Origin: Escherichia coli | Lineage (GTDB): Bacteria; Pseudomonadota; Gammaproteobacteria; Enterobacterales; Enterobacteriaceae | Strand: one strand, 5' to 3' | Length of the DNA: 64,000 nt | Assembly (NCBI RefSeq): GCF_030384885.1 | Contig: NZ_CP128613.1 | Shown here: piece after piece, positions 1 through 64,000 of the stretch | Layout of the letters: each line of letters starts with the position of its first letter | Numbering within the stretch: position 1 is the stretch's first letter | The notes under the pieces: generated by a model | Told to the model about the DNA's origin: nothing | What the model saw: the letters and a program-made list of their open reading frames with translations, nothing else | The model's database searches: none | Program-made: the position numbers and the translations under genes

Positions 1-232
1 TTTCGAGCATATCGTCGAGCCGCGCAGGTGCATAATATTCCACCGTCATTTTACGCACCACAAAGGCAACGCGTTCAGCCATCAGCGCCTGCTGACTGAA
101 GTGATGATGACGCAGCATCTCTGTGCGTGCTCTTTCATAAAAAGCGACGTAACTGGCGTGGTACACCACACCACCGGCATCGGTATCTTCATAGTAGACG
201 CGAACCGGCCATCGAAACAGCGTTGTATTCAC
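1..232 (-). CDS. ybgC: Acyl-CoA thioesterase YbgC of the tol-pal cluster, partial (C-terminus lies beyond the window start)
   Basis: Hand translation of the minus strand from a GTG at 230-232 gives [40 protein letters not shown]..., matching the YbgC N-terminus as I recall it; position downstream of ybgE agrees with K-12 synteny. Confidence 0.8.
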
Positions 233-337
233 TTTACATCCCGGTAATGCAACAAAAGTTAGAGCTTTTAAACGCTGCTACTATACGCGCGCGATTGAGG
301 TTTGGGAATGAGGGCAAGTTAAGGGAGCGTAAAAATT

Positions 338-370
338 TATGGGCCTGAAGCGGCCCATAAATTTTTAAAG
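338..370. terminator. Hairpin (ttatgggcc...ggcccataa) flanked by A/T runs; likely bidirectional rho-independent terminator after ybgE
   Basis: Inverted repeat aaaaatttatgggcctgaagcggcccataaattttt read directly in the sequence, immediately downstream of the ybgE stop. Confidence 0.5.
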
Positions 371-381
371 AGAATTCTGAT

Positions 382-675
382 TTAAAAGAAGAAGAAAATC
401 AGCCCGACAATGAGAACAATATCGGCAAGCAAAGGGCAAAAAATCCCTTGCCAGAGAACCTTCTGCGGACGAAAGCCCACGCCGTGAATAACACCAGCAC
501 AGACGGCCCACATCAGCAATAAACCATGCCAGATTTCCAGTTCACTGGTCTTCGCGGCGAAACGTGACGGGTCCCAAAACATACATCCTGCTAACAGAAG
601 CGCCATCACGAAGGAAAGCGCCCGCAGGGGGCGCTTGTCCATTACCGCATACAAGGTTGCGATAATCTTACTCAT
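382..675 (-). CDS. ybgE: Cyd operon protein YbgE (small membrane protein)
   Basis: 97-aa ORF from the track; hydrophobic; its start overlaps the cydX stop (ATGA); position after cydABX as in K-12. Confidence 0.85.
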   Translation of the reverse strand: MSKIIATLYAVMDKRPLRALSFVMALLLAGCMFWDPSRFAAKTSELEIWHGLLLMWAVCAGVIHGVGFRPQKVLWQGIFCPLLADIVLIVGLIFFFF

Positions 676-788
676 CAGATGTCTTCTTGACCGGCTTTGC
701 CTGATTCGACGTGCTCAAGCGCCAGCGCGGTGATTACCCCAAACGAACAGGCAAGAAGCGTTCCCAGAATCCATGCGAAATACCACAT
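675..788 (-). CDS. cydX: Cytochrome bd-I accessory subunit CydX (37 aa)
   Basis: Hand translation of the minus strand gives MWYFAWILGTLLACSFGVITALALEHVESGKAGQEDI; below the 60-aa cutoff of the ORF track; lies between cydB and ybgE. Confidence 0.9.
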   Translation of the reverse strand: MWYFAWILGTLLACSFGVITALALEHVESGKAGQEDI

Positions 789-802
789 TTTTAGCTCCTT
801 AC

Positions 803-1942
803 TTAGTACAGAGAGTGGGTGTTACGTTCAATATCTTCTTTGGTGATACGACCGAACATTTTCCAGTAGCACCAGGCGGTGTAGAGCAGAATGATCGGTA
901 CCAGAACCACCGCAACCCAGGTCATGACGTTAAGCGTCAGCTGGCTGGAAGTTGCATCCCACATTGTCAGACTTGCGTTCATCATGGTGCTGGACGGCAT
1001 CACAAACGGGAACATTGCAATACCGGCAGTCAGGATGATGCAGGCCAGCGTCAGGGAGGAGAACACAAACGCCCACGCCGCTTTATCCATACGTGCAGTC
1101 AGAATGGTCAGCAGAGGCAGAACCACACCCAGTACCGGAATAGCCCACAGAATCGGCGTGTTGTTGAAGTTCACCAACCATGCGCCAGCTTCACGAACCA
1201 CTTCTTTATTCAGTGGGTTAGATGCCGCGTAATGGTCCATTGTTGATTTCACAACATAACCATCGATACCGTACATCACCCATACGCCAGCCAGTGCGAA
1301 GCAGACTAGTGTCACCAGTGCCGCCACCTGAGCCGTTGCACGGGTACGCAGGTGCAGTTCGCCCACGGTACGCATCTGCAGATAGGTTGCGCCCTGAGTA
1401 ATGATCATCCCTACGCTCACCACGCCAGCCAGCAGGCCGAACGGGTTAAGCAGCTGGAAGAAGTTACCGGTGTAGTACAGACGCAGGTATTCATCAACGT
1501 TAAACGGTACGCCCTGCAACAGGTTACCGAACGCCACACCAATCACCAGCGGCGGAACGAAGCTACCAATGAAGATGCCCCAGTCCCACATGTTACGCCA
1601 GCGGGTTTCTTCAATCTTGGAGCGGTAGTCAAAACCGACCGGACGGAAGAACAGAGACGCCAGCACGAGGATCATCGCGACATAGAAGCCGGAGAACGCA
1701 GCGGCATAGACCATCGGCCAGGCAGCAAACAGAGCGCCACCCGCAGTGATCAGCCATACCTGGTTACCGTCCCAGTGTGGTGCGATGGAGTTAATCATAA
1801 TTCGACGCTCGGTGTCGTTACGACCGAGGAAACGGGTGAGCATGCCCACCCCCATGTCGAAACCGTCAGTGACTGCAAAACCAATCAGCAGAACGCCAAC
1901 CAGCAGCCACCAGATAAAACGCAATACTTCATAATCGATCAT
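803..1942 (-). CDS. cydB: Cytochrome bd-I ubiquinol oxidase subunit II
   Basis: 379-aa multi-pass membrane ORF (MIDYEVLRFIWWLLVGVLLIGFAV...) directly downstream of cydA; length and sequence match CydB. Confidence 0.97.
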   Translation of the reverse strand: MIDYEVLRFIWWLLVGVLLIGFAVTDGFDMGVGMLTRFLGRNDTERRIMINSIAPHWDGNQVWLITAGGALFAAWPMVYAAAFSGFYVAMILVLASLFFRPVGFDYRSKIEETRWRNMWDWGIFIGSFVPPLVIGVAFGNLLQGVPFNVDEYLRLYYTGNFFQLLNPFGLLAGVVSVGMIITQGATYLQMRTVGELHLRTRATAQVAALVTLVCFALAGVWVMYGIDGYVVKSTMDHYAASNPLNKEVVREAGAWLVNFNNTPILWAIPVLGVVLPLLTILTARMDKAAWAFVFSSLTLACIILTAGIAMFPFVMPSSTMMNASLTMWDATSSQLTLNVMTWVAVVLVPIILLYTAWCYWKMFGRITKEDIERNTHSLY

Positions 1943-1957
1943 TTGACGACTCCTGTC

Positions 1958-3526
1958 TTAGCGTGCCGGCTGAGTAGTCGTGGAAGACTGCTCAAAGTGA
2001 TAGCGACCGGTTTTCAGGCTGCTTGGGCCGAGGCGTGCAAACTTGAACATTAAGAACAATTCTGCCACCAGGAACAGGGTATACAGGCCACAAATCAGCA
2101 CCATCGAGAAGATGAGGTCGCCTGCGGTCAGTGACGAGTTCGCTACAGCTGTCGGCAGCACTTCACCGATAGCCCAAGGTTGGCGACCATATTCAGCCAC
2201 GAACCAGCCCGCTTCTACAGCAATCCACGGCAGCGGAATACCGTACAGTGCGGCGCGCAGCAGCCATTTTTTCTCGCCAATACGGTTGCGGATGACACTC
2301 CAGAAAGAGAGCGCGATGATTGCCAGCAGCAGGAAGCCACACGCCACCATGATACGGAACGCGAAGTACAGCGGCGCTACACGTGGAATGGAGTCTTTGG
2401 TTGCCTGTTGAATCTGCGCTTCAGTCGCATCCGCCACGTTTGGCGTGTAGCGTTTCAGCAACAGACCGTAACCGAGGTCTTTCTTCATGCTATTGAACTG
2501 GTCACGAACCGCCTGGTCAGTAGAACCAGAACGCAGTTGCTCGAGCAGAGAGTACGCCTTCATCCCGTTACGGATGCGTTCTTCATGCTGCACCATCAGC
2601 TCTTTCAGGCCGATAACCGGGGTATCCACGGAACGCGTTGCAATGATGCCCAGCGCGTAAGGGATCTGGATCGCAAATTTGTTCGTCTCCTCTTCCTGAT
2701 CAGGAATGCCGAACAGAGTAAAGGCAGCAGGTGCAGGTTGCGTTTCCCACTCGGCTTCAATAGCAGCCAGTTTGGTTTTCTGCACGTCGCCCATTTCATA
2801 ACCAGATTCATCACCCAGAACAATAACAGACAGAACGGCAGCCATACCGAAGCTGGCAGCGATAGCAAAGGAGCGTTTAGCGAAGGCGAAGTCACGACCT
2901 TTCAGCATATACCATGCGCTGATACCGAGGATGAACATCGCGCCAGTCACATAACCAGACGCTACAGTGTGAACGAATTTCACCTGAGCAACCGGGTTAA
3001 GCACCAGCTCGGAGAAGCTCACCATCTCCATACGCATAGTTTCAAAGTTGAAATCGGATGCGATTGGGTTTTGCATCCAGCCGTTCGCAACCAGAATCCA
3101 CAGTGCGGACAGGTTTGAACCAAGCGCCACCAGCCAGGTGACACACATATGCTGAACTTTACCCAGACGATCCCAACCGAAGAAGAACAGACCTACAAAG
3201 GTGGATTCGAGGAAGAAGGCCATCAGACCTTCGATTGCCAGCGGCGCACCGAAGATATCCCCTACATAGTGGGAATAGTAAGACCAGTTAGTCCCGAACT
3301 GGAACTCCATGGTCAGACCGGTTGCCACCCCCAGAGCGAAGTTGATACCAAACAACTTGCCCCAGAACTTGGTCATATCTTTATAAATCTGTTTGCCGGA
3401 AAGGACGTAGACCGTTTCCATAATGGCCAGCAGGAACGCCATACCGAGCGTCAGTGGCACAAAAAGGAAGTGGTACATCGCGGTCAAGGCAAACTGTAAG
3501 CGCGACAGTTCGACTATATCTAACAT
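1958..3526 (-). CDS. cydA: Cytochrome bd-I ubiquinol oxidase subunit I
   Basis: ORF translation [31 protein letters not shown]... with the GWxxxEYGRQPW Q-loop region; the track ORF begins MM, so the second Met (3526) is taken as the start. Confidence 0.97.
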
Positions 3527-3529
3527 CAT

Positions 3530-3830
3530 GACTCCTTGCTCATCGCATGAAGACTCCGAGAGTGAACCCCGTTAGAAAGGGTCACACGCATGCCCCAATA
3601 CAAAATTATTTGCTCGCCTCTATCGCTGCCTTTTCCTCAAAAGTGGAAAAGACAATGATAAAAAAGTTACAAATATGTTAATGAATAAACCAAATTGATC
3701 CCGTAATTATATTACGCCGCAAAATCCTTACAATAAACAGGTTTTTATTGAGCAAATTTGCATTTTTCGACAGTGATCAATTTATAGCGAAATTGTCACG
3801 ACCTCACCAATTTGATCTACGACAATTTAT
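3530..3830 (-). promoter_or_regulatory. cydAB upstream control region (long AT-rich leader/promoters; ArcA/FNR-regulated in K-12)
   Basis: Position immediately 5-prime of cydA; AT-rich with several TTGAT/ATCAA-like half-sites; individual sites not resolved by eye. Confidence 0.4.
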
Positions 3831-4330
3831 CGTGTTTTGCAGATTTTTTTCAAGAATTAAAAATTGATTTATATCAAAACCAGTCAAATATGTTAATTAT
3901 GTATAAACCATAGACCATTGGTAATTTTATTGTTAATTTATTGTGAAATATTTATGTAACACAATTATTACAATAAAAAGACATAGATAAAAAACCAGTG
4001 TTTTATTTAACAGAATCGCCTTATCAACTTTTTATAATACCAATTGATTAGAGTAGCCAATTTGTTGCTATTTTACATAACATATTTTTATCAAAGTTAA
4101 TTGATTGTTGCCTTTATGAGCATCGCCGTAAGACCGCCATGTTATTGTTTCATTTGTAATAATCACCAATAAGTATCGATGAGAGAGATATCGCTTAACA
4201 GAGGCGACTGTGTCTGCATGAACACAGGCAACTTTCGCCTGATAAACGAAAAATGAGCGATTTTTGCAAGTTAGTTTTTCTATAGCCGGGTACGCTGAGC
4301 GCCTCGCTTGATTACAATGAGGTTGCTGCC

Positions 4331-5275
4331 ATGGGTCTTGATAATATAGGTTCTGTTGTCAATCGCTTCTCTGGTTGGCCATCAAATGATCCTCTAAAAA
4401 CAGATAACGAATCAATGACATCACCCGTGACTGTGCAGGTAATAAAGTTGATTGCCGCCATCCTTGACCCACATCGGATAGTCGTTGGTATCGATACACT
4501 TTATACAACGCAGCGCAAAACATTTACCTCAGAGGGTCAACAACTCATTGAATCAGCATTGAAAACACTTAATGTGATGAATTTAAATAGCCTGGAAACA
4601 GATCGCGATGAGGAGGGTAACTATCTGGCTTTTGGATATAACGTTGACACTCCTGACAGAATAACCGTTTCTGCTTATAATGAAAAAAAACCTTTCTGTT
4701 ATGGCCAATGTCTTTTAATACAGGATGAAGAACCAGATTTATTTAACCTGGTAAAAATTAAAACCTTTGAAGCCAGGCATAATTATGTTTCTAAATTGAT
4801 GAGCGATCCGGAATTTATGTTTAAATTCAGTTATAGCGCCCAACAAAATAGATTAGAACCTCATCTTCTGGTTCCCACTTATTTCCCTCTGAAAACAAAC
4901 CAACCGGTTACGCTAGAGGATGTACTGATACTTTATCGTTTCTTTAAAATGAATGGCGATTTTAATATATTAACATCAGATGAATACATGAGTATCATGA
5001 CACCTCTGATGAAGTGTGAGCGTAGTGTCCACGACCATAACAGGTATGTGACGGGCAAAGATGCTCTTCTTCTGGACAATCCTCCGTCTGGTAACCAGAT
5101 ATATTTCCATATTTCCCCTGACGAATCAGCAACACTTGTCCTTTATTTTTCAGACAATAACCTTGAATCCTTCGTCTTTGAAAATGATATTCCGAGCCAG
5201 TATCGACATTTCAAAATGTTTACCAATTTAGCACTAGTTATTGATCAGTTAACCGACGCCAATCAAATACTTTAA
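4331..5275 (+). CDS. Hypothetical protein (314 aa), no recognisable family; low-GC accessory gene
   Basis: ORF preceded by a GAGG Shine-Dalgarno about 9 nt upstream; AT-rich codon usage unlike the flanking core genes; no transmembrane segments or known motifs seen. Confidence 0.55.
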   Translation: MGLDNIGSVVNRFSGWPSNDPLKTDNESMTSPVTVQVIKLIAAILDPHRIVVGIDTLYTTQRKTFTSEGQQLIESALKTLNVMNLNSLETDRDEEGNYLAFGYNVDTPDRITVSAYNEKKPFCYGQCLLIQDEEPDLFNLVKIKTFEARHNYVSKLMSDPEFMFKFSYSAQQNRLEPHLLVPTYFPLKTNQPVTLEDVLILYRFFKMNGDFNILTSDEYMSIMTPLMKCERSVHDHNRYVTGKDALLLDNPPSGNQIYFHISPDESATLVLYFSDNNLESFVFENDIPSQYRHFKMFTNLALVIDQLTDANQIL

Positions 5276-5354
5276 TTTTCTATACAGCCCTGTGTAAAAT
5301 ATTGCTAAACAGTGCCCGGGGTTGATTTTTATTCCTCACGGTGATATTTAAATC

Positions 5355-5777
5355 ATGACCCCATCTCAGCTCTCTTTTAATACTCTTCCTGTCAATGCAA
5401 CATGCACTTCAGAGATAACAGTAAACACACAAAAATTCTCTGACATCCTCTACTCAGTGGGGTATTCCCTAAAGGATCTGGCTTATCTGAGCAGATGTCT
5501 GGCATCATTACACCCGACACTCGCCAAAAACATTTATGAAACGGAAAATCTCAGCGATCAAAAATTACTGCATATTGATTGCCGTAGTACAAATGAAATC
5601 AAGATAAATATCTTTTTTGGTCAGCAACGAGAAGGATTAATTGAAATTAGTTCTGACACAGTCATTTTTTCGATACTGTCTTCATTGATTGACTCAGCTA
5701 TTTCTGAACATCGACATCAAATCACCGTTAATGATTCAAATAATTCTGAACTATTTTATGAGGATTATACTGATTAA
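5355..5777 (+). CDS. Hypothetical acidic protein (140 aa), co-oriented partner of the upstream 314-aa gene
   Basis: ORF 79 nt downstream of the 314-aa gene on the same strand with the same AT-rich composition; D/E-rich C-terminus. Confidence 0.5.
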   Translation: MTPSQLSFNTLPVNATCTSEITVNTQKFSDILYSVGYSLKDLAYLSRCLASLHPTLAKNIYETENLSDQKLLHIDCRSTNEIKINIFFGQQREGLIEISSDTVIFSILSSLIDSAISEHRHQITVNDSNNSELFYEDYTD

Positions 5778-6320
5778 ATCCACTCTGTGCGAACCTGTCC
5801 TGCATTTATGCCAGAAGTATTAGAATCTTTGATTAACGTTACTCGTACTGGTAGCACCTTCATGTGCCCCTCTTTTTTACGAACAATCAAAAGAACTAAC
5901 AAAGGGCATAATTCGTATAAATCATTAACCATTTGTTATATTCAACATTTTTTTTACATTAAGCAGAGATGAATTGCAGTGAAATTCAAGTTAAATTTTA
6001 CAAAATGTATTACTCATGGCTAAAAAATCTCCCCAAAATGCAAATTAGAAGTTGATCACAATTATCTCAATACATCAAATAAAGTTAATTTTAAAAATTT
6101 AACATTCATGACATTAGTTGACATAACACGCTGAATTAAAATGAGAATTTAAAAACACACTTTAAACAATCATTTCCCGAAAGACATTTTGAAAATAGAT
6201 CAATTGCAACATTACGGTCAGATAAAGACACTCCTCTGATATTAAACCTGTGCCGTTATGAACGGCCATAAATACGACGTGTGTAACTTAATTTACTCTC
6301 TGTCTTACAAAGGATTACCC

Positions 6321-6770
6321 ATGAAGAAAGCAACACTTGTGATTGGCGTTATTGGCGCGGACTGCCATGCAGTAGGCAATAAAGTTCTGGACCGCGTTTT
6401 TAGCAACCATGACTTCAGAGTCATTAATCTGGGCGTAATGGTCAGCCAGGACGAATATATTGATGCTGCCATTGAAACTGGCGCTGACGCAATTGTCGTC
6501 TCCTCTATCTATGGGCATGGCGATATCGACTGTCTGGGCATGCGCGAACGCTGCATTGAGCGTGGCTTGGGGGACATCCTGCTCTATGTGGGCGGCAACC
6601 TGCTGGTCGGAAAACATGACTTCGCTGACGTGGAAACCAAGTTCAAAGAGATGGGATTTGATCGCGTCTTTTCCCCAAGTCATGACTTAGAAGATGTTTG
6701 TCAGCTGATGGCCCACGATATCAACCAACGTCATGACGTTGATACTCGCATTCTTGAAGAGGCAATCTGA
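6321..6770 (+). CDS. Glutamate mutase sigma (S) subunit, B12-binding (GlmS/MutS-type methylaspartate mutase small subunit)
   Basis: Translation [24 protein letters not shown]... contains the DxHxxG cobalamin-binding motif; AAGGA Shine-Dalgarno before the ATG at 6321 (the track ORF starts further upstream); followed by L and E subunits in the clostridial S-L-E order. Confidence 0.85.
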
Positions 6771-8158
6771 TGCAAATCGTCTCTGTCGATATTGGATCGA
6801 CGTGGACCAAAGCAGCCCTCTTCACCCGGGAGGGGGACGCGTTAACGTTGGTTAACCACGTTCTGACCCCAACCACCATCCATCATCTGGCAGAGGGATT
6901 TTTCTCCAGCCTTAACCAGGTGTTAAACGTAGATAATGCCCTCCCCCTGTTAAACCGTGGTGAGGTTGCATTGAAGTATTCCTCCTCTGCCAAAGGTGGG
7001 CTGGCGGTTGCCGCAATGGGATTGGTGCCTTCTATCACCCTGGAAACCGCGAAAGTAACCGCTCACTCTGCGGGTGCTAAAATTGCGCAATATTACGCCT
7101 ACAAGCTGAACCGCCGTGATATCCAGGCACTGGAAGAAACGCAGCCCGATATTCTCTTGTTCACCGGCGGCACCGACGGCGGAGAAGAAAGCTACGGACT
7201 GAATAACGCCCGTGTGCTGGCAGAATCCAAACTCGACTGCGCCATTATTTATGCCGGAAACCGGGATATTCAGGACAAGGTGCAGGAGATCCTCGGGCAT
7301 AAAGACCTGACCATCGTCGACAACGTTCTGCCCGATCTTGACCATCCGAACCCTTTAGCTGCACGCCAGGCTATCTGCGACATATTCCTTAAACGCATCG
7401 TTAAAGGGAAAGGGCTGGATGTCATTGTTGATAAAACAGGCGAAGAACCAATGCCGACACCATGGACGGTCTTTGAACTGGTGAAGGCAATCAGTAACGT
7501 CGATCACAGCTGGAAAGAGTTCATGCTGATCGACATGGGCGGCGCAACCACCGATGTCTATTCCGCCTGTGCCAACACGCTCTCGCCCGACACTGTTTTA
7601 CATGGCGTACCGGAACCCTTCGTAAAACGGACGGTGGAAGGCGATCTGGGAATGCGCGTCTCGGCAATGGTGGTTGGTGAAAGTGCGAAAGAGTTAGTCA
7701 GTGTGAATTTTGCTCAGCAACCCGCACAGTTGGACGCTTTTTATCATTACCTCCGTCATCTAGTCGCTCATCCCGACTACTTACCCGCGAATGCAGATGA
7801 AAAATATTTCGATACCGTCCTGGCCGGACTGTGTGTGGGTTATGCCACCGAAAGACATGCGGGCACCAAAAAAGAGGTCTGCACCTGCGTCGGCAATGTC
7901 GATTTACAGATGGGACGTGACCTGACAACCGTGCGTAAAGTCGTGGGTTCCGGCGGATGGCTCTCGCGTGCCAGTCAGTTCGATATGCATCACTGGTTGA
8001 AATACCGCGAGTTAAACGACGACGGTAAACGCATTCTCTTACCGACCGAATTTGAATATTACCGCGATTCCTGGGGGCTATTACCACTGCTGGCAAACGT
8101 CGCCAGAGTCGATCCGCTGGCCGCCGCGCGCACCAGTATTCAATGCTTAACCCTATAA
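6770..8158 (+). CDS. Glutamate mutase-associated MutL/GlmL protein (putative mutase chaperone/reactivase)
   Basis: 462-aa ORF whose start overlaps the S-subunit stop (TGATG); sits between the S and E subunits as in clostridial glm/mut operons. Confidence 0.75.
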   Translation: MQIVSVDIGSTWTKAALFTREGDALTLVNHVLTPTTIHHLAEGFFSSLNQVLNVDNALPLLNRGEVALKYSSSAKGGLAVAAMGLVPSITLETAKVTAHSAGAKIAQYYAYKLNRRDIQALEETQPDILLFTGGTDGGEESYGLNNARVLAESKLDCAIIYAGNRDIQDKVQEILGHKDLTIVDNVLPDLDHPNPLAARQAICDIFLKRIVKGKGLDVIVDKTGEEPMPTPWTVFELVKAISNVDHSWKEFMLIDMGGATTDVYSACANTLSPDTVLHGVPEPFVKRTVEGDLGMRVSAMVVGESAKELVSVNFAQQPAQLDAFYHYLRHLVAHPDYLPANADEKYFDTVLAGLCVGYATERHAGTKKEVCTCVGNVDLQMGRDLTTVRKVVGSGGWLSRASQFDMHHWLKYRELNDDGKRILLPTEFEYYRDSWGLLPLLANVARVDPLAAARTSIQCLTL

Positions 8159-8176
8159 CAATTAAGGCTGCAATCA

Positions 8177-9622
8177 ATGGAACTTCGAAATAAGAAATTA
8201 ACCCATGACGAATTCATGACCGAGCGGCAACAGGTATTGAAAACCTGGGAAACCGGCAAGGATGTTGAAAACTTTGAAGATGGCGTTAAATACCAACAAA
8301 CCATTCCTGAGCATAAACGCTTCTCTCTTGCCCTGCTGAAAGCAGACAAGGAAGGTAAAACCCTTAGCCAACCGCGCGCAGGCGTGGCGCTGATGGACGA
8401 ACACATCGAACTACTGAAAACACTACAAGAAGAGTGCGATCTGCTGCCGAGCACTATCGATGCATATACCCGTCTGAATCGGTACGAAGAAGCGGCTGTA
8501 GGGATTAAAAAATCCATCGAAGCCGGAACCTCTAAACTGAACGGTTTACCGGTAGTTAACCACGGCGTCGCAGCTTGCCGTCGCCTCACCGAAACTCTGC
8601 AAAAACCGCTACAGATTCGCCACGGCACGCCAGATGCGCGTTTGCTGGCTGAAATCTCGATGGCCAGCGGCTTTACCAGTTATGAAGGCGGCGGCATTTC
8701 CTACAATATTCCGTATGCCAAGCGCGTAACGCTGGAAAAATCGATCCGCGACTGGCAGTACTGCGATCGTTTAATGGGGATGTATGAAGAACACGGGATC
8801 CGCATCAACCGCGAACCGTTTGGCCCACTAACGGGTACGCTAATCCCGCCGTTTATCTCGCACTCTATCGCAATAATCGAAGGCTTGCTGGCACTGGAAC
8901 AGGGTGTGAAGTCTATCACCGTTGGTTATGGTCAGGTCGGCAGCCTGACGCAGGATGTCGCGGCGATCCAGTCTCTGCGTAAACTTGCACACGAATACTT
9001 TCAGAACTATGGCTATACCGACTATGAATTAAGTACCGTGTTTCACCAGTGGATGGGCGGCTTTCCGGAAGACGAATCGAAAGCGTTCGCCATTATCTCC
9101 TGGGGTGCAGCCGTCGCGGGGATGTCTGGTGCCACCAAAGTCATCACCAAAAGTCCGCACGAAGCCTGGGGCATCCCGACTGCTGCTGCCAACATTCAGG
9201 GGCTAAAAGCCTCCCGCCAGATGCTCAACATGGTCAACGAGCAGAAATTCCCGCCGTGCCCGGCGGTTGAACTAGAAATTGAACTGATTAAGAGCGAGGT
9301 TCGCGCGGTACTGAACAAAGTGTTCGAACTGGGTAATGGTGATATTGCGCGCGGTACGGTGCTGGCATTTGAAGCGGGCGTACTGGATGTGCCGTTTGCG
9401 CCAGCCGCCTGCAACGCAGGCAAAATTCTTCCGGTCCGTGACAACACTGGCGCGATTCGCGTACTGGAGGCCGGAGCCGTTCCATTGCCAAAAGATATTC
9501 TCGACCTCCACCACGATTACGTTGCTGAACGCGCGCGCTTTGAAGGACGCCAACCGACATTCCAGATGGTTGTAGATGACATCAATGCTGTATCCCACAG
9601 TAAATTAATAGGAAGACCATAA
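8177..9622 (+). CDS. Glutamate mutase epsilon (E) subunit (methylaspartate mutase large subunit)
   Basis: 481-aa ORF of typical E-subunit length, positioned between the L gene and the methylaspartate ammonia-lyase gene. Confidence 0.85.
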   Translation: MELRNKKLTHDEFMTERQQVLKTWETGKDVENFEDGVKYQQTIPEHKRFSLALLKADKEGKTLSQPRAGVALMDEHIELLKTLQEECDLLPSTIDAYTRLNRYEEAAVGIKKSIEAGTSKLNGLPVVNHGVAACRRLTETLQKPLQIRHGTPDARLLAEISMASGFTSYEGGGISYNIPYAKRVTLEKSIRDWQYCDRLMGMYEEHGIRINREPFGPLTGTLIPPFISHSIAIIEGLLALEQGVKSITVGYGQVGSLTQDVAAIQSLRKLAHEYFQNYGYTDYELSTVFHQWMGGFPEDESKAFAIISWGAAVAGMSGATKVITKSPHEAWGIPTAAANIQGLKASRQMLNMVNEQKFPPCPAVELEIELIKSEVRAVLNKVFELGNGDIARGTVLAFEAGVLDVPFAPAACNAGKILPVRDNTGAIRVLEAGAVPLPKDILDLHHDYVAERARFEGRQPTFQMVVDDINAVSHSKLIGRP

Positions 9623-10863
9623 TGAAAATAAAACAGGCCCTTTTCACCGCTGGCTACTCTTCATTCTATTTCGATGACCAGCAGGCGATAAAAAACGGAG
9701 CGGGTCACGACGGCTTTTTTTATACCGGAGAGCCGGTAACACAGGGGTTTAACGCCGTACGTCAGGCCGGGGAGTGCGTTTCGGTTCAGTTGATTCTGGA
9801 AAACGGTGCGGTCGCCGTAGGCGACTGTGCTGCCGTACAGTATTCCGGGGCAGGCGGTCGCGATCCACTGTTCCTCGCAGAGCACTTTATTCCGTTCCTC
9901 AACGACCATATCAAGCCATTACTGGTAGGCCGCGATGTGGATGCTTTCCTGCCGAATGCCCGTTTCTTCGACAAATTGCGTATTGACGGCAACTTGCTGC
10001 ATACCGCCGTACGTTACGGATTATCACAGGCGCTGCTTGATGCTACCGCGCTGGCAACCGGCCGTCTAAAAACTGAAGTGGTCTGTGATGAATGGCAGTT
10101 GCCACGCGTAGCGGAATCCATTCCATTATTTGGTCAGAGCGGCGACGATCGATATATCGCCGTCGATAAGATGATCCTTAAGGGCATCGACGTGCTGCCC
10201 CATGCGCTGATTAATAACGTCGAAGAGAAGCTGGGCTTTAAAGGTGAAAAACTGCGCGAATATGTCCGCTGGTTGTCGGATCGCATTCTGAGCAAGCGCA
10301 CCAGCGCACGCTACTACCCAACCCTGCACATCGATGTATACGGCACTATCGGTCTGATCTTCGATATGGATCCGCTTCGCTGTGCGCAATACATCGCCAG
10401 CCTGGAAAAAGAAGCGCAAGGCCTGCCGCTCTACATTGAAGGGCCGGTCGATGCCGGTAACAAGCCCGATCAAATTCGCCTGCTGACCGCGATTACCAAA
10501 GAGCTGACGCGCCTCGGTTCCGGCGTGAAAATTGTGGCCGATGAATGGTGTAACACCTACCAGGATATTGTTGATTTCACTGATGCCGCCAGTTGCCACA
10601 TGGTGCAAATCAAAACCCCGGATCTGGGCAGTATTCACAACATCGTCGATGCAGTTCTTTATTGCAACAGCCACAGCATGGAAGCGTACCAGGGCGGCAC
10701 CTGCAATGAAACTGATGTCAGTGCCCGCACCTGTGTCCACGTCGCCCTTGCTGCTCGCCCCATGCGTATGCTGGTAAAACCAGGGATGGGCTTTGACGAA
10801 GGCCTCGATATCGTCTTCAACGAAATGAATCGTACTATCGCGCTGTTGCAGGCTAAGGATTAA
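9622..10863 (+). CDS. 3-Methylaspartate ammonia-lyase (enolase superfamily)
   Basis: 413-aa ORF, start overlapping the E-subunit stop (TAATG); sequence MKIKQALFTAGYSSFYFDDQQAI... and length match MAL; operon context with glutamate mutase. Confidence 0.85.
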   Translation: MKIKQALFTAGYSSFYFDDQQAIKNGAGHDGFFYTGEPVTQGFNAVRQAGECVSVQLILENGAVAVGDCAAVQYSGAGGRDPLFLAEHFIPFLNDHIKPLLVGRDVDAFLPNARFFDKLRIDGNLLHTAVRYGLSQALLDATALATGRLKTEVVCDEWQLPRVAESIPLFGQSGDDRYIAVDKMILKGIDVLPHALINNVEEKLGFKGEKLREYVRWLSDRILSKRTSARYYPTLHIDVYGTIGLIFDMDPLRCAQYIASLEKEAQGLPLYIEGPVDAGNKPDQIRLLTAITKELTRLGSGVKIVADEWCNTYQDIVDFTDAASCHMVQIKTPDLGSIHNIVDAVLYCNSHSMEAYQGGTCNETDVSARTCVHVALAARPMRMLVKPGMGFDEGLDIVFNEMNRTIALLQAKD

Positions 10864-10866
10864 CAA

Positions 10867-12237
10867 ATGGCTCGTTCTTTTAAAGTCTTAGCGCCAACGG
10901 CAATCCTCGGGTATGGATTCCCGGAAGAGAGCTTCCGCAAAGCGATGGCAGAATCGCCCGATCTGATCGCCGTTGATGCAGGATCTTCCGATCCAGGTCC
11001 CCACTACCTCGGGGCAGGCAAACCGTTTACCGATCGCGCAGGAGTCAAGCGCGATCTGCGCTATATGATCACCGCAGGCGTGCAAAATAATATACCGGTG
11101 GTGATCGGAACGGCCGGCGGTTCTGGTGCCGCTCCACACCTGGAGTGGTGCCGAGAAATAATTCATGAGATTGCCCGGGAAGAGCGCCTCTCGTTCTCGA
11201 TGGCGCTGATCCCGGCAGACGTTGACAAAGCCATCGTCCACCAGGCGCTGGATAACGGCAAAATCACGGCGCTGGATTTTGTCCCGCCGTTAACCCACGA
11301 CGCGATTGACGAAAGTACGTATATCGTCGCGCAAATGGGCATCGAACCCTTCCAGCAGGCGCTGAAAGAAGGCGCGCAAGTGGTGCTGGGCGGGCGCGCT
11401 TACGACCCGGCCTGCTTTGCTGCGCTACCGATCATGCAAGGCTTTGATGAAGGTCTGGCGCTGCATTGTGGGAAAATCCTTGAATGCGCGGCAATCGCCG
11501 CAACGCCCGGCTCAGGCTCTGACTGTGCGATGGGCATCATTGATGACAACGGCTTTACGCTGAAGACATTTAATCCGAAGCGTAAATTTACCGAAACGTC
11601 AGCGGCTGCACACACACTGTATGAGAAATCCGATCCCTACTTCCTGCCTGGACCTGGCGGCGTGTTGAACCTGAAAGGCTGCACATTTAAAGCGGTCAAT
11701 GACGGCGAAGTGTACGTCAGCGGTTCTAAGCATGAAGAAACGCCGTATGCCCTGAAACTGGAAGGTGCGCGACGGGTGGGCTTCCGCTGTCTGACCATCG
11801 CAGGAACGCGCGACCCGATCATGATCGCCGGGATCGATAAAATCATCGATGAAGTCAAAACCAGCGTTTCGCGTAACCTGTCGCTCGACGATGACAGCAT
11901 TCGCATCAATTTCCACCTGTACGGCAAAAACGGGGTGATGGGCGACCATGAACCGATGCAAACTGCCGGGCATGAGCTGGGGATTGTCCTTGATGTAGTT
12001 GCACCGACCCAGGATATTGCCAATAGCGTTTGCTCGCTAGTGCGCTCTACCATGCTGCACTACGGCTATGAAAACCGCATCGCTACCGCAGGCAACCTGG
12101 CGTTCCCGTTCTCCCCTTCTGATATCCAGGGCGGGCCGGTATACGAATTTTCCATATATCACCTGATTGAAGCCAACGACGCTCTGCGTTTTGATTTCCA
12201 TATTGAACAGGTGACGCCAGAAGGAGTTCAGGCATGA
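10867..12237 (+). CDS. DUF1446/AtuA-like family protein of unknown function
   Basis: 456-aa ORF 4 nt after MAL in the same operon; family assignment is from memory of AtuA-like proteins and is not verified. Confidence 0.55.
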   Translation: MARSFKVLAPTAILGYGFPEESFRKAMAESPDLIAVDAGSSDPGPHYLGAGKPFTDRAGVKRDLRYMITAGVQNNIPVVIGTAGGSGAAPHLEWCREIIHEIAREERLSFSMALIPADVDKAIVHQALDNGKITALDFVPPLTHDAIDESTYIVAQMGIEPFQQALKEGAQVVLGGRAYDPACFAALPIMQGFDEGLALHCGKILECAAIAATPGSGSDCAMGIIDDNGFTLKTFNPKRKFTETSAAAHTLYEKSDPYFLPGPGGVLNLKGCTFKAVNDGEVYVSGSKHEETPYALKLEGARRVGFRCLTIAGTRDPIMIAGIDKIIDEVKTSVSRNLSLDDDSIRINFHLYGKNGVMGDHEPMQTAGHELGIVLDVVAPTQDIANSVCSLVRSTMLHYGYENRIATAGNLAFPFSPSDIQGGPVYEFSIYHLIEANDALRFDFHIEQVTPEGVQA

Positions 12238-12551
12238 AACAGTCAATTGTCTCACTGGCGCAAGTCATTCGTTCGAAAAATGCCGGACCTTACGAACTGG
12301 TTTTAGATATTTTATTTAAAACGAAAGAAAACTATGAGCGAGTAAAATCATCAGGGCAATTAACCCCAGAACTGATTGCGCGCTTATATCATGTTGAACC
12401 TGACTTTATTCATCGTATTGTCTGGTTTGATCCTTCTAACGCAGTAAAAATTGTCATGCCACGAGATATTATCTCCGGGAATGTAGGTGACAATGATGTC
12501 TATGGCGCACAGCAACATGCACCTTTATTAAATATGAGTTTCGATTTGTAA
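12234..12551 (+). CDS. Small conserved partner protein (105 aa), translationally coupled to the DUF1446-like gene
   Basis: ATGA start/stop overlap with the upstream gene; soluble; DUF1446 proteins commonly pair with a small DUF4387-type protein (recalled, not verified). Confidence 0.5.
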   Translation: MKQSIVSLAQVIRSKNAGPYELVLDILFKTKENYERVKSSGQLTPELIARLYHVEPDFIHRIVWFDPSNAVKIVMPRDIISGNVGDNDVYGAQQHAPLLNMSFDL

Positions 12552-12711
12552 AAATCCGAACACTTTTAGCCAACTGACATCCCGTCACTTATTGCAGCTC
12601 AACACTTCAGCTATTTGTAAGGTTGTTATAGCAGGTAGATGCCTGAATCTCTATTCAGGCATCCACTTCTCCTGATTCTGATTTATCGCCGTGCACCTGA
12701 TGGAGGAAAAA

Positions 12712-13992
12712 ATGAAGAAAATAAGTTTAACCATGATGATTCTTTTGGCGCTGGTACTTGGAATGATTATCGGCGTAGTGCTCAATAACACTGCTTCACC
12801 GGAAACAGCAAAACTCTATGCGCAAGAAATATCGATATTCACGACGATTTTCTTACGACTAATAAAAATGATTATCGCTCCGTTAGTGGTCTCTACCCTG
12901 GTGGTAGGTATTGCTAAAATGGGCGATGCCAAAGCCCTTGGTCGTATTTTTTCTAAAACACTCTTTTTATTTATTTGCGCCTCATTGCTGTCAATTGCCT
13001 TAGGCTTGATAACGGTAAATTTCTTCATGCCAGGCACAGGAATTAATTTTGTTGCACACGGTGCCGAAACCACCGGAGTGGTCGCGTCAGAACCCTTTAC
13101 ACTAAAAGTATTTATTTCGCATGCTTTCCCCACCAGCATTGTCGATGCCATGGCGCACAATGAAATTTTGCAAATCGTGGTGTTCTCAATTTTCCTCGGC
13201 TGTAGCCTGACGGCGATTGGTGAGAAAGGCAGCGCCATCGTTCACGCCTTAGATTCGCTGGCACATGCCATGTTAAAGCTCACTGGCTACGTCATGCTCT
13301 TCGCTCCCCTGACCGTATTCGCCGCTATTTCAGCATTGATTGCTGAACGAGGACTGGCAGTTATGGTGAGCGCCGGGATCTTTATGGGTGAATTTTATTT
13401 CACCATGTTATTACTTTGGGTGCTGCTTATCGGTCTGGCCATCGTTTATGTCGGCCCCTGCATCAGACGCCTGACCCGCGCCCTTTCAGAACCCGCCCTG
13501 CTGGCATTTACCACATCCAGTTCTGAAGCTGCTTTTCCGGGAACGCTTGAAAAACTGGAGCAATTTGGCGTTTCCCCCAAAATTGCCAGCTTTGTCTTAC
13601 CCATTGGCTACTCATTTAATCTCGTTGGATCAATGGCCTACTGCTCCTTCGCCACAGTTTTCATCGCCCAGGCCTGCAATATCCATTTATCCATCGGTGA
13701 GCAAATCACCATGCTGTTGATCCTGATGTTGACCTCGAAAGGAATGGCTGGCGTACCACGCGCCTCAATGGTGGTTATCGCCGCCACGCTCAACCAGTTC
13801 AATATTCCGGAAGCGGGGCTGATCTTGCTGATGGGCGTTGATCCGTTCCTTGATATGGGGCGTTCCGCGACAAACGTCATGAGCAACGCAATGGGCGCTG
13901 CGATGGTGAGTCGGTGGGAAGGCGAACATTTCGGCGAGGGTTGTCGGGGTAAAGCATTAAAACCCAACGAATCGAACGTTGCTCTGCCCTGA
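12712..13992 (+). CDS. Dicarboxylate/amino acid:cation symporter (DAACS family, GltP/DctA-like); probable glutamate or methylaspartate/mesaconate transporter
   Basis: About 426-aa polytopic membrane protein; GGAGG Shine-Dalgarno 6 nt before the ATG at 12712; resemblance to GltP/DctA-type symporters. Confidence 0.8.
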   Translation: MKKISLTMMILLALVLGMIIGVVLNNTASPETAKLYAQEISIFTTIFLRLIKMIIAPLVVSTLVVGIAKMGDAKALGRIFSKTLFLFICASLLSIALGLITVNFFMPGTGINFVAHGAETTGVVASEPFTLKVFISHAFPTSIVDAMAHNEILQIVVFSIFLGCSLTAIGEKGSAIVHALDSLAHAMLKLTGYVMLFAPLTVFAAISALIAERGLAVMVSAGIFMGEFYFTMLLLWVLLIGLAIVYVGPCIRRLTRALSEPALLAFTTSSSEAAFPGTLEKLEQFGVSPKIASFVLPIGYSFNLVGSMAYCSFATVFIAQACNIHLSIGEQITMLLILMLTSKGMAGVPRASMVVIAATLNQFNIPEAGLILLMGVDPFLDMGRSATNVMSNAMGAAMVSRWEGEHFGEGCRGKALKPNESNVALP

Positions 13993-14099
13993 GGGGGATC
14001 TTAAGCAATCAGAAGCCAATGACTACGCATTTTTATAAGCCGGATCATGAAGTTAGACGGCAATTAAGTAACACTAACGTTTAAGGTGAAAAGTGAAAT

Positions 14100-15752
14100 A
14101 TGTCCAAACCATTTATCTGGCAAGAACCGTTTCTACAAAATAAAGACGGTACAGAATATACATTAATTAGCGATCAACATATTACAGTAACGGAATTAGA
14201 CGGCGAAGAAGTGATAAAAATCGCTCCTGAAGCATTAACGCTGCTTGCCCGGCAGGCATTTTATGAAGCCTCTTTTTTCTTACGTTCCGCTCATTTGCAA
14301 CAGGTCGCCAGCATTCTTAACGATCCGCAGGCCAGTAGTAATGATAAATACGTTGCGTTGCAGTTATTACGTAATGCTGAAGTCTCAGCAAAAGGGGTAT
14401 TACCCAACTGTCAGGATACCGGCACCGCAACTATTGTTGCCAGTAAAGGGCAACAGATATGGACGGGAGGTAACGACGCTGAAGCCTTAAGCAAAGGCAT
14501 TTACAGTACTTTCCAGGAAAATAATCTGCGCTTTTCACAAAATGCGCCGCTGGATATGTATACCGAAGTCAATACGCAAACCAATCTCCCGGCGCAGATT
14601 GATATCAGCGCTGTCGCTGGTAATGAGTACCATTTTCTCTGTGTTAATAAAGGGGGCGGCTCCGCCAATAAAGCCGCGCTTTATCAGGAAACCAAATCCT
14701 TATTGCAACCAGAAAAACTGACCGCGTTTTTAATCGACAAAATGAAATCGTTGGGCACGGCCGCCTGCCCGCCCTACCACATCGCCTTTGTCGTCGGAGG
14801 GCTTTCAGCCGATCAAACCTTAAAAGTTGCCAAGCTGGCCTCAACGAAATATTACGACAATTTGCCCACCAGCGGAAATGAGCAAGGACAAGCATTCCGT
14901 GATATTGAGCTGGAAAAAGTATTGCTCGAGGCCAGTCAGCAATTTGGTATTGGTGCGCAATTTGGGGGTAAATATTTCGCTCATGATATTCGCGTCATTC
15001 GTCTGCCGCGTCACGGTGGCTCCTGCCCGATAGCTATGGCGCTCTCCTGTTCTGCCGATCGCAATATCAAAGCCAAAATTAACAAGCACGGTATCTGGCT
15101 GGAAAAACTCGAACACAATCCGGGGCAATATATTCCAGCCTCATTGCGGGAAGAAAATCACGCGCAACATGTACACCTGGATCTAAACCGTCCGTTGCGT
15201 GACGTGATGCAGGATCTCGCCAGATTACCGGTAGGTACCCGCGTGTCGTTAAGTGGTCCCATCGTAGTGGCGCGCGATATCGCCCACGCAAAAATAAAAG
15301 CGCGGCTGGATAGCGGCGAATCGATGCCGGATTACCTGAAGCATCATATTGTCTATTACGCTGGCCCGGCGAAAACACCGGAGAACATGGCCTGCGGTTC
15401 ACTGGGTCCAACCACGGGCGGTCGAATGGACGGTTATGTCGAAACCTTCCAGGCGGCTGGCGGCAGTCTGGTAATGTTATCGAAAGGTAACCGCAGCCAG
15501 CAGGTCACCGATGCCTGTCACAAACATGGCGGCTTCAATCTGGGAAGTATTGGCGGTGCAGCTGCGTTACTGGCGCAAGAATATGTCAAAAGTCTGCGTT
15601 GCCTGGAATACCCGGAGCTGGGTATGGAAGCGGTGTGGATGATGGAAGTGGAAAATCTGCCCGTATTCATCCTGGTCGATGATAAAGGCAATAATTTCTT
15701 TAGTCAGTTTGAGCAGCAACACCGCTGCGCCAGTTGCCCTGCGGGACATTAA
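14100..15752 (+). CDS. fumD: Class I (Fe-S) fumarate hydratase family enzyme; probable mesaconase (mesaconate hydratase) of the methylaspartate pathway
   Basis: 550-aa ORF with class I fumarase character and C-terminal Cys-rich region; genomic association with glutamate mutase and MAL; a mesaconase/fumarase FumD has been described in E. coli O157:H7 (recalled). Confidence 0.75.
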
Positions 15753-15761
15753 GGAAAATGA

Positions 15762-16364
15762 ATGGAAGCGCGAATTTCAACTGAACGGCATGTGCAGCGC
15801 CAGCAGAAATTGAAGGAACAGGTCGATACGCGCGTCGCGGCGGCGATAGAGAAAAAAGGGATCTTGATTGTTTTCACCGGCAACGGCAAAGGGAAATCCA
15901 CTGCCGCGTTTGGTACTGTAACGCGCGCGGTGGGCCATGGCAAAACGGTGGGGGTTGCGCAGTACATCAAGGGGCAATGGGACAACGGCGAATACAACCT
16001 TCTCCAGCCGCTGGGGGTTGAGTTTCATATTATGGGAACCGGTTTTACCTGGGAGACTCAGAACCGGCAAGCGGATATCGACGCGGCGAAAGAGGTCTGG
16101 TCGGAAAGCAAACGGATGCTGGCTGACAAGCGTTACGACTTAGTGGTGCTTGATGAGCTGACCTATATGCTGGCTTACCATTATCTGGACACCGAAGAAG
16201 TGATCACTTCTCTGCAAAACCGCCCGGCACAACAAAGTGTCATTGTCACCGGACGCAGTTGCCACAGTCAGATATTAAAAATGGCGGATACGGTCAGCGA
16301 AATCCGCCCCGTCAAACATGCTTTTGATAACGGCATTCAGGCGCAGCCGGGTATCGACTGGTAA
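15762..16364 (+). CDS. Cob(I)alamin adenosyltransferase (BtuR/CobA family), island-encoded copy
   Basis: 200-aa ORF with P-loop GNGKGKST and overall resemblance to BtuR; functionally coherent with a B12-dependent mutase. Confidence 0.8.
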   Translation: MEARISTERHVQRQQKLKEQVDTRVAAAIEKKGILIVFTGNGKGKSTAAFGTVTRAVGHGKTVGVAQYIKGQWDNGEYNLLQPLGVEFHIMGTGFTWETQNRQADIDAAKEVWSESKRMLADKRYDLVVLDELTYMLAYHYLDTEEVITSLQNRPAQQSVIVTGRSCHSQILKMADTVSEIRPVKHAFDNGIQAQPGIDW

Positions 16365-16397
16365 TAACTGCGCCTGGCATCCCGCCAGGCGCAGGTT

Positions 16398-17303
16398 TTA
16401 CATCTCCTGCGGTACGACCGATTTCGCCAGCAACCATTCACGAAATTGCTGCAAGTGCGGCGAGTCAGACTTCTCTTCCTGCCACGTCATAATAAAACGA
16501 TTACCGGTACGAATAGGCACATCACAGGGAATCACCATATCGCCACTATCCAAATCATGTTGAATAGCGAACCGTGGTAACAGCGCCACGCCGAGATTAG
16601 AGCGCACGGCGGCAATCAGCATTGAAAGCAAATCGAAACGTGGTCCGTTATTGACCAGCGGACTGCTAACGCCAGATAAAGCAAACCACTCTTCCCAGCC
16701 AGTAATACGGGTGCTTTGATGCAGAAGTGGTAACTCAGTAAGCAGTTCTGCCACTGACAGTTTTTGATCGGACATTGCAAGCAAACTGCCGCTGCATACC
16801 GGCAAAATCTCCTCTTCAAAGAGATATTCGACCTCCGCCCAGGGCGCGCAAAAATTTTCGCGCATAATGACAGCATCGTACTCCCGATTAAGAAAATCGC
16901 CGTTATTAGCTAAAGAATGAATATTAACAATAATATCGGGATGTAACTTTGTGAATTCATGTAAATTTGGGATTAACCAGTGGGTACTAAACGTAGGATT
17001 AACGGCAAGTTCAATAACCTGAACCGTAGGCTGCCAGGTCATAATCGTATTGGTATCGCGTTCCAGCTTATTTAATGTTTCTTTTACTATCCCCAGGTAA
17101 TACTTCCCTGCATCATTAAGAAAAATGCGTTTTTTAGAGTGTGAAAATAACGGAGTATGTAAAAATTCCTCCAGCGCACTTACTTGTCTGAATACAGCAC
17201 TTTGGGTTAACGCTAACTCCTCTGCCGCTCTGGTATAGCTTTCATGACGTGCGACGACCTCAAAAGTCACCAGCAGCTCCGTTTTAGGTATTTTTCCTCG
17301 CAT
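16398..17303 (-). CDS. LysR-family transcriptional regulator
   Basis: N-terminal helix-turn-helix TFEVVARHESYTRAAEELALTQSAVFRQVSALE followed by a LysR substrate-binding region; the track ORF uses a TTG upstream, ATG at 17303 preferred. Confidence 0.8.
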   Translation of the reverse strand: MRGKIPKTELLVTFEVVARHESYTRAAEELALTQSAVFRQVSALEEFLHTPLFSHSKKRIFLNDAGKYYLGIVKETLNKLERDTNTIMTWQPTVQVIELAVNPTFSTHWLIPNLHEFTKLHPDIIVNIHSLANNGDFLNREYDAVIMRENFCAPWAEVEYLFEEEILPVCSGSLLAMSDQKLSVAELLTELPLLHQSTRITGWEEWFALSGVSSPLVNNGPRFDLLSMLIAAVRSNLGVALLPRFAIQHDLDSGDMVIPCDVPIRTGNRFIMTWQEEKSDSPHLQQFREWLLAKSVVPQEM

Positions 17304-17892
17304 AATGCCGTCCGTGAAAAAATAACAATTCAAAAATTATTTTATAAAAAACAGTAGCACTAATGAATATCATAATTCAAATAAACAAACCAGTCAGCTA
17401 TATGTCTAACCAGGAAAATAAAGTGACAATAATCCTAAAACAGGAATTTCACCTCAGTTATCCGCATGCAATACTTTAAAGCTATTATTGCAAGAATATT
17501 ATTCATATACATGAATATACTCTAAATAAGTCAAGTTGCAGGAAGGGAACAAATAATGAATATCCAGAAGCTTACATAAGTAAGTGACCTGGGTGAGCGA
17601 ACATCGATGCAGCACATGCAACTTGAATTATGACAAGTATACAATGATAAATTTATATACCCTATGTTATATATTATCTATGTCCGGTTAAATTGAATGA
17701 GTCATAGCCTTAAAAGACTTCACAAAAGATAATTCCTCTTTAACAATAAGCCAGATTTACCACTTGTAAAACTTGCTATCGCCACATACACTACGCGCGT
17801 TTTCTTTCCCTTTTGCTGGCTGCTGACCGGAAAGACAAAATTACCCTCGCAATACAGGGGGTTGATTAACGTCTATATTTCAGGACAGCGTT

Positions 17893-19290
17893 ATGCATCA
17901 TCTTTCAAGGCTTGATAAAGCCTTTCTGCGCAAAGGGATCCAACTTTCCCGCGCCAACAATATTGTTTCATTATGTCGTCCATCAGGAGCCAGTGCCCGC
18001 GTACTGCTGCCGGACGAACTGCTGCTGGAAGAAAAAGCAGTGACACAACTGCTTGATTTTGCAGAAGTGAAGATACCAGGCCATCCAGGTTACGTACGCC
18101 AGACCTGTGCGACGCCAGATTTTCATCCCGGCAATGGCGTCCCCGTTGGCGCGGTGGTGGCCTCTACGCCGGATTTAGTCATTCCTGCGGCCATCGGCAC
18201 CGATATTTCTTGTGGCATGCGGCTGCTGACGACCGGATTAACACTTGAGCAAGCCGAAGCGCATAAAGACATCATCACTCAGCGGTTAACGCAAGTGCTA
18301 CTGCAAAATGAGCGCGATGTTCCGTTATCCGCACAGGCGTTCACCGCGCTTTTTGATGGCGGACCGGCAGAGTGCATGTCAGCCTTGCCATCAGCAGGTC
18401 TCTGGACACGCACGAATATCCCCCGAATGGTACAAGAGATTGACCGCTGCATTGGGCTTAACGAGCATAACAGTCATTCGCGTTATGCCCCACCCGCCCT
18501 GCTGGCAACGGACCGCGCATTACTCCGCGATCCTTGTCTGGGTACGCTGGGTTCAGGTAATCATTTTATTGAACTTCAGGTCGTTGATAGCGTGGTTGAT
18601 CGCCATGTAGCCTGGCAACAAGGGCTGAAAACAGGCGATATTGTGGTGATGATCCACAGTGGATCGCGAGATGTTGGCTTTTACGTCGGAAGACGCTGGA
18701 TGGATCGCGCCCGTGCTGAATGGCCCACCGGACATAAACATCCACAAAGCGGGTTATATGGTCTGGCAGGCGGACTGGCGGAGGAATATCTACAAGCGAT
18801 AGGAATGGCGGCGCGTTACGCGTGGTTAAATCGCGTGACAATTGCCGAAATGGTGCGCGTATGTCTTGCCAATCTCTTTCATCAGGACAATTCGCATCTG
18901 GTGGTGGATGTGCCACATAACATCATCCTTCGCGAGCATGAAATGAATATTCATCGCAAAGGCGCAACACCGGCACGAGTGGGCAATCTGGCGTTAATCC
19001 CCGGTTCAATGGGCGATTATTCCTGGCTTGCGGTAGGTTGCGGCAACCCGGAGTGGCTGTGGTCATGCAGTCACGGAGCAGGACGCAGCCAGCGTCGGCA
19101 GGCCATGCGCTCACGCGCGACTGAAGAGTCAACGTTGCCGTGGCAATGCGTCACATTGCGCGAAGAACGACGTCTTGAAGAAGCGCCAGCGGCTTATAAA
19201 GATATTGGTCCGGTTATCGAAGCTCAACAAGAAGCCGGATTAATTCAGCCAGCGGTCAGATTTCGACCGTGGTTAACGTTTAAAGCATAA
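17893..19290 (+). CDS. RtcB-family RNA ligase-like protein (orphan paralog, 465 aa)
   Basis: Motifs IPAAIGTDISCGM and C-terminal CSHGAGRSQ resemble RtcB metal-binding and active-site regions; no rtcA, rtcR or prfH-like gene nearby. Confidence 0.75.
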   Translation: MHHLSRLDKAFLRKGIQLSRANNIVSLCRPSGASARVLLPDELLLEEKAVTQLLDFAEVKIPGHPGYVRQTCATPDFHPGNGVPVGAVVASTPDLVIPAAIGTDISCGMRLLTTGLTLEQAEAHKDIITQRLTQVLLQNERDVPLSAQAFTALFDGGPAECMSALPSAGLWTRTNIPRMVQEIDRCIGLNEHNSHSRYAPPALLATDRALLRDPCLGTLGSGNHFIELQVVDSVVDRHVAWQQGLKTGDIVVMIHSGSRDVGFYVGRRWMDRARAEWPTGHKHPQSGLYGLAGGLAEEYLQAIGMAARYAWLNRVTIAEMVRVCLANLFHQDNSHLVVDVPHNIILREHEMNIHRKGATPARVGNLALIPGSMGDYSWLAVGCGNPEWLWSCSHGAGRSQRRQAMRSRATEESTLPWQCVTLREERRLEEAPAAYKDIGPVIEAQQEAGLIQPAVRFRPWLTFKA

Positions 19291-19291
19291 A

Positions 19292-19316
19292 AAAGGCCAT
19301 CATATGATGGCCAACC
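19292..19316. terminator. Bidirectional rho-independent terminator shared by the RtcB-like gene (+) and the sucD 3-prime UTR (-)
   Basis: Perfect hairpin aaaaaggccatcatatgatggcc flanked by A-run and T-run equivalents on both strands. Confidence 0.65.
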
Positions 19317-19387
19317 ATGTCGAAACCGACAGCCCTTCGCCATTCCTGTAAAGGGAAGCGGCGAGGGCTATTTCTTATTACAGATAT
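19294..19387 (-). ncRNA. sdhX: Probable SdhX (RybD) sRNA derived from the sucD 3-prime UTR
   Basis: Positional inference: the interval between the sucD stop and the terminator hairpin corresponds to where SdhX is processed from the sdh-suc transcript in K-12; sRNA sequence not independently verified. Confidence 0.4.
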
Positions 19388-20257
19388 TTATTTCAGAACA
19401 GTTTTCAGTGCTTCACCGATATCCGCCAGGCTGCGAACGGTTTTCACGCCTGCGGCTTCCAGAGCAGCGAATTTCTCATCCGCAGTCCCTTTCCCACCGG
19501 CAATGATGGCACCCGCGTGGCCCATACGTTTGCCTTTCGGCGCAGTTACACCAGCGATGTAACCTACAACTGGCTTGGTAACGTGCTCTTTGATGTACGC
19601 AGCCGCTTCTTCTTCAGCGCTACCGCCGATCTCACCGATCATCACGATCGCTTCGGTCTGCGGATCTTTTTCGAACATTTCGAGGATGTCGATAAAGTTA
19701 GAGCCAGGGATCGGGTCGCCGCCGATACCAACACAGGTCGACTGACCGAAACCGTAATCCGTGGTCTGTTTAACCGCTTCATAGGTCAGTGTACCGGAAC
19801 GGGAAACGATACCCACTTTACCCGGTTTGTGAATGTGACCAGGCTGGATGCCGATTTTACATTCACCCGGAGTGATAACGCCCGGGCAGTTCGGGCCGAT
19901 CATGCGTACGCCAGCTTCGTCCAGTTTCACTTTCACGGTCAGCATATCCAGCGTCGGGATGCCTTCAGTGATGGTGATAATCAGTTTGATACCTGCGTCG
20001 ATGGCTTCCAGAATGGAGTCTTTGCAGAACGGAGCCGGTACGTAGATAACAGAAGCGGTAGCGCCAGTGGCAGCAACGGCTTCACGCACGGTGTTGAACA
20101 CCGGCAGACCAAGGTGGGTAGTACCGCCTTTACCAGGGGTTACGCCGCCAACCATTTTAGTGCCGTATGCAATGGCCTGTTCAGAGTGGAAAGTCCCCTG
20201 GCTACCAGTAAAGCCCTGGCAGATAACCTTGGTGTTTTTATCAATTAAAATGGACAT
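19388..20257 (-). CDS. sucD: Succinyl-CoA synthetase alpha subunit
   Basis: 289-aa [48 protein letters not shown]...; 1-nt overlap with sucC. Confidence 0.97.
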
Positions 20258-21423
20258 TATTTCCCCTCCACTGCGGCAACAACCTGCTGAGCTGCATCCG
20301 TCAGACCTTTTGCTGCAATAATATTCAGGCCGCTGTCAGCCAGTTTCTTCGCGCCGAGTTCGGCGTTGTTACCTTCCAGACGTACCACGACCGGTACGTT
20401 AACACCCACTTCCGCTACCGCGCCGATGATACCGTCAGCGATCAGGTCGCAACGAACGATACCACCGAAGATGTTAACCAGAACGGCTTTCACTTTGTCG
20501 TCAGAGAGGATGATTTTGAACGCTTCGGTTACACGTTCTTTGGTTGCGCCACCGCCAACGTCCAGGAAGTTAGCTGGTTCGCCACCGTGCAGTTTAACGA
20601 TGTCCATGGTACCCATCGCCAGACCTGCGCCGTTAACCATACAACCGATGTTACCGTCCAGCGCAACGTAGTTCAGTTCCCACTGTGCAGCCTGTGCTTC
20701 ACGTGGATCTTCCTGCGACTGGTCGCGCATTTCGCGCAGATCCGGCTGGCGGAACAGTGCGTTGCCATCAGCACCCAGTTTACCGTCGAGGCAGATCAGA
20801 TCGCCCTGTTTGGTAATAACCAGCGGGTTAATTTCGATAAGAGCAAGGTCGCGCTCAAGGAAAATGGTCGCCAGACCCATGAAAATTTTGGTGAACTGTT
20901 GAACCAGTTTACCTTCCAGGCCCAGTTTGAACGCCAGCTCACGCCCCTGATACGGCATCGGGCCAGTCAGCGGATCAAGCGCAACTTTGTGGATCAGGTG
21001 CGGAGTTTCTTCCGCCACTTTTTCGATTTCCACGCCGCCTTCAGTGGAGGCCATAAAGACCACGCGACGGGAACTACGGTCTACAACGGCACCAAGATAC
21101 AGCTCTTTAGCGATATCGGTCGCTGCTTCAACCAGAATCTGGTTAACCGGTTGGCCATTAGCATCTGTTTGATACGTTACCAGACGCTTGCCCAGCCAGT
21201 TTTCTGCAAAAGCACGGATGTCTTCTTTGCTGTTTACAACTTTCACACCGCCCGCTTTACCGCGGCCACCAGCGTGAACCTGACATTTCACTACCCACGG
21301 ACCGGCACCGATTTTTGAAGCGGCTTCTTCTGCTTCGCGCGGAGTAGTACAGGCATAACCCACCGGTGCTGGTAAGCCATAGCGGGCAAACAGTTGTTTT
21401 GCCTGATATTCATGTAAGTTCAT
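20257..21423 (-). CDS. sucC: Succinyl-CoA synthetase beta subunit
   Basis: 388-aa [64 protein letters not shown]... Confidence 0.97.
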
Positions 21424-21516
21424 GTGTTCTGTCCATCCTTCAGTAATCGTTATCTTTTAAACCGTAGACCGACACCCTATCCACGTCGGTCTACAGTGCA
21501 GGTGAAACTTAAACTA

Positions 21517-22734
21517 CTACACGTCCAGCAGCAGACGCGTCGGATCTTCCAGCAACTCTTTGATCGTTACCAGGAAGCCCACGGACTCGCGACCATCGAT
21601 CAGACGGTGATCGTAGGACAGCGCCAGGTACATCATCGGCAGGATCTCAACCTTACCATTCACTGCCATCGGACGATCTTTGATAGCGTGCATACCCAGA
21701 ATTGCGCTCTGCGGCGGGTTGATGATAGGCGTAGACATCAGGGAACCGAACACACCACCGTTGGTGATGGTGAAGTTACCACCGGTCAGATCTTCAACCG
21801 TCAGCTTGCCGTCACGGCCTTTAACTGCCAGCTCTTTAATTTTCTTCTCGATATCTGCCATGCCGAGGGTATCCACATCACGCAGAACCGGCGTCACCAG
21901 GCCGCGCGGCGTAGATACCGCCATGCTGACGTCAAAATAGTTGTGGTAAACCACATCATCGCCGTCGATAGAAGCATTCACTTCCGGGTAACGTTTCAGG
22001 GCTTCAACCACCGCTTTCACGTAGAAGGACATAAAGCCCAGACGGATGCCGTGGCGTTTTTCAAACGCTTCACCGTACTGCTTACGCAGATCCATAATCG
22101 GCTTCATGTTGACTTCGTTGAACGTGGTCAGCATGGCGGTGGAGTTTTTCGCTTCCAGCAGACGCTCTGCCACACGCTTACGCAGGCGAGTCATCGGAAC
22201 ACGTTTTTCGCTACGTGCAGCCAGAGCCGGTTGCGCCGCCGTAGCAGCTGCTGCCGGTGCAGACTCTTTCGCCGGGGCTTTCGCCAGATGTTTTTCCACA
22301 TCTTCACGGGTCAGACGACCACCTACACCGGTGCCTTTAATGGCGCTGGCATCAAGATTGTGTTCAGCCAAAAGGCGACGGATCGCCGGGCTTAAGGCAT
22401 CGTTGTTTTGCTCTTCCAGAGACGCCTGTTGGCGTTGTGCCGGAGTTGACGCTTTCTCTTCAGCTTTAGCGCTGGTTTCTTTACCGGCGCTGTTGCCTTC
22501 ACGCAGGCGACCAAGGATCTGACGAGACGTTACGGTTGTACCTTCATCTTCCAGAACCGCATCCAGAATGCCGTCTGCTGATGCCGGTACTTCCAGTACC
22601 ACTTTGTCAGTTTCGATTTCTACCAGCACTTCATCACGTACGACTGCGTCGCCGGGTTTTTTATGCCAGGTTGCGACGGTGGCATCGGCTACGGATTCAG
22701 GCAGGTCAGGGACCAGAATATCTACGCTACTCAT
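21517..22734 (-). CDS. sucB: 2-Oxoglutarate dehydrogenase E2 (dihydrolipoyllysine succinyltransferase)
   Basis: 405-aa ORF with N-terminal lipoyl domain ([13 protein letters not shown]) and Ala/Pro-rich linker. Confidence 0.97.
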
Positions 22735-22748
22735 TGTGTATCCTTTAT

Positions 22749-25550
22749 TTATTCGACGTTCAGCGCGTCATTAACCAGATCTTGTTGCTGTTTCTGGTGA
22801 ACGGACATATACCCTACCGCCGGAGAGGCGGAGGCCGGGCGGCCTGCATAACGCAGAGAAGCCCCAAACGGAATCACTTCACGGAAATGATGCTGGCTGC
22901 AGTACCATGCGCCCTGGTTGAGCGGCTCTTCCTGGCACCAGACAAAATCCTTGACGTGAGCAAACTGCTGCAACACTTCCTGCATCGCTTTATGCGGGAA
23001 CGGGTAGAGTTGCTCGATACGCACAATGGCGACATCGTGTTGATTGTTCTTACGGCGTTGTTCCAACAGGTCGTAATAAACCTTACCAGAACACATCACT
23101 ACGCGCTTCACACCCTTAGGATCAAGCTCGTCGATTTCACCAATGGCAGGCAGGAAGGTGCCGTTCGCCAGTTCTTCGAGGCTGGAAACCGCCAGCGGAT
23201 GACGCAGCAGGGATTTCGGCGACATCACCACCAGCGGACGACGCATCCCGCGCAGCGCCTGACGACGCAGCATGTGGTAAACCTGTGCCGGTGTAGACGG
23301 TACGCACACCTGCATGTTTTGTTCAGCACAAAGTTGCAGATAACGTTCCAGACGCGCGGAGGAGTGCTCCGGCCCCTGCCCTTCATACCCGTGCGGCAGC
23401 AGCATTACCAGACCACACATCCGGCCCCATTTTTGTTCGCCAGAGGAGATGAACTGGTCGATAACCACCTGCGCACCGTTGGCAAAGTCACCAAACTGCG
23501 CTTCCCAGATGGTCAGCGTGCGCGGCTCTGCGGTGGCATAACCGTATTCAAACGCCAGCACTGCTTCTTCAGACAGTACGGAGTCCCAGACGCGGAACGC
23601 GCCCTGACCATTATGGATATGTTGCAGCGGCGTGTAAGTGGAACCGTTGGACTGGTTGTGGATCACCGCATGACGATGGAAGAAGGTACCGCGACCGGAG
23701 TCTTCACCCGACAGGCGGACCGGAATGCCTTCATCAACCAGCGTGGCGTAAGCGAGGTTTTCCGCGCCGCCCCAGTCGAACAGTTTCTCACCGGCAGCCA
23801 TTGCCTGGCGATCGCCATAAATCTTGGCAACGCGAGACTGCATTTCAACCGCTTCCGGCACCGTACTGATACGTTTCGCCAATTCCTGCAGGCGCTTCAT
23901 CTCAACTTTGTTCGGGTACTCTTCGTCCCATTCGTGGTTGAGGTACGGCGACCATGTGAAAGAGTGCATGTTCATCGGACGCCACTCTGCTACCACGCAA
24001 TCGCCAGCATCCAGTGCATCGCGGTACAGGTTAACCATCTCAGTGGCATCTTCCAGCGTCGCGACTTTTTCCTGCTCCAGCTTGTCAGCGTAGATTTTGC
24101 GCGGCGTCGGATGTTTTTTGATTTTCTGATACATCAGCGGCTGAGTTGCACTCGGCTCGTCGGCTTCGTTGTGGCCGTGACGGCGGTAGCACACCAGGTC
24201 GATGAAGACATCACGTTTAAAGGTATTACGGAAATCGAGCGCCAGACGGGTCACAAAGGCAACGGCTTCCGGATCATCCGCATTAACGTGGAAAATCGGT
24301 GCCTGTACCATCTTGCCGATATCAGTACAGTACGGCGTAGAACGGGCATCCAGCGGGTTAGAGGTAGTGAAACCGACCTGGTTGTTGATAACGATACGTA
24401 CCGTACCGCCAACTTCATAACCACGCGCTTTCGACATGTTCAGGGTTTCCTGAACCACGCCCTGCCCGGTCACTGCGGCATCACCGTGGATGGTGATTGG
24501 CAGCACTTTGTTGCTGCTCGGCTCATCGAGTCTGTCCAGACGGGCGCGAACAGAACCGATAACTACCGGGCTTACAATCTCAAGGTGAGACGGGTTAAAC
24601 GCCAGCGCCAGGTGAACCAGGCCGCCATCGGTCTGGAAGTCAGACGAGAAGCCCATGTGGTATTTCACGTCGCCCGTGCCGAGGTGTTCTTTATGTTTAC
24701 CGGCAAATTCGTCGAACAAATCTTGCGGTTTTTTACCCAGTACGTTAACCAGCACGTTCAGACGACCACGGTGCGCCATCCCAAGAACCACTTCACGGGT
24801 GCCGCTGTTGCCAGCATGGCGGATCATCTCTTTAAGCATCGGGATTAACGCGTCACCGCCTTCCAGCGAGAAGCGTTTTGCGCCTGGGAATTTTGCGCCG
24901 AGGTAACGTTCAAGACCTTCAGCGGCGGTCAGTTCGCTTAAGAAGCGTTTTTTCTCTTCGCTATTGAAAGTCGCGCGACCAGACTCGATACGCTGTTGGA
25001 TCCAGCGTTTTTCTTCGGTGCTGGTAATGTGCATGTACTCGGCACCAATCGGGCCGCAGTAGGTTTGCTTGAGGGCTTCCAGCAGCTCGCCGAGTTTCAT
25101 GGTTTCTTTGCCGCTGGCAAATGAACCGACGTTGAAGGTCTCCTGGAAGTCTGCTTCGGTCAGATCGTGGAAAGACGGATCCAGATCGGCCACTTTATCT
25201 TGCTGCCACAGTCCCAGCGGATCGAGATTCGCATGCTGGTGACCGCGGAAGCGGTATGCGTTAATGAGCTGCAGGACTTTAACCTGCTTCACATTGGTGT
25301 CAGGGTCGGAGATCGTTGAAGAGTAACGTGAAGCGTCTTTCGCCAGGCGGCGGAAATATTCACGCGTTTGAGAGTGGAATTGATCCGGTTTGACTCCCGT
25401 ACCAGGTAACTGCTGGAACGTCGAACGCCAGTTAGCGTCAACCGAGTCAGGATCGGTTAAGAAGTCTTCATAGAGCTGTTCTATCCAGCTCTGGTTTGCG
25501 CCAGAGAGGTAAGAAGAGTCCAACCAGGCTTTCAAAGCGCTGTTCTGCAT
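22749..25550 (-). CDS. sucA: 2-Oxoglutarate dehydrogenase E1 component
   Basis: 933-aa [51 protein letters not shown]... Confidence 0.97.
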
Positions 25551-25726
25551 CGTGATCCCTTAAGCATCTTTTTTATGCTTACTTCGCCGTGGATACTACC
25601 ACGCACAGTGATGTGCGTGCCGGGGTTCACTTGCGAGCTCTTGTCTACGTAGTGGCTCGCGAAGGAACCTTTAAAAACTGTCTTAGTGTCAGGGGCAGTT
25701 TTTAAAGATTTCCTGCATTTCTTTTG

Positions 25727-25802
25727 TAGGCCGGATAAGGCATTCACGCCGCATCCGGCCCTGGTTGCCTGATGCGACGCTTGCGCGTCTTATCAGGCCT
25801 GG
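25727..25802. repeat. REP/BIME palindromic repeat unit in the sdhB-sucA intergenic region
   Basis: Sequence gtaggccggataaggc...gcatccggcc and gcctgatgcgacgcttgcgcgtcttatcaggcc are typical REP palindromes. Confidence 0.8.
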
Positions 25803-25805
25803 AAT

Positions 25806-26522
25806 TTATGCATTACGTTGCAACAACATCGACTTGATATGGCCGATAGCGCGCGTCGGGTTCAGCCCTTTCGGACATACACTGACGCAGTTCATGATGC
25901 TGTGACAGCGGAATACACTGAATGCATCGCTCAAACCGTCGAGGCGGCTGTCAGTCTCGGTATCACGGCTATCGATCAGGAAACGATATGCCGCTAACAA
26001 GCCTGCCGGGCCGATAAACTTATCGGGATTCCACCAGAAAGACGGACAAGAGGTTGAACAACATGCGCAGAGAATACATTCATACAGCCCGTCGAGTTTT
26101 TCGCGCTGCTCTGGCATCTGTAAATGCTCACGAGCTGGCGGATTTTGTCCATTATTCAACAGGTAAGGCTTAATTTTCTCATATTGCGCATAGAATTGTC
26201 CCATGTCTACCACCAAATCGCGGATCACCGGTAAACCTGGCAGCGGGCGAATCACAATCTTCTTGCCCGGCTGGTTGAGTGCCGAAATCGGGGTAATACA
26301 GGCCAGACCATTCTTACCGTTCATGTTCAGACCGTCGGAACCGCACACACCTTCACGGCAGGAGCGGCGGAACGACAGGCTGGGATCTTTCTCTTTCAAC
26401 TGGATAAGCGCATCCAGCAGCATCATGTCGCGACCTTCTTCCGCTTCCAGGGTGTAATCCTGCATACGCGGAGCATCATCAACATCCGGGTTATAGCGAT
26501 AAATTGAAAACTCGAGTCTCAT
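25806..26522 (-). CDS. sdhB: Succinate dehydrogenase iron-sulfur subunit
   Basis: 238-aa ORF with Cys clusters (CREGVCGSDG, CILCACCSTSCP, CHSIMNCVSVCPKG). Confidence 0.97.
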   Translation of the reverse strand: MRLEFSIYRYNPDVDDAPRMQDYTLEAEEGRDMMLLDALIQLKEKDPSLSFRRSCREGVCGSDGLNMNGKNGLACITPISALNQPGKKIVIRPLPGLPVIRDLVVDMGQFYAQYEKIKPYLLNNGQNPPAREHLQMPEQREKLDGLYECILCACCSTSCPSFWWNPDKFIGPAGLLAAYRFLIDSRDTETDSRLDGLSDAFSVFRCHSIMNCVSVCPKGLNPTRAIGHIKSMLLQRNA

Positions 26523-26537
26523 TTTCCTGTCTCCGCA

Positions 26538-28304
26538 TTAGTAAGTACGAATCTTCGGCGGGAATGCCGGGCGCAGTTTCGGTTCCATGTTGACGCTTCG
26601 GCGCGTCATGGATTCCGACTCTGGCAGATACAGGGAGTGGCACAGCCAGTTTTCATCATCACGATCCGGGAAGTCGAAGCGGCTATGCGCGCCACGGCTT
26701 TCGGTACGGAAGTTGGCAGAAACAGCCGTTGCATACGCCGTTTCCATCAGGTTATCCAGTTCCAGGCATTCAACGCGCTGGGTGTTGAACTCGCTGGAAG
26801 TGTCATCCAGACGGGCATTTTTCAAACGCTCGCGGATCACTTTCAACTGCTCAAGCCCTTTTGCCATCGCGTCACCTTCACGGAAGACCGAGAAGTTATG
26901 CTGCATACATTCTTGCAGTGCTTTACGAATCGCCACCGGATCTTCACCATTACGGTTGTTGTTCCAGCGATTCAGACGCTCCAGAGACGCTTCAACATCA
27001 GACTCGCTGGCATCGCGCAGTGCGCCCTGCTCGGCAATAGACTCTTGCAGATGCAGGCCCGCTGCGCGACCAAAGACCACCAGGTCCAGCAGCGAGTTAC
27101 CGCCAAGACGGTTAGCGCCGTGTACCGATACACAAGCGATTTCACCTACCGCGAACAGCCCCGGAACAACCACATCTTCGCCTTTCTCGTTCACCGTCAG
27201 CGCCTGACCGGTCACTTTGGTCGGAATACCGCCCATCATGTAGTGACAGGTTGGGATAACCGGAATCGGCTCTTTCACCGGATCGACGTGTGCGAAGGTA
27301 CGGGAGAGTTCAAGGATACCCGGCAGACGGGATTCCAGAACTTCTTTACCCAGGTGGTCGAGTTTCAGTTTTGCATGTGGCCCCCACGGACCATCACAGC
27401 CACGACCTTCACGAATTTCGATCATGATGGAACGCGCCACCACGTCACGGCCCGCCAGGTCTTTGGCGTTCGGCGCATAACGCTCCATAAAGCGTTCGCC
27501 ATGTTTGTTCAGCAGATAACCGCCTTCACCACGGCAACCTTCGGTGACCAGTACGCCCGCACCTGCTATACCGGTCGGGTGGAACTGCCACATTTCCATA
27601 TCCTGCACAGGTACACCTGCACGGATAGCCATACCGACGCCGTCGCCGGTGTTAATGTGCGCGTTGGTGGTGGACTGATAAATACGCCCTGCCCCGCCGG
27701 TTGCCAGCACAGTCGCACGGGCTTTGAAGTAAACCACTTCACCGGTTTCGATGCACAGTGCGGTACAACCAACTACCGCGCCATCCTGGTTCTTCACCAG
27801 ATCCAGCGCATACCACTCGGAGAAAATGGTGGTGTGGTTTTTCAGGTTCTGCTGATAAAGCGTGTGCAACAGTGCGTGACCGGTACGGTCAGCTGCCGCC
27901 GCAGTACGTGCCGCTTGCTCGCCACCGAAGTTTTTCGACTGGCCGCCAAACGGACGTTGATAGATACGACCATCATCAAGACGCGAGAACGGTAGCCCCA
28001 TGTGTTCCAGTTCCAGAATCGCTTCCGGCCCGGTTTTACACATATATTCAATCGCGTCCTGGTCACCGATATAGTCCGACCCTTTTACGGTGTCGTACAT
28101 ATGCCATTCCCAGTTATCTTCATGGGTATTACCCAGCGCAACGGTAATGCCGCCTTGCGCAGAAACGGTATGGGAACGGGTCGGGAAGACTTTGGAGAGC
28201 AGCGCACAGGTTTGGCCGCTCTGGGAAATTTGCAGCGCCGCGCGCATACCTGCGCCACCGGCACCAATCACAACTGCATCAAATTCTCTGACTGGCAATT
28301 TCAT
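26538..28304 (-). CDS. sdhA: Succinate dehydrogenase flavoprotein subunit
   Basis: [24 protein letters not shown]... FAD-binding N-terminus; start taken at the MKLPV Met, 4 codons inside the track ORF. Confidence 0.97.
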
Positions 28305-28651
28305 CACACACCCCACACCACAACGAATCCATAAATCACGTAAACCACCAGTGCAACAACAATCACCAGTTGCAGCATCAGGCGCAAAGCCAGTGGTTTA
28401 ACGTAGTCGGTCAACACCTGCCACATGCCGATCCAGGCATGGATCAAGATAGAAAACAGCGCCAGCAGGGTGAACACTTTGGTGAACGCAGAGGCGAAGA
28501 AACCAATCCAGACTTCATATGTCAGCTCGCCAGTGGTAGCGAAAAAACCGACCATATAAATGATGTAAAGCGTCAGGACGATAGCGGTAGCGCGAACGAG
28601 GATGAAATCATGTACGCCATTGCGTCCTAATGCGGAGGCGTTGCTTACCAT
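28304..28651 (-). CDS. sdhD: Succinate dehydrogenase membrane anchor subunit
   Basis: 115-aa hydrophobic ORF between sdhC and sdhA. Confidence 0.95.
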
Positions 28652-29034
28652 ACGAGGACTCCTGCGAGAAGTGAAAGCACGACAGTAATAACAAAGGAGA
28701 TTTTGGCGGAGCGTTTACCCGCTTCGAATGTTTCTTCCAGATAGCCAAAATCCATCATCATGTGGCGAATACCTACGACGACGTGATACGCCAGAGCGGT
28801 AAGGATGCCCCACATGATAAATTTGACGAAGAAGCTGCCCATAATCGCGGAAGCTTGCTCGAAACCTTCAGGGGAAGAGAGGCTGGTACCCAGAAGCCAC
28901 AGCAGGATGCCCACTGCAACAAAGGTGATCACACCGGAAACGCGATGGAGAATGGACGCTATCGCCGTGACGGGGAACCGGATGGTCTGTAGGTCCAGAT
29001 TAACAGGTCTTTGTTTTTTCACATTTCTTATCAT
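28645..29034 (-). CDS. sdhC: Succinate dehydrogenase cytochrome b556 subunit
   Basis: [21 protein letters not shown]... ; start taken at the MIRNV Met inside the track ORF. Confidence 0.95.
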
Positions 29035-29742
29035 GAATAACGCCCACATGCTGTTCTTATTATTCCCTGGGGACTACGGGCACAGAGGTTAACTTTCTGT
29101 TACCTGGAGACGTCGGGATTTCCTTCCTCCGGTCTGCTTGCGGGTCAGACAGCGTCCTTTCTATAACTGCGCGTCATGCAAAACACTGCTTCCAGATGCG
29201 AAAACGACACGTTACAACGCTGGGTGGCTCGGGATTGCAGGGTGTTCCGGAGACCTGGCGGCAGTATAGGCCGTTCACAAAATCATTACAATTAACCTAC
29301 ATATAGTTTGTCGGGTTTTATCCCGAACAGTGATCTGGGTCACGATAACAACATTTATTTAATTTTTAATCATCTAATTTGACAATCATTCAACAAAGTT
29401 GTTACAAACATCACTAGGAAAAGCATATAATGCGTAAAAGTTATGAAGTCAGTATTTCACCTAAGATTAACTTATGTAACAGTGTGGAAGTATTGACCAA
29501 TTCATTCGGGACAGTTATTAGTGGTAGACAAGTTTAATAATTCGGATTGCTAAGTACTTGATTCGCCATTTATTCGTCATCAATGGATCCTTTACCTGCA
29601 AGCGCCCAGAGCTCTGTACCCAGGTTTTCCCCTCTTCCGCAGAGCGGCGAGCCAAATAACAAACGGGTAAAGCCAGGTTGATGTGCGAAGGCAAATTTAA
29701 GTTCCGGCAGTCTTACGCAATAAGGCGCTAAGGAGACCTTAA
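29035..29742. promoter_or_regulatory. Divergent sdhC / gltA promoter-regulatory intergenic region
   Basis: About 700 bp between divergently transcribed sdhC and gltA; AT-rich segments; known as a regulated region in K-12 (recalled). Confidence 0.6.
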
Positions 29743-31026
29743 ATGGCTGATACAAAAGCAAAACTCACCCTCAACGGGGACACAGCTGTTGAACTGGATG
29801 TGCTGAAAGGCACGCTGGGTCAAGATGTTATTGATATCCGTACTCTCGGTTCAAAAGGTGTGTTCACCTTTGACCCAGGCTTCACCTCAACCGCATCCTG
29901 CGAATCTAAAATTACTTTTATTGATGGTGATGAAGGTATTTTGCTGCACCGCGGTTTCCCGATCGATCAGCTGGCGACCGATTCTAACTACCTGGAAGTT
30001 TGTTACATCCTGCTGAATGGTGAAAAACCAACTCAGGAACAATATGACGAATTTAAAACGACGGTTACCCGCCATACCATGATCCATGAGCAGATTACTC
30101 GTCTGTTCCATGCTTTCCGTCGTGACTCGCACCCTATGGCAGTTATGTGCGGTATTACCGGTGCACTGGCGGCGTTCTATCACGACTCTCTGGATGTTAA
30201 CAATCCTCGTCATCGTGAAATTGCCGCGTTCCGCCTGCTGTCAAAAATGCCGACCATGGCCGCGATGTGTTACAAATACTCTATCGGCCAGCCGTTTGTT
30301 TACCCACGCAACGATCTCTCCTACGCCGGTAATTTCTTGAATATGATGTTCTCCACGCCGTGCGAACCGTATGAAGTCAACCCGATTCTGGAACGCGCGA
30401 TGGACCGTATTCTGATCCTGCACGCTGACCATGAACAGAACGCCTCTACCTCCACCGTGCGTACCGCTGGCTCTTCGGGGGCGAACCCGTTTGCCTGTAT
30501 CGCCGCAGGTATTGCTTCGTTGTGGGGACCAGCGCACGGTGGTGCTAACGAAGCGGCGCTGAAAATGCTGGAAGAAATCAGCTCCGTTAAACACATTCCG
30601 GAATTTGTTCGTCGTGCGAAAGACAAGAATGACTCTTTCCGCCTGATGGGCTTCGGTCACCGCGTGTACAAAAACTACGACCCGCGCGCCACCGTCATGC
30701 GTGAAACCTGCCACGAAGTCCTGAAAGAGCTGGGCACGAAGGATGACCTGCTGGAAGTAGCTATGGAGCTGGAAAATATCGCGCTGAACGACCCGTACTT
30801 TATTGAGAAAAAACTGTACCCTAACGTCGATTTCTACTCTGGTATCATCCTGAAAGCGATGGGTATTCCGTCTTCCATGTTCACCGTCATATTCGCTATG
30901 GCACGTACAGTTGGCTGGATCGCCCACTGGAGCGAAATGCACAGTGATGGCATGAAGATTGCCCGTCCACGTCAGCTGTATACCGGCTATGAAAAACGCG
31001 ATTTTAAAAGCGACATCAAACGTTAA
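29743..31026 (+). CDS. gltA: Citrate synthase
   Basis: 427-aa [75 protein letters not shown]... Confidence 0.98.
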
Positions 31027-31057
31027 CTGCTGATTCCTAAGCTGTAAATTCTGTTAA

Positions 31058-31092
31058 CCCGCCTTTAAAAGGCGGGTTAATTTTTATCTACC
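31058..31092 (+). terminator. Rho-independent terminator downstream of gltA
   Basis: Hairpin aacccgcctttaaaaggcgggtt followed by aatttttat. Confidence 0.7.
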
Positions 31093-31418
31093 TGAACACA
31101 AAAAAATGTAAAAATAAAATTAATTAACCGGCTGACATTAATATTGCAAAATAATAGAATTGTTCATTTTATCGGCAAAATAATAAATTTTAATTAAGGT
31201 ATCTGCTTTTAGTTACTTTTATAACCTCATGAAAATGAGGTATATCTCTCTCATTCCCCCGATAACATTCATTAAATTATTAATTCATCACATCAATTAG
31301 TTAACCTTGCATTTAATATAATTAATAATATTTTTAAGTAAAACTAAAAACATTCGACAATCAAATAAGATATTCTGATATCGCTATACTTTTTTCTATT
31401 TCTGTAAAGGACTCAGTT

Positions 31419-31985
31419 ATGTTTAAAGGACAAAAAACATTGGCCGCATTGGCCGTATCTCTGTTATTCACTGCACCGGTTTATGCAGCTGATGAAGGTT
31501 CTGGTGAAATTCACTTTAAAGGTGAGGTTATAGAAGCACCATGTGAAATACATCATGATGATATTGATAAAGAAATTGAGCTAGGTCAGGTGACCACCAG
31601 CCACATTAATCAGTCTCATCACAGCGATGCGGTTGCTGTCGACCTGCGTTTAATCAACTGCGACCTGGAAAACTCTAATAACGGTTCCGGTGGTAAGATT
31701 TCTAAAGTCGCGGTCACCTTCGATAGCTCAGCGAAAACCACTGGCGCAGATCCGATACTTAACAATACCAGCACTGGCGAAGCCACCGGTGTCGGCGTGC
31801 GTTTAATGAATAAGGATCAAAGCAATATCATTTTAGGCACTGCTTCTCCGGATATCGACCTCGCACCAACGTCCAGTGAACAAACACTGAACTTCTTTGC
31901 CTGGATGGAACAAATTGATCAAGCGACACCAGTAACGGCAGGGGCTGTTACAGCGAATGCAACCTACGTACTGGATTATAAATAA
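31419..31985 (+). CDS. ybgD: Fimbrial major subunit-like protein (chaperone-usher fimbriae)
   Basis: 188-aa ORF with signal peptide MFKGQKTLAALAVSLLFTAPVYA; heads an operon with usher and chaperone genes. Confidence 0.85.
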   Translation: MFKGQKTLAALAVSLLFTAPVYAADEGSGEIHFKGEVIEAPCEIHHDDIDKEIELGQVTTSHINQSHHSDAVAVDLRLINCDLENSNNGSGGKISKVAVTFDSSAKTTGADPILNNTSTGEATGVGVRLMNKDQSNIILGTASPDIDLAPTSSEQTLNFFAWMEQIDQATPVTAGAVTANATYVLDYK

Positions 31986-32034
31986 GCGTTATTGGGCGGC
32001 ATCACTGCCGCCTTTCTTAAAATATTTATCTGGT

Positions 32035-34494
32035 ATGGACACCGTGAATATTTATCGACTCTCTTTTGTATCCTGCCTGGTCATGGCGATGCCTTCCGCC
32101 ATGGCGGTTGAATTCAACCTGAATGTCCTCGACAAATCGATGCGTGAGCGCATTGATATTTCATTATTAAAGGAAAAAGGTGTCATTGCTCCCGGTGAAT
32201 ATTTTGTCAGCGTTGCGGTAAATAATAACCAAATTAGTAATGGGCAAAAAATTAACTGGCAAAAAAAGGGTGACACTACCATTCCGTGCATCAATGATTT
32301 ATTGGTCGATAAGTTTGGCTTAAAACCCGAAGTCCGTCAGTCGTTACCTCTGATTAATCAGTGCGTCGATTTTAGCTCCCGACCAGAAATGCTCTTCAAT
32401 TTTGATCAGGCCAGTCAGCAACTGAATATCACCATCCCACAGGCCTGGCTGGCGTGGCAGTCAGATAACTGGACTCCACCCTCCACATGGAAAGAAGGTG
32501 TCCCCGGTGTCCTGATGGATTACAACTTGTTTGCCAGCAGCTACCGCCCACAGGATGGTAGCAACAGCACTAACCTGAACGCCTATGGAACAGCCGGAAT
32601 TAACGCGGGAGCATGGCGTTTACGCAGTGATTACCAATTGAATCAGACCGATAGCGATGATAACCATGAACAGTCAGGCGAAATATCACGCACCTATCTT
32701 TTTCGTCCATTACCGCAATTAGGTTCAAAATTAACCCTTGGTGAAACGGATTTCAGTTCCAATATTTTCGACGGCTTTTCTTATACCGGCGCGGCACTGG
32801 CGAGTGACGACCGGATGTTACCGTGGGAACTGCGCGGCTACGCTCCACAAATTAGCGGTATTGCACAAACCAATGCCACGGTGACGATCAGTCAATCAGG
32901 CCGCGTCATCTACCAGAAAAAAGTCCCGCCAGGCCCGTTTATCATTGATGACCTTAATCAGTCCGTCCAGGGTACGTTGGATGTCAAAGTGACGGAAGAA
33001 GATGGTCGGGTGAACAATTTCCAGGTTTCGGCAGCATCGACGCCTTTCCTTACGCGCCAGGGGCAGGTTCGCTATAAACTTGCTGCCGGTCAGCCGCGAA
33101 CATCTATGTCTCATCAAACTGAAAATGAAACCTTTTTTAGCAATGAAGTTTCCTGGGGGATGCTGTCAAATACCTCGCTGTACGGCGGCCTGCTGATTTC
33201 GGGTGATGACTACCATTCTGCCGCAATGGGTATCGGGCAAAATATGCTCTGGCTTGGTGCATTGTCGTTTGATGTCACCTGGGCCAGTAGTCAGTTTGAT
33301 ACTCAGCAGGACGAGCGGGGCTTAAGTTACCGCTTTAATTACAGCAAACAAGTGGATGCCACTAACAGCACGATTTCGCTCGCCGCTTATCGCTTCTCAG
33401 ATCGTCATTTTCACAGCTACGCCAACTATCTGGATCACAAATACAACGACAACGATGCGCAGGACGAAAAACAGACGATCAGCTTATCCGTGGGGCAACC
33501 GATTACCCCACTGAACCTCAATCTGTACGCCAACCTGCTGCATCAAACCTGGTGGAATGCAGACGCCTCCACGACCGCCAACATCACGGCGGGTTTTAAT
33601 GTTGATATTGGTAACTGGAGAGATATCTCGATCTCGACGTCATTCAATACAACCCATTACGAAGATAAAGATCGCGACAACCAGATTTACCTGTCGATTT
33701 CGCTTCCCTTCGGTAACGGTGGTCGGGTCGGTTATGACATGCAAAACAGTAGCCACAGCACCACACACCGCATGTCGTGGAACGATACGCTGGATGAACG
33801 AAATAGCTGGGGGATGTCTGCTGGACTACAATCCGACCGTCCGGACAATGGAGCCCAGGTGAGCGGTAACTATCAGCACCTGAGTTCAGCGGGTGAGTGG
33901 GATCTTTCTGGTACTTATGCTGCCAATGACTACAGTTCTGTTAGCAGCAGCTGGAGTGGTTCTTTCACGGCGACGCAATATGGTGCAGCCTTCCATCGCC
34001 GCAGCTCCACCAATGAACCACGCCTGATGGTCAGCACCGATGGCGTGGCAGATATTCCGGTTCAGGGCAATCTCGACTACACCAACCATTTTGGCATTGC
34101 AGTGGTACCGCTGGTTTCCAGTTATCAACCTTCCACCGTGGCCGTGAACATGAACGACTTACCCGACGGCGTGACGGTGACAGAAAACGTCATCAAAGAA
34201 ACGTGGATTGAAGGCGCAATAGGTTACAAATCACTGGCATCCCGTTCCGGTAAAGACATTAACGTTATCATTCGCAACGCCAGCGGTCAGTTCCCTCCCC
34301 TCGGTGCGGATATCCGTCAGGATGGCAGCAGCATTAGCGTGGGGATGGTTGGCGAGGAAGGACACGCCTGGTTAAGCGGAGTCGCTGAAAATCAAAAGTT
34401 TACCGTGGTCTGGGGTGATAGTCAGCGTTGCTCGATCCATCTTCCTGAACATATGGAAGACACCGCAAATCGCCTGATTTTACCTTGTCATTAA
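32035..34494 (+). CDS. ybgQ: Fimbrial outer-membrane usher protein
   Basis: About 819-aa ORF with signal sequence and usher-like beta-barrel composition; start taken at MDTVNIYRLSF. Confidence 0.85.
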   Translation: MDTVNIYRLSFVSCLVMAMPSAMAVEFNLNVLDKSMRERIDISLLKEKGVIAPGEYFVSVAVNNNQISNGQKINWQKKGDTTIPCINDLLVDKFGLKPEVRQSLPLINQCVDFSSRPEMLFNFDQASQQLNITIPQAWLAWQSDNWTPPSTWKEGVPGVLMDYNLFASSYRPQDGSNSTNLNAYGTAGINAGAWRLRSDYQLNQTDSDDNHEQSGEISRTYLFRPLPQLGSKLTLGETDFSSNIFDGFSYTGAALASDDRMLPWELRGYAPQISGIAQTNATVTISQSGRVIYQKKVPPGPFIIDDLNQSVQGTLDVKVTEEDGRVNNFQVSAASTPFLTRQGQVRYKLAAGQPRTSMSHQTENETFFSNEVSWGMLSNTSLYGGLLISGDDYHSAAMGIGQNMLWLGALSFDVTWASSQFDTQQDERGLSYRFNYSKQVDATNSTISLAAYRFSDRHFHSYANYLDHKYNDNDAQDEKQTISLSVGQPITPLNLNLYANLLHQTWWNADASTTANITAGFNVDIGNWRDISISTSFNTTHYEDKDRDNQIYLSISLPFGNGGRVGYDMQNSSHSTTHRMSWNDTLDERNSWGMSAGLQSDRPDNGAQVSGNYQHLSSAGEWDLSGTYAANDYSSVSSSWSGSFTATQYGAAFHRRSSTNEPRLMVSTDGVADIPVQGNLDYTNHFGIAVVPLVSSYQPSTVAVNMNDLPDGVTVTENVIKETWIEGAIGYKSLASRSGKDINVIIRNASGQFPPLGADIRQDGSSISVGMVGEEGHAWLSGVAENQKFTVVWGDSQRCSIHLPEHMEDTANRLILPCH

Positions 34495-34508
34495 TTAAGG
34501 AAATGAAA

Positions 34509-35240
34509 ATGACATTTATGAAAGGACTTCCCCTTTTGTTGTTGGTTACCAGTCTGTGTAGCCACGCTGCACTACAACCCGACCGCACTCGCATTGTGTT
34601 TAACGCTAATGATAAAGCTACCAGTCTGCGAGTAGATAATCGTAGCGATAAACTCCCCTACCTCGCTTATTCCTGGCTCGAAAATGAAAAAGGGGAGAAA
34701 AGCGACGATCTTCTGGTCGCCCTGCCACCGATACAACGTCTGGAACCGAAAGCAACAACGCAGGTGCGGATAGTCAAGCAAGCCTCGACCGCGAAATTAC
34801 CGGGCGATCGCGAAACGCTATTTTTCTACAATATGCGTGAAATTCCTCCCGCCCCGGAAAAAAACAGCGACCATGCCGTTCTGCAAGTCGCCATCCAGAG
34901 CCGTATCAAGGTGTTCTGGCGACCGTCTGCATTACGCAAGAAAGCAGGAGAAAAGGTCGAACTGCAGTTACAGGTCAGCCAGCAGGGCAATCAGCTTAGC
35001 TTAAAAAACCCTACTGGCTATTATCTGACCATCGCGTATCTTGGGCGAAATGAGCAAAGCGTTCTCCCGGGCTTCAAAACTGTGATGATTGCGCCTTTTA
35101 GTACAGTAAGCACAACCACTGGAAATTATAGTGGCAGCCAGTTTTATCTCGGTTATATGGATGATTATGGCGCATTACGCATGACAACGCTCAACTGTAA
35201 CGGGCAATGCCGTTTACAGGCTGTGGAGGCGAAGAAATGA
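34509..35240 (+). CDS. ybgP: Fimbrial periplasmic chaperone (PapD-like)
   Basis: About 243-aa ORF with signal peptide and chaperone-like N-terminal region [17 protein letters not shown]; AAGGA Shine-Dalgarno before the ATG at 34509. Confidence 0.85.
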
Positions 35241-36298
35241 GTGCTGGCAAGGGATTGTTGCTCATCATCTGTCTGTTATTTCTACCGTTAAAATCTGCGC
35301 TTGCCCTGAACTGTTACTTTGGTTCATCCGGTGGTTCGGTAGAAAAATCGGAATCTATTCAACCATTTGCTGTACCAGGGAATGCCAAACCCGGCGATAA
35401 GATCTGGGAGTCTGACGATATTAAAATTTCCGTCTATTGTGACAACAATACCAACGGCAACTTTGAGAGCGAGCATGTCTACGCCTGGGTAAACCCGTAC
35501 CCGGGAATTCAGGATCGCTATTATCAACTCGGCGTAACTTACAATGGTGTTGATTATGATGCTAACCAGGGAAAAAGCCGCATCGACACTAACCAGTGCA
35601 TCGACAGCAAAAACATTAATATTTATACCCCTGAGCAGATCATCGCGATGGGATGGCAGAACAAAATTTGCTCTGGTGATCCCAATAATATTCATATGTC
35701 GCGTACGTTTCTCGCTCGCATACGGTTATACGTCAAGATACGAGAGATACCGCCGCATGATTATCAAAGCACGCTCAGCGATTACATTGTGGTGCAATTT
35801 GATGGCGAAGGAAGCGTTAATGAGGACCCTACCGCCCAAAACCTGAAATATCATATTACCGGTCTGGAAAACATTCGGGTATTGGATTGCAGCGTCAATT
35901 TTTCTATTACCCCAGCCAACCAGGTCATTGATTTTGGTAAATTTAATGTACTGGATATCCGGCGACACAACATGACAAAAACATTCGGTATTAAAACGAC
36001 AAAATCACAAAACGATCAATGTACCGACGGATTCAAAGTCAGCTCTTCGTTTTATACCGAAGAAACGCTGGTTGAAGAAGATAAAGCATTGCTGATTGGC
36101 AATGGTCTGAAGCTACGTTTACTGGATGAAAACGCCTCGCCCTATACCTTCAACAAATACAGCGAATATGCCGACTTCACCAGTGACATGCTGATCTACG
36201 AAAAAACCTATACGGCTGAACTTTCGTCTATTCCCGGCACTCCCATTGAGGCTGGCTCCTTCGATACCGTGGTGCTTTTTAAGATTAACTATAACTAA
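35237..36298 (+). CDS. ybgO: Fimbrial adhesin-like protein
   Basis: 353-aa ORF with signal peptide [23 protein letters not shown]; GGAGG Shine-Dalgarno upstream; ATGA overlap with the chaperone stop. Confidence 0.8.
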
Positions 36299-36448
36299 TT
36301 TCCCATGATGCCCTTTGCAACCGAAAGGGCATCTCTTTCAGAAAATTGCTGATTTTCCCCTTTTCCTTGATTGCTGTTATTTTTTCCTGGCCCGGCTTTC
36401 TTTATGCTGTATCGATACACCAAAGAGAAAATAATGAGGAAGCGAAGG

Positions 36449-37495
36449 ATGCCAGTTTTGCAGTGGGGAATGTTATGTGTGCTTTCACTTCTCCTTTCTA
36501 TTGGCTTCCTCGCGGTACATCTTCCGGCGGCACTATTACTTGGGCCAATGATCGCCGGAATCATCTTTAGTATGCGCGGAATTACTCTGCAACTTCCCCG
36601 ATCCGCTTTTCTCGCCGCCCAAGCCATTCTTGGCTGCATGATTGCGCAAAACCTCACTGGTTCGATTCTCACCACGCTAGCCGTTAACTGGCCGATTGTG
36701 CTAGCCATTTTACTCGTGACGTTACTTTCCAGCGCCATCGTGGGTTGGTTATTGGTGCGCTATAGCTCACTGCCTGGAAATACCGGTGCCTGGGGTTCTT
36801 CTCCTGGCGGCGCGGCGGCAATGGTCGCTATGGCGCAAGATTACGGCGCAGATATTCGCCTGGTGGCATTTATGCAATATCTGCGAGTGCTGTTCGTCGC
36901 GGGGGCCGCTGTTCTGGTCACCCGCATGATGCTGGGCGATAACGCTGAAGCGGTTAACCAGCAGATCGTCTGGTTCCCGCCAGTGAGCATTAATCTCCTG
37001 CTTACGATTTTGCTCGCGGTCGTTGCCGGTACGGCGGGATGCTTGCTACGTCTTCCTTCCGGCACGATGCTCATCCCGATGCTGGCGGGCGCAGTGCTCC
37101 AGTCTGGTCAGCTCATCACCATCGAACTACCAGAATGGCTGCTGGCGATGGCGTATATGGCAATTGGCTGGCGGATTGGTCTTGGTTTCGATAAGCAAAT
37201 CTTACTGCGGGCATTGCGCCCGCTGCCACAAATCTTGCTGTCGATTTTTGCTCTGCTGGCTATTTGTGCAGGTATGGCGTGGGGACTGACCCGGTTTATG
37301 CATATTGATTTTATGACTGCCTACCTCGCCACCAGTCCCGGCGGGCTTGATACCGTGGCGGTCATCGCCGCAGGGAGCAATGCCGATATGGCGCTTATTA
37401 TGGCGATGCAAACCCTACGCCTGTTCAGTATTTTGCTGACGGGGCCAGCCATTGCGCGGTTTATTTCAACCTATGCGCCGAAGCGGTCGGCCTAG
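36449..37495 (+). CDS. abrB: AbrB/YbgN family membrane protein (putative regulator of aidB expression)
   Basis: [37 protein letters not shown]... polytopic membrane protein; start chosen at MPVLQ. Confidence 0.85.
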
Positions 37496-38283
37496 TGCTG
37501 GCAGCCTGGACACCAGTAAAACGGGCGCGAGGACAACGTGGTTTTCTCAATGATGCTGCCACAACGTTCGCACGGTTCGCCATCACGATGAAAAACCTTA
37601 AAGCGAAACAGCGCCCCATGATGTTTATTCTCATCCACCTGCCCCCGCGTAGCGTAAGAAAGTCGAGGAATCTCCAGTAACGCGTGTGCGAGTGCATCCA
37701 GTTGCGCCGCATTGAGATCTTTCGCTTTATGATTGCCGGTTAACCCCACCTGCCAGAGGATCTCCACCCGCAAATAATTGCCAAGCCCAGCCAGAAACGC
37801 CTGATCGAGTAGTAATCCAGCAAACTGACGGTTACGAAAGCGCGGCGACAATAACCGTTCTTTCGCCACCTCCGGCGTCAGTTTCGGATCCAGCACATCG
37901 GGGCCAACGCGTTGTAAAAACGGATGCGTGGTCAGTTGTTCCGGGGTCAACATCTCAATATCCGAGGCGCTATAAAGCAGAATGGTTTTGTCAGCCGTTT
38001 GCAGTTTTACCCGCAATACTCGCGTGGTCTGCGGCTCTTCGCCGGTATCAACCACGCGCCAGACGCCGTAAAGCTGATTATGGCTGTAGAGCGTTAACCC
38101 GTTGGAAAAATGAGTTAACAACGCCTTACCTCGCGTTTCCACATGGGTAACGTGTTGACCGATAAGTTGTGATTGATAAGGTTTTAACTGCGGGAAGGCA
38201 AACCAGACATCAGTTAGAGGTTTGCCTTTGATCGCCGCCTCCAGGTTATCCGCTGCGCGGCGGATTTCCGGGCCTTCAGGCAT
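37492..38283 (-). CDS. nei: Endonuclease VIII (DNA glycosylase/AP lyase)
   Basis: [23 protein letters not shown]... with C-terminal zinc finger [26 protein letters not shown]; true start 76 codons inside the track ORF. Confidence 0.95.
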
Positions 38284-38317
38284 GGTGATATCCTTTTTTT
38301 GTTCTTTTTTTGCGGGA

Positions 38318-39052
38318 TTATGCTGCGACAACAATCCCCTTTTTGGTAAATGTAGAGCGTAGTCGGCGGGCGAACGCCAGTGCGTGCTCGCCGTCGCCAT
38401 GCAGACAGACAGTCTGCACCGTGACCGTCGCCCATTCGCCGGTGATACTTTTGACTCTGCCGTGTTGCACCATCTCCAGCGTCTGCGCCAGCGCCTGTTC
38501 TTCGTTTTCAATCAACGCGCCAGGCTGACTTCGCGGTACCAGTGAGCCGTCAGCCTGATATCCGCGATCGGCAAATACTTCCTCGCGCGTTGTCAGGCCA
38601 TATTGCTTGCCTGCACGAATCAGCTCGCTTCCCGCCAGCCCGACGAGAATCAATGCCGGATCGCAAGCGTAAACTGCTCTGGCAATGGCGTCTGCCAGTT
38701 GTGCGTCTTTCGCCGCCTGGTTGTATAACATGCCGTGCGGTTTGACATGACGCATCACGCCGCCTTGCGCGCGAGCAATAGCGGCCAGCGCACCAATTTG
38801 ATACAGCGTTTGGGCGTAAACGGTTTCCGGCGGCAATTGCATGGCGCTACGGCCAAAATGTTCCCTGTCCGGAAAGCTCGGGTGAGCGCCAATGGCGACA
38901 CCATTTTGTATGGCATCACGCACGCAAGCCTGCATGGTTTGTGCATCGCCTGCATGAAATCCACAGGCAATATTGGCTGAGGAAACCAGCGTTAATAGCT
39001 CTGCGTCGCTGACACAGCCTTCGCCCAGATCGGCGTTCAGGTCAATTTTCAT
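38318..39052 (-). CDS. pxpA: 5-Oxoprolinase subunit A (LamB/YcsF family)
   Basis: 244-aa [39 protein letters not shown]... Confidence 0.93.
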
Positions 39053-39974
39053 TGTGCAGCCGCCACGCTAATTGTTCGAAATAACGTTGCTGATCTTGCC
39101 GTGCTTTCAGTGCCTCTTCCAGTGAACACTGGACAAAATGAATCGGCTGACCGAGCGGAATTTGCGCCAGATGGTACATATCAGCCTCAATGATACAGGC
39201 AATACGCGGATAACCACCGGTGGTCTGTGCGTCGTTCATCAATACAATCGGCTGCCCGTTATGCGGCACCTGCACCACGCCCGGCAACAAACCATGAGAT
39301 AACAGTTCGCGATCGGTGGTGCGTTTTAAGATTTGCCCCTGTAGGCGATAGCCCATCCGGTTACTTTGCGGGCTAAGCTGCCAGGGCGAACGCCAGAATG
39401 CATCCTGCGAGGCGCGATCGAACTCATGATATTCCGGCCCCGGCAAGGCGCGAATGCGGTTGCCCCACAGCAGCTGTTTAACGCCCTGCGCTTCCATAAA
39501 ATCACGCTTCGATTTACCCATCGGGAGTCGGTCACCATCCTTCAGTAAACGGCCTTCCAGCCCACCAATCCCCACTTTGAGATCGGTACTGCATGACCCC
39601 ATTACCGGCGGAACATCAATACCACCCGCGACCGCCAGATAACTGCGCATCCCGTGCTGCGGGCGTTTAAGCGTTAAACGCTGGCCTGCTTTCATCGGCA
39701 ATCGCCAGCCAGTCCAGACGGCATTATCATCCAGCCGCGCTTCGCAACCTGCCCCCGTCAGGGCAAACCAACCATCAGTTTCGAACTCTACCGTTAACTG
39801 ACCGAGCGTTATCTCCAGCGCGGGGGCATTGGCGTCATTACCCACCAGCAGGTTAGCAATGCGTAACGCAGGCATATCCAGTGCGCCGCAGTGGCTGATA
39901 CCCGACTGGCGAAAACCGTGACGACCGCCATCCTGCACAGTAGTATACATGCCCGCACGAATAATCTTCAGCAT
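39042..39974 (-). CDS. pxpC: 5-Oxoprolinase subunit C (allophanate hydrolase subunit 2-like)
   Basis: 310-aa ORF overlapping pxpA and pxpB in the ybgIJKL operon order. Confidence 0.9.
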
Positions 39975-40624
39975 ACTCCCTCCTTCTGCGGTACAAAGCG
40001 CACGCTGTCTCCCGGACGTAATAAGATGGGTTCGTCACGCGCCGGATCAAACAGGCTGAGTGAGGTATGACCAATCAACTGCCAGCCGCCCGGCGTTGCC
40101 AGCGGATAAACACCGGTCTGCGGCCCGCCGATCCCGACAGAACCTGCCGGAACGAGCAAGCGCGGTTCAGCGCGCCGTGGCGTGTGTAGTTGTTCCGGCA
40201 AACTCCCGAGATACGGGAAGCCCGGTTGAAAACCTAAAAACCAGACCACGTATTCCACAGAGGAGTGCAATTCAACAACCTGTTTTTCGCTCAATCCACA
40301 ATGCGCCGCGACCACCGCCAAATCCGGTCCGCCTGCGCCACCGTAAACCACCGGAATTTCAATAAAACGAGACTCCGGCTCCAGCGCCTCACTCTCCTCC
40401 CACCAGCGTTGCAAACGCTCTATGGCATCCAGCGCCAGCGACTCAGGATTACGTAAAATCACCGTGATATTGTTCATGCCGGGAATGGCTTCAACCACAT
40501 TCGGCATATCCACCAGACGCTGCGCCAGTCGCCGGATACGTTTCTGGCTAGCCAGCGTCACCGGCGGTTCCAGCTCCAGCACTACCGCCGTTTCACCTAT
40601 CAGATAACAACGCGCTCGTTGCAC
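39968..40624 (-). CDS. pxpB: 5-Oxoprolinase subunit B (allophanate hydrolase subunit 1-like)
   Basis: 218-aa ORF; operon position. Confidence 0.9.
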
Positions 40625-40646
40625 TTTCGATCCCTCTGATTATTCG

Positions 40647-41390
40647 TTATGCAGGATTAGGAATATCAATAAAGGTCACATCAAGATCGGTATTTTCATT
40701 CAGCCACTCGCTCAATGCGCGAATACCACCGCGTTCAGTGGCATGGTGACCCGCAGCATAAAAATGCAATCCCTGCTCGCGGGCTGAATGAATGGTCTGT
40801 TCAGAAACTTCGCCAGTAATAAAAGCATCCACGCCAAAACGCGCGGCGCTATCGATAAAACTCTGCCCGCCGCCCGTGCACCAGGCGACGCGCTGAACCA
40901 CCTCAGGTCCGGTATCGCCACACCATAACGGCTTACGTCCCAGACGCGCTTCAATCCAGGAAGCCAGCTCCAGTCCCGGCACAGGCATGGTCAGTTCGCC
41001 CCACGGCACCAACGGCTCAATTTCGCCCATGACCGTGATCCCCAGTATCGCCGCCAGCTGTGCGTTATTGCCCAGCTCTGGATGTGCGTCAAGCGGCAAA
41101 TGCCAGCCATACAGGTTGATATCATTCACCAGCAACGTTTTTAAACGGTTACGCTTCATGCCGCGAATTACCGGGGATTCGCCTTTCCAGAAGTAGCCAT
41201 GATGCACAATGACCGCATCCGCGCCCAGACGCACCGCTTCATCGAGCAGCGCCTGGCTGGCGGTGACACCGGTAACAATTTTTTGCACCGTCTCTTTGCC
41301 TTCTACCTGCAAACCATTCGGCGCGTAATCACTTATGGCCGCGCTGTTCAGTTTCTCGTTAATCAGTTGTTCCAGTTCGGTGTTTTTCAT
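40647..41390 (-). CDS. ybgI: GTP cyclohydrolase 1 type 2 / NIF3-family metal-binding protein
   Basis: 247-aa ORF MKNTELEQLINEKLNSAAISDYAPNGLQVEG... Confidence 0.92.
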   Translation of the reverse strand: MKNTELEQLINEKLNSAAISDYAPNGLQVEGKETVQKIVTGVTASQALLDEAVRLGADAVIVHHGYFWKGESPVIRGMKRNRLKTLLVNDINLYGWHLPLDAHPELGNNAQLAAILGITVMGEIEPLVPWGELTMPVPGLELASWIEARLGRKPLWCGDTGPEVVQRVAWCTGGGQSFIDSAARFGVDAFITGEVSEQTIHSAREQGLHFYAAGHHATERGGIRALSEWLNENTDLDVTFIDIPNPA

Positions 41391-41477
41391 CTTCGCGCCT
41401 TCCGTATTCTGATAGCTATACCGTTAACATAGCGTTACCTCGCCTGTTCGTCGATAGCCAATCTTTTGACATATTAA

Positions 41478-43142
<1,665 letters not shown>

Positions 43143-43157
43143 CAGGCCAGCACCGAT

Positions 43158-43290
43158 GCCTGATAAGACGCTTAATGCGTCTTATCAGGCCTGGATGTCC
43201 CTGCAATATATTGAATTTGCACTATTTGCCAGGCCGGAGAAGGTGTTCACGCAGTATCCGGCATCCGGGCAAGATTGCCTGACGCGTCTG
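43158..43290. repeat. REP/BIME cluster between dtpD and phr
   Basis: Palindromes gcctgataagacgcttaatgcgtcttatcaggcc and ccggcatccgggc / gcctgacgcgtc. Confidence 0.8.
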
Positions 43291-44709
43291 TTATTTCCCC
43301 TTCCTCGCCGCCTCATACGCTGCCAACGTTCGTACTCTCGCTTCTTTGTGATCGACTATCGGTTGCGGATAATCCAGCGTCACACCTGATTTATCTGCCC
43401 ACTTCCACGGTTCATGCACCGCTTTCCCTGGTACATCGCGCAGCTCCGGTAACCATCGGCGGATAAACTCACCTTCGCGATCAAATTTCTCGCCCTGGGT
43501 TGTCGGGTTAAAAATACGAAAATACGGCGCAGCATCGGTTCCGGTGGAGGCCGCCCATTGCCAGCCACCGTTATTGGCTGCCAAATCACCATCAATCAGC
43601 TGCGACATGAAATATCGCTCGCCTTCGCGCCAGTCGATCAATAAATCTTTCACCAGAAAACTGGCTGTAATCATCCGTAGCCGGTTATGCATCCAGCCAC
43701 TGCTATTAAGCTGACGCATGGCGGCATCAACAATTGGGTATCCCGTTTTGCCTTCCTGCCAGGCCTTTAAATGGGCGGGATTGCTTTGCCACTGTACGCG
43801 ATCGGTCCAGGCAATAAAGGGGCGATGCTTACACAGTGACGGGTGATACGTCATCAAATGACGGTAGAACTCGCGCCAGATCAGCTCATTAAGCCAGACG
43901 CTACCAGCCCCGCCATCCAGCGCTTGCGGCTGTTCCGCCAACAGGCGATGCAGACACTGGCGAGGCGATAACCCGCCCGTTGCCAGGCTGGCGGACAAAC
44001 GACTGGTGCCTTCCACTGCCGGAAAATCTCGTTGTTGCTCATACTCTCCGGCACCGTTCTGGCAAAACTGGCGTAATTGCGCAATCGCCGCTTTTTCTTC
44101 CACCGGGAAATGCGCAGTATCGAAAGACTGACGAGGATAATTCAGCGTAATGGATGGCGCGGGCTCTATCGATCCGCTACTACGAACTTTTGGTGCAGCG
44201 ACGCACTCCGGCCCCCCTTCTCGCAGCCGTTTCAGCCAGGCGTTTTTAAATGGCGTAAAGACTTTGTACATCTCATGATTGCCAGTCATCACCGCCCCCG
44301 GCGGCAGGATCACGCTGTCATCAAATCCTTCACACACCACGTTACGCAGCGTTCTCTCAACCTGCACATCCCGAGCCCGCTCATTCACCTCATACTGATA
44401 GTTATAAAACAGATGGGTAACACGATTTTCCGCGCACACCTGTTTAACTATTTCGACGCTGGCGGCAAAGTCATCCACTTCATGAAACAGCAAAGGAATG
44501 CCTTTTTCCGCCAGCGCGATTTGTAGCCCGTTCAGTTGTGCATTGATAAATTCAGCCTGACGCGGCGACATATTATGCGCCGCCCACTGGCGTGGTGTAG
44601 CGATATACAACGCCAGCACGCGTGCAGACGAATAGCGGCAAGCGGCCGCCAGCGCGAGATTATCATGCAGACGTAAATCCTGGCGAAACCAGACCAGATG
44701 GGTAGTCAT
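43291..44709 (-). CDS. phr: Deoxyribodipyrimidine photolyase
   Basis: 472-aa ORF MTTHLVWFRQDLRLHDNLALAAACR... Confidence 0.97.
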   Translation of the reverse strand: MTTHLVWFRQDLRLHDNLALAAACRYSSARVLALYIATPRQWAAHNMSPRQAEFINAQLNGLQIALAEKGIPLLFHEVDDFAASVEIVKQVCAENRVTHLFYNYQYEVNERARDVQVERTLRNVVCEGFDDSVILPPGAVMTGNHEMYKVFTPFKNAWLKRLREGGPECVAAPKVRSSGSIEPAPSITLNYPRQSFDTAHFPVEEKAAIAQLRQFCQNGAGEYEQQRDFPAVEGTSRLSASLATGGLSPRQCLHRLLAEQPQALDGGAGSVWLNELIWREFYRHLMTYHPSLCKHRPFIAWTDRVQWQSNPAHLKAWQEGKTGYPIVDAAMRQLNSSGWMHNRLRMITASFLVKDLLIDWREGERYFMSQLIDGDLAANNGGWQWAASTGTDAAPYFRIFNPTTQGEKFDREGEFIRRWLPELRDVPGKAVHEPWKWADKSGVTLDYPQPIVDHKEARVRTLAAYEAARKGK

Positions 44710-45215
44710 AAAACTCCTGCATGGCGCAAGTTAATCACCCGCGGCCAAAGTTCGAAATAACGCTGCTCTGAAAGCCAGGCGTCAGGATAAAGCGCCATAT
44801 AGTGTTTGATACGCATCAGCGGCGCAAGAAGCGGTTGCTCGCCACGGCGATAACTGTCGATAAGCGCCGCCAGCTGCTGGCGTTCTGTGGAATCAATATG
44901 TGGGCGAAAATATCCCTGAACGTGCATCAAAACATTGGTGTGGTCACGTCGGTTGGCGGGGTGAGAAAGCAAAACAATTACGCGTTGGCGGTACTGGTTG
45001 TAATAGTCATCCAGATTTTGCCACTGGTGAATATCAGCCACAAACGGGCCAAGTTTGCGGTATTCCGGCTGGGAATGAGCCAGAAAGACGAGTTTATAGC
45101 GGCTGTGATAATCGTTGAGCGCCCCGCGCGTTAAGCCTCGCTCTTTAAGACGGTGTAACTCATGCAAAGCAAAAATGCGGATAAGGGTGCTGTCATCAAA
45201 AAGTTGTTGATTCAT
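44706..45215 (-). CDS. ybgA: DUF1722-family protein YbgA
   Basis: 169-aa ORF overlapping the phr start (ATGA), as in the K-12 ybgA-phr operon. Confidence 0.9.
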   Translation of the reverse strand: MNQQLFDDSTLIRIFALHELHRLKERGLTRGALNDYHSRYKLVFLAHSQPEYRKLGPFVADIHQWQNLDDYYNQYRQRVIVLLSHPANRRDHTNVLMHVQGYFRPHIDSTERQQLAALIDSYRRGEQPLLAPLMRIKHYMALYPDAWLSEQRYFELWPRVINLRHAGVL

Positions 45216-45412
45216 TACTACTCCTGGGCGGTTTACAGGAGTAAGTGTAGACGGCGGTACTGAAAAAACGAAACGAATAAATGATAACAGTAAAAAAATT
45301 CAATTATTCATAATAAATTTCATGGTGGCAAGAAATAGTTTCTTTTCTTCATCGCTCATGGCAGCAACGTTTAACATGTTGTCATCAAAATTATTGATGA
45401 TATTTTTTAATT

Positions 45413-45748
45413 TCAGTAACTGCAAAGGAGAAAAATAGTCACTCCGATGAGATTACTCAATACCAGCAATAGCTCCCCATCATATAAATAGCCCACCATA
45501 AGATTAATCTCTATCATCTCAATTGCTTTTTGTACAGCAAGCGCCGGTAAGATATTCTGACGAAGCATTTTGGCAATATCATTTTCATCCAGTTCATCGG
45601 GTGTTTTATCTAATAAAGAATTATACCAGTTTATTAAACCACTTTTGAAAGCGAACGAATCATATTGCAGGTGATAAATCTGTTTTAGGGTTTCTTTATT
45701 TTTCAATTTATAGTGCCTTTGTTTGCTATAATTTTTCTGAAATAACAT
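45413..45748 (-). CDS. Hypothetical small protein (111 aa); possible immunity-type partner of the upstream gene
   Basis: AT-rich ORF whose start overlaps the stop of the upstream 155/186-aa ORF by 1 nt (translational coupling). Confidence 0.45.
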   Translation of the reverse strand: MLFQKNYSKQRHYKLKNKETLKQIYHLQYDSFAFKSGLINWYNSLLDKTPDELDENDIAKMLRQNILPALAVQKAIEMIEINLMVGYLYDGELLLVLSNLIGVTIFLLCSY

Positions 45749-46215
45749 CAGCGAGTTTGCTCAGGTGCAGGGATGACCGAAATTGTCATGTATTTTTTCA
45801 GTCTGGCTTCTCGTTTCACACCTTTCGGATCTGAACCAAAAGGAAGCGTCAAGCATGGTGAGTCAACGGTTTGGATTGTCCAGAGAGAATCACCAATGAA
45901 TCTGAAATTGATGCTATCCGCTGTAACGGATAATCCCTCAAAACTTCCCGTCGCATACTCATTACCCAAACGTACGGTCTCTTTAACTCCATCGTTAACA
46001 TCGATAAGGACAATTGTCAGTGATTCCTCAAAAATAACGTCATCCGTCAGAAAAAGGATATAACGCTGGTCATTAACCTGAATTGCCGCTTCCAGTATTT
46101 GCCCTGGTACAATAATACCTGTGTTATTGCCATTAAGCACAACGTCAGACTGAGCCTGAGATAAATCAGTCGCTTTGTGAACCTTGACCAACGATATCGA
46201 ATTAACCTGTTGCAT
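45748..46215 (-). CDS. Hypothetical protein (about 155 aa from the ATG at 46215; the track ORF extends to a GTG at 46308)
   Basis: ORF from the track; start ambiguous among GTG 46308, ATG 46245 and ATG 46215, the last lying 2 nt after the stop of the small glycine-zipper ORF. Confidence 0.45.
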   Translation of the reverse strand: MQQVNSISLVKVHKATDLSQAQSDVVLNGNNTGIIVPGQILEAAIQVNDQRYILFLTDDVIFEESLTIVLIDVNDGVKETVRLGNEYATGSFEGLSVTADSINFRFIGDSLWTIQTVDSPCLTLPFGSDPKGVKREARLKKYMTISVIPAPEQTR

Positions 46216-46217
46216 AA

Positions 46218-46358
46218 TCAATTCCACAAGCGCCCCATTTCCCATGCGGCAAGTGCACCGCCGACAAAGCCGCCAATAAGTACGCAAACAGGTGCTCCTG
46301 GACCACACATCAATCCGGTCAACGCACCGCCTGCGACAGCACCGGCAATAATATTCAT
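46218..46358 (-). CDS. Small glycine-zipper hydrophobic peptide (46 aa), candidate small membrane protein or toxin-like peptide
   Basis: Hand translation gives MNIIAGAVAGGALTGLMCGPGAPVCVLIGGFVGGALAAWEMGRLWN with repeated GxxxG spacing; below the track length cutoff; no strong Shine-Dalgarno seen. Confidence 0.35.
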   Translation of the reverse strand: MNIIAGAVAGGALTGLMCGPGAPVCVLIGGFVGGALAAWEMGRLWN

Positions 46359-46541
46359 CCGGGTACGACTGCCAGTGGTTTTAACAGATTTACGCTCACC
46401 GTTACGTATCCTGCCACCACTCAGGTTGCAGACGCGGCAGTCACAGCCTTGACGGTGTTGAAACTAAAGTTCAGGTGATAGTCTGATGTTCATAGTTTGA
46501 GCATTATCCCCTGACAGAATCAAATCAAGCAGTGTCAATGA

Positions 46542-46799
46542 TCACGTGTATATATCATTTAAAGCATTATCAAGCCAATCTTCCATGTTTTTAATTTTAG
46601 CCCGCGCATATAAATCATTCATAACATCCTCATAACTCTGTCCATCATTGACCATACAATTAGCTGTATGAGGCAGAACATGTATAAAATCAGACAATAT
46701 AAAACAAGCCTTTGAATTTCCAGAGTTAGCTGCAATTCTGATATCAATCAATCCTCTGGCAATCAATTTAAGAATAACATCTTGCATTTTAATTTCCAT
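46542..46799 (-). CDS. Hypothetical small protein (85 aa)
   Basis: AT-rich ORF in the same orientation as its neighbours; no recognisable motif. Confidence 0.4.
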   Translation of the reverse strand: MEIKMQDVILKLIARGLIDIRIAANSGNSKACFILSDFIHVLPHTANCMVNDGQSYEDVMNDLYARAKIKNMEDWLDNALNDIYT

Positions 46800-46881
46800 A
46801 TCATCCAGTTAAATTTCAGTAGTAAATCGTCTATCAAAAAAAGATGAAATTAACATTCATAAATTTATTACAATATGAAAA

Positions 46882-47235
46882 TCAAAAATATACATCATCA
46901 GCTTCTACCGAAAACTCCATGGCTCCTAAGGCACCTAAATCAATACTAAATATAGTATCACTTTCCTTAGCACTCCCAACATAGATAAAATAGCCTAAAT
47001 CTCCGTCTTGACCTATCAAAAAATAGTCAGGTTCCACTTGTTGAATATCATATGTTTCATTTCTTTCAATAAGATCAGAATAGTTATATAAATATAATGT
47101 TTCGTGCTTCTTATTAGTTATTTCATAGGTCTCACTATCTTTAATTTCTTCTATCAAAAAACGTTTATACACTGGAGGAAACTTGATTGACATGTCAAAT
47201 TCAATTTTATTTATATATTCTATAATTTTATTCAT
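46882..47235 (-). CDS. SUKH/SMI1-KNR4-like putative immunity protein (117 aa)
   Basis: Motif LIGQDGDLGYFIYV resembles the conserved G-x-D-G-x-G-x-Y core of SUKH immunity proteins; short, acidic, AT-rich; sits where K-12 has rhs-associated genes. Confidence 0.5.
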   Translation of the reverse strand: MNKIIEYINKIEFDMSIKFPPVYKRFLIEEIKDSETYEITNKKHETLYLYNYSDLIERNETYDIQQVEPDYFLIGQDGDLGYFIYVGSAKESDTIFSIDLGALGAMEFSVEADDVYF

Positions 47236-47464
47236 GTTAAGAATACCTGAAAGATTATTTATTGATTATCTTGATGAATATATCTTCACTTTTTATTTTC
47301 ATTTACTCATCGCGGAAATACACATTGCCTTGTAGACAAGCGCTAATAATACGTTATGAACCTGACTTCCGCCAGACAATCAATCTATGAATTCATTACG
47401 CCGTAGTGTTTTAGAAAGACACTTTCTGACCAGATGGTGAACCATATACTACATCGCGCATTAT

Positions 47465-47500
47465 AAAAAAACCGCCAGCGTTTCCACTAGCGGTTTTCAA
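47465..47500. terminator. Hairpin flanked by A-run and T-run; probable bidirectional terminator after ybfA
   Basis: Sequence aaaaaaaccgccagcgtttccactagcggttttcaa. Confidence 0.5.
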
Positions 47501-47519
47501 TGTTTTCAAAACTCAGCAA

Positions 47520-47726
47520 TCAGTAAAAATCACCGGTTGCCTTTTCGGCCTGATCCATCCACACCGGCTTATCGCTGGTTTTCGACCAGACGCGATGCAG
47601 GTAGCTGTAAAAGCGGGCGCGGTCTTTCCAGAAAAGCATGAAAGGCAGCGCCAAAACGCCCGCTGCAACCGCATAAGTACGGCGTAAAAAGATAAGCCAT
47701 GCAGGATATTCTCTGTAGAGTTCCAT
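47520..47726 (-). CDS. ybfA: Small membrane protein YbfA (DUF2517)
   Basis: 68-aa [71 protein letters not shown]. Confidence 0.9.
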
Positions 47727-47935
47727 ACTTTTCTCCCCCTTTTGTATCTACCCGGTGAATGGCACCGGAAAAATGAATTTGTTTATCTGATGAAAATAGT
47801 ACCGCCTTTTGTGTAATTTTACTACTCATCCGACCACTTATTTTTGCTTATTGATGGTTTATTTACATTCATCGTGTAATTAAGTTACATGAAAGTTAAA
47901 TTAATACTAAACATTAGTTAAATCATGGCTTTTGC

Positions 47936-47964
47936 CATTTTTATACTTTTTTTACACCCCACCC
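47936..47964 (+). promoter_or_regulatory. KdpE response-regulator binding site in the kdpFABC promoter
   Basis: Sequence tttttatactttttttacaccccacccg contains the TTTATA...TTTACA direct half-sites that I recall from the KdpE-DNA literature; located about 75 bp upstream of kdpF. Confidence 0.6.
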
Positions 47965-48038
47965 GCAGATTTTTGCGAAATCTTTGCAGCCAGAATTCTA
48001 CCCTTCCGGTATCACTTTTAGGCCACTGGAGGTGCACT

Positions 48039-48128
48039 GTGAGTGCAGGCGTGATAGCCGGCGTGTTGCTGGTGTTTTTATTACTGGGTTATCTGGTTTA
48101 TGCCCTGATCAATGCGGAGGCGTTCTGA
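48039..48128 (+). CDS. kdpF: K+-transporting ATPase small subunit KdpF (29 aa)
   Basis: GTG start after a GGAGG Shine-Dalgarno; translation [29 protein letters not shown]; stop overlaps the kdpA start (TGATG). Confidence 0.9.
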
Positions 48129-49801
48129 TGGCTGCGCAAGGGTTCTTACTGATTGCCACGTTTTTACTGGTGTTAATGGTGCTGGCGCGCCCTTTGGGCA
48201 GTGGGCTGGCGCGGCTGATTAATGATATTCCTCTTCCTGGTACGACGGGCGTTGAGCGCGTACTTTTTCGCGCACTTGGCGTGTCTGACCGTGAGATGAA
48301 CTGGAAGCAGTATCTCTGTGCCATTCTCGGCCTGAACATGCTGGGGCTGGCAGTGCTGTTTTTTATGTTGCTCGGTCAGCACTATCTGCCGCTTAATCCA
48401 CAGCAGTTGCCAGGGCTGTCGTGGGATCTGGCGCTGAATACCGCCGTCAGCTTTGGCACGAATACCAACTGGCAATCTTACAGCGGTGAAACCACGTTGA
48501 GCTATTTCAGCCAGATGGCGGGCTTAACGGTGCAAAACTTTCTTTCTGCCGCCAGCGGGATTGCGGTGATTTTTGCCCTCATTCGTGCATTTACCCGCCA
48601 GAGCATGAGCACACTCGGGAATGCCTGGGTCGATCTGCTACGCATCACGTTATGGGTGCTAGTCCCTGTGGCGTTGTTGATCGCACTGTTTTTTATTCAA
48701 CAAGGTGCGCTGCAAAACTTTCTGCCCTATCAGGCGGTGAATACCGTTGAAGGAGCGCAACAGCTGTTACCCATGGGGCCTGTAGCTTCTCAGGAAGCGA
48801 TCAAGATGCTCGGTACTAACGGCGGTGGCTTCTTTAATGCCAACTCGTCGCATCCGTTTGAAAACCCAACCGCACTGACCAACTTCGTGCAGATGCTGGC
48901 GATTTTCTTGATCCCAACAGCGCTGTGCTTTGCCTTTGGTGAAGTGGCAGGCGATCGCCGCCAGGGGCGCATGTTGCTGTGGGCGATGTCAGTGATTTTT
49001 GTCATCTGCGTAGGCGTGGTGATGTGGGCAGAAGTTCAGGGTAATCCTCATCTGCTGGCGCTGGGTGCGGACAGCAGCATCAATATGGAAGGTAAAGAGA
49101 GCCGTTTCGGCGTGCTGGTCAGTAGCCTGTTTGCGGTCGTGACTACAGCGGCTTCCTGTGGCGCGGTGATTGCGATGCATGATTCGTTTACCGCTCTCGG
49201 CGGCATGGTGCCGATGTGGCTGATGCAAATTGGTGAAGTGGTGTTCGGCGGTGTCGGTTCTGGTCTTTACGGCATGATGCTGTTTGTCCTGCTGGCGGTG
49301 TTTATTGCTGGGCTGATGATTGGTCGTACGCCGGAATATCTGGGTAAAAAAATCGACGTACGCGAGATGAAACTGACCGCACTGGCGATTCTGGTCACTC
49401 CAACGCTGGTACTGATGGGCGCAGCACTGGCGATGATGACCGACGCCGGACGTAGCGCCATGCTCAACCCTGGCCCGCATGGTTTTAGCGAAGTGCTGTA
49501 CGCCGTGTCATCCGCCGCTAACAACAACGGCAGCGCCTTTGCCGGATTAAGCGCCAACTCTCCGTTCTGGAACTGTTTACTGGCGTTCTGCATGTTTGTT
49601 GGTCGCTTCGGGGTGATTATCCCGGTAATGGCAATTGCCGGTTCGCTGGTGAGTAAAAAGAGCCAACCCGCCAGCTCCGGCACGCTGCCAACGCACGGCC
49701 CGCTGTTTGTTGGCCTGTTAATCGGCACCGTGTTGCTGGTTGGCGCACTGACCTTTATCCCTGCCCTGGCGCTTGGTCCGGTGGCGGAATATCTCTCCTG
49801 A
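48127..49801 (+). CDS. kdpA: K+-transporting ATPase subunit A
   Basis: 557-aa ORF from [30 protein letters not shown]... Confidence 0.97.
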
Positions 49802-49823
49802 TGATATTGAGTGAGCACTGAAT

Positions 49824-51872
49824 ATGAGTCGTAAACAACTGGCGCTATTCGAACCAACACTTGTCGTTCAGGCGCTGAAAGAAGCGGTGAAAAAATTAAA
49901 CCCGCAGGCGCAATGGCGCAATCCGGTGATGTTTATCGTCTGGATCGGCAGTCTGCTGACCACCTGTATTAGCATCGCGATGGCAAGCGGTGCGATGCCT
50001 GGCAATGCGCTGTTTAGCGCGGCCATTAGCGGCTGGCTGTGGGTCACCGTACTGTTCGCTAATTTCGCCGAGGCGCTGGCAGAAGGCCGCAGTAAAGCGC
50101 AGGCCAACAGTCTGAAAGGGGTGAAAAAAACTGCCTTTGCCCGCAAGCTGCGTGAGCCGAAATATGGCGCTGCGGCGGACAAAGTTCCTGCCGATCAACT
50201 GCGTAAAGGCGATATCGTGCTGGTAGAAGCTGGCGATATTATCCCCTGCGATGGTGAAGTCATTGAAGGGGGCGCATCGGTCGATGAAAGCGCCATCACC
50301 GGGGAATCGGCACCGGTGATCCGTGAATCCGGCGGCGATTTTGCCTCCGTCACCGGCGGCACGCGTATTCTTTCTGACTGGCTGGTGATTGAGTGCAGCG
50401 TTAACCCCGGTGAGACATTTCTGGATCGGATGATCGCGATGGTGGAAGGCGCGCAGCGACGTAAAACGCCGAACGAGATTGCCCTGACCATTCTGCTGAT
50501 TGCCCTGACTATCGTCTTTTTACTGGCAACCGCCACGCTGTGGCCGTTTTCCGCGTGGGGCGGTAATGCAGTCAGTGTAACGGTACTGGTGGCGCTGCTG
50601 GTCTGTCTGATTCCAACCACCATCGGTGGCCTGTTGTCAGCGATCGGCGTCGCCGGGATGAGTCGGATGCTGGGCGCGAATGTGATTGCCACCAGCGGGC
50701 GTGCAGTTGAAGCGGCGGGCGACGTGGACGTCCTGCTGCTGGATAAAACCGGTACCATCACCCTCGGTAACCGTCAGGCATCAGAGTTTATCCCTGCGCA
50801 GGGCGTAGAGGAAAAAACGCTGGCCGACGCAGCGCAACTGGCTTCGCTGGCCGACGAAACGCCGGAAGGCCGCAGTATTGTGATCCTCGCCAAGCAGCGT
50901 TTTAACCTGCGCGAGCGCGATGTGCAGTCGCTTCACGCCACTTTTGTACCGTTTACTGCGCAAAGTCGAATGAGCGGGATCAATATCGATAACCGTATGA
51001 TCCGTAAAGGTTCTGTCGATGCCATTCGCCGCCATGTTGAGGCTAACGGTGGTCACTTCCCTGCCGATATCGATCAAAAAGTCGATCAGGTTGCGCGTCA
51101 GGGAGCCACGCCGCTGGTGGTGGTGGAAGGTTCTCGTGTGCTGGGCGTTATTGCGCTGAAAGATATCGTCAAAGGCGGTATTAAAGAGCGCTTCGCCCAA
51201 CTGCGCAAAATGGGCATTAAAACGGTGATGATTACTGGCGATAACCGTCTGACTGCCGCCGCCATTGCCGCGGAAGCGGGCGTCGATGATTTCCTCGCCG
51301 AAGCGACACCGGAGGCCAAGCTGGCGTTAATTCGTCAGTATCAGGCGGAAGGCCGTTTGGTGGCGATGACCGGCGACGGCACCAACGATGCTCCGGCGCT
51401 GGCGCAGGCAGATGTCGCGGTGGCGATGAACTCTGGTACTCAGGCGGCGAAAGAAGCGGGCAATATGGTGGATCTCGACTCTAACCCGACCAAGTTGATC
51501 GAGGTGGTGCATATTGGCAAACAGATGCTGATGACCCGTGGCTCGCTGACCACCTTCAGCATTGCCAACGATGTGGCGAAATACTTCGCCATTATTCCGG
51601 CGGCGTTCGCGGCAACATATCCGCAGTTAAATGCGCTGAACATCATGCGCCTGCATTCACCCGACTCCGCCATCCTCAGTGCGGTGATTTTCAACGCCTT
51701 GATTATCGTCTTTTTAATTCCCCTGGCGTTAAAAGGCGTGAGTTATAAACCGCTTACCGCTTCTGCCATGTTGCGCCGTAACTTATGGATTTACGGTCTG
51801 GGTGGGCTGCTGGTGCCGTTTATTGGTATCAAAGTCATTGATTTACTGCTGACCGTTTGCGGTCTGGTGTGA
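49824..51872 (+). CDS. kdpB: K+-transporting P-type ATPase subunit B
   Basis: 682-aa ORF with P-type ATPase motifs DKTGTIT and [12 protein letters not shown]. Confidence 0.98.
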
Positions 51873-51880
51873 GGTTTACC

Positions 51881-52453
51881 ATGCGTGGATTACGTCCGGC
51901 ATTATCAACATTTCTCTTTTTGTTACTGATTACTGGCGGTGTTTACCCGCTGCTGACCACCGCGCTGGGGCAATGGTGGTTTCCCTGGCAGGCCAATGGT
52001 TCGTTGATTCGCGAAGGTGATACGGTGCGCGGCTCGGCATTAATCGGGCAGAATTTTACCGGCAACGGCTATTTTCATGGTCGCCCGTCGGCAACGGCAG
52101 AAATGCCCTATAATCCACAGGCTTCTGGCGGGAGCAATCTGGCGATCAGTAACCCTGAGCTGGATAAACTAATAGCCGCACGCGTTGCTGCATTACGGGC
52201 CGCTAACCCGGATGCCAGCGCGAACGTTCCGGTTGAACTGGTGACGGCGTCGGCAAGCGGGCTGGACAATAACATCACCCCGCAAGCGGCGGCCTGGCAG
52301 ATCCCACGCGTGGCGAAAGCGCGTAATCTCAGCGTTGAACAGCTCACGCAGCTGATCGCAAAATATAGCCAACAACCGCTGGTGAAATATATCGGCCAGC
52401 CGGTCGTCAACATTGTCGAACTCAATCTGGCGCTGGATAAGCTTGATGAATAA
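51881..52453 (+). CDS. kdpC: K+-transporting ATPase subunit C
   Basis: [42 protein letters not shown]...; start at the ATG preceded by GAGG. Confidence 0.95.
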
Positions 52454-55130
52454 CGAACCCTTACGTCCCGACCCCGATCGTCTGCTGGAACAAACTGCCG
52501 CGCCGCATCGGGGGAAGCTGAAAGTATTTTTCGGTGCCTGTGCAGGCGTCGGGAAGACCTGGGCGATGCTGGCAGAAGCCCAGCGACTGCGGGCGCAAGG
52601 GCTGGATATTGTGGTTGGCGTGGTTGAAACTCACGGACGGAAAGATACCGCCGCAATGCTGGAAGGGCTGGCTGTTCTGCCGCTAAAACGCCAGGCGTAC
52701 CGTGGGCGGCACATCAGCGAGTTTGATCTCGATGCCGCCCTCGCCCGCCGTCCGGCGCTGATCTTAATGGACGAACTGGCGCACAGTAATGCGCCAGGCT
52801 CTCGTCATCCTAAACGCTGGCAGGACATTGAAGAGCTGCTGGAAGCGGGCATTGATGTTTTCACTACCGTCAACGTTCAGCATCTGGAAAGCCTGAACGA
52901 TGTGGTCAGCGGCGTCACCGGAATTCAGGTGCGGGAAACCGTGCCCGATCCCTTTTTTGATGCTGCCGACGACGTAGTGCTGGTGGACTTGCCCCCAGAC
53001 GATCTGCGTCAACGGCTGAAAGAAGGCAAAGTCTATATTGCCGGGCAGGCGGAGCGCGCCATTGAACATTTTTTCCGCAAAGGCAATCTGATCGCCCTGC
53101 GCGAACTGGCACTGCGCCGTACTGCCGATCGCGTAGATGAGCAAATGCGCGCCTGGCGGGGGCATCCTGGCGAAGAGAAAGTCTGGCACACGCGCGACGC
53201 GATTCTTTTATGTATTGGGCATAACACCGGCAGCGAAAAACTGGTCCGCGCGGCGGCACGGTTGGCATCGCGCCTTGGGAGCGTCTGGCACGCGGTGTAT
53301 GTTGAAACCCCTGCCCTGCATCGCTTACCGGAGAAAAAACGTCGGGCAATTCTCAGCGCCTTACGTCTGGCGCAGGAGCTGGGCGCGGAGACAGCAACAC
53401 TTTCTGATCCGGCGGAAGAAAAAGCCGTAGTGCATTATGCCCGTGAACATAATCTCGGCAAGATTATTCTCGGTCGCCCGGCCTCGCGCCGCTGGTGGCG
53501 TCGGGAAACGTTTGCTGACCGACTGGCGCGCATCGCCCCCGATCTCGATCAGGTGCTGGTCGCGCTTGATGAACCACCCGCCCGCCCGCTTAATAACGCG
53601 CCGGATAGCCGCTCTTTTAAAGACAAGTGGCGGGTACAGATTCAGGGGTGCGTGGTTGCCGCCGCGTTATGTGCCGTTATCACCTTAATTGCCATGCAGT
53701 GGCTGATGGCGTTTGATGCCGCCAACCTGGTGATGCTGTATCTGCTTGGCGTGGTGGTGGTGGCGCTATTTTATGGACGCTGGCCTTCGGTGCTTGCTAC
53801 CGTCATTAATGTGGTGAGTTTCGATCTCTTTTTTATCGCCCCACGCGGCACGCTCGCCGTCTCTGATGTGCAATATCTGCTGACCTTCGCGGTGATGTTA
53901 ACCGTCGGGCTGGTGATCGGGAACCTTACTGCTGGCGTGCGTTATCAGGCGCGGGTAGCCCGTTACCGCGAACAACGCACACGGCACTTATATGAAATGT
54001 CGAAAGCTCTGGCTGTGGGCCGCAGTCCGCAGGACATCGCCGCCACCAGCGAACAATTTATTGCTTCTACGTTTCATGCCCGCAGCCAGGTATTGTTACC
54101 CGATGACAACGGTAAATTGCAGCCGTTAACACATCCGCAAGGAATGACGCCGTGGGACGATGCCATCGCGCAGTGGAGTTTTGATAAAGGCCTGCCTGCG
54201 GGCGCGGGCACCGATACGTTACCCGGTGTGCCATACCAGATTTTGCCGTTAAAAAGCGGTGAGAAAACCTACGGGCTGGTGGTGGTGGAACCGGGGAATC
54301 TGCGCCAGTTGATGATCCCGGAACAGCAACGCCTGCTGGAGACGTTCACGCTGTTAGTTGCCAATGCCCTGGAACGCCTGGCGCTGACCGCCAGCGAAGA
54401 ACAGGCGCGGATGGCAAGCGAACGAGAACAGATCCGCAACGCCCTGCTGGCGGCGCTTTCGCATGATTTACGCACGCCGCTTACGGTGCTGTTCGGTCAG
54501 GCAGAAATCTTAACGCTCGATCTGGCAAGCGAAGGATCGCCTCACGCCCGCCAGGCCAGCGAGATTCGTCAGCATGTGCTGAACACGACCCGACTGGTGA
54601 ATAATCTACTGGATATGGCGCGAATTCAGTCCGGCGGCTTTAATTTGAAGAAAGAGTGGTTAACGCTGGAAGAAGTGGTCGGTAGCGCGCTACAAATGCT
54701 GGAACCGGGATTATCATCGCCCATCAACCTGTCTTTGCCAGAACCGCTGACCTTAATCCACGTTGATGGGCCACTCTTTGAACGGGTGCTGATTAATCTG
54801 CTGGAGAACGCGGTGAAATATGCGGGTGCGCAGGCCGAAATTGGTATCGATGCCCACGTTGAGGGCGAAAATCTACAACTGGATGTCTGGGATAACGGCC
54901 CCGGTCTTCCGCCAGGTCAGGAGCAGACGATATTCGATAAGTTTGCTCGTGGAAATAAAGAGTCGGCGGTGCCGGGCGTTGGGCTTGGGCTGGCAATTTG
55001 TCGGGCGATTGTGGATGTACACGACGGCACCATTACCGCCTTCAACCGACCGCAAGGTGGTGCCTGTTTTCGTGTTACACTTCCCCAGCAAACTGCCCCT
55101 GAACTTGAAGAATTTCATGAGGATATGTGA
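52446..55130 (+). CDS. kdpD: Sensor histidine kinase KdpD
   Basis: 894-aa protein from [42 protein letters not shown]; H-box [13 protein letters not shown]; overlaps the kdpC end. Confidence 0.97.
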
Positions 55131-55804
55131 CAAACGTTCTGATTGTTGAAGATGAACAGGCTATTCGTCGCTTTCTGCGCACGGCGCTGGAGGGCGATGG
55201 GATGCGCGTCTTTGAGGCCGAAACGCTGCAACGCGGCTTGCTGGAAGCGGCAACCCGTAAGCCCGATTTGATTATTCTCGATCTCGGCCTGCCAGACGGT
55301 GATGGGATTGAGTTTATCCGCGACCTGCGCCAGTGGAGCGCGGTGCCAGTAATTGTGCTTTCCGCCCGCAGCGAAGAGAGCGACAAAATCGCCGCGCTGG
55401 ATGCTGGAGCGGATGATTATCTGAGTAAGCCATTTGGTATTGGCGAATTACAGGCCCGTCTGCGCGTTGCTTTACGTCGCCACTCCGCCACCGCCGCTCC
55501 CGATCCGCTGGTGAAATTTTCTGATGTTACCGTCGATTTAGCCGCCCGCGTAATCCACCGCGGCGAGGAAGAGGTGCATCTCACCCCGATTGAATTCCGC
55601 CTGCTGGCGGTGCTGCTCAACAATGCCGGAAAAGTGCTCACCCAGCGCCAGCTTCTCAACCAGGTGTGGGGACCAAACGCGGTCGAACACAGCCACTATT
55701 TGCGTATATATATGGGGCATCTGCGACAAAAACTGGAGCAAGATCCCGCCCGCCCTCGCCATTTTATTACTGAAACCGGTATTGGGTATCGGTTTATGCC
55801 ATGA
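55127..55804 (+). CDS. kdpE: Response regulator KdpE (OmpR family)
   Basis: GTG start overlapping the kdpD stop; [37 protein letters not shown]... Confidence 0.97.
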   Translation: MTNVLIVEDEQAIRRFLRTALEGDGMRVFEAETLQRGLLEAATRKPDLIILDLGLPDGDGIEFIRDLRQWSAVPVIVLSARSEESDKIAALDAGADDYLSKPFGIGELQARLRVALRRHSATAAPDPLVKFSDVTVDLAARVIHRGEEEVHLTPIEFRLLAVLLNNAGKVLTQRQLLNQVWGPNAVEHSHYLRIYMGHLRQKLEQDPARPRHFITETGIGYRFMP

Positions 55805-56078
55805 ATTATTATTCAATAAATACGCTTAACTAATTATTAATTTATTATTAAACCTGCCCCGAAAATTATTATTTGGCAGGTTTAATTTCTTAATGAAAAT
55901 ATAACCTACGAAATTGCAACATTTAAACAACAAAACAGCATCTAATATGGCGCTATTCATAATTAACGATTTATTATTTGGGGTGTGATCGTTTTTTGTT
56001 GATCTTCTTCACAGTTTATAGCCTTTTCATGGATAGAATAACTCTACCTTCAACTGACACAGCAAAAGGTAAAGGTAA

Positions 56079-56183
56079 ATGGAAAATAATAACCGCTTAA
56101 TGCCTCATATAAGGCGGACAACCCATATCATGAAGTTTGCCCATCGTAATAGTTTTGACTTTCATTTCTTTAATGCCCGTTAG
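56079..56183 (+). CDS. speFL: speF leader arrest peptide SpeFL (34 aa; ornithine-sensing nascent peptide)
   Basis: Hand translation gives MENNNRLMPHIRRTTHIMKFAHRNSFDFHFFNAR; the C-terminal HIRRTTHIMKFAHRNSFDFHFFNAR matches my recollection of SpeFL; about 300 nt upstream of speF. Confidence 0.8.
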   Translation: MENNNRLMPHIRRTTHIMKFAHRNSFDFHFFNAR

Positions 56184-56493
56184 TCTTCTGACTAAAGGGC
56201 ACCCCAGCGTACAGGTCTCCCTGACTTTAAGCATTACAGGTTAATACCTGTATCCCTCGGTGCTCATATACTGCTAACCCTTTTAAACTCTAAATAATTC
56301 AAGTCGCAGCACTAGCAACTTGAAGTATGACGAGTATAGCCAGTTACCGGGCTGGTCTGGGTTATTGCATCTGCAAAAAGCAAACTACTGATTTATTTAT
56401 CAGCGGTGGAGTTTTGCTTTTTTTCCGGCGTGATCGATTTCTCCTTTGAGAAATTGAGGACCTGCTATTACCTGAAATAAAGAGATGAACAAA
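56184..56493 (+). promoter_or_regulatory. speF leader/attenuator region between speFL and speF
   Basis: Positional; about 310-nt untranslated interval between the leader ORF and speF. Confidence 0.5.
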
Positions 56494-58692
56494 ATGTCAG
56501 AATTAAAAATTGCCGTTAGTCGTTCTTGCCCGGATTGTTTTTCCACTCATCGTGCATGCGTGAATATTGACGAAAGTAATTATATTGACGTTGCCGCCAT
56601 TATTTTATCAGTCAATGATGTTGAACGTGGAAAACTCGATGAAATAGACGCTACTGGCTATGGCATTCCTGTTTTTATTGCAACGGAAAATGAAGAACGT
56701 GTACCAGCAGAATATCTGCCACGTATTACTGGTGTCTTCGAGCATTGCGAATCACGGAAAGAATTTTATGGACGTCAGTTAGAAACCGCTGCCAGCCATT
56801 ATGAAACGCAGCTGCGCCCGCCCTTCTTCCGCGCACTGGTCGATTATGTCAATCAGGGCAATAGCGCTTTTGACTGCCCGGGTCATCAGGGGGGTGAGTT
56901 TTTCCGTCGCCATCCGGCAGGCAATCAGTTCGTGGAATATTTTGGCGAAATGCTCTTCCGCTCCGACTTGTGTAATGCCGACGTAGCAATGGGCGATCTA
57001 CTGATTCATGAAGGTGCGCCATGCATTGCACAGCAACATGCGGCTAAAGTGTTTAATGCCGATAAAACGTACTTTATTTTAAACGGCACCTCCTCTTCCA
57101 ACAAAGTGGTTTTAAACGCCCTGCTAACACCGGGTGATCTGGTGCTGTTTGACCGCAATAACCATAAGTCTAACCACCACGGGGCCTTGCTACAGGCTGG
57201 TGCAACACCGGTTTATCTGGAAACAGCACGTAACCCGTATGGTTTTATCGGTGGGATTGATGCGCACTGCTTCGAAGAAAGTTATCTGCGTGAACTGATT
57301 AGAGAAGTTGCACCGCAACGGGCAAAAGAGGCGCGTCCGTTCCGCCTCGCTGTGATTCAGTTAGGCACCTACGACGGTACTATTTATAACGCCCGCCAGG
57401 TGGTGGATAAAATCGGTCATCTGTGTGACTACATCCTGTTTGACTCAGCATGGGTCGGCTATGAACAGTTTATTCCGATGATGGCGGACTGTTCGCCGCT
57501 GCTACTGGAGCTTAATGAGAACGATCCGGGTATTCTGGTTACGCAATCTGTACATAAGCAGCAGGCTGGTTTTTCTCAGACTTCACAAATTCATAAAAAA
57601 GACAGCCATATCAAAGGGCAACAGCGTTATGTACCGCACAAACGCATGAACAACGCCTTTATGATGCACGCCTCCACCAGCCCGTTCTATCCGCTGTTTG
57701 CCGCACTGGATATCAACGCCAAAATGCATGAAGGTGTCAGCGGTCGTAATATGTGGATGGATTGTGTGGTTAACGGTATTAATGCCCGCAAATTGATCCT
57801 CGATAACTGTCAGCACATTCGTCCGTTCGTTCCTGAACTGGTGGATGGTAAACCCTGGCAATCGTATGAAACAGCGCAAATTGCGGTTGATCTGCGCTTC
57901 TTTAAATTTGTACCCGGTGAGCACTGGCATTCTTTTGAAGGTTACGCAGAGAACCAATACTTTGTCGATCCGTGCAAACTGTTGCTGACAACTCCTGGCA
58001 TTGATGCACGTAACGGCGAATATGAAGCATTCGGTGTACCCGCGACGATTCTTGCTAACTTCCTGCGCGAAAATGGCGTAGTGCCGGAAAAATGCGATCT
58101 TAACTCCATCCTCTTCCTGCTGACTCCGGCAGAAGATATGGCCAAACTGCAGCAACTTGTTGCCCTGCTGGTACGCTTCGAAAAACTACTGGAAGCTGAT
58201 GCGCCTCTGGCGGAAGTATTGCCTTCCATCTACAAACAGCATGAAGAGCGCTACGCCGGTTATACCCTGCGTCAGTTGTGCCAGGAAATGCATGATTTGT
58301 ATGCCCGTCACAACGTGAAACAACTGCAAAAAGAGATGTTCCGTAAGGAGCACTTCCCACGCGTCAGCATGAATCCACAAGAAGCCAACTACGCCTATTT
58401 ACGCGGTGAAGTGGAGCTGGTTCGTCTGCCGGATGCAGAAGGCCGTATCGCAGCCGAAGGTGCGCTTCCTTATCCTCCGGGTGTGCTGTGTGTTGTTCCG
58501 GGTGAAATCTGGGGTGGTGCTGTTCTGCGTTACTTCAGCGCTCTGGAAGAAGGGATCAACCTGCTACCAGGTTTTGCACCGGAGCTGCAGGGTGTCTATA
58601 TCGAAGAACATGATGGTCGTAAGCAAGTTTGGTGCTATGTCATCAAGCCTCGTGATGCGCAAAGCACCCTGTTGAAAGGGGAAAAATTATGA
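56494..58692 (+). CDS. speF: Inducible ornithine decarboxylase
   Basis: 732-aa protein MSELKIAVSRSCPDCF... with PLP-dependent decarboxylase regions; followed by potE with a 4-nt overlap. Confidence 0.97.
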   Translation: MSELKIAVSRSCPDCFSTHRACVNIDESNYIDVAAIILSVNDVERGKLDEIDATGYGIPVFIATENEERVPAEYLPRITGVFEHCESRKEFYGRQLETAASHYETQLRPPFFRALVDYVNQGNSAFDCPGHQGGEFFRRHPAGNQFVEYFGEMLFRSDLCNADVAMGDLLIHEGAPCIAQQHAAKVFNADKTYFILNGTSSSNKVVLNALLTPGDLVLFDRNNHKSNHHGALLQAGATPVYLETARNPYGFIGGIDAHCFEESYLRELIREVAPQRAKEARPFRLAVIQLGTYDGTIYNARQVVDKIGHLCDYILFDSAWVGYEQFIPMMADCSPLLLELNENDPGILVTQSVHKQQAGFSQTSQIHKKDSHIKGQQRYVPHKRMNNAFMMHASTSPFYPLFAALDINAKMHEGVSGRNMWMDCVVNGINARKLILDNCQHIRPFVPELVDGKPWQSYETAQIAVDLRFFKFVPGEHWHSFEGYAENQYFVDPCKLLLTTPGIDARNGEYEAFGVPATILANFLRENGVVPEKCDLNSILFLLTPAEDMAKLQQLVALLVRFEKLLEADAPLAEVLPSIYKQHEERYAGYTLRQLCQEMHDLYARHNVKQLQKEMFRKEHFPRVSMNPQEANYAYLRGEVELVRLPDAEGRIAAEGALPYPPGVLCVVPGEIWGGAVLRYFSALEEGINLLPGFAPELQGVYIEEHDGRKQVWCYVIKPRDAQSTLLKGEKL

Positions 58693-60008
58693 GTCAGGCT
58701 AAATCGAACAAAATGGGCGTCGTTCAGTTAACCATACTGACGATGGTCAACATGATGGGCTCCGGCATCATCATGCTGCCGACAAAGCTTGCCGAAGTTG
58801 GGACGATCTCAATAATCTCCTGGTTGGTGACAGCCGTAGGCTCAATGGCGCTGGCATGGGCATTCGCAAAATGCGGTATGTTCAGCCGTAAATCAGGCGG
58901 TATGGGCGGTTATGCCGAGTATGCTTTCGGTAAATCCGGTAACTTTATGGCGAACTATACCTACGGCGTCTCGCTGCTGATTGCTAACGTGGCGATTGCT
59001 ATTTCGGCAGTTGGTTACGGCACCGAACTGCTCGGCGCGAGTTTGTCACCAGTGCAGATTGGTCTGGCAACCATCGGAGTGCTGTGGATTTGTACCGTGG
59101 CTAACTTTGGTGGTGCGCGCATTACCGGGCAAATCAGTAGCATTACCGTGTGGGGGGTCATTATTCCGGTGGTAGGCCTGTGCGTTATCGGCTGGTTCTG
59201 GTTTAGCCCGACACTTTACGTTGATTCCTGGAATCCGCATCATGCACCGTTCTTCAGTGCGGTAGGTTCTTCCATCGCCATGACGCTGTGGGCTTTTCTT
59301 GGTCTGGAGTCTGCGTGTGCGAATACTGATGTAGTGGAAAACCCGGAACGTAATGTGCCAATCGCGGTACTCGGCGGTACGTTAGGTGCGGCGGTGATTT
59401 ATATCGTCTCCACCAACGTGATTGCCGGGATTGTGCCCAATATGGAGCTGGCAAATTCAACGGCACCATTTGGTCTGGCCTTCGCGCAAATGTTCACACC
59501 GGAAGTGGGTAAAGTCATTATGGCGCTGATGGTGATGTCCTGCTGCGGTTCACTGCTTGGCTGGCAGTTCACCATTGCCCAGGTGTTTAAATCTTCATCT
59601 GATGAAGGCTACTTCCCTAAAATTTTCTCCCGTGTAACCAAAGTGGATGCACCGGTTCAGGGGATGTTGACCATTGTGATTATTCAGAGTGGATTGGCAC
59701 TGATGACCATTAGCCCGTCACTGAACAGCCAGTTCAACGTGCTGGTTAACCTGGCCGTGGTGACCAATATCATTCCGTATATCCTGTCGATGGCGGCATT
59801 AGTCATTATTCAGAAGGTCGCCAATGTGCCACCATCAAAAGCGAAAGTAGCAAACTTTGTTGCCTTTGTTGGTGCGATGTACAGTTTCTATGCGCTGTAC
59901 TCATCCGGGGAAGAAGCCATGCTGTACGGTTCCATCGTGACTTTCCTTGGTTGGACACTGTATGGTCTGGTATCACCACGCTTTGAACTGAAAAACAAAC
60001 ACGGTTAA
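58689..60008 (+). CDS. potE: Putrescine-ornithine antiporter
   Basis: 439-aa APC-family transporter MSQAKSNKMGVVQLTILTMVNMMGSGIIMLPTKLAEVG... Confidence 0.97.
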   Translation: MSQAKSNKMGVVQLTILTMVNMMGSGIIMLPTKLAEVGTISIISWLVTAVGSMALAWAFAKCGMFSRKSGGMGGYAEYAFGKSGNFMANYTYGVSLLIANVAIAISAVGYGTELLGASLSPVQIGLATIGVLWICTVANFGGARITGQISSITVWGVIIPVVGLCVIGWFWFSPTLYVDSWNPHHAPFFSAVGSSIAMTLWAFLGLESACANTDVVENPERNVPIAVLGGTLGAAVIYIVSTNVIAGIVPNMELANSTAPFGLAFAQMFTPEVGKVIMALMVMSCCGSLLGWQFTIAQVFKSSSDEGYFPKIFSRVTKVDAPVQGMLTIVIIQSGLALMTISPSLNSQFNVLVNLAVVTNIIPYILSMAALVIIQKVANVPPSKAKVANFVAFVGAMYSFYALYSSGEEAMLYGSIVTFLGWTLYGLVSPRFELKNKHG

Positions 60009-60017
60009 AAAAGCGAA

Positions 60018-60052
60018 ATAAAAAAGGGCGATTGAATGATCGCCCTTTCTGT
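60018..60052 (+). terminator. Rho-independent terminator downstream of potE
   Basis: Hairpin aaaaagggcgattgaatgatcgccctttctgttt. Confidence 0.75.
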
Positions 60053-60089
60053 TTGTTGACAAAGAGTTCGTTATTTATGCCGCATCCGG

Positions 60090-60227
60090 CAGGTGTAGGG
60101 TCCAAACGCGGTCGAACACAGCAACTATTTGCGTAATTATATGAGGCATTTGCGACAAAAACTGGAACAGGATCTCGTCCGCCCCGCCATTTCATTACTG
60201 AAACCGGTATTGGGTATCGGTTTATGC
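60090..60227 (+). repeat. About 138-bp degenerate direct repeat of the kdpE 3-prime coding end (kdpE-tail remnant)
   Basis: By-eye alignment of 60090-60227 with 55663-55800 shows about 89 percent identity in the same orientation (caggtgt.gggtccaaacgcggtcgaacacagc...actgaaaccggtattgggtatcggtttatgc). Confidence 0.85.
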
Positions 60228-60355
60228 TTTGAAAAAAGTGGCAATGTATGGATAAAGTCATTTTTTATTCAAATATAAGGAACTTAATATTTAAAAAATG
60301 TCCCATACAATGCCTCATCATAAATGACACCGTAGCACACAAGGAGCAAGTAGCG

Positions 60356-61006
60356 ATGCGTGAAGTGAGTCAGTTAGTAAATACGGAAGATTCAGCCTGG
60401 CCAATAATCCAGAATTGGTTAAAAGAAGCCACAAACCATGCCGAACTCTTACCGGTTAATAAAGATTTAGCCGAAACCGCACTTTATCAATTACAGGTTA
60501 CAACAAAATCACCGATGGGTGCGCTTGTCTATGGCTCCGGAGGTCTGCTGATTGATAACGGTTGGTTACGCATAGCAGGCTCTGGTCACCCCCGGTTACC
60601 ACGAGATCCAGCAAGTTGGACACAACGCCCTGAATTCGCAAGCGTGCGGGCTTTACCCATCGCCGATGATGTCGCAGGGGGAATTTTTGCTCTTAATGGT
60701 GGCGATCTTGGGGAAGATACTGGCTGCGTTTATTATTTTGCGCCAGATACGCTGAATTGGGAAAGTCTGGAGGTTGGATATTCTGAGTTTCTTCAGTGGG
60801 CATTATCCGGTGATTTAGATACCTTCTATGAAAATGTACGCTGGCCGCAATGGCAAGAAGACGTAATAAAATTATCGGCAACGGAAGCCTTCACTTTCTA
60901 CCCTTTCTTATGGGTACAAAGTGAAGAAGCAAGAACAAGAAAAGTTATTTCGCTTACTGAACTCTGGGAAATGCAGTATCAAATGAAAGAAACAATCACG
61001 CAATAA
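60356..61006 (+). CDS. DUF2625-like hypothetical protein (216 aa), apparently intact
   Basis: ORF with AAGGAG Shine-Dalgarno 9 nt upstream of the ATG at 60356 (the track ORF starts further upstream); position matches the K-12 ybfG region (recalled). Confidence 0.55.
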   Translation: MREVSQLVNTEDSAWPIIQNWLKEATNHAELLPVNKDLAETALYQLQVTTKSPMGALVYGSGGLLIDNGWLRIAGSGHPRLPRDPASWTQRPEFASVRALPIADDVAGGIFALNGGDLGEDTGCVYYFAPDTLNWESLEVGYSEFLQWALSGDLDTFYENVRWPQWQEDVIKLSATEAFTFYPFLWVQSEEARTRKVISLTELWEMQYQMKETITQ

Positions 61007-61046
61007 GACATGTTCAGGTCCGGGTTTCATTCCCGGACTCGCTATT

Positions 61047-61541
61047 TTAATGTGTGTTTATCGCTTTCAATTCTTGCTGGCAATTTTCTGACTGACAGCG
61101 TCGCAACTCAATAATCCCGACATGCATCATCGAGCCAAAAAATCCGCTTTCGCTGACATAATCCTCATTAACTATCGGTCGAGTGCCGGGCTTACCCTGG
61201 CAAATCCTCATAAAAAATGAGGTGTAGCATTGCCATTCAGGATTTAAACCGGTCTTTTCTTGTGCTGACATATCATGAAGATAAGTAAGTTCTTTTTCGT
61301 TCCCGCCTGACAACTGCCAGCGGCGGGTATTATCAGGTAAGTTATCGCCACGGCAATTTGTCTTACACCGGGAAGGCGCAATATTTACCGCAATGCTACC
61401 CGTTAATCCTCTGGTTTTATCTTTAGGGGTCAGTAACCAGTCACCAGCTAATGATGATTGTTCAGGTTGGGCGCATGCTGTCAGTAGTAGTGTGGCGGTA
61501 ATTAATGCCACTCTGACGACCAGACTCCTTTTGGTCTTCAT
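61047..61541 (-). CDS. ybfP: Lipoprotein YbfP
   Basis: MKTKRSLVVRVALITATLLLTAC lipoprotein signal with lipobox LTAC; start taken at MKTKR inside the track ORF. Confidence 0.8.
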   Translation of the reverse strand: MKTKRSLVVRVALITATLLLTACAQPEQSSLAGDWLLTPKDKTRGLTGSIAVNIAPSRCKTNCRGDNLPDNTRRWQLSGGNEKELTYLHDMSAQEKTGLNPEWQCYTSFFMRICQGKPGTRPIVNEDYVSESGFFGSMMHVGIIELRRCQSENCQQELKAINTH

Positions 61542-61592
61542 TTTGAATTCCCTTGAGCTATTCAGTTTGTTGGCAAAGTGCTCGTTGTTCAT

Positions 61593-61694
61593 GCCGGATG
61601 CGGCGTGAACGCCTTATCCGGCCTACAAAATAGGGCAAATTCAATATATTGCACCATCTTCCCAAGCCTGATAAGCGTAGCGCATCAGGCAGTC
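61593..61694. repeat. REP/BIME palindromic elements between ybfP and pgm
   Basis: Sequences gccggatgcggcgtgaacgccttatccggcc and gcctgataagcgtagcgcatcaggc. Confidence 0.8.
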
Positions 61695-61699
61695 ATAAG

Positions 61700-61738
61700 T
61701 AAAAAAGGGCGATCTTCTGACCGCCCTTTTTCTTATTA
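61700..61738 (-). terminator. Rho-independent terminator downstream of pgm
   Basis: Hairpin aaaaagggcgatcttctgaccgccctttttc immediately 3-prime of the pgm stop. Confidence 0.7.
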
Positions 61739-61745
61739 AATGTGT

Positions 61746-63386
61746 TTACGCGTTTTTCAGAACTTCGCTAACAATCTCAACCGCTTCTTTCTCGATCTGC
61801 TTGCGATGTTCTTCACCGAGGAAGCTTTCGCAGTAGATTTTGTATGCGTCTTCCGTGCCTGACGGACGCGCGGCGAACCAGCCGTTGTCAGTCATCACTT
61901 TCAGACCGCCAATAGAAGCACCGTTGCCCGGTGCCGCCGTCAGGCGCGCGGTGATCGGGTCACCTGCCAGGGTGCTGGCGCTCACCATTTCCGGAGACAG
62001 CTTAGACAGCGCCGCTTTTTGTGCGGAAGTCGCAGCTGCCTGCAAACGGTTATAGCTCGGCGCACCAAAGCGTTTTGCCAGTTCGTTGTAGTGTTCCTGC
62101 GGGTTCTTACCGGTGACCGCGGTGATTTCTGCCGCCAGCAGACACATAATGATACCGTCTTTATCGGTGGACCACGGCGTGCCGTCGAAACGCAGGAAGG
62201 AAGCCCCTGCGCTCTCTTCGCCGCCAAAGCCGAAGCTGCCGTCGAACAGACCATCAACAAACCATTTGAAGCCTACCGGGACTTCTACCAGCTTACGGCC
62301 CAAATCATTGACCACACGGTCGATCATCGCAGATGAAACCAGCGTTTTACCGACAGCAACATCTTTGCCCCACTGCGGACGATGCTGGAACAGGTAGTTG
62401 ATCGCCACCGCCAGGTAGTGGTTCGGATTCATCAAACCTGCCGGAGTGACGATACCGTGACGGTCATAATCCGGGTCGTTAGCAAACGCCAGATCGAACT
62501 TATCACGCAGTGCCAGCAGACCCGCCATCGCACACTCGGAGGAGCAGTCCATACGGATCGCGCCGTCTTTATCGAGGTGCATAAAGCGGAAGGTTTGATC
62601 GACCTGATCGTTAACGATGGTCAGGTTGAGGTTGTAATACTCGCCAATGCGCTTCCAGTATTCAATACCGGAACCGCCCAGCGGATCAACGCCCAGCGTC
62701 AGGCCCGCTTTCTGAATCGCCGCCATATCAACGATATCGGCCAGACCTTCCACAAACGGCTGCACCAGATCCTGCTCTTTCACATGACCGGATGCCATCG
62801 CTTCGTCGAGGGAGATACGCTTCACACCTTTCAGGCCATCGGCCATCAGTGCGTTGGCCCTGTCTTCCACCACTTTGGTGACGTTGGTATCAGCCGGGCC
62901 ACCATTTGGCGGATTGTACTTGATACCACCATCTTCTGGCGGGTTATGGGACGGTGTAATCACGATACCGTCTGCCAGCGGGCCACCTTTTTTATTGTGA
63001 ACCAGGATGGCATTGGAAACGGCAGGCGTCGGAGTGAAGCCATTGTTTTCCTGCACAATAACATCTACGCCGTTCGCTGCCAGCACTTCCAGTACGGAAA
63101 TGAACGCAGGCTCGGACAGGGCGTGAGTATCTTTACCCACATAGCAAGGGCCAGTGATGCCGTTTTTCGCACGTTCTTCAGCAATTGCCTGAGCGATCGC
63201 CAGAATATGCGGCTCGTTAAAGCTGCGGCGCGCTGCACTGCCACGGTGACCGGAAGTACCGAATTTCACCGCGTGCTCCGCATTCCCTGCTTCTGGTTTC
63301 AGTACATAATATTGCGCCGTCAGTTGGGCGACGTTAATCAAATCACTCTGTTGTGCAGGTTGGCCTGCACGATTGTGGATTGCCAT
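61746..63386 (-). CDS. pgm: Phosphoglucomutase
   Basis: 546-aa protein from [51 protein letters not shown]; the track ORF has a 17-codon upstream extension. Confidence 0.97.
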
Positions 63387-63411
63387 TGCTTTGTCCTTTG
63401 TCTGCAACGTT

Positions 63412-63957
63412 TTAGATAGTTCCGCAAACCTTCTCAATCAATTCCGCCGGGAATTGCATCGACTGCATGATGTGTTCGATCATGCTGCATTTACGGCCGG
63501 TGTTGGTGTTGGTGATCACCCAATACGGCGTGCCTGGCACATGTTTCGGCTTGGTCTGATTACCATTTTTCAGCAGCGTTTGTTCATCTGCTGCAAAGTA
63601 AACGCGTGTACGACCGTGCAACGATTCCGTGGCCTCGGCAAACGCCTGGGCGTCAAGAGAATATAGTGTAGACAACAGCAGCATGAAGCGATTGACCGCT
63701 CGCTTTTGCTCTGCGTATTCGTCTGAAAGCAAAAGTTCACGCATTGCGCGAACCTTGTCTTTAATCGTTTTGACCGGCTTCGCTTCGACGATAGCAGGTG
63801 ACGCAACGCGAACCTCTTTCGTCACCGGAGCAGCAGGCTGTGATGCGGCGGAAAATTTCAACATACGCCGTAAAATGTCGGATGCGCTCTCGCCGATATG
63901 CTTAGTGTGGCTGGCAATATAGCTGTAGAGTTCATCATCAACTTCAATCGTTTTCAT
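63412..63957 (-). CDS. seqA: Negative modulator of replication initiation SeqA
   Basis: 181-aa protein [36 protein letters not shown]...; start at MKTIE inside the track ORF. Confidence 0.97.
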
Positions 63958-64000
63958 CTTAATCCAGTGCAGTGTCTTAGCTGAATACAAGTCGCCAGGA

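Follow-up and report, generated by a model that had tools for sequence, protein, structure and literature searches.

A constrained and barely transcribed Escherichia-restricted gene pair next to cydA

What two AT-rich genes of no recognisable family are doing beside the cydA control region is the question raised by a 64,000-nucleotide stretch of Escherichia coli DNA (contig NZ_CP128613.1; hereafter the window). The genes, here termed ORF A and ORF B, have the coordinates, common orientation and 79-nt gap given in an earlier note on this DNA (Table 1). They lie among cydABX-ybgE, tol-pal, the glm/methylaspartate operon and suc/sdh, and RefSeq annotates both products as "hypothetical proteins".

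Composition and layout of the cassette

Table 1. Positions of the cassette genes and associated non-coding features within the window
Feature	Position	Strand	Details
cydA-proximal regulatory DNA, common to K-12	3527..3920		Aligns with the K-12 cydA upstream region
AT-rich tract	3530-6319		2.8 kb; GC 31-38%
Upstream flank	3530-4330		801 bp, non-coding; GC 33.8%
FNR-consensus box	3864-3877		TTGATTTATATCAA; perfect
Cassette-haplotype upstream region	3921..4330		Presumed site of the ORF A promoter and 5' leader
First conserved non-coding block	4026-4122		91% identical, E. coli vs E. albertii
ArcA-box-like direct repeat	4096-4109		GTTAATTGATTGTT; within first block
Second conserved non-coding block	4245-4330		87% identical, E. 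coli vs E. albertii
Shine-Dalgarno GAGG	4319-4322		8 nt before the ORF A ATG; within second block
ORF A	4331-5275	+	314 aa; RefSeq CDS in E. coli 2013C-4282
A-B spacer	5276..5354		79 nt; weak hairpin, then T-run
ORF B	5355-5777	+	140 aa; RefSeq CDS
AT-rich B-glmS spacer	5778..6320		GC 31.5%; presumed, from composition, to hold the methylaspartate operon promoter region
Downstream flank	5778-6319		GC 31.5%

The lower GC and different codon usage that the earlier note ascribed to the pair were confirmed on measurement. GC content is 37.9% in ORF A (GC3 34%) and 35.9% in ORF B (GC3 31%), against 49-55% (GC3 50-65%) in the neighbouring cydAB, glmS/L/E and methylaspartate ammonia-lyase genes, and the codon adaptation values of 0.46 for A and 0.48 for B are the lowest among the 34 window genes scored. 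The whole AT-rich tract contrasts with a GC content of 50.2% for the window, and among the 500-bp bins of the 64 kb, several of those lowest in GC fall inside it. The flanks had been described as 500-700 bp of AT-rich DNA. Both are AT-rich, and the 543 bp between B and the RefSeq glmS start (position 6321) fits that range, but the upstream flank is somewhat longer. In the same way, the description of a large protein followed by a small acidic one is correct for B (15.8 kDa, pI 4.71; RefSeq WP_074497578, ortholog of Sakai ECs0766) but does not separate it from A, which is likewise acidic (36 kDa, pI 4.84; RefSeq WP_000522009, ortholog of ECs0767 in the O157:H7 strain Sakai).

No integrase, transposase or defence gene is located within 15 kb of the pair, and positions 3400-6500 contain no match to an Rfam family. 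The A-B spacer carries no consensus terminator, a promoter and terminator scan performed at chance level, and the spacer folds no better than shuffled sequence (z = -0.77), as is also the case for the A leader and the region 3' of B. The hairpin and T-run of the spacer may attenuate transcription between the two genes.

Upstream of A, the K-12 cydA region can be aligned only up to about position 3920, beyond which the DNA leading to the A start codon has no K-12 homology. The shared portion, in which E. coli and E. albertii are 93% identical, includes the FNR-consensus box, the sole exact match to that consensus in the 64 kb window. The two conserved blocks in the cassette-specific portion are set in DNA that is 62-70% identical between the same two species. 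The ArcA-like repeat of the first block is the only exact match to its pattern in the window. A search for the H-NS nucleation motif TCGATAAATT gave just one near-match in the locus and was uninformative. Taken together, the conserved blocks, the ArcA-like box and the nearby FNR box suggest that A may be coupled in its regulation to the cydA region.

Coding constraint and the search for relatives

Reading frames of this kind could have been spurious ORFs in AT-rich DNA, which the earlier note named as a finding that would overturn its interpretation. All sampled alleles proved intact, nine of nine for A and eight of eight E. coli alleles for B, the count for A resting on a base-by-base check of these alleles and not of every carrier genome. 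dN/dS lies mostly between 0.1 and 0.6 across the sampled alleles of both genes, with non-synonymous change significantly under-represented. Among E. coli alleles A gives 0.19-0.79, and its comparison with E. albertii gives 0.40-0.45 (Fisher p down to 2e-8); the values for B are 0.09-0.71. The alleles fall into two deep classes about 9% apart in DNA, where the figure for the neighbouring glm operon is about 2.5%. In E. albertii the length of A is unchanged at exactly 314 codons, with 62% protein identity (76% over the coding sequence) and a dS of about 0.5, and within that species 7 synonymous and 6 non-synonymous changes were counted (p = 0.009). Because both are RefSeq coding sequences, every sampled allele is intact and non-synonymous change is under-represented, we take A and B to be genuine coding genes and not chance ORFs. 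The alleles indicate that both genes evolve fast, yet under purifying selection.

The two genes differ in how they decay. A is intact in E. albertii L002, and the protein cluster of the E. albertii form has 131 member sequences, while a stop-containing remnant of about 30 residues is all that two E. albertii strains retain of B. Public E. coli data also include variants of B with C-terminal frameshifts. A can be disrupted as well: the E. albertii type strain has a frameshift in it, and Escherichia sp. MOD1-EC7003 carries B as a pseudogene and A in degraded form.

The earlier statement that neither protein shows a recognised family or motif was borne out. Neither A nor B gave a significant profile-HMM match in Pfam, NCBIfam or PHROGs, the best being at chance level (TIGR03108, E = 0.13; PF01731, E = 0.79; PHROGs, 0.085 or weaker), and when each member of alignments A1 and A2 was compared with Pfam none reached E <= 0.1. 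No family of PADLOC-DB v2 (5027 models) matched either protein at E <= 1, neither contained a recognisable nuclease, ATPase, NTase or DNA-binding domain, and no chaperone family in Pfam matched B. A confident assignment to a well-characterised housekeeping family, which would also have undone the earlier reading, was thus not obtained from these libraries. PDB sequence searches with both proteins gave no match.

Relatives outside the genus were equally absent from the databases covered. An exhaustive HMM search with A of 1.84e9 representative proteins brought up nothing beyond 14 short fragments (36-131 aa) of A itself, and word-indexed searches of 5.8e9 proteins returned for B no sequences but those of Escherichia and Shigella, and for A only Escherichia/Shigella orthologs and fragments. 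A GTDB genome scan with A was confined to Escherichia apart from two MAG contigs labelled 'Collinsella' and 'Citrobacter', which are 97-98% identical to Sakai DNA and were set aside as mis-binned. Three sequences with 42-49% identity to B (P0067, P0068 and P0071) appeared at first to be diverged homologs and were rejected as frameshifted calls from error-rich assemblies. No phage or plasmid relative of A was found by tblastn, and IMG/VR scans with A and B gave no viral relative; three 'plasmid' matches to A belong to records of 0.7-4.9 Mb that are apparently mislabelled chromosomes.

Structural comparison, which had been proposed as a check, did not place a fold for either protein. AlphaFold2 models reached a pLDDT of 42.0 for A and 41.6 for B and were unusable, and the Foldseek matches to PDB obtained with them (TM 0.08-0.26) were treated as meaningless, including one to EspG at TM 0.13. 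For B nothing reached E <= 0.001, with TM no higher than 0.26. The models predict similar alpha-alpha-beta-beta-beta-alpha layouts for B and for a supposed repeated module in A. Paralogy of the two was rejected, as hhalign gave a probability of at most 2% and Smith-Waterman scores fell within those of shuffled sequences (p = 0.17-0.76).

Neither a transmembrane segment (maximum KD19 1.35) nor a signal peptide is present in A, which appears from its sequence to be a soluble, cytoplasmic-type orphan protein. The possibility that A or B is a lipoprotein or secreted was discarded, there being no signal peptide and no lipobox in either, and most alleles of B have Tyr in place of Cys17. The N-terminus of A is polar and predicted to be unstructured, its content of Ser, Thr, Asn, Pro and Gln being no outlier (4 of 34 background proteins reach its value). 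B has an N-terminus rich in the same five residues, which make up 64% of residues 2-26 compared with a maximum of 40% in the 34 background window proteins, with one charged residue in that segment, and it ends in an acidic tail.

Distribution, position and expression

Surveyed across complete E. coli genomes, the cassette is present in 1135 of 5426 (about 21%), which makes it an accessory unit, while about 79%, K-12 included, lack it; any function must accordingly be dispensable. Carriers include O157:H7, O55:H7 and O145 strains and E. albertii. A strain of ETEC O169:H41 also has both genes intact, as have isolates of goat, wild-bird, sputum and faecal origin whose naming does not mark them as attaching-and-effacing pathotypes.

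E. coli, E. albertii and a cryptic Escherichia lineage all have the pair at one cydA-proximal position, with A divergent from cydA throughout and, as a rule, one site per genome. Since the site is shared by three Escherichia lineages, we take the unit to have been in the genus for long and to be passed on mainly by vertical descent, with cases of loss or replacement. A horizontally acquired module had been proposed. No donor, mobility gene or phage or plasmid relative was found that would support it, and the constancy of the site speaks against a recent acquisition in particular.

The relation to the adjacent methylaspartate genes requires some care. The glm operon is likewise found in 1135 of 5426 E. 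coli genomes, a correspondence of totals and not a comparison genome by genome, and in Escherichia sp. MOD1-EC7003 cassette and operon are adjacent. The matching totals in E. coli can be explained by physical linkage on one haplotype. In E. albertii cydA and A stand beside a gene for a 258-aa protein and sucD, and the methylaspartate genes are absent; this presence of A without the island speaks against the pair having a part in the glutamate pathway. The glm cluster is carried by other enterobacteria (PMC4682846), and the other genera reported with it yielded no relative of A or B. In strain ST2747 glmS and glmL are pseudogenes, with A and B intact. The pair would thus seem to be anchored to cydA independently of the methylaspartate island. 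Alternative islands are known between sucD and cydA, such as mngRAB in K-12 and the fumD-containing methylaspartate (glutamate fermentation) island of O157 type, and the cassette forms the cydA-proximal end of this replaceable segment. Although it travels together with the methylaspartate island in E. coli, it differs in composition and is a separate transcription unit, and each occurs without the other, the cassette in E. albertii and the island in genera outside Escherichia.

Published RNA-seq of strain EDL933 (PMC4048457, Table S4), the sole usable expression data in the literature searched, supplied the transcription check that had been called for. Four hypothetical ORFs lie between glmS (Z0895) and cydA (Z0900) in that strain, and Z0896-Z0898, of which Z0897 corresponds to B and Z0898 to A by gene order only, have RPKM values of 0-5 in 11 conditions. 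One of the four ORFs reaches RPKM 11-12 in two conditions, and cydA ranges from 2 to 212. The methylaspartate operon, of normal GC, is equally silent in the same data, so that low expression alone is no proof of xenogeneic silencing. According to passages of PMC3708157 and PMC3798270 that cite Govantes 2000, H-NS represses the cydAB promoter region in K-12, and an antagonism of H-NS and ArcA at cydAB, by ArcA anti-repression, is established in that strain. A search for H-NS ChIP or hns-mutant data on the A/B locus found none, and the supplement of PMC4764244 contains no entry for it. With near-zero transcripts and documented H-NS repression at the adjoining cydAB, the silencing that the earlier note had suggested for this AT-rich cassette is plausible. 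The pair resembles the H-NS-silenced islets of enterobacteria in its low GC, accessory distribution (21%), lack of homologs, near absence of transcripts and proximity to an H-NS-repressed promoter. It is unlike them in showing no sign of recent transfer and in having a normal-GC neighbour that is just as silent.

Candidate explanations

On balance we think it somewhat more likely than not that A and B are an orphan pair restricted to Escherichia, constrained, near-silent and anchored to cydA, in which A is the core and B an accessory. The pair would be a long-standing resident of the variable sucD-cydA locus, divergent from the cydA control region and encoding two soluble, acidic, cytoplasmic-type proteins. 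H-NS-type silencing of the AT-rich DNA would leave it almost untranscribed in ordinary growth, and expression would probably be conditional, possibly tied to the oxygen-responsive ArcA/FNR/H-NS region held in common with cydAB. A would be the functional core and B a dispensable partner, if the two are indeed partners, and the pair would be neither an addiction module of toxin A and antitoxin B nor a component of the methylaspartate pathway. The disruptions of A in the E. albertii type strain and of both genes in MOD1-EC7003 count against this explanation. We regard the locus as an ordinary orphan-gene islet and not as a recognisable new system.

Export is one alternative, which we regard as unlikely. 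A, and maybe B, would be substrates of the LEE or ETT2 injectisome, or B would be a class-I-like chaperone for A. AT-rich genes restricted to a genus so rich in attaching-and-effacing pathogens (E. albertii, O157:H7, O55:H7, O145) would suit such a role, as would the polar, predicted unstructured N-termini, with B exceeding all 34 background proteins, the fast evolution (omega about 0.4) and the silence in laboratory media. B also has the size and charge of a class I chaperone (about 130-150 aa, acidic), a non-specific feature, and a low-confidence model (pLDDT 41.6) predicts an alpha-alpha-beta-beta-beta-alpha layout for it, the class I fold being an alpha-beta-beta-beta-alpha-beta-beta-alpha dimer; the likeness to effector/chaperone pairs such as Tir/CesT of the LEE extends to the partner of about 140 aa and pI of about 4.7. 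However, A and B have no sequence or credible fold similarity to such pairs and lie outside any T3SS locus, prophage or effector island, being chromosomal genes off prophages and integrative elements, where the known non-LEE effectors are carried. Their intactness in ETEC O169:H41 and in isolates not named as attaching-and-effacing, and the lack of relatives in any other genus, also tell against export. E. albertii, which is LEE-positive, has lost the supposed chaperone and kept the supposed effector, which would be odd for a required chaperone, and a long disordered N-terminus is atypical of chaperones. The effector/chaperone idea of the earlier note has compositional hints in its favour and no further support.

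We also doubt that the genes are functionless relics, that is, slowly decaying ORFs of an ancient insertion kept by linkage to cydA and the glm island. Near-zero transcription in 11 conditions, pseudogenes in several lineages, the C-terminal frameshift variants of B, omega values up to 0.6-0.8 in some close comparisons and the failure to predict a fold are all compatible with decay. Against it stands a 945-nt ORF in 38%-GC DNA that has stayed open at identical length across a dS of about 0.5, with non-synonymous changes significantly under-represented in most of the distant comparisons and within E. albertii. Conservation extends to the Shine-Dalgarno sequence and to the blocks upstream of A, and ST2747 retains both genes despite its glmS and glmL pseudogenes.

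A conflict module, whether toxin-antitoxin, abortive infection or another two-gene anti-phage defence, appears very unlikely. Such systems are often orphans, and like type II toxin-antitoxin and two-gene defence cassettes the pair is accessory, AT-rich and composed of close, co-oriented genes, large then small, at a variable chromosomal spot. Unlike them, it has no match among the PADLOC or PHROGs models and none of the nuclease, ATPase, NTase or DNA-binding domains sought, nor any toxin or antitoxin domain, and its neighbours are respiratory and metabolic operons with no adjacent defence or mobility genes; it also shows no mobility, and all lineages examined have it at one and the same place. 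A and B are both acidic, which DNA-binding antitoxins typically are not. As long as a toxin gene remains active its antitoxin has to be kept, and in E. albertii B has decayed where A is intact and constrained. Because B is dispensable in this way, the arrangement of A as toxin and B as antitoxin is excluded, which contradicts the toxin/immunity suggestion in that form, and the suggestion of defence found no support either.

That the pair serves or regulates one of the operons beside it, the methylaspartate island or cydAB (cytochrome bd-I), is just as improbable. The equal totals in E. coli, the adjacency in MOD1-EC7003 and the divergence of A from cydA, over conserved intergenic DNA that has FNR-like and ArcA-like boxes, would agree with it. 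Against it, the totals are explained by linkage, E. albertii has A without glm genes, and no relative of the pair was found in other glm-bearing enterobacteria. B and glmS differ by 15 points in GC and have 543 bp of AT-rich spacer between them, neither protein has a DNA-binding or membrane domain, and about 79% of E. coli lack the cassette, among them K-12, which makes functional cytochrome bd-I.

A more far-reaching outcome, which we think has little chance of being right, is that A and B are new families of undescribed fold engaged in interaction with a host or competitor, as unrecognised type III (LEE/ETT2) substrates or as an oxygen-switched conflict module. If true, it would amount to an Escherichia-specific accessory function linked to the microaerobic gut niche.

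ECs0767 and ECs0766 are present in about a fifth of E. coli and have been left as "hypothetical proteins". In the literature searched, no main text names their locus tags or accessions, the supplements of PMC5597208, PMC4765031, PMC4764244 and PMC8524897 lack them too, and the O-island review is silent on the locus. The analysis shows that the pair is real, constrained, found only in Escherichia, anchored to cydA and outside the methylaspartate island. Annotation as a module of toxin A and antitoxin B, as a known defence system or as a pathway component can be removed. For functional study the pair is a compact and tractable target. Any function that came to light would be a trait specific to the genus, and failing that the pair would be a clean example of a long-lived silenced orphan pair in which B decays before A.

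Genes A and B and the search for relatives

Two ORFs, A and the smaller B 3' of it, form together with their AT-rich surroundings a cassette between cydA and the methylaspartate (glm) operon. The earlier note had read both ORFs from sequence alone, and RefSeq CDSs occupy exactly the same places, 79 nt apart. The window itself is chromosomal DNA of E. coli strain 2013C-4282 (NZ_CP027579.1), which it matches at 100%.

Features of the cassette, its neighbours and the cydA–A control region (window positions)
Feature	Position	Strand	Size	Remarks
A	4331-5275	+	314 aa	RefSeq "hypothetical protein" WP_000522009
B	5355-5777	+	140 aa	RefSeq "hypothetical protein" WP_074497578
cydA	1958-3526	minus		flanks cassette on one side
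glmS, methylaspartate operon	from 6321			flanks cassette on other side
Footprint 1 upstream of A	4026-4122			non-coding; 91% identity E. coli vs E. albertii
Footprint 2 upstream of A	4245-4330			non-coding; 87% identity E. coli vs E. albertii
ArcA-box-like direct repeat GTTAATTGATTGTT	4096-4109			in footprint 1; the window's only exact match
Near-match (given with the repeat at 4096-4109)	3932-3945
Perfect FNR consensus box TTGATTTATATCAA	3864-3877			cydA-proximal DNA common to K-12

The low GC content and deviant codon usage that had been remarked upon were confirmed. GC is 37.9% in A (GC3 34%) and 35.9% in B (GC3 31%), against 49–55% (GC3 50–65%) in cydAB, glmS/L/E and the methylaspartate ammonia-lyase gene, and codon-adaptation scores of A and B are the lowest among the 34 window genes scored. 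The cassette is indeed flanked by AT-rich non-coding DNA on both sides; the lengths, put at about 500–700 bp, measure 801 bp (33.8% GC) upstream, a little more than stated, and 543 bp (31.5% GC). The small protein is acidic as described (pI 4.71), and so is the large one (pI 4.84). Transmembrane segments and signal peptides are absent from both.

Other AT-rich DNA occurs in the window. The DUF4387 gene (12234-12551), inside the methylaspartate island, equals A and B in AT-richness (38% GC, 32% GC3), yet overlaps by 4 nt an upstream atuA-like gene with 55% GC. The most AT-rich stretch (~45413-47235, GC down to 27.6%) lies between ybgA and ybfA; it holds three hypothetical ORFs, an IS630 fragment and an immunity gene for contact-dependent inhibition that stands as an orphan, and it resembles what is left of an Rhs/CDI-type toxin locus.

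A and B are genuine genes. Nine alleles of A and eight of B were compared, from the window, O157:H7 Sakai (A, ECs0767; B, ECs0766), six other E. coli and, for A, one E. albertii contig; all are intact and unchanged in length. Nei-Gojobori dN/dS ranges from 0.19 to 0.79 for A and from 0.09 to 0.71 for B, with a significant deficit of non-synonymous change in most of the distant comparisons (A, window against E. albertii: dS 0.58, dN 0.23, Fisher p = 2e-8). Intact alleles in which non-synonymous change is under-represented speak against spurious ORFs in AT-rich DNA, one of the two cases that the earlier note had named as its refutation. A Shine-Dalgarno GAGG 8 nt 5' of the ATG of A is kept across species. 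Set beside cydA (omega <=0.006) and glmE (0.02) in the same analysis, these values describe genes that are constrained yet fast-evolving.

No family or motif had been recognised in either protein, and searches of Pfam, NCBIfam, PADLOC and PHROGs likewise gave matches at chance level only, while a PDB sequence-profile search gave none. AlphaFold2 models built on shallow alignments were unusable (pLDDT 42.0 for A, 41.6 for B), and with these as queries the proposed Foldseek search against PDB returned no match at E <= 0.001 (TM <=0.26). Word-indexed searches of 5.8e9 proteins yielded entries from E. coli, Shigella and E. albertii only. An exhaustive profile search with the A alignment (1.84e9 representatives) yielded 14 matches, all of them pieces of 36-131 aa, each alignable over its whole length to a part of A, and therefore truncated copies of its gene. 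With tblastn, A found nothing in phage and plasmid collections beyond three 0.7-4.9 Mb "plasmid" records, apparently mislabelled chromosomes, and IMG/VR scans with A and with B found nothing. A scan with the A alignment, in which each GTDB species was represented by a single genome, gave four loci: E. albertii, Escherichia sp. MOD1-EC7003 and two contigs of MAGs that bear the names Collinsella and Citrobacter. The last two match the cydA-A-B-glm locus of Sakai at 97-98% identity along their entire length and are thus mis-binned E. coli DNA. A similar order of predicted secondary structure raised the possibility that B and a repeat in A are paralogous, which failed profile-profile and shuffle tests. 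Neither gene is mentioned in the literature searched; databases already list both products as hypothetical proteins, and as protein families they are unclassified.

Alternative contents of the sucD-cydA interval

The interval between sucD and cydA (window 3920-19290) is a replaceable segment, and K-12 homology upstream of cydA stops at about 3920. K-12 carries mngR-mngA-mngB. Strain 2013C-4282 and O157:H7 carry an rtcB-like gene, a lysR-type regulator, cobO, fumD, a transporter, DUF4387, an atuA-like gene, the methylaspartate ammonia-lyase gene, glmE-glmL-glmS, then B and A. In EPEC O127:H6 all that is left is a 511-bp remnant of glmS. In E. albertii the order is cydA, A, a 258-aa signal-peptide protein and sucD. 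The RtcB-family RNA ligase gene (17893-19290) stands alone beside sucD and the divergent LysR-type regulator, with no rtcA or rtcR annotated nearby.

The neighbourhood survey that the earlier note had called for found the cassette in 1135 of 5426 complete E. coli genomes, and the glm operon also in 1135. The linkage of the two is physical, not functional: E. albertii has A without methylaspartate genes; the methylaspartate cluster is reported from Klebsiella, Citrobacter, Salmonella, Yersinia and Morganella (PMC4682846), yet no relative of A or B was found outside Escherichia; and in E. coli ST2747 (locus L013, 3277-4054) glmS and glmL are annotated as fused or truncated pseudogenes next to intact A and B.

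The cassette contains no mobility genes, is found as a rule in one place per genome, and occupies the identical site in every lineage examined. It is thus not recently mobile, which counts against the horizontally acquired module that had been proposed, and has long been settled beside cydA in the genus Escherichia. Two deep allele classes exist (window 4250-5900, compared with glm 6320-9600). Only 18 genomes carry the window type (>=95% identity), while 1113 carry a common type about 91% identical to it; in every carrier the glm operon next to it shows about 97.5% identity, so that the cassette is more diverged than its neighbours. Strain R32_14_1F, at dS 0.057 from the window allele, seems to be intermediate or a recombinant.

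The two genes have fared differently outside E. coli. In E. albertii A is intact at one locus (L002; protein cluster of 131 member sequences) and differs within the species by 7 synonymous and 6 non-synonymous changes (p = 0.009), whereas B is a remnant of about 30 residues in two strains, with a stop codon in one. In the type strain A is frameshifted by 1 bp. In MOD1-EC7003 both genes are full of stops and insertions. There (locus L009, 8117-8616 and 9058-9318) they are broken by two inverted copies of a short repeat resembling a MITE or REP-like insertion, with the translation ...HTSSCMC.CVRSP.SL.YVSS.GF..LP.SCNSNYL.Y.

Control region and expression

Both footprints lie in the cassette-specific part of the cydA-A intergenic region. 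A comparison of E. coli with E. albertii puts identity at 62-70% in the DNA around them, 76% over the coding sequence of A and 84% at third codon positions of cydA; judged by this conservation, the two blocks probably serve as regulatory elements or as a 5' leader. The ArcA-like and FNR boxes hint that A may be controlled from an oxygen-responsive region common with cydAB. Because the FNR box is in DNA common to K-12 and the ArcA-like box in a cassette-specific block, distal cydA control may differ between K-12-type and O157-type haplotypes. In K-12, repression of the cydAB promoter region by H-NS is relieved by ArcA (Govantes 2000, cited in PMC3708157 and PMC3798270). No Rfam family was found at the locus (3400-6500), nor unusually stable RNA structure in the A leader, the A-B spacer or 3' of B.

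RNA-seq had been suggested as a check, and strand-specific data exist for O157:H7 EDL933 under 11 conditions (PMC4048457, Table S4). Four hypothetical ORFs are annotated there between glmS (Z0895) and cydA (Z0900); by gene order we infer that Z0897 is B and Z0898 is A. RPKM is 0-5 for Z0896-Z0898 over all conditions, and for Z0899 it is 11-12 in two conditions and 0 in the others, against 2-212 for cydA. The glm operon is as quiet as the cassette ORFs.

Interpretation of the pair

On the best-supported account, the cassette is an orphan gene pair of restricted taxonomic range, long present in Escherichia and tied to the control region of cydA; its two predicted products are soluble and acidic, and the purifying selection on them is moderate. 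The pair is held nearly silent in ordinary growth, with H-NS as a putative participant.

Among the pairings earlier offered for a large protein followed by a small acidic one, effector and chaperone has only compositional hints in its favour: B is small and acidic, and S/T/N/P/Q account for 64% of its residues 2-26, more than in any of the 34 background proteins. However, an ETEC strain keeps both A and B intact, as do isolates that carry no attaching-and-effacing pathotype in their description, the genes lie on neither prophage nor island, and B is lost in E. albertii. That loss, with A still constrained, means that A can persist without B, which is incompatible with A being a toxin restrained by B and makes B a dispensable, not obligate, partner. 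A defence pair finds neither a PADLOC match nor a context fitting a known defence system, and a functionless relic, conceivable from the expression data, is argued against by purifying selection.

The biochemical function of A and B is not recoverable from sequence, and the worth of the analysis is that several tempting annotations are ruled out. It is rather improbable that they are secreted or conflict proteins of a new kind coupled to the microaerobic switch. As an old orphan pair beside cydA, with A the constrained core and B a dispensable accessory, the cassette is a further AT-rich, probably silenced, lineage-specific orphan islet of a known sort.

Follow-up and report, generated by a model that had tools for sequence, protein, structure and literature searches.

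Gene content and distribution of the island

The window analyzed here, a 64,000-nucleotide stretch of DNA from E. coli 2013C-4282, contains an island flanked by cydA and sucD in which nine intact, co-directional open reading frames (ORFs) occupy positions 6321-16364 of the plus strand (glmS, glmL, glmE, mal, cmlA, cmlB, a symporter gene, fumD and cobO) and are followed by a convergent gene for a LysR-type regulator. The same gene calls are present in the RefSeq annotation of the sequence-identical record NZ_CP027579.1. Judged from its sequence, 6321-16364 is an enterobacterial methylaspartate-pathway gene cluster for B12-dependent glutamate breakdown, and it is already known, being the same as the cluster published by Kronen & Berg in 2015 (PMC4682846). 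Successive genes overlap by 1-4 nt or are separated by spacers of 3-18 nt, with the exception of two larger gaps, 160 nt upstream of the transporter gene and 107 nt upstream of fumD, and the ORF coordinates thus bear out the nine co-directional, tightly spaced genes described in an initial sequence-only reading. That reading had placed the unit at 6189-16364; the 3' end is exact, but the start is misplaced by about 130 nt in the upstream direction, the frame opened at 6189 being closed by a TGA at 6237-6239, and glmS starts at 6321, preceded at a distance of 7 nt by an AAGGA ribosome-binding site.

The intergenic region preceding glmS (5778-6320, 543 bp) is AT-rich, with a GC content of 31.7% as computed per feature, and is presumed to be the promoter/regulatory region of the operon; an Rfam search of this region found no Rfam family or riboswitch. 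The two hypothetical genes located further upstream have GC contents of 36-38%. At the other end, a consensus scan detected a GC-rich hairpin (16368-16394; stem of 11 pairs, 9 of them G-C) between the convergent stops of cobO and lysR, which is likely to act as a bidirectional terminator. The LysR-family regulator gene (16398-17303, minus strand) encodes a GcvA-like protein that scored 221 bits against the GcvA subfamily model, under the cut-off of 288. Its neighborhood with the cluster is kept in enterobacterial loci, and its product is the presumed regulator of the operon.

Compared with the fumD cluster of O157:H7 (PMC4682846), which the sequence-only reading had called related, the island proved to be the same cluster: it lies at the same chromosomal site with identical content and order, beginning with the two hypothetical genes upstream and extending as far as lysR, and shares ~97% nucleotide and 98-100% protein identity, although in strain 2013C-4282 lysR and sucD are additionally separated by an RtcB-family gene. 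None of the nine ORFs is truncated, each has the same length in these two diverged strains, and dN/dS relative to O157:H7 was 0.067. Not every E. coli has the locus, which was found in 1116-1133 of 5426 complete genomes (~21%, O157:H7 among them) and is missing from the remaining ~79%; the sequence-only reading was also correct in placing mngR-mngAB between cydA and sucD in K-12. Because the cydA-cluster-sucD arrangement recurs in Citrobacter, Klebsiella, Salmonella arizonae, Pseudescherichia and Escherichia whittamii, the earlier suggestion of long residence is plausible.

Glutamate mutase, methylaspartase, mesaconase and transporter

Gene families were assigned with NCBIfam equivalog models and their curated cut-offs, which were exceeded for GlmS, GlmL, GlmE, MAL, the FumD-type fumarase and CobA; together with Pfam and RefSeq, these searches agreed with all nine gene assignments proposed from the sequence and with the S-L-E-mal order. 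The glmS gene (6321-6770, +; RefSeq WP_000710387.1) encodes the 149-aa small, B12 cofactor-binding subunit of glutamate (methylaspartate) mutase. It is matched over its length by NF002612 (251 bits; cut-off 110) and TIGR01501 (245 bits), aligns with PDB 1I9C (E = 1e-48) and, when aligned to C. cochlearium GlmS, retains the base-off/His-on B12-binding motif DxHxxG as D14-C-H16-A-V-G19. The catalytic (epsilon) subunit, GlmE (8177-9622, +), matched a single family, TIGR01503 (863 bits; cut-off 390), and aligned over its full length with PDB 6H9E/1CB7 (E ~1e-189). The sequence contexts of R66, R100, R149, E171 and Y181 (C. cochlearium numbering), which we take from the published structure to be the substrate-binding Arg/Glu/Tyr residues of the large subunit, are conserved. 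By family membership, GlmS and GlmE are an adenosylcobalamin-dependent glutamate mutase. Between their genes lies glmL (mutL; 6770-8158, +), predicted to encode the accessory/reactivating protein of the mutase (TIGR01319, 879 bits; NF040745, 506 bits with a cut-off of 475), for which a chaperone role is given in literature cited in PMC4682846. The last gene of the cluster (15762-16364, +) encodes a CobO/CobA-type ATP:cob(I)alamin adenosyltransferase (NF004637, 295 bits, cut-off 185; TIGR00708, 245 bits, cut-off 168) with the Walker A (P-loop) sequence GNGKGKST in its translation.

The product of mal (9622-10863, +), 3-methylaspartate ammonia-lyase, scored 542 bits against TIGR01502 (cut-off 286) and matched the Citrobacter amalonaticus enzyme (PDB 1KKO) with E = 2e-269. 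An ungapped alignment with 1KCZ over residues 1-409 showed Q172, H194, D238, E273, D307, Q329, K331, T360, C361 and L384 conserved at identical positions, including the MAL-specific catalytic bases (K331, H194 and Q329) and the Mg2+ ligands (D238, E273 and D307). An alternative of negligible probability would place the S and E proteins in a different B12 mutase, or the MAL candidate in another clade of the enolase superfamily. It was tested with the family models and residue checks and found unsupported: GlmS does weakly match B12-binding domains from methylmalonyl-CoA mutase, methionine synthase and aminomutases, but these matches reach at most 48 bits, far under their cut-offs, whereas the GlmS model gives 251 bits; GlmE matched TIGR01503 alone, and MAL carries all of the MAL-specific residues.

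The class I (Fe-S) fumarase-type gene (14100-15752, +) encodes a protein that by sequence is the FumD equivalog and not FumA or FumB, with a score of 1275.7 bits against the FumD model NF011921 (cut-off 1060), whereas scores against the FumA model NF011919 (922.9; cut-off 1105) and NF011920 (919; cut-off 1094) fell under their thresholds. Cys104, Cys223 and Cys317 are present, one residue off FumA positions 105, 224 and 318, and are candidate ligands of the [4Fe-4S] cluster. The protein is 98.0% identical to O157:H7 FumD, for which mesaconase activity with a preference for mesaconate over fumarate has been measured (PMC4682846).

The best NCBIfam matches of the DAACS-family dicarboxylate/amino acid:cation symporter (12712-13992, +) were DctA (312 bits; cut-off 513) and GltP (NF008440, 302 bits; cut-off 638), both under the cut-off. 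The transporter is labeled GltP by Kronen & Berg (PMC4682846); GltP equivalog identity was rejected on the basis of the NF008440 score. Glutamate is presumably the compound imported, and as such its putative substrate.

A probable two-subunit citramalate lyase

The sequence-only reading had described a DUF1446-like protein with a small partner, had seen no citramalate lyase in the window and had left the end point of the pathway unresolved. It was right that the window has no classical CitDEF-type lyase, as no homologue of CitD (ACP), CitE or CitF is annotated in the 64 kb, but the DUF1446-like protein and its partner match CmlAB, a citramalate lyase. CmlA (10867-12237, +), the large subunit, matched chain A of PDB 9ERQ over its full length with E = 1e-292 (420/456 residues identical, 92.1%), and CmlB (12234-12551, +), the small subunit, matched chain B, likewise over its full length, with E = 5e-57 (88/104, 84.6%); the start of cmlB overlaps the stop of cmlA by 4 nt. 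The two proteins share the DUF1446/AtuA plus DUF4387 architecture of 9ERQ and 9EVF, entries released in October 2025 whose chains are deposited as "citramalate lyase subunit A (cmlA)/B (cmlB)" and whose titles include "AMPPNP - citramalate complex" (9ERQ) and "ADP - pyruvate complex" (9EVF). The predicted fold of CmlA agrees with 9EVF_A (TM 0.96), and Pfam matches were obtained to PF07287 (AtuA) for residues 63-393 of CmlA (E = 7e-19) and to PF14330 for CmlB (E = 3e-39). In a recent preprint, cmlAB from Raoultella planticola is reported to cleave (S)-citramalate to pyruvate and acetate without acyl carrier protein or CoA and to support cmlAB-dependent growth of E. coli on mesaconate, with label entering acetyl-CoA (10.64898/2026.01.16.699985). 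No primary paper on CmlAB was found in the literature library searched, and the assignment draws on the PDB deposit titles, the use of the enzyme in this one preprint and gene neighborhood.

Gene neighborhood was compared in 80 loci, drawn from Enterobacterales and over 10 further lineages. In 72 of 75 loci mal is the gene immediately before cmlA, cmlB adjoins cmlA in 75 of 76, and the order glmS-L-E-mal-cmlA is kept in 60 of 64, while the DAACS gene is kept in enterobacterial loci only. Taken together, the DUF1446/AtuA-like and DUF4387 proteins very probably form the two-subunit citramalate lyase CmlAB, and the pathway very probably continues past citramalate to pyruvate and acetate. Kronen & Berg had given DUF1446 no assignment and had not settled what becomes of citramalate (PMC4682846), a gap that entries 9ERQ and 9EVF fill; a known system was correctly identified, and its end point can now be filled in. 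The RefSeq label for CmlA is still "acyclic terpene utilization AtuA family protein". CmlA shares the Pfam family PF07287 with AtuA of the Pseudomonas acyclic terpene utilization cluster, but the relationship is distant and the context of CmlA is mal/glm rather than atu genes; for this clade the name is misleading.

The lyase here differs in kind from the classical CitDEF-like, ACP-dependent enzyme. There is some chance, though we think it unlikely, that CmlAB is not a simple aldolase and that bound ATP could serve to convert the C4 carboxylate of citramalate into an activated acyl phosphate, such that cleavage would yield pyruvate and acetyl phosphate and ATP would be regained via acetate kinase. 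The acyl phosphate would then play the chemical part that the thioester plays in lyases dependent on ACP or CoA. If true, this would constitute a new route to an accessible carboxylate enolate and would alter the energy balance of enterobacterial glutamate fermentation. A gene for a conserved P-loop protein of ~315 aa lies directly downstream of cmlB in 41 of 51 non-enterobacterial loci and may encode a further, hypothetical component lost by enterobacteria.

Proposed pathway, substrate and expression

We estimate a probability of roughly 0.85 that the island provides every step leading from glutamate to pyruvate, acetate and ammonia. The substrate would be imported by the DAACS symporter and L-glutamate converted to (2S,3S)-3-methylaspartate by adenosylcobalamin-dependent GlmS/GlmE, with GlmL as reactivating protein and CobO adenosylating salvaged cob(I)alamin; MAL would then remove ammonia to give mesaconate, FumD would hydrate mesaconate to (S)-citramalate, as shown biochemically for the O157:H7 enzyme, and CmlAB would split (S)-citramalate into pyruvate and acetate in the manner stated for the Raoultella enzyme, with expression presumably controlled by the LysR-type regulator. 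E. coli is not known to synthesize B12 de novo, and the pathway would therefore depend on salvaged corrinoid. On stoichiometry alone, pyruvate formate-lyase, Pta and AckA would allow a redox-balanced fermentation in E. coli (glutamate + 2 H2O -> NH3 + 2 acetate + formate) with a yield of one ATP.

Glutamate might not be the main substrate: an external C5-dicarboxylate or amino acid (methylaspartate, mesaconate or citramalate) could be imported by the DAACS carrier, with the mutase as one of several entry points. The transporter is as DctA-like as it is GltP-like, with neither cut-off reached, FumD and CmlAB suffice for growth of engineered E. coli on mesaconate (10.64898/2026.01.16.699985), and methylaspartase-bearing enterobacteria reportedly fail to grow on glutamate alone. 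We nevertheless regard this as rather improbable, since strong purifying selection has retained the B12-dependent mutase along with its accessory protein and a dedicated adenosyltransferase, and these are co-ordered with mal-cmlAB across phyla, which is hard to explain unless glutamate is a substrate.

Glutamate breakdown by the island could also be a function without current use in E. coli, the cluster being a transcriptionally silent passenger, as would result, for instance, from xenogeneic silencing acting on the AT-rich region upstream. Under every condition tried, O157:H7 ATCC 700728 showed neither methylaspartase nor citramalate lyase activity and did not grow anaerobically on glutamate, and no expression condition was found (PMC4682846), results that also count against the proposed route. 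The low GC content of the region upstream of glmS and of the two genes beyond it, and the many E. coli genomes lacking the cluster, point in the same direction. Set against this are the nine intact ORFs of equal length in two diverged strains, the low dN/dS and the occurrence of the cluster at the same site in several genera, and silencing in the laboratory is compatible with a role in the gut; we regard a silent passenger as rather improbable.

A route ending at secreted (S)-citramalate or mesaconate, for instance as a host effector, with the DUF1446/DUF4387 pair unrelated to it, was raised by Kronen & Berg because citramalate lyase activity went undetected in O157:H7 extracts (PMC4682846), and it would fit a window with no CitDEF-type lyase annotated. 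We consider it very improbable, as the pair matches deposited CmlAB over its full length and almost invariably follows mal directly, and the negative lyase assays used cells that were not expressing the cluster at all, given that MAL activity was absent too.

The route proposed here, from glutamate to pyruvate and acetate, has the chemistry of the clostridial methylaspartate operon and its S-L-E-mal order, and clostridial structures are matched by GlmE (E = 1e-189), GlmS (1e-48) and MAL (7e-150). The clostridial operon, however, has a two-subunit mesaconase in place of the single-chain class I fumarase FumD, a GntR-type rather than a LysR-type regulator and an ACP-dependent CitDEF-like lyase (PMC4682846) in place of CmlAB, whereas the cluster described here includes genes for a DAACS carrier and a CobA-type adenosyltransferase. 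In the haloarchaeal methylaspartate cycle, whose function is acetate assimilation, mesaconate is converted to mesaconyl-CoA, while here mesaconate would be hydrated as the free acid and then cleaved.

Operon layout and enzyme identities

ORF calls between cydA and sucD returned nine intact plus-strand genes, glmS, glmL, glmE, mal, cmlA, cmlB, a DAACS symporter gene, fumD and cobO, at 6321-16364, so that the operon described in the sequence-only reading was correct; the operon was also already known. Neighboring genes overlap by 1-4 nt at glmS/glmL, glmE/mal and cmlA/cmlB and are spaced by 3-18 nt at glmL/glmE, mal/cmlA and fumD/cobO, and larger gaps are found 5' of the transporter gene (160 nt) and 5' of fumD (107 nt). 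The 3' end initially placed at 16364 was exact, and just beyond it a strong hairpin (16368-16394) separates cobO from the convergent lysR (16398-17303, minus strand). The 5' end had been placed at 6189, where there is no start codon in an open frame, and this position was discarded because a TGA at 6237-6239 interrupts the frame; GlmS is a 149-aa protein that starts at 6321, is preceded by AAGGA and is covered by family models. RefSeq annotation was taken from NZ_CP027579.1 (strain 2013C-4282 chromosome; human stool, USA), which is 100% identical to the window. From cydA to sucD it lists two hypothetical proteins, glmS, glmL, methylaspartate mutase subunit E, methylaspartate ammonia-lyase, an "acyclic terpene utilization AtuA family protein" (cmlA), a "DUF4387 domain-containing protein" (cmlB), a dicarboxylate/amino acid:cation symporter, class I fumarate hydratase and cobO, followed by an oppositely oriented LysR-family regulator and an RtcB-family protein.

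NCBIfam equivalog scores exceeded the curated cut-offs for GlmS, GlmL, GlmE, MAL, the FumD-type fumarase and CobA, and the operon's fumarase scored under the cut-offs of the FumA- and FumB-type models. Alignment with the C. cochlearium protein showed that GlmS contains the DxHxxG motif (D14, H16, G19). GlmE aligned over its full length to 6H9E/1CB7 (E ~1e-189) with the sequence contexts of R66, R100, R149, E171 and Y181 conserved, residues whose roles we take to be those of the published structure. MAL matched the Citrobacter amalonaticus structure 1KKO (E 2e-269), aligned without gaps to C. tetanomorphum MAL, and keeps Q172, H194, D238, E273, D307, Q329, K331, T360, C361 and L384. The possibilities that the S and E subunits belong to another B12 mutase, or MAL to another enolase clade, were therefore rejected on the basis of family-model scores, structure matches and conserved catalytic and cofactor residues.

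A cluster with fumD does occur in O157:H7, as the sequence-only reading stated; the published cluster is exactly that of the window (PMC4682846), and all nine proteins are 98.0-100% identical to their counterparts in O157:H7 strain NE92. Kronen and Berg (PLoS One 2015) put its frequency at 14.8% in Enterobacteriaceae, 26.5% in E. coli and 90.6% in O157:H7 strains, depicted an identical gene set that includes GltP, CobA and an LTTR, and named the fumarase FumD, which prefers mesaconate over fumarate 2- to 3-fold (PMC4682846). In that study the DUF1446 gene 3' of mal was without known function, citramalate lyase activity was not detected in O157:H7 extracts, no condition gave methylaspartase expression or anaerobic growth on glutamate, and the fate of citramalate was concluded to be unclear (PMC4682846).

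Probable citramalate lyase and the proposed pathway

The sequence-only reading had found no citramalate lyase in the window and had left the pathway end-point unresolved, a view that did not hold, as its "DUF1446-like protein with a small partner" matches the deposited A and B subunits of that enzyme. CmlA (DUF1446/AtuA-like, 10867-12237) and CmlB (DUF4387, 12234-12551) showed full-length matches to chain A (E 1e-292; identity 420/456) and chain B (E 5e-57; identity 88/104), respectively, of PDB 9ERQ and 9EVF, whose molecules are named "Citramalate lyase, subunit A (cmlA)" and "subunit B (cmlB)". An AlphaFold model of CmlA built from an alignment of 74 homologues (pLDDT 87.7) superposed on 9EVF_A with a TM of 0.96; a single-sequence model (pLDDT 39.8) was discarded. 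The entry 9EVF, "Citramalate lyase - ADP - pyruvate complex", was released on 2025-10-08, and proteins with ~97% identity to the PDB lyase sequence occur in Klebsiella, Raoultella and Citrobacter genomes. By homology, the two proteins are very probably the citramalate lyase, and because of this identity the cluster itself would answer the end-point question. No primary paper on the enzyme was found in the literature searched (DUF1446/DUF4387, CmlAB, citramalate); a preprint using cmlAB from Raoultella planticola reports that growth of E. coli on mesaconate depends on the plasmid and that label reaches acetyl-CoA (10.64898/2026.01.16.699985).

In the proposed pathway, each of whose four steps is supported by homology to characterised proteins, GlmS/GlmE with AdoCbl would convert glutamate to methylaspartate, with GlmL as an accessory protein and CobO as the adenosyltransferase; MAL would release ammonia to give mesaconate, FumD would form (S)-citramalate, and CmlAB would cleave the latter to pyruvate and acetate. 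The DAACS carrier scored under both the GltP and DctA cut-offs (NCBIfam), and a substrate can be assigned to it only tentatively; the overall fermentation balance would presumably run via pyruvate formate-lyase. The field already had all of this, with the cluster described in 2015 and the lyase structures available from 2025, and the main gain is better annotation: the RefSeq names of the lyase genes still miss their function, so pathway reconstructions end at citramalate. The gap concerns about one in five E. coli genomes, O157:H7 among them, as well as many genomes of Citrobacter, Klebsiella and Salmonella arizonae. With CmlAB recognised, these genomes would encode every step of a B12-dependent conversion of glutamate, an abundant compound in the gut, into pyruvate, acetate and ammonia, and the timing of operon expression, any benefit for colonisation and the part played by the nucleotide in the lyase become testable.

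Gene neighborhood across species

One genome per species (GTDB r220) was scanned with a CmlA alignment and the best 80 loci (57-99% identity to CmlA) were kept, comprising 29 from Enterobacterales and 51 others from Riflebacteria, Aminicenantes, Lentisphaerae, Spirochaetes, Acidobacteria, Myxococcota, Bacillota, Anaerolineae, Azoarcus, Telmatospirillum, Paludibacterium and more. Counting only loci with enough contig left, mal lay immediately 5' of cmlA in 72/75 loci, the order glmS-glmL-glmE-mal-cmlA was kept in 60/64, and cmlB adjoined cmlA in 75/76. Given this near-constant linkage, the AtuA-family clade of CmlA is a fixed part of the glutamate mutase/methylaspartase module among the 80 closest loci, a result that applies to these closest relatives and, because only they were sampled, does not extend to the wider AtuA family. 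Such fixed linkage is to be expected of an enzyme acting later in the pathway. Again counting only loci with enough contig, a class I fumarase occurred within 5 kb downstream in 22/25 enteric and 16/34 non-enteric loci. As to the acetyl-phosphate idea, no conserved ackA or pta stood beside cmlAB among the recurrent gene families of the 51 non-enterobacterial loci.

The periphery of the module varied. Enterobacterial loci have a convergent LysR-type regulator downstream, whereas a GntR-family regulator of ~335 aa was located 5' of glmS in 23/51 non-enterobacterial loci (e.g., L067:4410-5417), indicating that the regulator was exchanged and the enzyme core kept. The DAACS transporter and cobO are both absent from two loci at cydA-sucD, L021 (Escherichia whittamii) and L031 (Escherichia sp. 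E1V33), where fumD comes almost directly after cmlB; the transporter and adenosyltransferase are therefore optional modules. A ~315-aa protein with the Walker A motif GAEGSGKST was observed in 41/51 non-enterobacterial loci (L032-L083; e.g., L061:11691-12638), in nearly all carriers 0-142 nt 3' of cmlB (46-88% identity), whereas neither the window nor any enterobacterial locus has it. Pfam, NCBIfam and PDB gave no family match for this protein, and its likeness to CobO was dismissed, the similarity being confined to the Walker A motif; it might serve as an additional part of the lyase or the mutase system.

Chromosomal site, upstream region and other variable segments

As the sequence-only reading stated for K-12, mngB-mngA-mngR was found there between cydA and sucD. 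K-12 homology stops near 3902 and restarts near 19283, which gives this strain an island of ~15.4 kb. In a set of 5426 complete E. coli genomes, at least 80% of the island was present in 1116, its LysR gene in 1133 and mng sequence in 3884; the locus is thus not universal in E. coli, and the counts are compatible with alternative cydA-sucD alleles plus a third state. The cydA-cluster-sucD arrangement was also present in several Citrobacter species, Klebsiella grimontii, Klebsiella oxytoca, Salmonella enterica subsp. arizonae, Pseudescherichia vulneris and Escherichia whittamii. In Citrobacter sedlakii NBRC 105722 (L020, 3-4959), mngB-mngA-mngR lies directly 5' of glmS, so that the mng genes are neighbors of the glutamate cluster; in E. 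coli K-12 they appear to be an alternative occupant of the site. The shared arrangement across genera, together with mng beside glmS in C. sedlakii, favors a long-standing occupation of this site, with loss or replacement on repeated occasions, over a recent acquisition from beyond the family. The GC content was 52% for glmS-cmlB, 49-53% for the transporter gene, fumD and cobO, and 32-38% for the upstream intergenic regions and two hypothetical genes. Against O157:H7, dN/dS over the nine genes was 0.067 (dS 0.073), and hence they are under purifying selection rather than decaying. The search tallied three places as "on plasmids"; the 76-kb record NZ_CP195869.1 (E. coli FXCREC043), which carries the distal 63% of the query from record position 1, may be a chromosomal fragment.

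Two plus-strand hypothetical genes between cydA and glmS (4331-5275, 314 aa; 5355-5777, 140 aa) have 36-38% GC within a low-GC block (3530-6320), are present in O157:H7 and had zero matches in NCBIfam, PADLOC and PHROGs. Among the best 80 loci they occurred only in L004, a Citrobacter-labelled contig with cluster proteins 97-100% identical to those of the window, and the pair looks like an addition to the cluster that is restricted to E. coli and its near relatives. A cobalamin riboswitch 5' of glmS was rejected, since an Rfam scan of 3000-20000 at E<=1 found no riboswitch or other RNA family. A promoter consensus scan gave no usable call, with no more sites than in shuffled sequence. The promoter may lie within the AT-rich 5778-6320, which might also be subject to silencing, and the LysR regulator could control the operon.

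Between lysR and sucD, a variable segment (~17322-19246) bears an RtcB-family (RNA ligase-like) gene (17893-19290, plus strand), which has no rtcA or rtcR nearby and is missing in O157:H7 NE92. At least 80% of this segment was present in 280/5426 E. coli genomes and the LysR-RtcB junction in only 144/1133 cluster carriers; the gene therefore occurs in other contexts too. Its best NCBIfam stretch covered only residues 213-464, at a score of 210, below the cut-off of 407, and the PHROG "tRNA splicing ligase" model spanned residues 68-465. Elsewhere in the window, the ybgA-ybfA segment (~45400-47300; record 1916547-1918369) is annotated by RefSeq with a contact-dependent growth inhibition immunity protein, several small hypothetical proteins and an IS630 transposase fragment, and resembles a minor variable islet that has no link with the glutamate operon.

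Follow-up and report, generated by a model that had tools for sequence, protein, structure and literature searches.

The methylaspartate gene cluster of Escherichia coli O157:H7 was described in 2015 by Kronen & Berg, and FumD was characterised in the same study as a mesaconase (PMC4682846). Citrate lyase, isocitrate lyase and methylisocitrate lyase of E. coli O157:H7 were found there to have no citramalate lyase activity, so that a dedicated enzyme was missing, and the authors wrote that "the fate of (S)-citramalate ... is still unclear" (PMC4682846). They found no condition for expression of the cluster and did not detect Mal activity; in clostridial clusters they noted citDEF at the position that is held by cmlAB in the locus described here (PMC4682846).

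Two crystal structures have since been deposited under PDB accessions 9ERQ and 9EVF, with the titles "Citramalate lyase - AMPPNP - citramalate complex" (released 2025-10-22) and "Citramalate lyase - ADP - pyruvate complex" (released 2025-10-08); the depositors named the chains "Citramalate lyase, subunit A (cmlA)" and "subunit B (cmlB)". In a 2026 preprint cmlAB from Raoultella planticola served in living cells to split citramalate into pyruvate and acetate: an acetyl-CoA-auxotrophic E. coli on mesaconate grew only with the cmlAB plasmid, the carbon route through cmlAB was confirmed by isotope labelling, and the enzyme was described as CoA-independent. Our search of the available literature library for a primary biochemical paper on CmlAB found none, and a search on DUF1446/DUF4387 gave Kronen & Berg (2015) as the sole relevant match. 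The function of CmlAB is already known from the 2025 PDB releases and the 2026 preprint, the gene having been flagged in 2015; the evidence for its activity consists of the names given by the depositors, the names of the ligands and one preprint in which the enzyme served as a tool.

We examined a window of 64,000 nucleotides (the whole stretch of DNA analysed, from E. coli contig NZ_CP128613.1) in which two closely spaced genes lie directly downstream of mal. This pair is very probably the E. coli orthologue of CmlAB, a CoA- and ACP-independent two-subunit citramalate lyase that would complete a route from glutamate to pyruvate and acetate. The operon and its boundaries comprise the following features:

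6321..6770, + strand: glmS, methylaspartate (glutamate) mutase subunit S, first gene of the operon (NCBIfam NF002612, 250 bits; RefSeq start)
6770..8158, + strand: glmL, glutamate mutase accessory/reactivating protein (TIGR01319, 879 bits)
8177..9622, + strand: glmE, methylaspartate mutase subunit E (TIGR01503, 863 bits)
9622..10863, + strand: mal, methylaspartate ammonia-lyase (TIGR01502, 542 bits)
10867..12237, + strand: cmlA, probable citramalate lyase large subunit (Pfam AtuA/DUF1446), 456 aa
12234..12551, + strand: cmlB, probable citramalate lyase small subunit (DUF4387, PF14330), 105 aa
12637..12662, + strand: perfect hairpin of 11 bp, GATGCCTGAAT-ctct-ATTCAGGCATC, read from the sequence inside the cmlB/transporter gap
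12712..13992, + strand: dicarboxylate/amino acid:cation symporter (GltP/DctA-like), probably for glutamate uptake (RefSeq annotation)
14100..15752, + strand: fumD, class I fumarase/mesaconase, mesaconate to (S)-citramalate (NF011921, 1276 bits)
15762..16364, + strand: cobO/cobA, cob(I)alamin adenosyltransferase, which makes the mutase cofactor (NF004637, 295 bits)
16368..16394, + strand: terminator-like stem-loop directly after cobO (11-pair stem with 9 G-C pairs, then GTTTTAC), the probable end of the operon
16398..17303, - strand: LysR-family regulator, convergent, its 3' end towards cobO (NCBIfam LysR-type matches)

The cmlA and cmlB reading frames were obtained both from the ORF listing and by direct reading of the sequence, and agree exactly, on the + strand, with the coordinates given by an earlier reading made from the sequence alone. 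That sequence-only reading also had both genes overlapping their neighbours by 4 nt or less, which is borne out in part. The mal stop codon TAA occupies 10861-10863 and is tightly packed against cmlA without overlapping it, a 3-nt spacer (caa) standing between the two; AAGGA lies 7 nt 5' of the cmlA ATG at 10867. The cmlA/cmlB junction is a 4-nt ATGA overlap (12234-12237) preceded at seven bases by GAAGGAG (12220-12226), a classic case of translational coupling of cmlB to cmlA, as the sequence-only reading had it. On the transporter side the claimed overlap gave way to a gap of 160 nt from the cmlB end at 12551 to the RefSeq start at 12712, with GGAGGA at 12702-12707 in front of the transporter. 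Folding of 12631-12675, which takes in the hairpin of that gap, gave -19.3 kcal/mol; the hairpin is not a canonical terminator because no T-run follows it.

The operon belongs to an island, some 15 kb long, that lies as an insertion between cydA and sucD; the remaining window is E. coli core (suc, sdh, gltA, ybgOPQ, nei, pxpABC, kdp, speF-potE, pgm, seqA). All ten island genes, nine on the + strand plus the LysR regulator, are full length and intact, and a LysR-family gene is kept beside the operon at the island edge in Enterobacterales loci. The symporter was called GltP by Kronen & Berg (PMC4682846); in our searches its NCBIfam GltP and DctA matches were both under the curated cut-off. Rfam detected no cobalamin or other riboswitch in the operon, its only match being naRNA4 elsewhere in the window, and promoter and terminator scans gave matches no more frequent than in shuffled sequence, the stem-loop after cobO being the one feature taken from them. 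No citrate-lyase-type or citramalyl-CoA-lyase gene is annotated within the 64-kb window, as the sequence-only reading had also concluded for citramalate-cleaving enzymes; citCDEFXG of the same strain lies outside it, about 114 kb from cmlAB.

The large protein matched Pfam AtuA PF07287 (formerly DUF1446) with E 7.3e-19 (68 bits, residues 63-393), and the small protein matched Pfam DUF4387 PF14330 with E 2.9e-39; both superfamily profiles are thus significantly matched by the pair, and NCBIfam has no model that recognised either protein. The DUF1446/DUF4387 profile search that had been proposed for the pair thereby found both families. A sequence search of the PDB was decisive: the cmlA product matched chain A of 9ERQ/9EVF across 456 residues (E 1e-292) and the cmlB product matched chain B (E 5e-57). 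Against 9ERQ the identity was 92.1% for CmlA (full length, ungapped) and 84.6% over 104 residues for CmlB (likewise full length and ungapped). The predicted fold of CmlA resembles no PDB entry other than 9ERQ/9EVF. Chain A of 9ERQ is itself 100% identical to the product of a gene at a Klebsiella michiganensis DSM 25444 locus (L002 among the loci compared) with the order glmS-glmL-glmE-mal-cmlA-cmlB-transporter-...-fumD-cobO, as in the window operon; because the gene behind the structure sits in the same order, orthology to 9ERQ rests on sequence, predicted fold and synteny together.

In the proposed scheme cmlAB would be transcribed with glmS-glmL-glmE-mal upstream and with the transporter, fumD and cobO downstream. 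GlmSE would convert glutamate to (2S,3S)-3-methylaspartate, Mal would deaminate this to mesaconate, FumD would hydrate mesaconate to (S)-citramalate, and CmlAB would cleave citramalate to pyruvate and a C2 unit, acetate; the 456-aa subunit, with its AtuA/DUF1446 fold, would be catalytic and the 105-aa DUF4387 protein its partner. CmlAB is most likely the missing enterobacterial step, standing in place of the unrelated clostridial CitDEF complex. The statement in the sequence-only reading that the pair has no role in the classical methylaspartate route holds. Its proposal that the pair might serve an uncharacterised step or an accessory function was right in pointing to the citramalate step; the function is already characterised, and the pair would be the lyase itself and not an accessory. 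The assay suggested there, in which CoA would be added to citramalate or mesaconate, does not suit an enzyme described as CoA-independent whose crystal ligands are adenine nucleotides.

The distribution of the pair was assessed at two depths. The 1685 bp that span the pair are 100% identical to the chromosome of E. coli strain 2013C-4282. Among complete E. coli genomes, 1125 of 5426 (about 21%) carry cmlAB at 95% identity or more; with coverage of at least 80% required, the pair was found in 1121 genomes and the whole 11-kb operon in 1117. In E. coli the pair travels with the whole operon, never alone, and the island is 95-99% identical in more than 1100 genomes, where the pair is annotated as two normal CDS. 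Beyond E. coli, a pattern scan over genomes taken singly for each species gave at least 583 relatives, and the 80 closest loci were compared (57-92% protein identity). These 80 come from Enterobacterales, Rhodocyclales, Riflebacteria, Aminicenantes/Acidobacteriota, Spirochaetes, Firmicutes, Lentisphaerae, Chloroflexi, Planctomycetes, Myxococcota and Desulfobacterota. Given the E. coli distribution and this conservation of the large subunit across phyla, the two genes are not chance ORFs.

Neighbouring genes in the 80 loci were located by tblastn with the window proteins, and counts were made over evaluable loci. The cmlB gene is directly 3' of cmlA in 77 of 77; mal is near cmlAB in 67 of 72 loci, and in 65 of these 72 it immediately precedes cmlA; glmE is near in 61 of 68. 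The co-occurrence with mal and glmE that the sequence-only reading proposed to check is therefore present, and the pair is a regular member of other methylaspartate clusters. Its view that cmlA and cmlB are expressed together with the methylaspartate genes likewise appears sound, the order mal-cmlA-cmlB being kept across phyla. In five of the 72 loci, three from Shewanella and one each from Accumulibacter and Desulfospira, mal is absent from the surrounding 10 kb; this may mean that some members of the clade serve other sources of citramalate, or that they act on another substrate. A P-loop protein, labelled F6, is a further conserved operon member in non-enterobacterial lineages; NCBIfam, Pfam and PDB sequence searches gave it no assignment.

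We also looked for CitC/D/E/F/X/G by tblastn with E. coli queries, and no homologue was found within 10 kb of cmlAB in 81 loci, this island's copy included. With citDEF at the corresponding position in clostridia, this is the pattern expected of non-orthologous replacement. Membership of the pair itself among CitDEF-type lyases was rejected, there being no NCBIfam match and no tblastn match to CitC/D/E/F/X/G. What this analysis established is the orthology, the obligatory pairing of A and B, the linkage to mal across phyla and the absence of CitDEF-type genes nearby; the assignment of activity was taken from others, namely the names and ligands of the PDB depositors and the in vivo use in the preprint.

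Family representatives were grouped into 2386 clusters at 50% identity, and the best 150 of the 2386 were checked for fusions. All 17 proteins longer than 600 aa among these 150 have a CmlA-like domain followed on its C-terminal side by a CmlB-like one (fused forms of 608-1109 aa), and fusions of this kind in nature speak for A and B working as a single enzyme. In 101 distant representatives D42, G44, P45, D63, G87, R177, D180, H200, K203, E206, C207, Y252, E253, E299, R307, E370 and H432 are among the conserved residues, which makes them candidates for a shared catalytic or cofactor machinery. Invariant in the mal-linked clade only are K52, Y179, S216, C220, R239, K254 and D419, which may define substrate specificity. 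CmlA and CmlB of the window retain all of the listed clade-invariant residues.

Cleavage of citramalate needs a carbanion on the acetate side, which the classical citramalate and citrate lyases stabilise as a thioester. In 9ERQ/9EVF citramalate and pyruvate are each bound together with an adenine nucleotide, and the pairing of AMPPNP with citramalate and of ADP with pyruvate suggests that the enzyme probably uses ATP, the C4 carboxylate being turned into an acyl phosphate. ATP would phosphorylate the C4 carboxylate of citramalate, allowing the acetate-side carbanion; a retro-aldol cleavage would then yield pyruvate and (enol) acetyl phosphate, after which the phosphoryl group would be released in acetyl phosphate and recovered by acetate kinase, or be passed back to ADP on the enzyme. 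We put forward cleavage through such an ATP-derived intermediate only tentatively, from the ligands in the solved complexes. If it is true, it would be a third route to an acetate carbanion, beside the thioesters and the isocitrate-lyase type, and acyl-phosphate chemistry might define the whole DUF1446/DUF4387 superfamily of 2386 clusters, AtuA and the fungal fused forms included.

The alternative that comes nearest to the preferred reading keeps the same enzyme and makes its reaction ATP-dependent and energy-conserving, citramalate + ATP giving pyruvate + acetyl phosphate + ADP, with acetate kinase regenerating ATP; "acetate" would then name the net product only. This version is a possible one, though we doubt that it is the actual one. 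A second alternative accepts orthology to cmlAB and supposes that the E. coli operon is cryptic or decaying, the pair being functionless in this strain. The failure to induce expression or Mal activity in O157:H7 under the conditions tried (PMC4682846) could mean that the operon is silent or is expressed only in a host, and the island is limited to about 21% of complete E. coli genomes; all ten island genes are nevertheless intact and full length, the island is kept at 95-99% identity in over 1100 genomes with the pair as two normal CDS, and the listed clade-invariant residues are all present in both subunits, so we regard a cryptic or decaying operon as improbable.

Far less credible is an acyclic terpene function, with the pair in a methylaspartate operon by accident. 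It would explain the Pfam AtuA match of the large protein and its RefSeq name, "acyclic terpene utilization AtuA family protein", and AtuA has tentatively been assigned as an acetate-releasing lyase (PMC4847356). The Pfam match, however, covers only part of the protein and is of modest strength (68 bits, residues 63-393); true AtuA has its domains fused in one chain of about 600 aa; none of the atu genes (geranyl-CoA carboxylase etc.) is in the window; the linkage to mal crosses phyla; and crystals of a nearly identical protein contained citramalate in one case and pyruvate in the other. Assignment to AtuA in the strict sense was accordingly set aside, with no atu cluster in the window and the subunits separate. 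Older UniRef/GenBank names on the protein's cluster ("3-methylaspartate ammonia-lyase"; "putative 3-methylaspartate ammonia-lyase, glutamate mutase") would make the large gene a second methylaspartate ammonia-lyase or a part of glutamate mutase, which is next to inconceivable, since the 456-aa protein has no TIGR01502 match (the upstream gene scores 542 bits) and shows not the enolase-superfamily fold but one unlike any PDB entry except 9ERQ/9EVF, profile and fold results that rule out the ammonia-lyase identity, an annotation already called unexplained by Kronen & Berg (PMC4682846).

With the pair read as the citramalate lyase CmlAB, the 2015 gap in the enterobacterial methylaspartate pathway, the fate of citramalate, is closed; the gap concerned about one-fifth of E. 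coli genomes, most O157:H7 among them, and also Citrobacter, Klebsiella/Raoultella, Salmonella arizonae, Yersinia, Morganella and Hafnia. Names in public databases lag behind ("AtuA family", "DUF4387"), and some are wrong ("3-methylaspartate ammonia-lyase", "Acyl-CoA synthetase"); a clade rule combining at least about 57% identity to CmlA, a DUF4387 partner and a mal neighbour could rename thousands of genes. The reading also supplies a concrete chemical hypothesis for the large DUF1446/DUF4387 family, AtuA included, and a compact CoA-independent citramalate-cleaving module for pathway engineering.

Among known systems, AtuA shares both Pfam families (PF07287 and PF14330) with cmlAB. Its proposed chemistry would be of the same kind, a tertiary alcohol losing its carboxymethyl group as acetate (PMC4847356; the comparison with CmlAB is ours), and by this likeness citramalate cleavage would fit a family-wide theme. 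AtuA differs in that both domains form one polypeptide of about 600 aa (615 aa in Thauera; PMC4847356), whereas cmlAB is split, and in belonging to the atu operon with geranyl-CoA carboxylase and a CoA-ester substrate, whereas CmlAB is mal-linked and acts on a free dicarboxylate. DUF1446/DUF4387 pairs at 41-50% identity keep the A-then-B order of cmlAB; these paralogues are not linked to mal, their neighbours being an MFS transporter with an FAD oxidoreductase in one setting and ribosomal protein genes in another, besides a fungal locus, and we therefore transfer no function beyond the clade at about 57% identity or more. The fungal DUF1446/DUF4387 forms are fused.

The citramalate lyase of Clostridium tetanomorphum (EC 4.1.3.22), a CitDEF-like ACP complex, has the same place in the pathway and the same net reaction as CmlAB (PMC4682846). 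The sequences are unrelated; CmlAB has no ACP subunit, prosthetic group or activation genes, and its structures carry adenine nucleotides, unlike the clostridial ACP complex, so that the relation is one of non-orthologous replacement. The closest system is CmlAB of Raoultella planticola/Klebsiella (9ERQ, 9EVF). It differs from the E. coli pair by species-level sequence divergence only, and in that expression of the E. coli operon was not seen in PMC4682846; the two subunits of 456 and 105 aa, the predicted fold and the place after mal are as in the E. coli pair.

Some database names attached to the subunits of the probable citramalate lyase look wrong: the 90%-identity cluster of CmlA (10867-12234) in the protein collection includes 413-aa members called "methylaspartate ammonia-lyase", and CmlB is named "Acyl-CoA synthetase" in UniRef. 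Both labels appear to have arisen through errors of clustering or annotation, by which wrong names propagate. Downstream of cmlB, a 160-nt spacer (12552-12711) precedes the transporter gene and contains an 11-bp inverted repeat (12637-12662), whose arms pair perfectly around a loop of 4 nt; no T-run is present at this hairpin. Possible roles for the hairpin are partial termination, RNA processing or stabilisation, or the binding of a regulator at a site dividing the operon in two. An Rfam search of the window did not find a cobalamin riboswitch upstream of the B12-dependent glutamate mutase genes; the sole match over gathering score was naRNA4 (CssrE) at 25729-25799 (79 bits).

The island's left margin includes a segment between cydA and glmS (4331-5777, G+C 36.7%) with two ORFs of 314 and 140 aa, both named "hypothetical protein" by RefSeq; its base composition suggests an element acquired separately. 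The right edge, adjoining sucD, is occupied by a stand-alone RtcB-family RNA ligase gene (17893-19290), with neither rtcA nor rtcR nearby. Another patch of low G+C (37.7%) lies elsewhere in the window, between ybgA and ybfA, with the following RefSeq annotation:

46001-48000, small hypothetical genes, a contact-dependent-inhibition immunity gene and an IS630 transposase fragment

Outside Enterobacterales, a conserved protein that is about 305-315 aa long and carries the Walker A motif GEEGSGKST is encoded beside the cmlAB operon in 38 of the 80 loci of the closest cmlA relatives:

L041:11689-12636, Walker A protein gene
L081:4532-5446, Walker A protein gene
L064, L065 and about 34 other loci, further Walker A protein genes

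The gene is situated immediately 3' of cmlB or, in Firmicutes, immediately 5' of glmS, and it is not found in the E. coli island. Sequence searches of Pfam, NCBIfam and PDB gave no significant match for the protein, which might have a role with the mutase or with the ATP-binding lyase.

Five loci, three from Shewanella (L061, L072, L074), one from Accumulibacter (L029) and one from Desulfospira (L063), possess cmlAB at 57-68% identity, and within 10 kb of these genes mal and the glm genes are absent. The Shewanella cmlAB pair is flanked by hrpA and a gene for an M4 metalloprotease, with fadE close by.

Follow-up and report, generated by a model that had tools for sequence, protein, structure and literature searches.

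Genes and features of the sucD downstream region

The window, that is, the whole 64,000-nt stretch of Escherichia coli DNA analyzed here (contig NZ_CP128613.1), carries the sdhCDAB-sucABCD operon on its minus strand. The last gene of this operon is sucD, and the interval under study, 19292-19387, is the sucD 3' UTR read backwards. It is flanked on the other side by an RtcB-family gene and by a set of strain-variable genes (Table 1). The 4 kb surrounding the interval are 100% identical to E. coli 2013C-4282 (NZ_CP027579.1), from which the RefSeq annotation was taken. The initial annotation of the interval calls for two adjustments: the plus strand, on which it expected the hairpin found at this site to act as a terminator, is the rtcB strand, the sdh-suc/SdhX transcript being read from the minus strand; and its starting point, 19292, sits within an A/U tract, the 3' end of the SdhX small RNA (sRNA) lying at 19289.

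Table 1. Features around the sucD 3' UTR, in window coordinates
Feature	Position	Strand	Description
Strain-variable segment	3903-19287		From the cydA upstream region to the SdhX terminator; near cydA, K-12 is homologous up to 3902
LysR-family regulator of the glutamate-fermentation cluster	16398-17303	minus	Pfam HTH_1 and LysR_substrate, and annotation; divergent from rtcB
RtcB-family RNA ligase gene, intact	17893-19290	plus	465 aa; convergent with sucD; stop codon TAA at 19288-19290
Junction zone	19283-19288		Right side common to all E. coli; left side haplotype-specific
U6 tract of the SdhX intrinsic terminator, Hfq-binding tail	19289-19294	minus	T6 after the stem; A6 on the plus strand
Terminator hairpin GGCCAUC-AUAU-GAUGGCC	19295-19312	both	7-bp stem (5 GC pairs), 4-nt loop, -11.5 kcal/mol
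SdhX seed UUCGACAUGGU	19324-19314	minus	Exact match to the seed in PMC6393394; invariant in 9/9 haplotypes compared
SdhX2 equivalent GUUUCGACAUGGUUGGCCAUCAUAUGAUGGCCUUUUUU	19289-19326	minus	G62 (19326) to U99 (19289), exactly 38 nt
Long-SdhX 5' stem-loop	19331-19368	minus	Folds; holds the E. coli-specific katG-pairing region, C34 being 19354
sdhX (SdhX/RybD), the sucD 3' UTR	19289-19387	minus	99 nt; starts right after the sucD stop and closes with U6
sucD CDS	19388-20257	minus	ORF list and RefSeq annotation of NZ_CP027579.1; stop codon 19390-19388

An Rfam scan of the whole window at gathering thresholds returned a single match, a REP-type element between sdhB and sucA (25729-25799; naRNA4, RF02564, 79.4 bits), located in a known internal intergenic region of the operon. 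A permissive scan of 17200-19500 gave zero matches at E<=1. Since no Rfam model fits SdhX, this result was not counted against its identity, which consequently rests on the alignment with K-12 and on the published seed.

The interval corresponds to the SdhX small RNA

SdhX is reportedly also treated by De Mets and colleagues, in 2019, as a 3' UTR-derived, Hfq-dependent sRNA of sdhCDAB-sucABCD. Throughout this study, SdhX is numbered with position 1 immediately downstream of the sucD stop, so that its position n corresponds to window position 19388 minus n. The RNA characterized by Miyakoshi et al. 2019 (PMC6393394), also named RybD, has the same site after the sucD stop, the same 99-nt UTR, seed and G62/38-nt form, and the same combination of hairpin and U6 as the present sequence. 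The differences are two SNPs and the nature of the downstream neighbour, which is rtcB here instead of mngR.

Read on the minus strand from 19387 to 19289, the 99 nt of SdhX (AUAUCUGUAAUAAGAAAUAGCCCUCGCCGCUUCCCUUUACAGGAAUGGCGAAGGGCUGUCGGUUUCGACAUGGUUGGCCAUCAUAUGAUGGCCUUUUUU) align with K-12 MG1655 at 97 positions, the two SNPs being C37U (19351), in the 5' stem-loop, and the hairpin loop nt at 19305. The published seed, with its core CGACAU, is located just before the terminator stem-loop and pairs with ackA and other targets (PMC6393394). In E. coli, G62 is the site of RNase E processing, and the 38-nt SdhX2 is the minimal functional form (PMC6393394); the equivalent 38 nt of the window are 37/38 identical to K-12. 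The 108-nt minus-strand region has a fold z-score of -5.75 relative to shuffled controls. On all sequence criteria usable here, the interval is thus SdhX: the initial annotation had proposed this identity and suggested an alignment with the K-12 sucD downstream region as a check, and the near-identity of the 99 nt, the exact seed and the intact 38-nt form bear it out. SdhX biogenesis is known from experiments in K-12 and Salmonella, and the near-identity to K-12 suggests that RNase E processing, Hfq binding and ackA repression would take place in this strain as well.

When nine haplotypes are placed side by side, the 99-nt SdhX is almost invariant, the variable positions being 36, 37 and 46, all in the 5' stem-loop, together with the loop nt of the terminator hairpin. 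The 5' part of the molecule includes the katG region, whose pairing was proved by means of C34 with the mutant C34G (PMC6393394), and the segment from the sucD stop codon to the seed is poorly conserved beyond Escherichia (PMC6393394). Position 37, three nt from C34, is a U in this strain and a C in 8/8 other haplotypes compared; the resulting G-U wobble with katG is probably tolerated.

A terminator hairpin with a single U-tract

The stem of the terminator hairpin is invariant across strains. Its loop is polymorphic at 19305, with a T in this strain, a C in K-12 and O157 and an A in APEC O18, and the T found here turns the hairpin into a perfect 18-nt palindrome (GGCCATCATATGATGGCC). The two flanks of this palindrome differ markedly. 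On the minus strand, the stem is followed by UUUUUUAU, in which 7/8 nt are U; on the plus strand, the RNA continues as AACCAUGUCGAA, and only 2/8 of its first nt (AACCAUGU) are U. A scan of positions 17000-21000 with a terminator consensus returned one high-quality match, which is this hairpin on the minus strand only. The sequence thus presents the GC-rich hairpin and U stretch that form the 3' end of an SdhX-class RNA, and lacks the A-tract/U-tract flanks on both strands that define a bidirectional intrinsic terminator, the U-tract being present on the SdhX strand alone.

Experimental mapping in K-12 places the RNA end at the same point. Term-seq detected a very abundant 3' end at 765148(+) in several conditions (PMC7815308 supplement), which the flanking sequence identifies as the last T of the T6, equivalent to window position 19289. 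The sdhCDAB-sucABCD transcript of this strain would be expected to end at a canonical intrinsic terminator composed of the hairpin, read from 19312 to 19295, and of the U6 running to 19289.

An RtcB-family gene abutting the SdhX 3' end

The gene convergent with sucD is annotated intact as an RtcB family protein (WP_000546470.1). Its product matches Pfam PF01139 with an E-value of 5e-96 (322.9 bits for a cut-off of 27), residues 63-464 covering positions 7-425 of the 426 of the model, and the GSGNHF, HRKGAT and HGAGR motifs of RtcB ligases are conserved in alignments with the Thermus and Pyrococcus proteins. Among proteins of solved structure, it is closest to Thermus TTHA1785 and to the RtcB of P. 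horikoshii. The gene has no rtcA or rtcR partner. The protein scores below all cut-offs of the NCBIfam RtcB equivalogs, which excludes two named assignments: the K-12 RtcB equivalog (PRK09588; 210.1 bits for a cut-off of 407) and the PrfH-linked release_rtcB (TIGR03073; 172.8 bits for a cut-off of 271.8).

The nearest relatives found outside Escherichia-like genomes are 57-62% identical and come from Betaproteobacteria (Acidovorax, Massilia, Undibacterium, Saezia, Snodgrassella) and from Gilliamella. In a set of species-representative genomes, this paralog had no close relatives in other Enterobacteriaceae, a distribution that suggests horizontal acquisition. A metagenome-assembled genome labelled 'Citrobacter sp.' (locus record L010) also carries an rtcB-SdhX junction; its rtcB and its suc genes, from sucD to sucA, are about 91% identical to those of E. 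coli.

The LysR-rtcB spacer (17304-17892) comprises 590 very AT-rich nt. Within it, at 17785, 108 nt before the ATG, starts the rtcB module that also occurs in the hutU-rtcB-sucD haplotype. The spacer has no Rfam match and no convincing rtcB promoter, and a visual inspection of 17785-17892 for a sigma-54/RtcR-type promoter gave no match.

At its other end, rtcB runs into the SdhX terminator. The initial annotation had placed its stop codon 2 nt ahead of the hairpin; the measured distance is 4 nt, from the end of the TAA to the first stem nt at 19295. The last two bases of the stop codon are the first two A of the A6, and form the complement of the final two U of SdhX, so that the gene overlaps the 3' end of the sRNA. 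The final two codons and the stop of rtcB (GCA TAA) consequently lie in or against the terminator tail.

A replaceable locus with four states

Alignment with K-12 shows homology beginning at 19283, rightwards only. When all four junction haplotypes described below are compared, common sequence begins at approximately 19285-19289 (from about 19287 for the TPR type), and every haplotype is alignable only from (G)(C/A)A(T/C)AAAAAAGGCC onward. Strain-variable DNA thus starts within about 1-6 nt of the U-tract, in agreement with the proposal of the initial annotation that accessory DNA begins at the sdh-suc terminator.

A survey of 5426 complete E. coli genomes used probes of 151 nt that spanned the junction, each combining about 100 nt of haplotype-specific flank with the hairpin; a genome was counted when at least 80% of the probe was covered. 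Four junction types account for 5424/5426 genomes. The most frequent is the K-12 state, in which mngR adjoins SdhX (3883 genomes, 72%). It is followed by a junction with an rtcB remnant, typical of O157:H7 (838 genomes), by a junction with the gene of a TPR protein, present in B2 strains such as APEC O18 (547 genomes), and by the full rtcB-SdhX junction (156 genomes). This rtcB is an accessory gene. The exact LysR-rtcB-SdhX arrangement of the window occurs in 20/5426 genomes, and hutU lies upstream of the same rtcB in about 136 genomes.

A composite order, island-LysR-rtcB-mngB-mngA-mngR-SdhX, was found in 124-134 genomes. There, rtcB ends in ...AAGGGGTAA and is followed by unrelated DNA, its homology to the window stopping at 19283. 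This different continuation makes the rtcB/terminator fusion one among several products of rearrangement. In the fused haplotypes, rtcB ends in AAGGCATAA / AAAGCATAA, with a stop at the same codon as the composite AAGGGGTAA. The outgroup-like genomes found, which are divergent and Escherichia-like, have one type each, fused in locus record L010 and composite in locus record L011. Either a composite ancestor lost mngBAR by deletion, giving the fusion, or the change went the other way, through an insertion of mngBAR.

The content of the variable segment also changes between states. Here it holds glmS/L/E, mal, a transporter gene, fumD, cobO and a LysR gene, i.e. a methylaspartate/glutamate-fermentation cluster, in addition to rtcB; K-12 has mngBAR. 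The glutamate-fermentation cluster of O157:H7, with FumD, CobA and LTTR (Fig 5), was described by Kronen & Berg 2015 (PMC4682846), and the two clusters have the same genes (glutamate mutase, methylaspartate ammonia-lyase, transporter, class I fumarase, cobO and LysR) in the same order and in the same slot beside sucD. The difference lies in rtcB, a full 465-aa gene in the window, of which O157-type strains keep only about 100 nt of fragments, joined to the terminator tail in the same way. In O157-type strains, 449 nt unrelated to the window are present between the LysR gene and what is left of rtcB (O157:H7 Z1812; positions 4623-5071 of our locus record L002), and are annotated as a hypothetical protein in some records.

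Selection on the terminator as the probable origin of the boundary

The position of the boundary, at the 3' end of a structured RNA gene, recalls integrase-borne islands that insert at tRNA, tmRNA and some sRNA genes, and would fit a site-specific recombination of the island into the 3' end of SdhX. Several observations argue against this scenario. The annotation places 15 genes between cydA and sucD, and no integrase or recombinase is among them. The hairpin and its tail are single-copy in the 64 kb, even when 2 mismatches are allowed, and no copy is present at the other edge of the island. A search for direct repeats flanking 3400-19500 returned nothing beyond chance 14-17-mers. Finally, four unrelated cassettes share one boundary, including the supposedly 'core' mng genes of K-12. 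Lacking both an integrase and an att-like repeat, site-specific integration at the SdhX 3' end was ruled out, and we grant it practically no probability.

A hairpin with a stem identical to that of the SdhX terminator occurs downstream of mngB in the composite haplotype of strain Survcare321 (AGGCCATC-CGAA-GATGGCCT; positions 6196-6215 of locus record L007). It may be due to chance or to an old duplication. Its involvement as a recombination partner of the SdhX hairpin was considered and rejected, as such an event would have retained 85 nt between the rtcB stop and this hairpin, and these are missing from the fused haplotype.

The reading that we consider probable is more ordinary: a normal sdh-suc terminator and an SdhX gene working as in K-12, with an island edge that arises because purifying selection maintains the hairpin and U-tail while the non-essential DNA next to them turns over freely. 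Processing of the operon tail by RNase E would yield an Hfq-dependent SdhX with an unchanged seed and 38-nt core. Because termination of the operon and the production and stability of SdhX all depend on the hairpin and U-tail, purifying selection would hold them in place, while the DNA just beyond would be free to vary. Such selection on the tail, with none beyond it, would produce a conservation boundary 1-6 nt after the U-tract. We infer, from identity, geometry and census data obtained directly, that the boundary is a by-product of selection and of flanking deletion or recombination rather than the mark of site-specific integration. The cydA-sucD region is a replaceable slot of the pan-genome, with four states: mngR-mngA-mngB, the glutamate-fermentation cluster with an intact rtcB, the same cluster with a decayed rtcB, and the TPR gene.

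Fate of transcripts converging on SdhX

The initial annotation regarded the hairpin as a bidirectional terminator, used convergently by the operon and by the accessory gene, and as a possible point of influence on SdhX levels. The convergent layout stands, rtcB being directed towards the hairpin; its supposed restriction to the island does not, as the mngR gene, found at this place in 72% of E. coli, among them the K-12 strain used to characterize SdhX, has the same disposition. The stop codon of mngR lies 10 nt from an identical hairpin stem, 5 nt beyond the SdhX end. In both the sucD/mngR and the sucD/rtcB pairs, the convergent gene ends a few nt from the hairpin and in the same reading frame relative to it. 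The pairs differ in the encoded product, a GntR-type repressor in one case and an RtcB ligase in the other, and in their contact with SdhX, which the rtcB stop overlaps by 2 nt and the mngR stop does not. Since mngR converges on the same hairpin in K-12, an effect on SdhX specific to the island is unlikely a priori, and an alteration of SdhX levels by convergent transcription is speculation. A literature search found no paper pairing SdhX with mngR or mngR with sucD, and no entry for an mngR-strand 3' end in the TERMITe supplements.

A class of bidirectional terminators was reportedly defined by SEnd-seq by Ju and colleagues in 2019. Bidirectional terminators are prevalent between convergent E. 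coli genes and involve RNA polymerase collisions (bioRxiv 10.1101/2022.10.23.513370). On a bidirectional reading, the palindromic hairpin would truly terminate both the sdh-suc/SdhX and the rtcB mRNAs, and rtcB expression and SdhX 3'-end formation would interfere with each other. As in this class, a stem-loop separates genes that converge, and one of the two is highly transcribed. Being a perfect palindrome, the hairpin forms the same -11.5 kcal/mol stem on either strand, and in 2/4 haplotypes a gene running towards it has its stop codon 4-10 nt away. The high transcription of sdh-suc makes collisions plausible. Moreover, the collision-type class requires a stem-loop without the appearance of an intrinsic terminator (bioRxiv 10.1101/2022.10.23.513370); as these elements are unlike intrinsic terminators, a hairpin-dependent, collision-driven termination of rtcB would be compatible with the missing U-tract.

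Other data weigh against a bidirectional function. With two U among the 8 nt that follow the stem, the plus strand received no terminator call. In contrast to the bidirectional class, the U-tract and the mapped K-12 3' end are each found on one strand. The K-12 Term-seq table gives 3' ends on both strands for the convergent can/hpt pair (PMC7815308 supplement), whereas at this hairpin it lists the SdhX-strand end alone. No opposite-strand 3' end is reported from 762.9 to 771.4 kb (PMC7815308 supplement), which may come from a weak expression of mngR. The comparison with mapped 3' ends, which the initial annotation had recommended, gives its proposal no support, with the same reserve about mngR expression. 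As the convergent arrangement is in addition not specific to the island, we view a bidirectional function as improbable.

A different fate for the neighbour transcript is suggested by the complement of the long-SdhX 5' stem-loop. The plus-strand mirror of 19331-19368 folds with -22 kcal/mol and is followed by UAUUUCUU (19369-19376) / UAUUUCUUAUUA, 6/8 of these nt being U. This mirrored structure is the only terminator-like element available to the rtcB strand, and can be regarded from its sequence as a putative terminator. One possible consequence is an rtcB or mngR mRNA that extends past the SdhX hairpin to about 19376 and so acquires an 85-90-nt 3' UTR perfectly complementary to SdhX and its seed. 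Titration or RNase III cleavage would follow, and the neighbouring cassette would tune SdhX dosage. Readthrough is to be expected from a hairpin devoid of a plus-strand U-tract, and readthrough in the opposite direction is documented in K-12, where Term-seq with bicyclomycin revealed a Rho-dependent 3' end at 765604(+), antisense in mngR (PMC7815308 supplement). This position corresponds to the window minus strand, about 450 nt inside rtcB. The Rho-dependent end implies that the SdhX terminator is leaky and that operon readthrough enters the convergent gene, which here would be rtcB.

Against an antisense tail, K-12 Term-seq lists no minus-strand (mngR-strand) 3' end near sucD. The poor conservation of the segment from the sucD stop to the seed outside Escherichia (PMC6393394) argues against a selected second terminator. 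The AT-rich spacer upstream of rtcB offers no convincing promoter. We therefore rate this model as quite unlikely, somewhat below a bidirectional function of the hairpin. A broader version is slightly less likely still. It would make the sucD 3' UTR a pair of back-to-back, strand-specific terminators, namely the SdhX hairpin with its U6 and the mirrored 5' stem-loop with its U-rich tail, so that the mRNA of the neighbour (rtcB here, mngR in K-12, none in the TPR type) would bear an 85-90-nt tail antisense to SdhX, acting as a cis sponge or an RNase III trigger. If this were true, SdhX dosage, and hence acetate/TCA coordination, would depend on the accessory cassette of each strain.

In the selection-based reading that we prefer, the fate of rtcB transcripts would be simpler. 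We infer that they most likely read through the hairpin, which would not be a canonical terminator for them, and would then be stopped at the mirrored stem-loop and U-rich tail (~19369-19380), by Rho, or by collision with sdh-suc RNA polymerase inside antisense sucD.

Scope of the findings

Earlier work had already described SdhX and its terminator, as well as the glutamate-fermentation cluster and the RtcB fold. The new elements are minor and descriptive: the census of four states, an rtcB stop codon that overlaps the SdhX 3' end, and the strain-specific C37U. Taken on its own terms, the junction has little importance, as it reflects ordinary biology with the same converging layout in K-12. 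Its interest lies in the cydA-sucD slot as a four-state locus whose right edge is pinned, within a few nt, to a mapped sRNA 3' end, a clear example of how the limit of replaceable DNA can be set by a terminator or sRNA tail. Were antisense transcription from a neighbour to modulate SdhX, to which nothing here points, the four natural haplotypes would provide a ready-made test.

A further rearrangement was observed in strain FDAARGOS_944, in which an IS1 lies inside sdhX (positions 3248-3945 of locus record L006). Homology to the window resumes only from 19315, right after the hairpin, so that this strain carries a naturally disrupted SdhX terminator.

Follow-up and report, generated by a model that had tools for sequence, protein, structure and literature searches.

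Overlaps between adjacent prokaryotic genes have a modal length of 4 bp, and convergent overlaps of this length take the form YTAR (Lillo & Krakauer 2007, PMC2174442). In these pairs the coding sequences lie on opposite strands, the two stop codons share the central TA, and both proteins are left unaltered. The same survey counts 58 convergent overlaps in E. coli and reports that 20% of the E. coli genes in such overlaps keep a predicted intrinsic terminator.

Convergent genes with overlapping transcripts have also been described as excludons, which are defined by mutual exclusion of the two partners through interference or RNase III. ExcludonFinder uses overlapping transcript boundaries as its criterion and lists 165 convergent excludons that recur in 50% or more of 58 MG1655 RNA-seq samples, nei-abrB among them (PMC12288877). 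For 146 of the 165, the terminators predicted by TransTermHP overlap, and the convergent excludons were, according to the authors themselves, not validated by p19 dsRNA capture. Further points of comparison are the Rho termination regions mapped in K-12 (Adams et al. 2021, PMC7815308) and the putative bidirectional intrinsic terminators that we describe below between nei and gltA of Klebsiella, Enterobacter, Atlantibacter, Pantoea and others, which occupy the same site as the junction studied here, the 3' end of nei, and would perform the same task.

Here we analyse the abrB-nei junction in a 64,000-nucleotide (64-kb) stretch of E. coli DNA, referred to as the window. The overlap of the two genes is real, ordinary and already known, since it has been in the standard K-12 annotation for decades and the pair appears in a published list (PMC12288877). 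We consider it likely that the simple 4-bp tail-to-tail overlap of abrB and nei arose incidentally, when a gene was inserted and the spacer was lost, that it is not a regulatory device, and that the transcripts of the pair are terminated by Rho. What is new are small additions: an evolutionary reconstruction, a link to a published Rho termination region, and a caveat on automatic excludon calls.

The abrB and nei genes

Annotation and profile matches identify abrB and nei as two genuine protein-coding genes on opposite strands. The abrB coding sequence (36449-37495, plus strand) encodes a protein of 348 aa that matches PF05145 over residues 29-339 (330.8 bits), is also matched by TIGR03082, and ends in ...TYAPKRSA*. 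According to these profiles the sequence is that of a polytopic membrane protein with an internal duplication. PGAP gives the product name 'AbrB family transcriptional regulator', which looks like a legacy label. From old genetics, AbrB is presumably linked to the regulation of aidB, and we treat this link as an assumption.

The nei coding sequence (37492-38283, minus strand) encodes endonuclease VIII, a protein of 263 aa. Nei is covered in full (1-263/263, 501.8 bits) by the NCBIfam endonuclease VIII equivalog NF007763 and ends in ...CPGCQH*, with the final zinc-finger cysteine three codons ahead of the stop. The gene is the last of a same-strand cluster, ybgI-pxpB-pxpC-pxpA-nei (37492-41390, minus strand), whose operon status we take from the title of Gifford & Wallace (2000), as cited in PMC1779786.

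Homologues support both gene ends. Nei is 263 aa long across Enterobacteriaceae, and in nearly all of its best 120 relatives, and the C-terminal length of AbrB is equal in Salmonella, where the two genes do not overlap. These observations bear on the explanation that the overlap is an annotation artefact in which one of the stops is not the true gene end. We found no point that supports it; the full span of the equivalog model by Nei, the constant lengths in relatives, and the agreement of several independent annotations (2013C-4282, C3026, MG1655, Z570, GmF067 and THO-015) make it hardly conceivable.

Geometry of the junction

The two genes end on a common tetramer, CTAG, at 37492-37495 (C at 37492, G at 37495; not assigned to a strand), in the context gcggtcggc CTAG tgctggc. 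The sequence around this tetramer in the window is gcggtcggcCTAGtgctggc. The abrB stop is the TAG at 37493-37495 on the plus strand, where the open reading frame ends at 37495, and the nei stop is the TAG at 37494-37492 on the minus strand, where the open reading frame ends at 37492. The two stops thus share the TA core of a YTAR tetramer. In agreement with the first-pass annotation, which had placed both TAG stops on a CTAG palindrome with zero intergenic space, the sequence, the open reading frames, their translations and the RefSeq annotation all give this arrangement.

E. coli 2013C-4282 (NZ_CP027579.1) matches the window at 100% identity, and RefSeq/PGAP annotates the identical 4-bp abrB/nei overlap there. 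RefSeq also gives a 4-bp overlap in K-12 C3026, O157:H7 Z570, GmF067 and THO-015, and in MG1655 (NC_000913.3) nei at 745935-746726 (plus strand) and abrB at 746723-747769 (minus strand) overlap by the same 4 bp. The arrangement had been expected to be conserved in K-12, as C3026 and MG1655 now confirm, and the RefSeq annotations of the six strains give no different stop for abrB or nei. We read the tetramer base by base in seven E. coli strains and four other Escherichia species; it is CTAG in 7/7 of the E. coli sequences compared. All but two of the 5,426 complete E. coli genomes carry the abrB-nei region (5,424 genomes).

The segment that contains the two genes (36300-38600) is fairly diverse in E. 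coli, with at least 99% identity to the window in one of the 5,424 genomes and 90-99% in the rest. Pairwise identity of abrB-nei among five E. coli strains is 94-96%, and the proteins are 98-99% identical to those of K-12.

If the tetramer were lost, abrB would be extended by 7 codons and nei by 6. The first in-frame backup stop for abrB is a TAA at 37517-37519 (plus strand), 7 codons past its TAG, and that for nei is a TAG at 37471-37473 (minus strand), 6 codons past its own. An Rfam search gives no match at the abrB-nei locus.

With all defining features present, abrB-nei belongs to the 4-nt YTAR convergent overlaps, from which it shows no difference in kind, and it is one of about 58 convergent overlaps in E. 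coli. The geometry of the pair is not above chance expectation and belongs to a common class; among the five convergent pairs in the 64-kb window, one overlaps, and this is abrB-nei. The tetramer CTAG is scarce: base composition predicts 250 sites in the 64 kb and a Markov model 45, but we count 15. This rarity is no sign of a special junction, because a 4-bp overlap between two stops can only be YTAR. The depletion of this tetramer as such makes CTAG the least common of the four YTAR forms in E. coli.

Two further CTAG sites are located in abrB, at 36677 and 36701, 24 bp apart. Together with the junction, three sites are found in about 0.8 kb, against otherwise one per 4 kb.

A P2-like prophage, with integrase, cox-family and DUF2732 genes, is found inside the last ~100 bp of abrB in E. 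coli OkiPb01694 (locus L087, 1-2994). The breakpoint corresponds to about position 37393 of the window, and the 108-bp remnant of abrB still overlaps nei on CTAG. The location of this prophage in the end of abrB points to a phage attachment site at the abrB 3' end. Interruption of abrB by a prophage is rare, with about 3 of the 5,424 genomes lacking full coverage of the region.

Transcription beyond the two stops

A consensus scan reveals no terminator-like site, defined as a hairpin with a T-run, within ~100 nt downstream of either stop. The nearest matches to the consensus are weak and are found at 37381-37393 on the plus strand (5 pairs), upstream of the abrB stop, and at 37618-37599 on the minus strand, inside nei. 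The 60-130 nt that follow each stop show no gain in folding energy over shuffled sequences (z = 0.17, 0.49, -1.23 and 0.09), and the value of -1.23 belongs to a weak hairpin just past the nei stop (GCCGA..UCGGC, -21.4 kcal/mol for 61 nt). By both scan and folding, a G+C-rich hairpin with an A-tract and a T-tract is absent from the abrB-nei stops.

These results bear on the explanation that abrB and nei are each served by an intrinsic terminator concealed within the partner's coding sequence. There is precedent for such an arrangement in the roughly 20% of E. coli genes in convergent overlaps that keep a predicted terminator (PMC2174442) and in the TransTermHP calls for 146 of the 165 excludons (PMC12288877), and the weak hairpin just after the nei stop would be compatible with it. 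However, the scan found no hairpin plus T-run in the ~100 nt that follow each stop, and the RNA there folds no more stably than its shuffled versions. In PMC7815308 the Term-seq list has no 3' end at this site, and nei-strand termination is sensitive to bicyclomycin. Hidden intrinsic terminators therefore appear very improbable to us.

The first-pass annotation had argued that the absence of intergenic space leaves no room for independent terminators. It is correct that none is detectable near the junction. The claim about room does not follow, because terminators fit in a partner coding sequence, as the predicted cases in PMC2174442 illustrate, and because Rho needs no spacer.

On the nei strand, published K-12 data are informative. 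The curated Term-seq 3' ends of Adams et al. (2021, PMC7815308) include none at MG1655 746,5xx-747,0xx. The same study lists, in its supplementary file 2, a Rho termination region at MG1655 747036 (plus strand), antisense to abrB. In untreated cells, the 800-nt flanks of this position have 68 reads on the upstream side and 30 on the downstream side; with bicyclomycin the counts are 75 and 95. The Rho score is 2.87 (p = 7.6e-5). This call depends on a single experiment in which reads were few and positions were resolved to within hundreds of nucleotides, and it was made in K-12, which is 96% identical there to the studied strain. Position 747036 lies 310 nt past the nei stop and corresponds to about 37182 of the window on the minus strand.

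The equivalent of 747036 falls in the most C-rich, G-poor 80-nt stretch downstream of nei, in the studied strain and MG1655 alike. This tract extends from +281 to +360 past the nei stop (37132-37211, minus strand), and its C/G ratio of 2.15 places it in the top 1.3% of 80-nt stretches. C-rich, G-poor untranslated RNA is thus found at the Rho termination region on the nei strand. We conclude from the published K-12 data that nei-strand transcription enters abrB in the antisense direction and is curtailed by Rho. The antisense reads at abrB could come from an unmapped internal promoter instead of nei read-through; a scan for sigma-70-like sites on the nei strand, antisense in abrB, predicted none.

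On the abrB strand, the tables of PMC7815308 have no entry for a Rho region or a 3' end inside nei. Published SMRT-Cappable-seq data tables name neither abrB nor nei. From the composition of the RNA we infer Rho termination of abrB transcripts within nei. A candidate rut region for these transcripts is predicted at +41 to +180 past the abrB stop (37536-37675, plus strand), and the C/G ratio of the tract reaches its maximum of 1.93 at +81 to +160, in the top 2.6%. Of the mutual read-through proposed in the first-pass annotation, the nei-strand part is borne out by the published Rho region.

The locus resembles the Rho termination regions of PMC7815308 in that bicyclomycin-sensitive termination on the nei strand occurs antisense to a gene, in a stretch rich in C and poor in G that lies over 50 nt beyond a stop codon. 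It differs from them in that the nei strand is mapped at low resolution and coverage, and in that termination on the abrB strand is a prediction.

These elements suggest how transcription would end at the junction. Because there is no intergenic terminator, each RNA polymerase would run into the partner gene on its antisense strand. As the RNA is untranslated beyond each stop, Rho would load on C-rich, G-poor RNA and would terminate transcription within a few hundred nucleotides of each stop. It is most likely that the abrB and nei transcripts are both stopped by Rho inside the neighbouring gene.

The nei 3' end across Enterobacterales

We scanned one genome per species for relatives of Nei and analysed the best 80 Enterobacterales loci. 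In 49 of these 80 loci nei converges directly on gltA, in genera that include Klebsiella, Enterobacter, Kluyvera, Lelliottia, Leclercia, Atlantibacter, Pantoea, Erwinia, Serratia and Hafnia. The spacer between the two genes measures 27-386 bp in the 49 loci, and 32 of the 49 carry a hairpin with a T-run, often flanked by an A-tract. Judged by its sequence, this element has the features of a typical bidirectional terminator. The spacer of Klebsiella is an example and reads TAA-AAAAACGCGC-tctcag-GCGCGTTTTTT. In contrast, abrB-nei of E. coli has neither spacer nor hairpin at the nei end, and the bidirectional terminator element is therefore absent.

Among the best 80 loci, Escherichia, Salmonella and some Citrobacter are the only groups in which abrB adjoins nei. 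Where the two genes overlap by 4 bp, the tetramer is CTAG in E. coli, Escherichia sp. MOD1-EC7003, E. whittamii and strain SCPM-O-B-8794, CTAA in E. albertii and two Citrobacter-like genomes, TTAG in C. youngae CCUG 30791, and TTAA in Citrobacter sp. MGH106. All four YTAR forms are thus found at the abrB-nei junction among relatives. In Salmonella (S. enterica arizonae) the junction reads TAA-tcagcg-TTA, with a 6-bp spacer and unchanged C-terminal lengths of both proteins, so that the difference from E. coli is a 10-bp indel between the stops. The abrB-nei spacer measures 75 bp in C. amalonaticus, and two Citrobacter genomes have an extra gene between nei and abrB.

In five Citrobacter genomes an AraC-type regulator, and not abrB, converges on nei across a 2-bp spacer (TAG-at-CTA). 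The five loci are L008 (Citrobacter werkmanii, 3795-4643), L009, L010, L015 and L019. The last residue of Nei varies with the abutting cargo and is H, R, K or T. On the simplest reading of these sequences, the nei-gltA interval would be a variable spot in which varying cargo lies next to the nei stop with hardly any spacer.

Within Escherichia the arrangement is stable. The 1,835-bp abrB-nei segment has zero indels across nine Escherichia sequences. In this segment E. coli strains share 94-96% pairwise identity, and identity to E. albertii and SCPM-O-B-8794 is 82-86%, so that the overlap survives 15-18% nucleotide divergence within the genus. Selection for the overlap could be an alternative account of this indel-free persistence.

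Under the reading that we prefer, gene insertion followed by spacer loss, the locus would have the following history. In the ancestral state nei, as the last gene of ybgI-pxpBCA-nei, would have faced gltA across a short spacer with a bidirectional hairpin terminator. In the Escherichia/Salmonella/Citrobacter lineage abrB would have come between nei and gltA, and the ancestral terminator would have been lost. The spacer would then have shrunk, as suggested by the 75 bp of C. amalonaticus, the 6 bp of Salmonella, and the -4 bp of Escherichia and some Citrobacter. The YTAR overlap would represent the tightest packing that leaves both AbrB and Nei intact. The overlap persists while the tetramer drifts between CTAG, CTAA, TTAG and TTAA, because the outer bases of YTAR are third codon positions at which transitions keep both stops.

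If this reconstruction is correct, abrB-nei provides a worked example in which a lineage-specific insertion removes a bidirectional terminator, the spacer collapses to YTAR, and Rho takes over.

Antisense overlap of the two transcripts

An antisense overlap of the nei and abrB mRNAs at their 3' ends would be unavoidable in this arrangement, and its effect on expression is probably small. Antisense interference between the two genes, raised in the first-pass annotation, is no more than a possibility, which none of the present results supports. Carried further, the pair would be a functional convergent excludon, in which read-through from ybgI-pxpBCA-nei, from abrB, or from both represses the partner, by interference or RNase III, and leads to mutually exclusive expression.

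The pair resembles the convergent excludons of PMC12288877 in that the nei and abrB transcripts must overlap and in that it is present in the E. coli list. Moreover, nei-strand reads cross abrB in the antisense direction without bicyclomycin (30 vs 68 per 800 nt, PMC7815308), and the overlap is retained throughout Escherichia and in some Citrobacter. The listing, however, adds little: two expressed genes with overlapping coding sequences meet the criterion, so that it follows nearly automatically from the coding overlap. The convergent excludons as a group failed validation by p19 dsRNA capture (PMC12288877), and the antisense RNA at abrB is limited by Rho (PMC7815308). The comparison across species also argues against this explanation, with Salmonella and C. 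amalonaticus retaining both genes with a spacer and most genera having no abrB at the nei locus.

The synonymous sites of the junction are in agreement with this. In nine Escherichia sequences, third-position variability is 0.72 and 0.70 in the two 90-nt bins at the junction, vs gene means of 0.68 for abrB and 0.53 for nei. These sites are under no extra constraint, and therefore no embedded conserved element is visible. In the literature consulted we found no report of opposing nei/abrB expression. We consider a functional convergent excludon unlikely, and nei-abrB differs from the excludons in that their defining mutual exclusion, by interference or RNase III, is only putative for this pair. 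Excludon calls for pairs with overlapping coding sequences should be treated with caution, as they are automatic and silent on regulation.

A dip in third-position variability to 0.50-0.57, vs the abrB mean of 0.68, is observed at 37079-37348 in the nine Escherichia sequences. It overlaps the C-rich tract and the reported Rho region, which are on the opposite strand, and is weak, not robust, and uncorrected for multiple windows.

A more specific proposal is that read-through from the nei operon, checked by Rho ~300 nt into abrB, would act as a tunable antisense brake on abrB, a functional excludon that arose from the displaced nei-gltA terminator. The proposal treats ybgI-pxpBCA-nei as a DNA-damage-related operon. 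If it were true, raised transcription of the operon or weakened Rho would lower AbrB, coupling the repair of oxidative damage to the targets of AbrB. We consider such a brake quite improbable.

Other features of the window

Apart from the junction, the window contains a cluster for the methylaspartate route of glutamate breakdown at 6321-16364, located between the cyd and suc genes. It comprises genes for methylaspartate mutase S, L and E, methylaspartate ammonia-lyase, a class I fumarate hydratase and a dicarboxylate symporter, together with cobO, and looks like an accessory island. The sole Rfam match in the window is naRNA4 (RF02564, 79.4 bits) at 25729-25799 on the plus strand, in the sucA-sdhB intergenic region. 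Between ybgA and ybfA, at 45413-47235 on the minus strand, we observe small genes that include a contact-dependent growth inhibition immunity protein and an IS630 transposase fragment, and this segment looks like an orphan toxin-immunity remnant.
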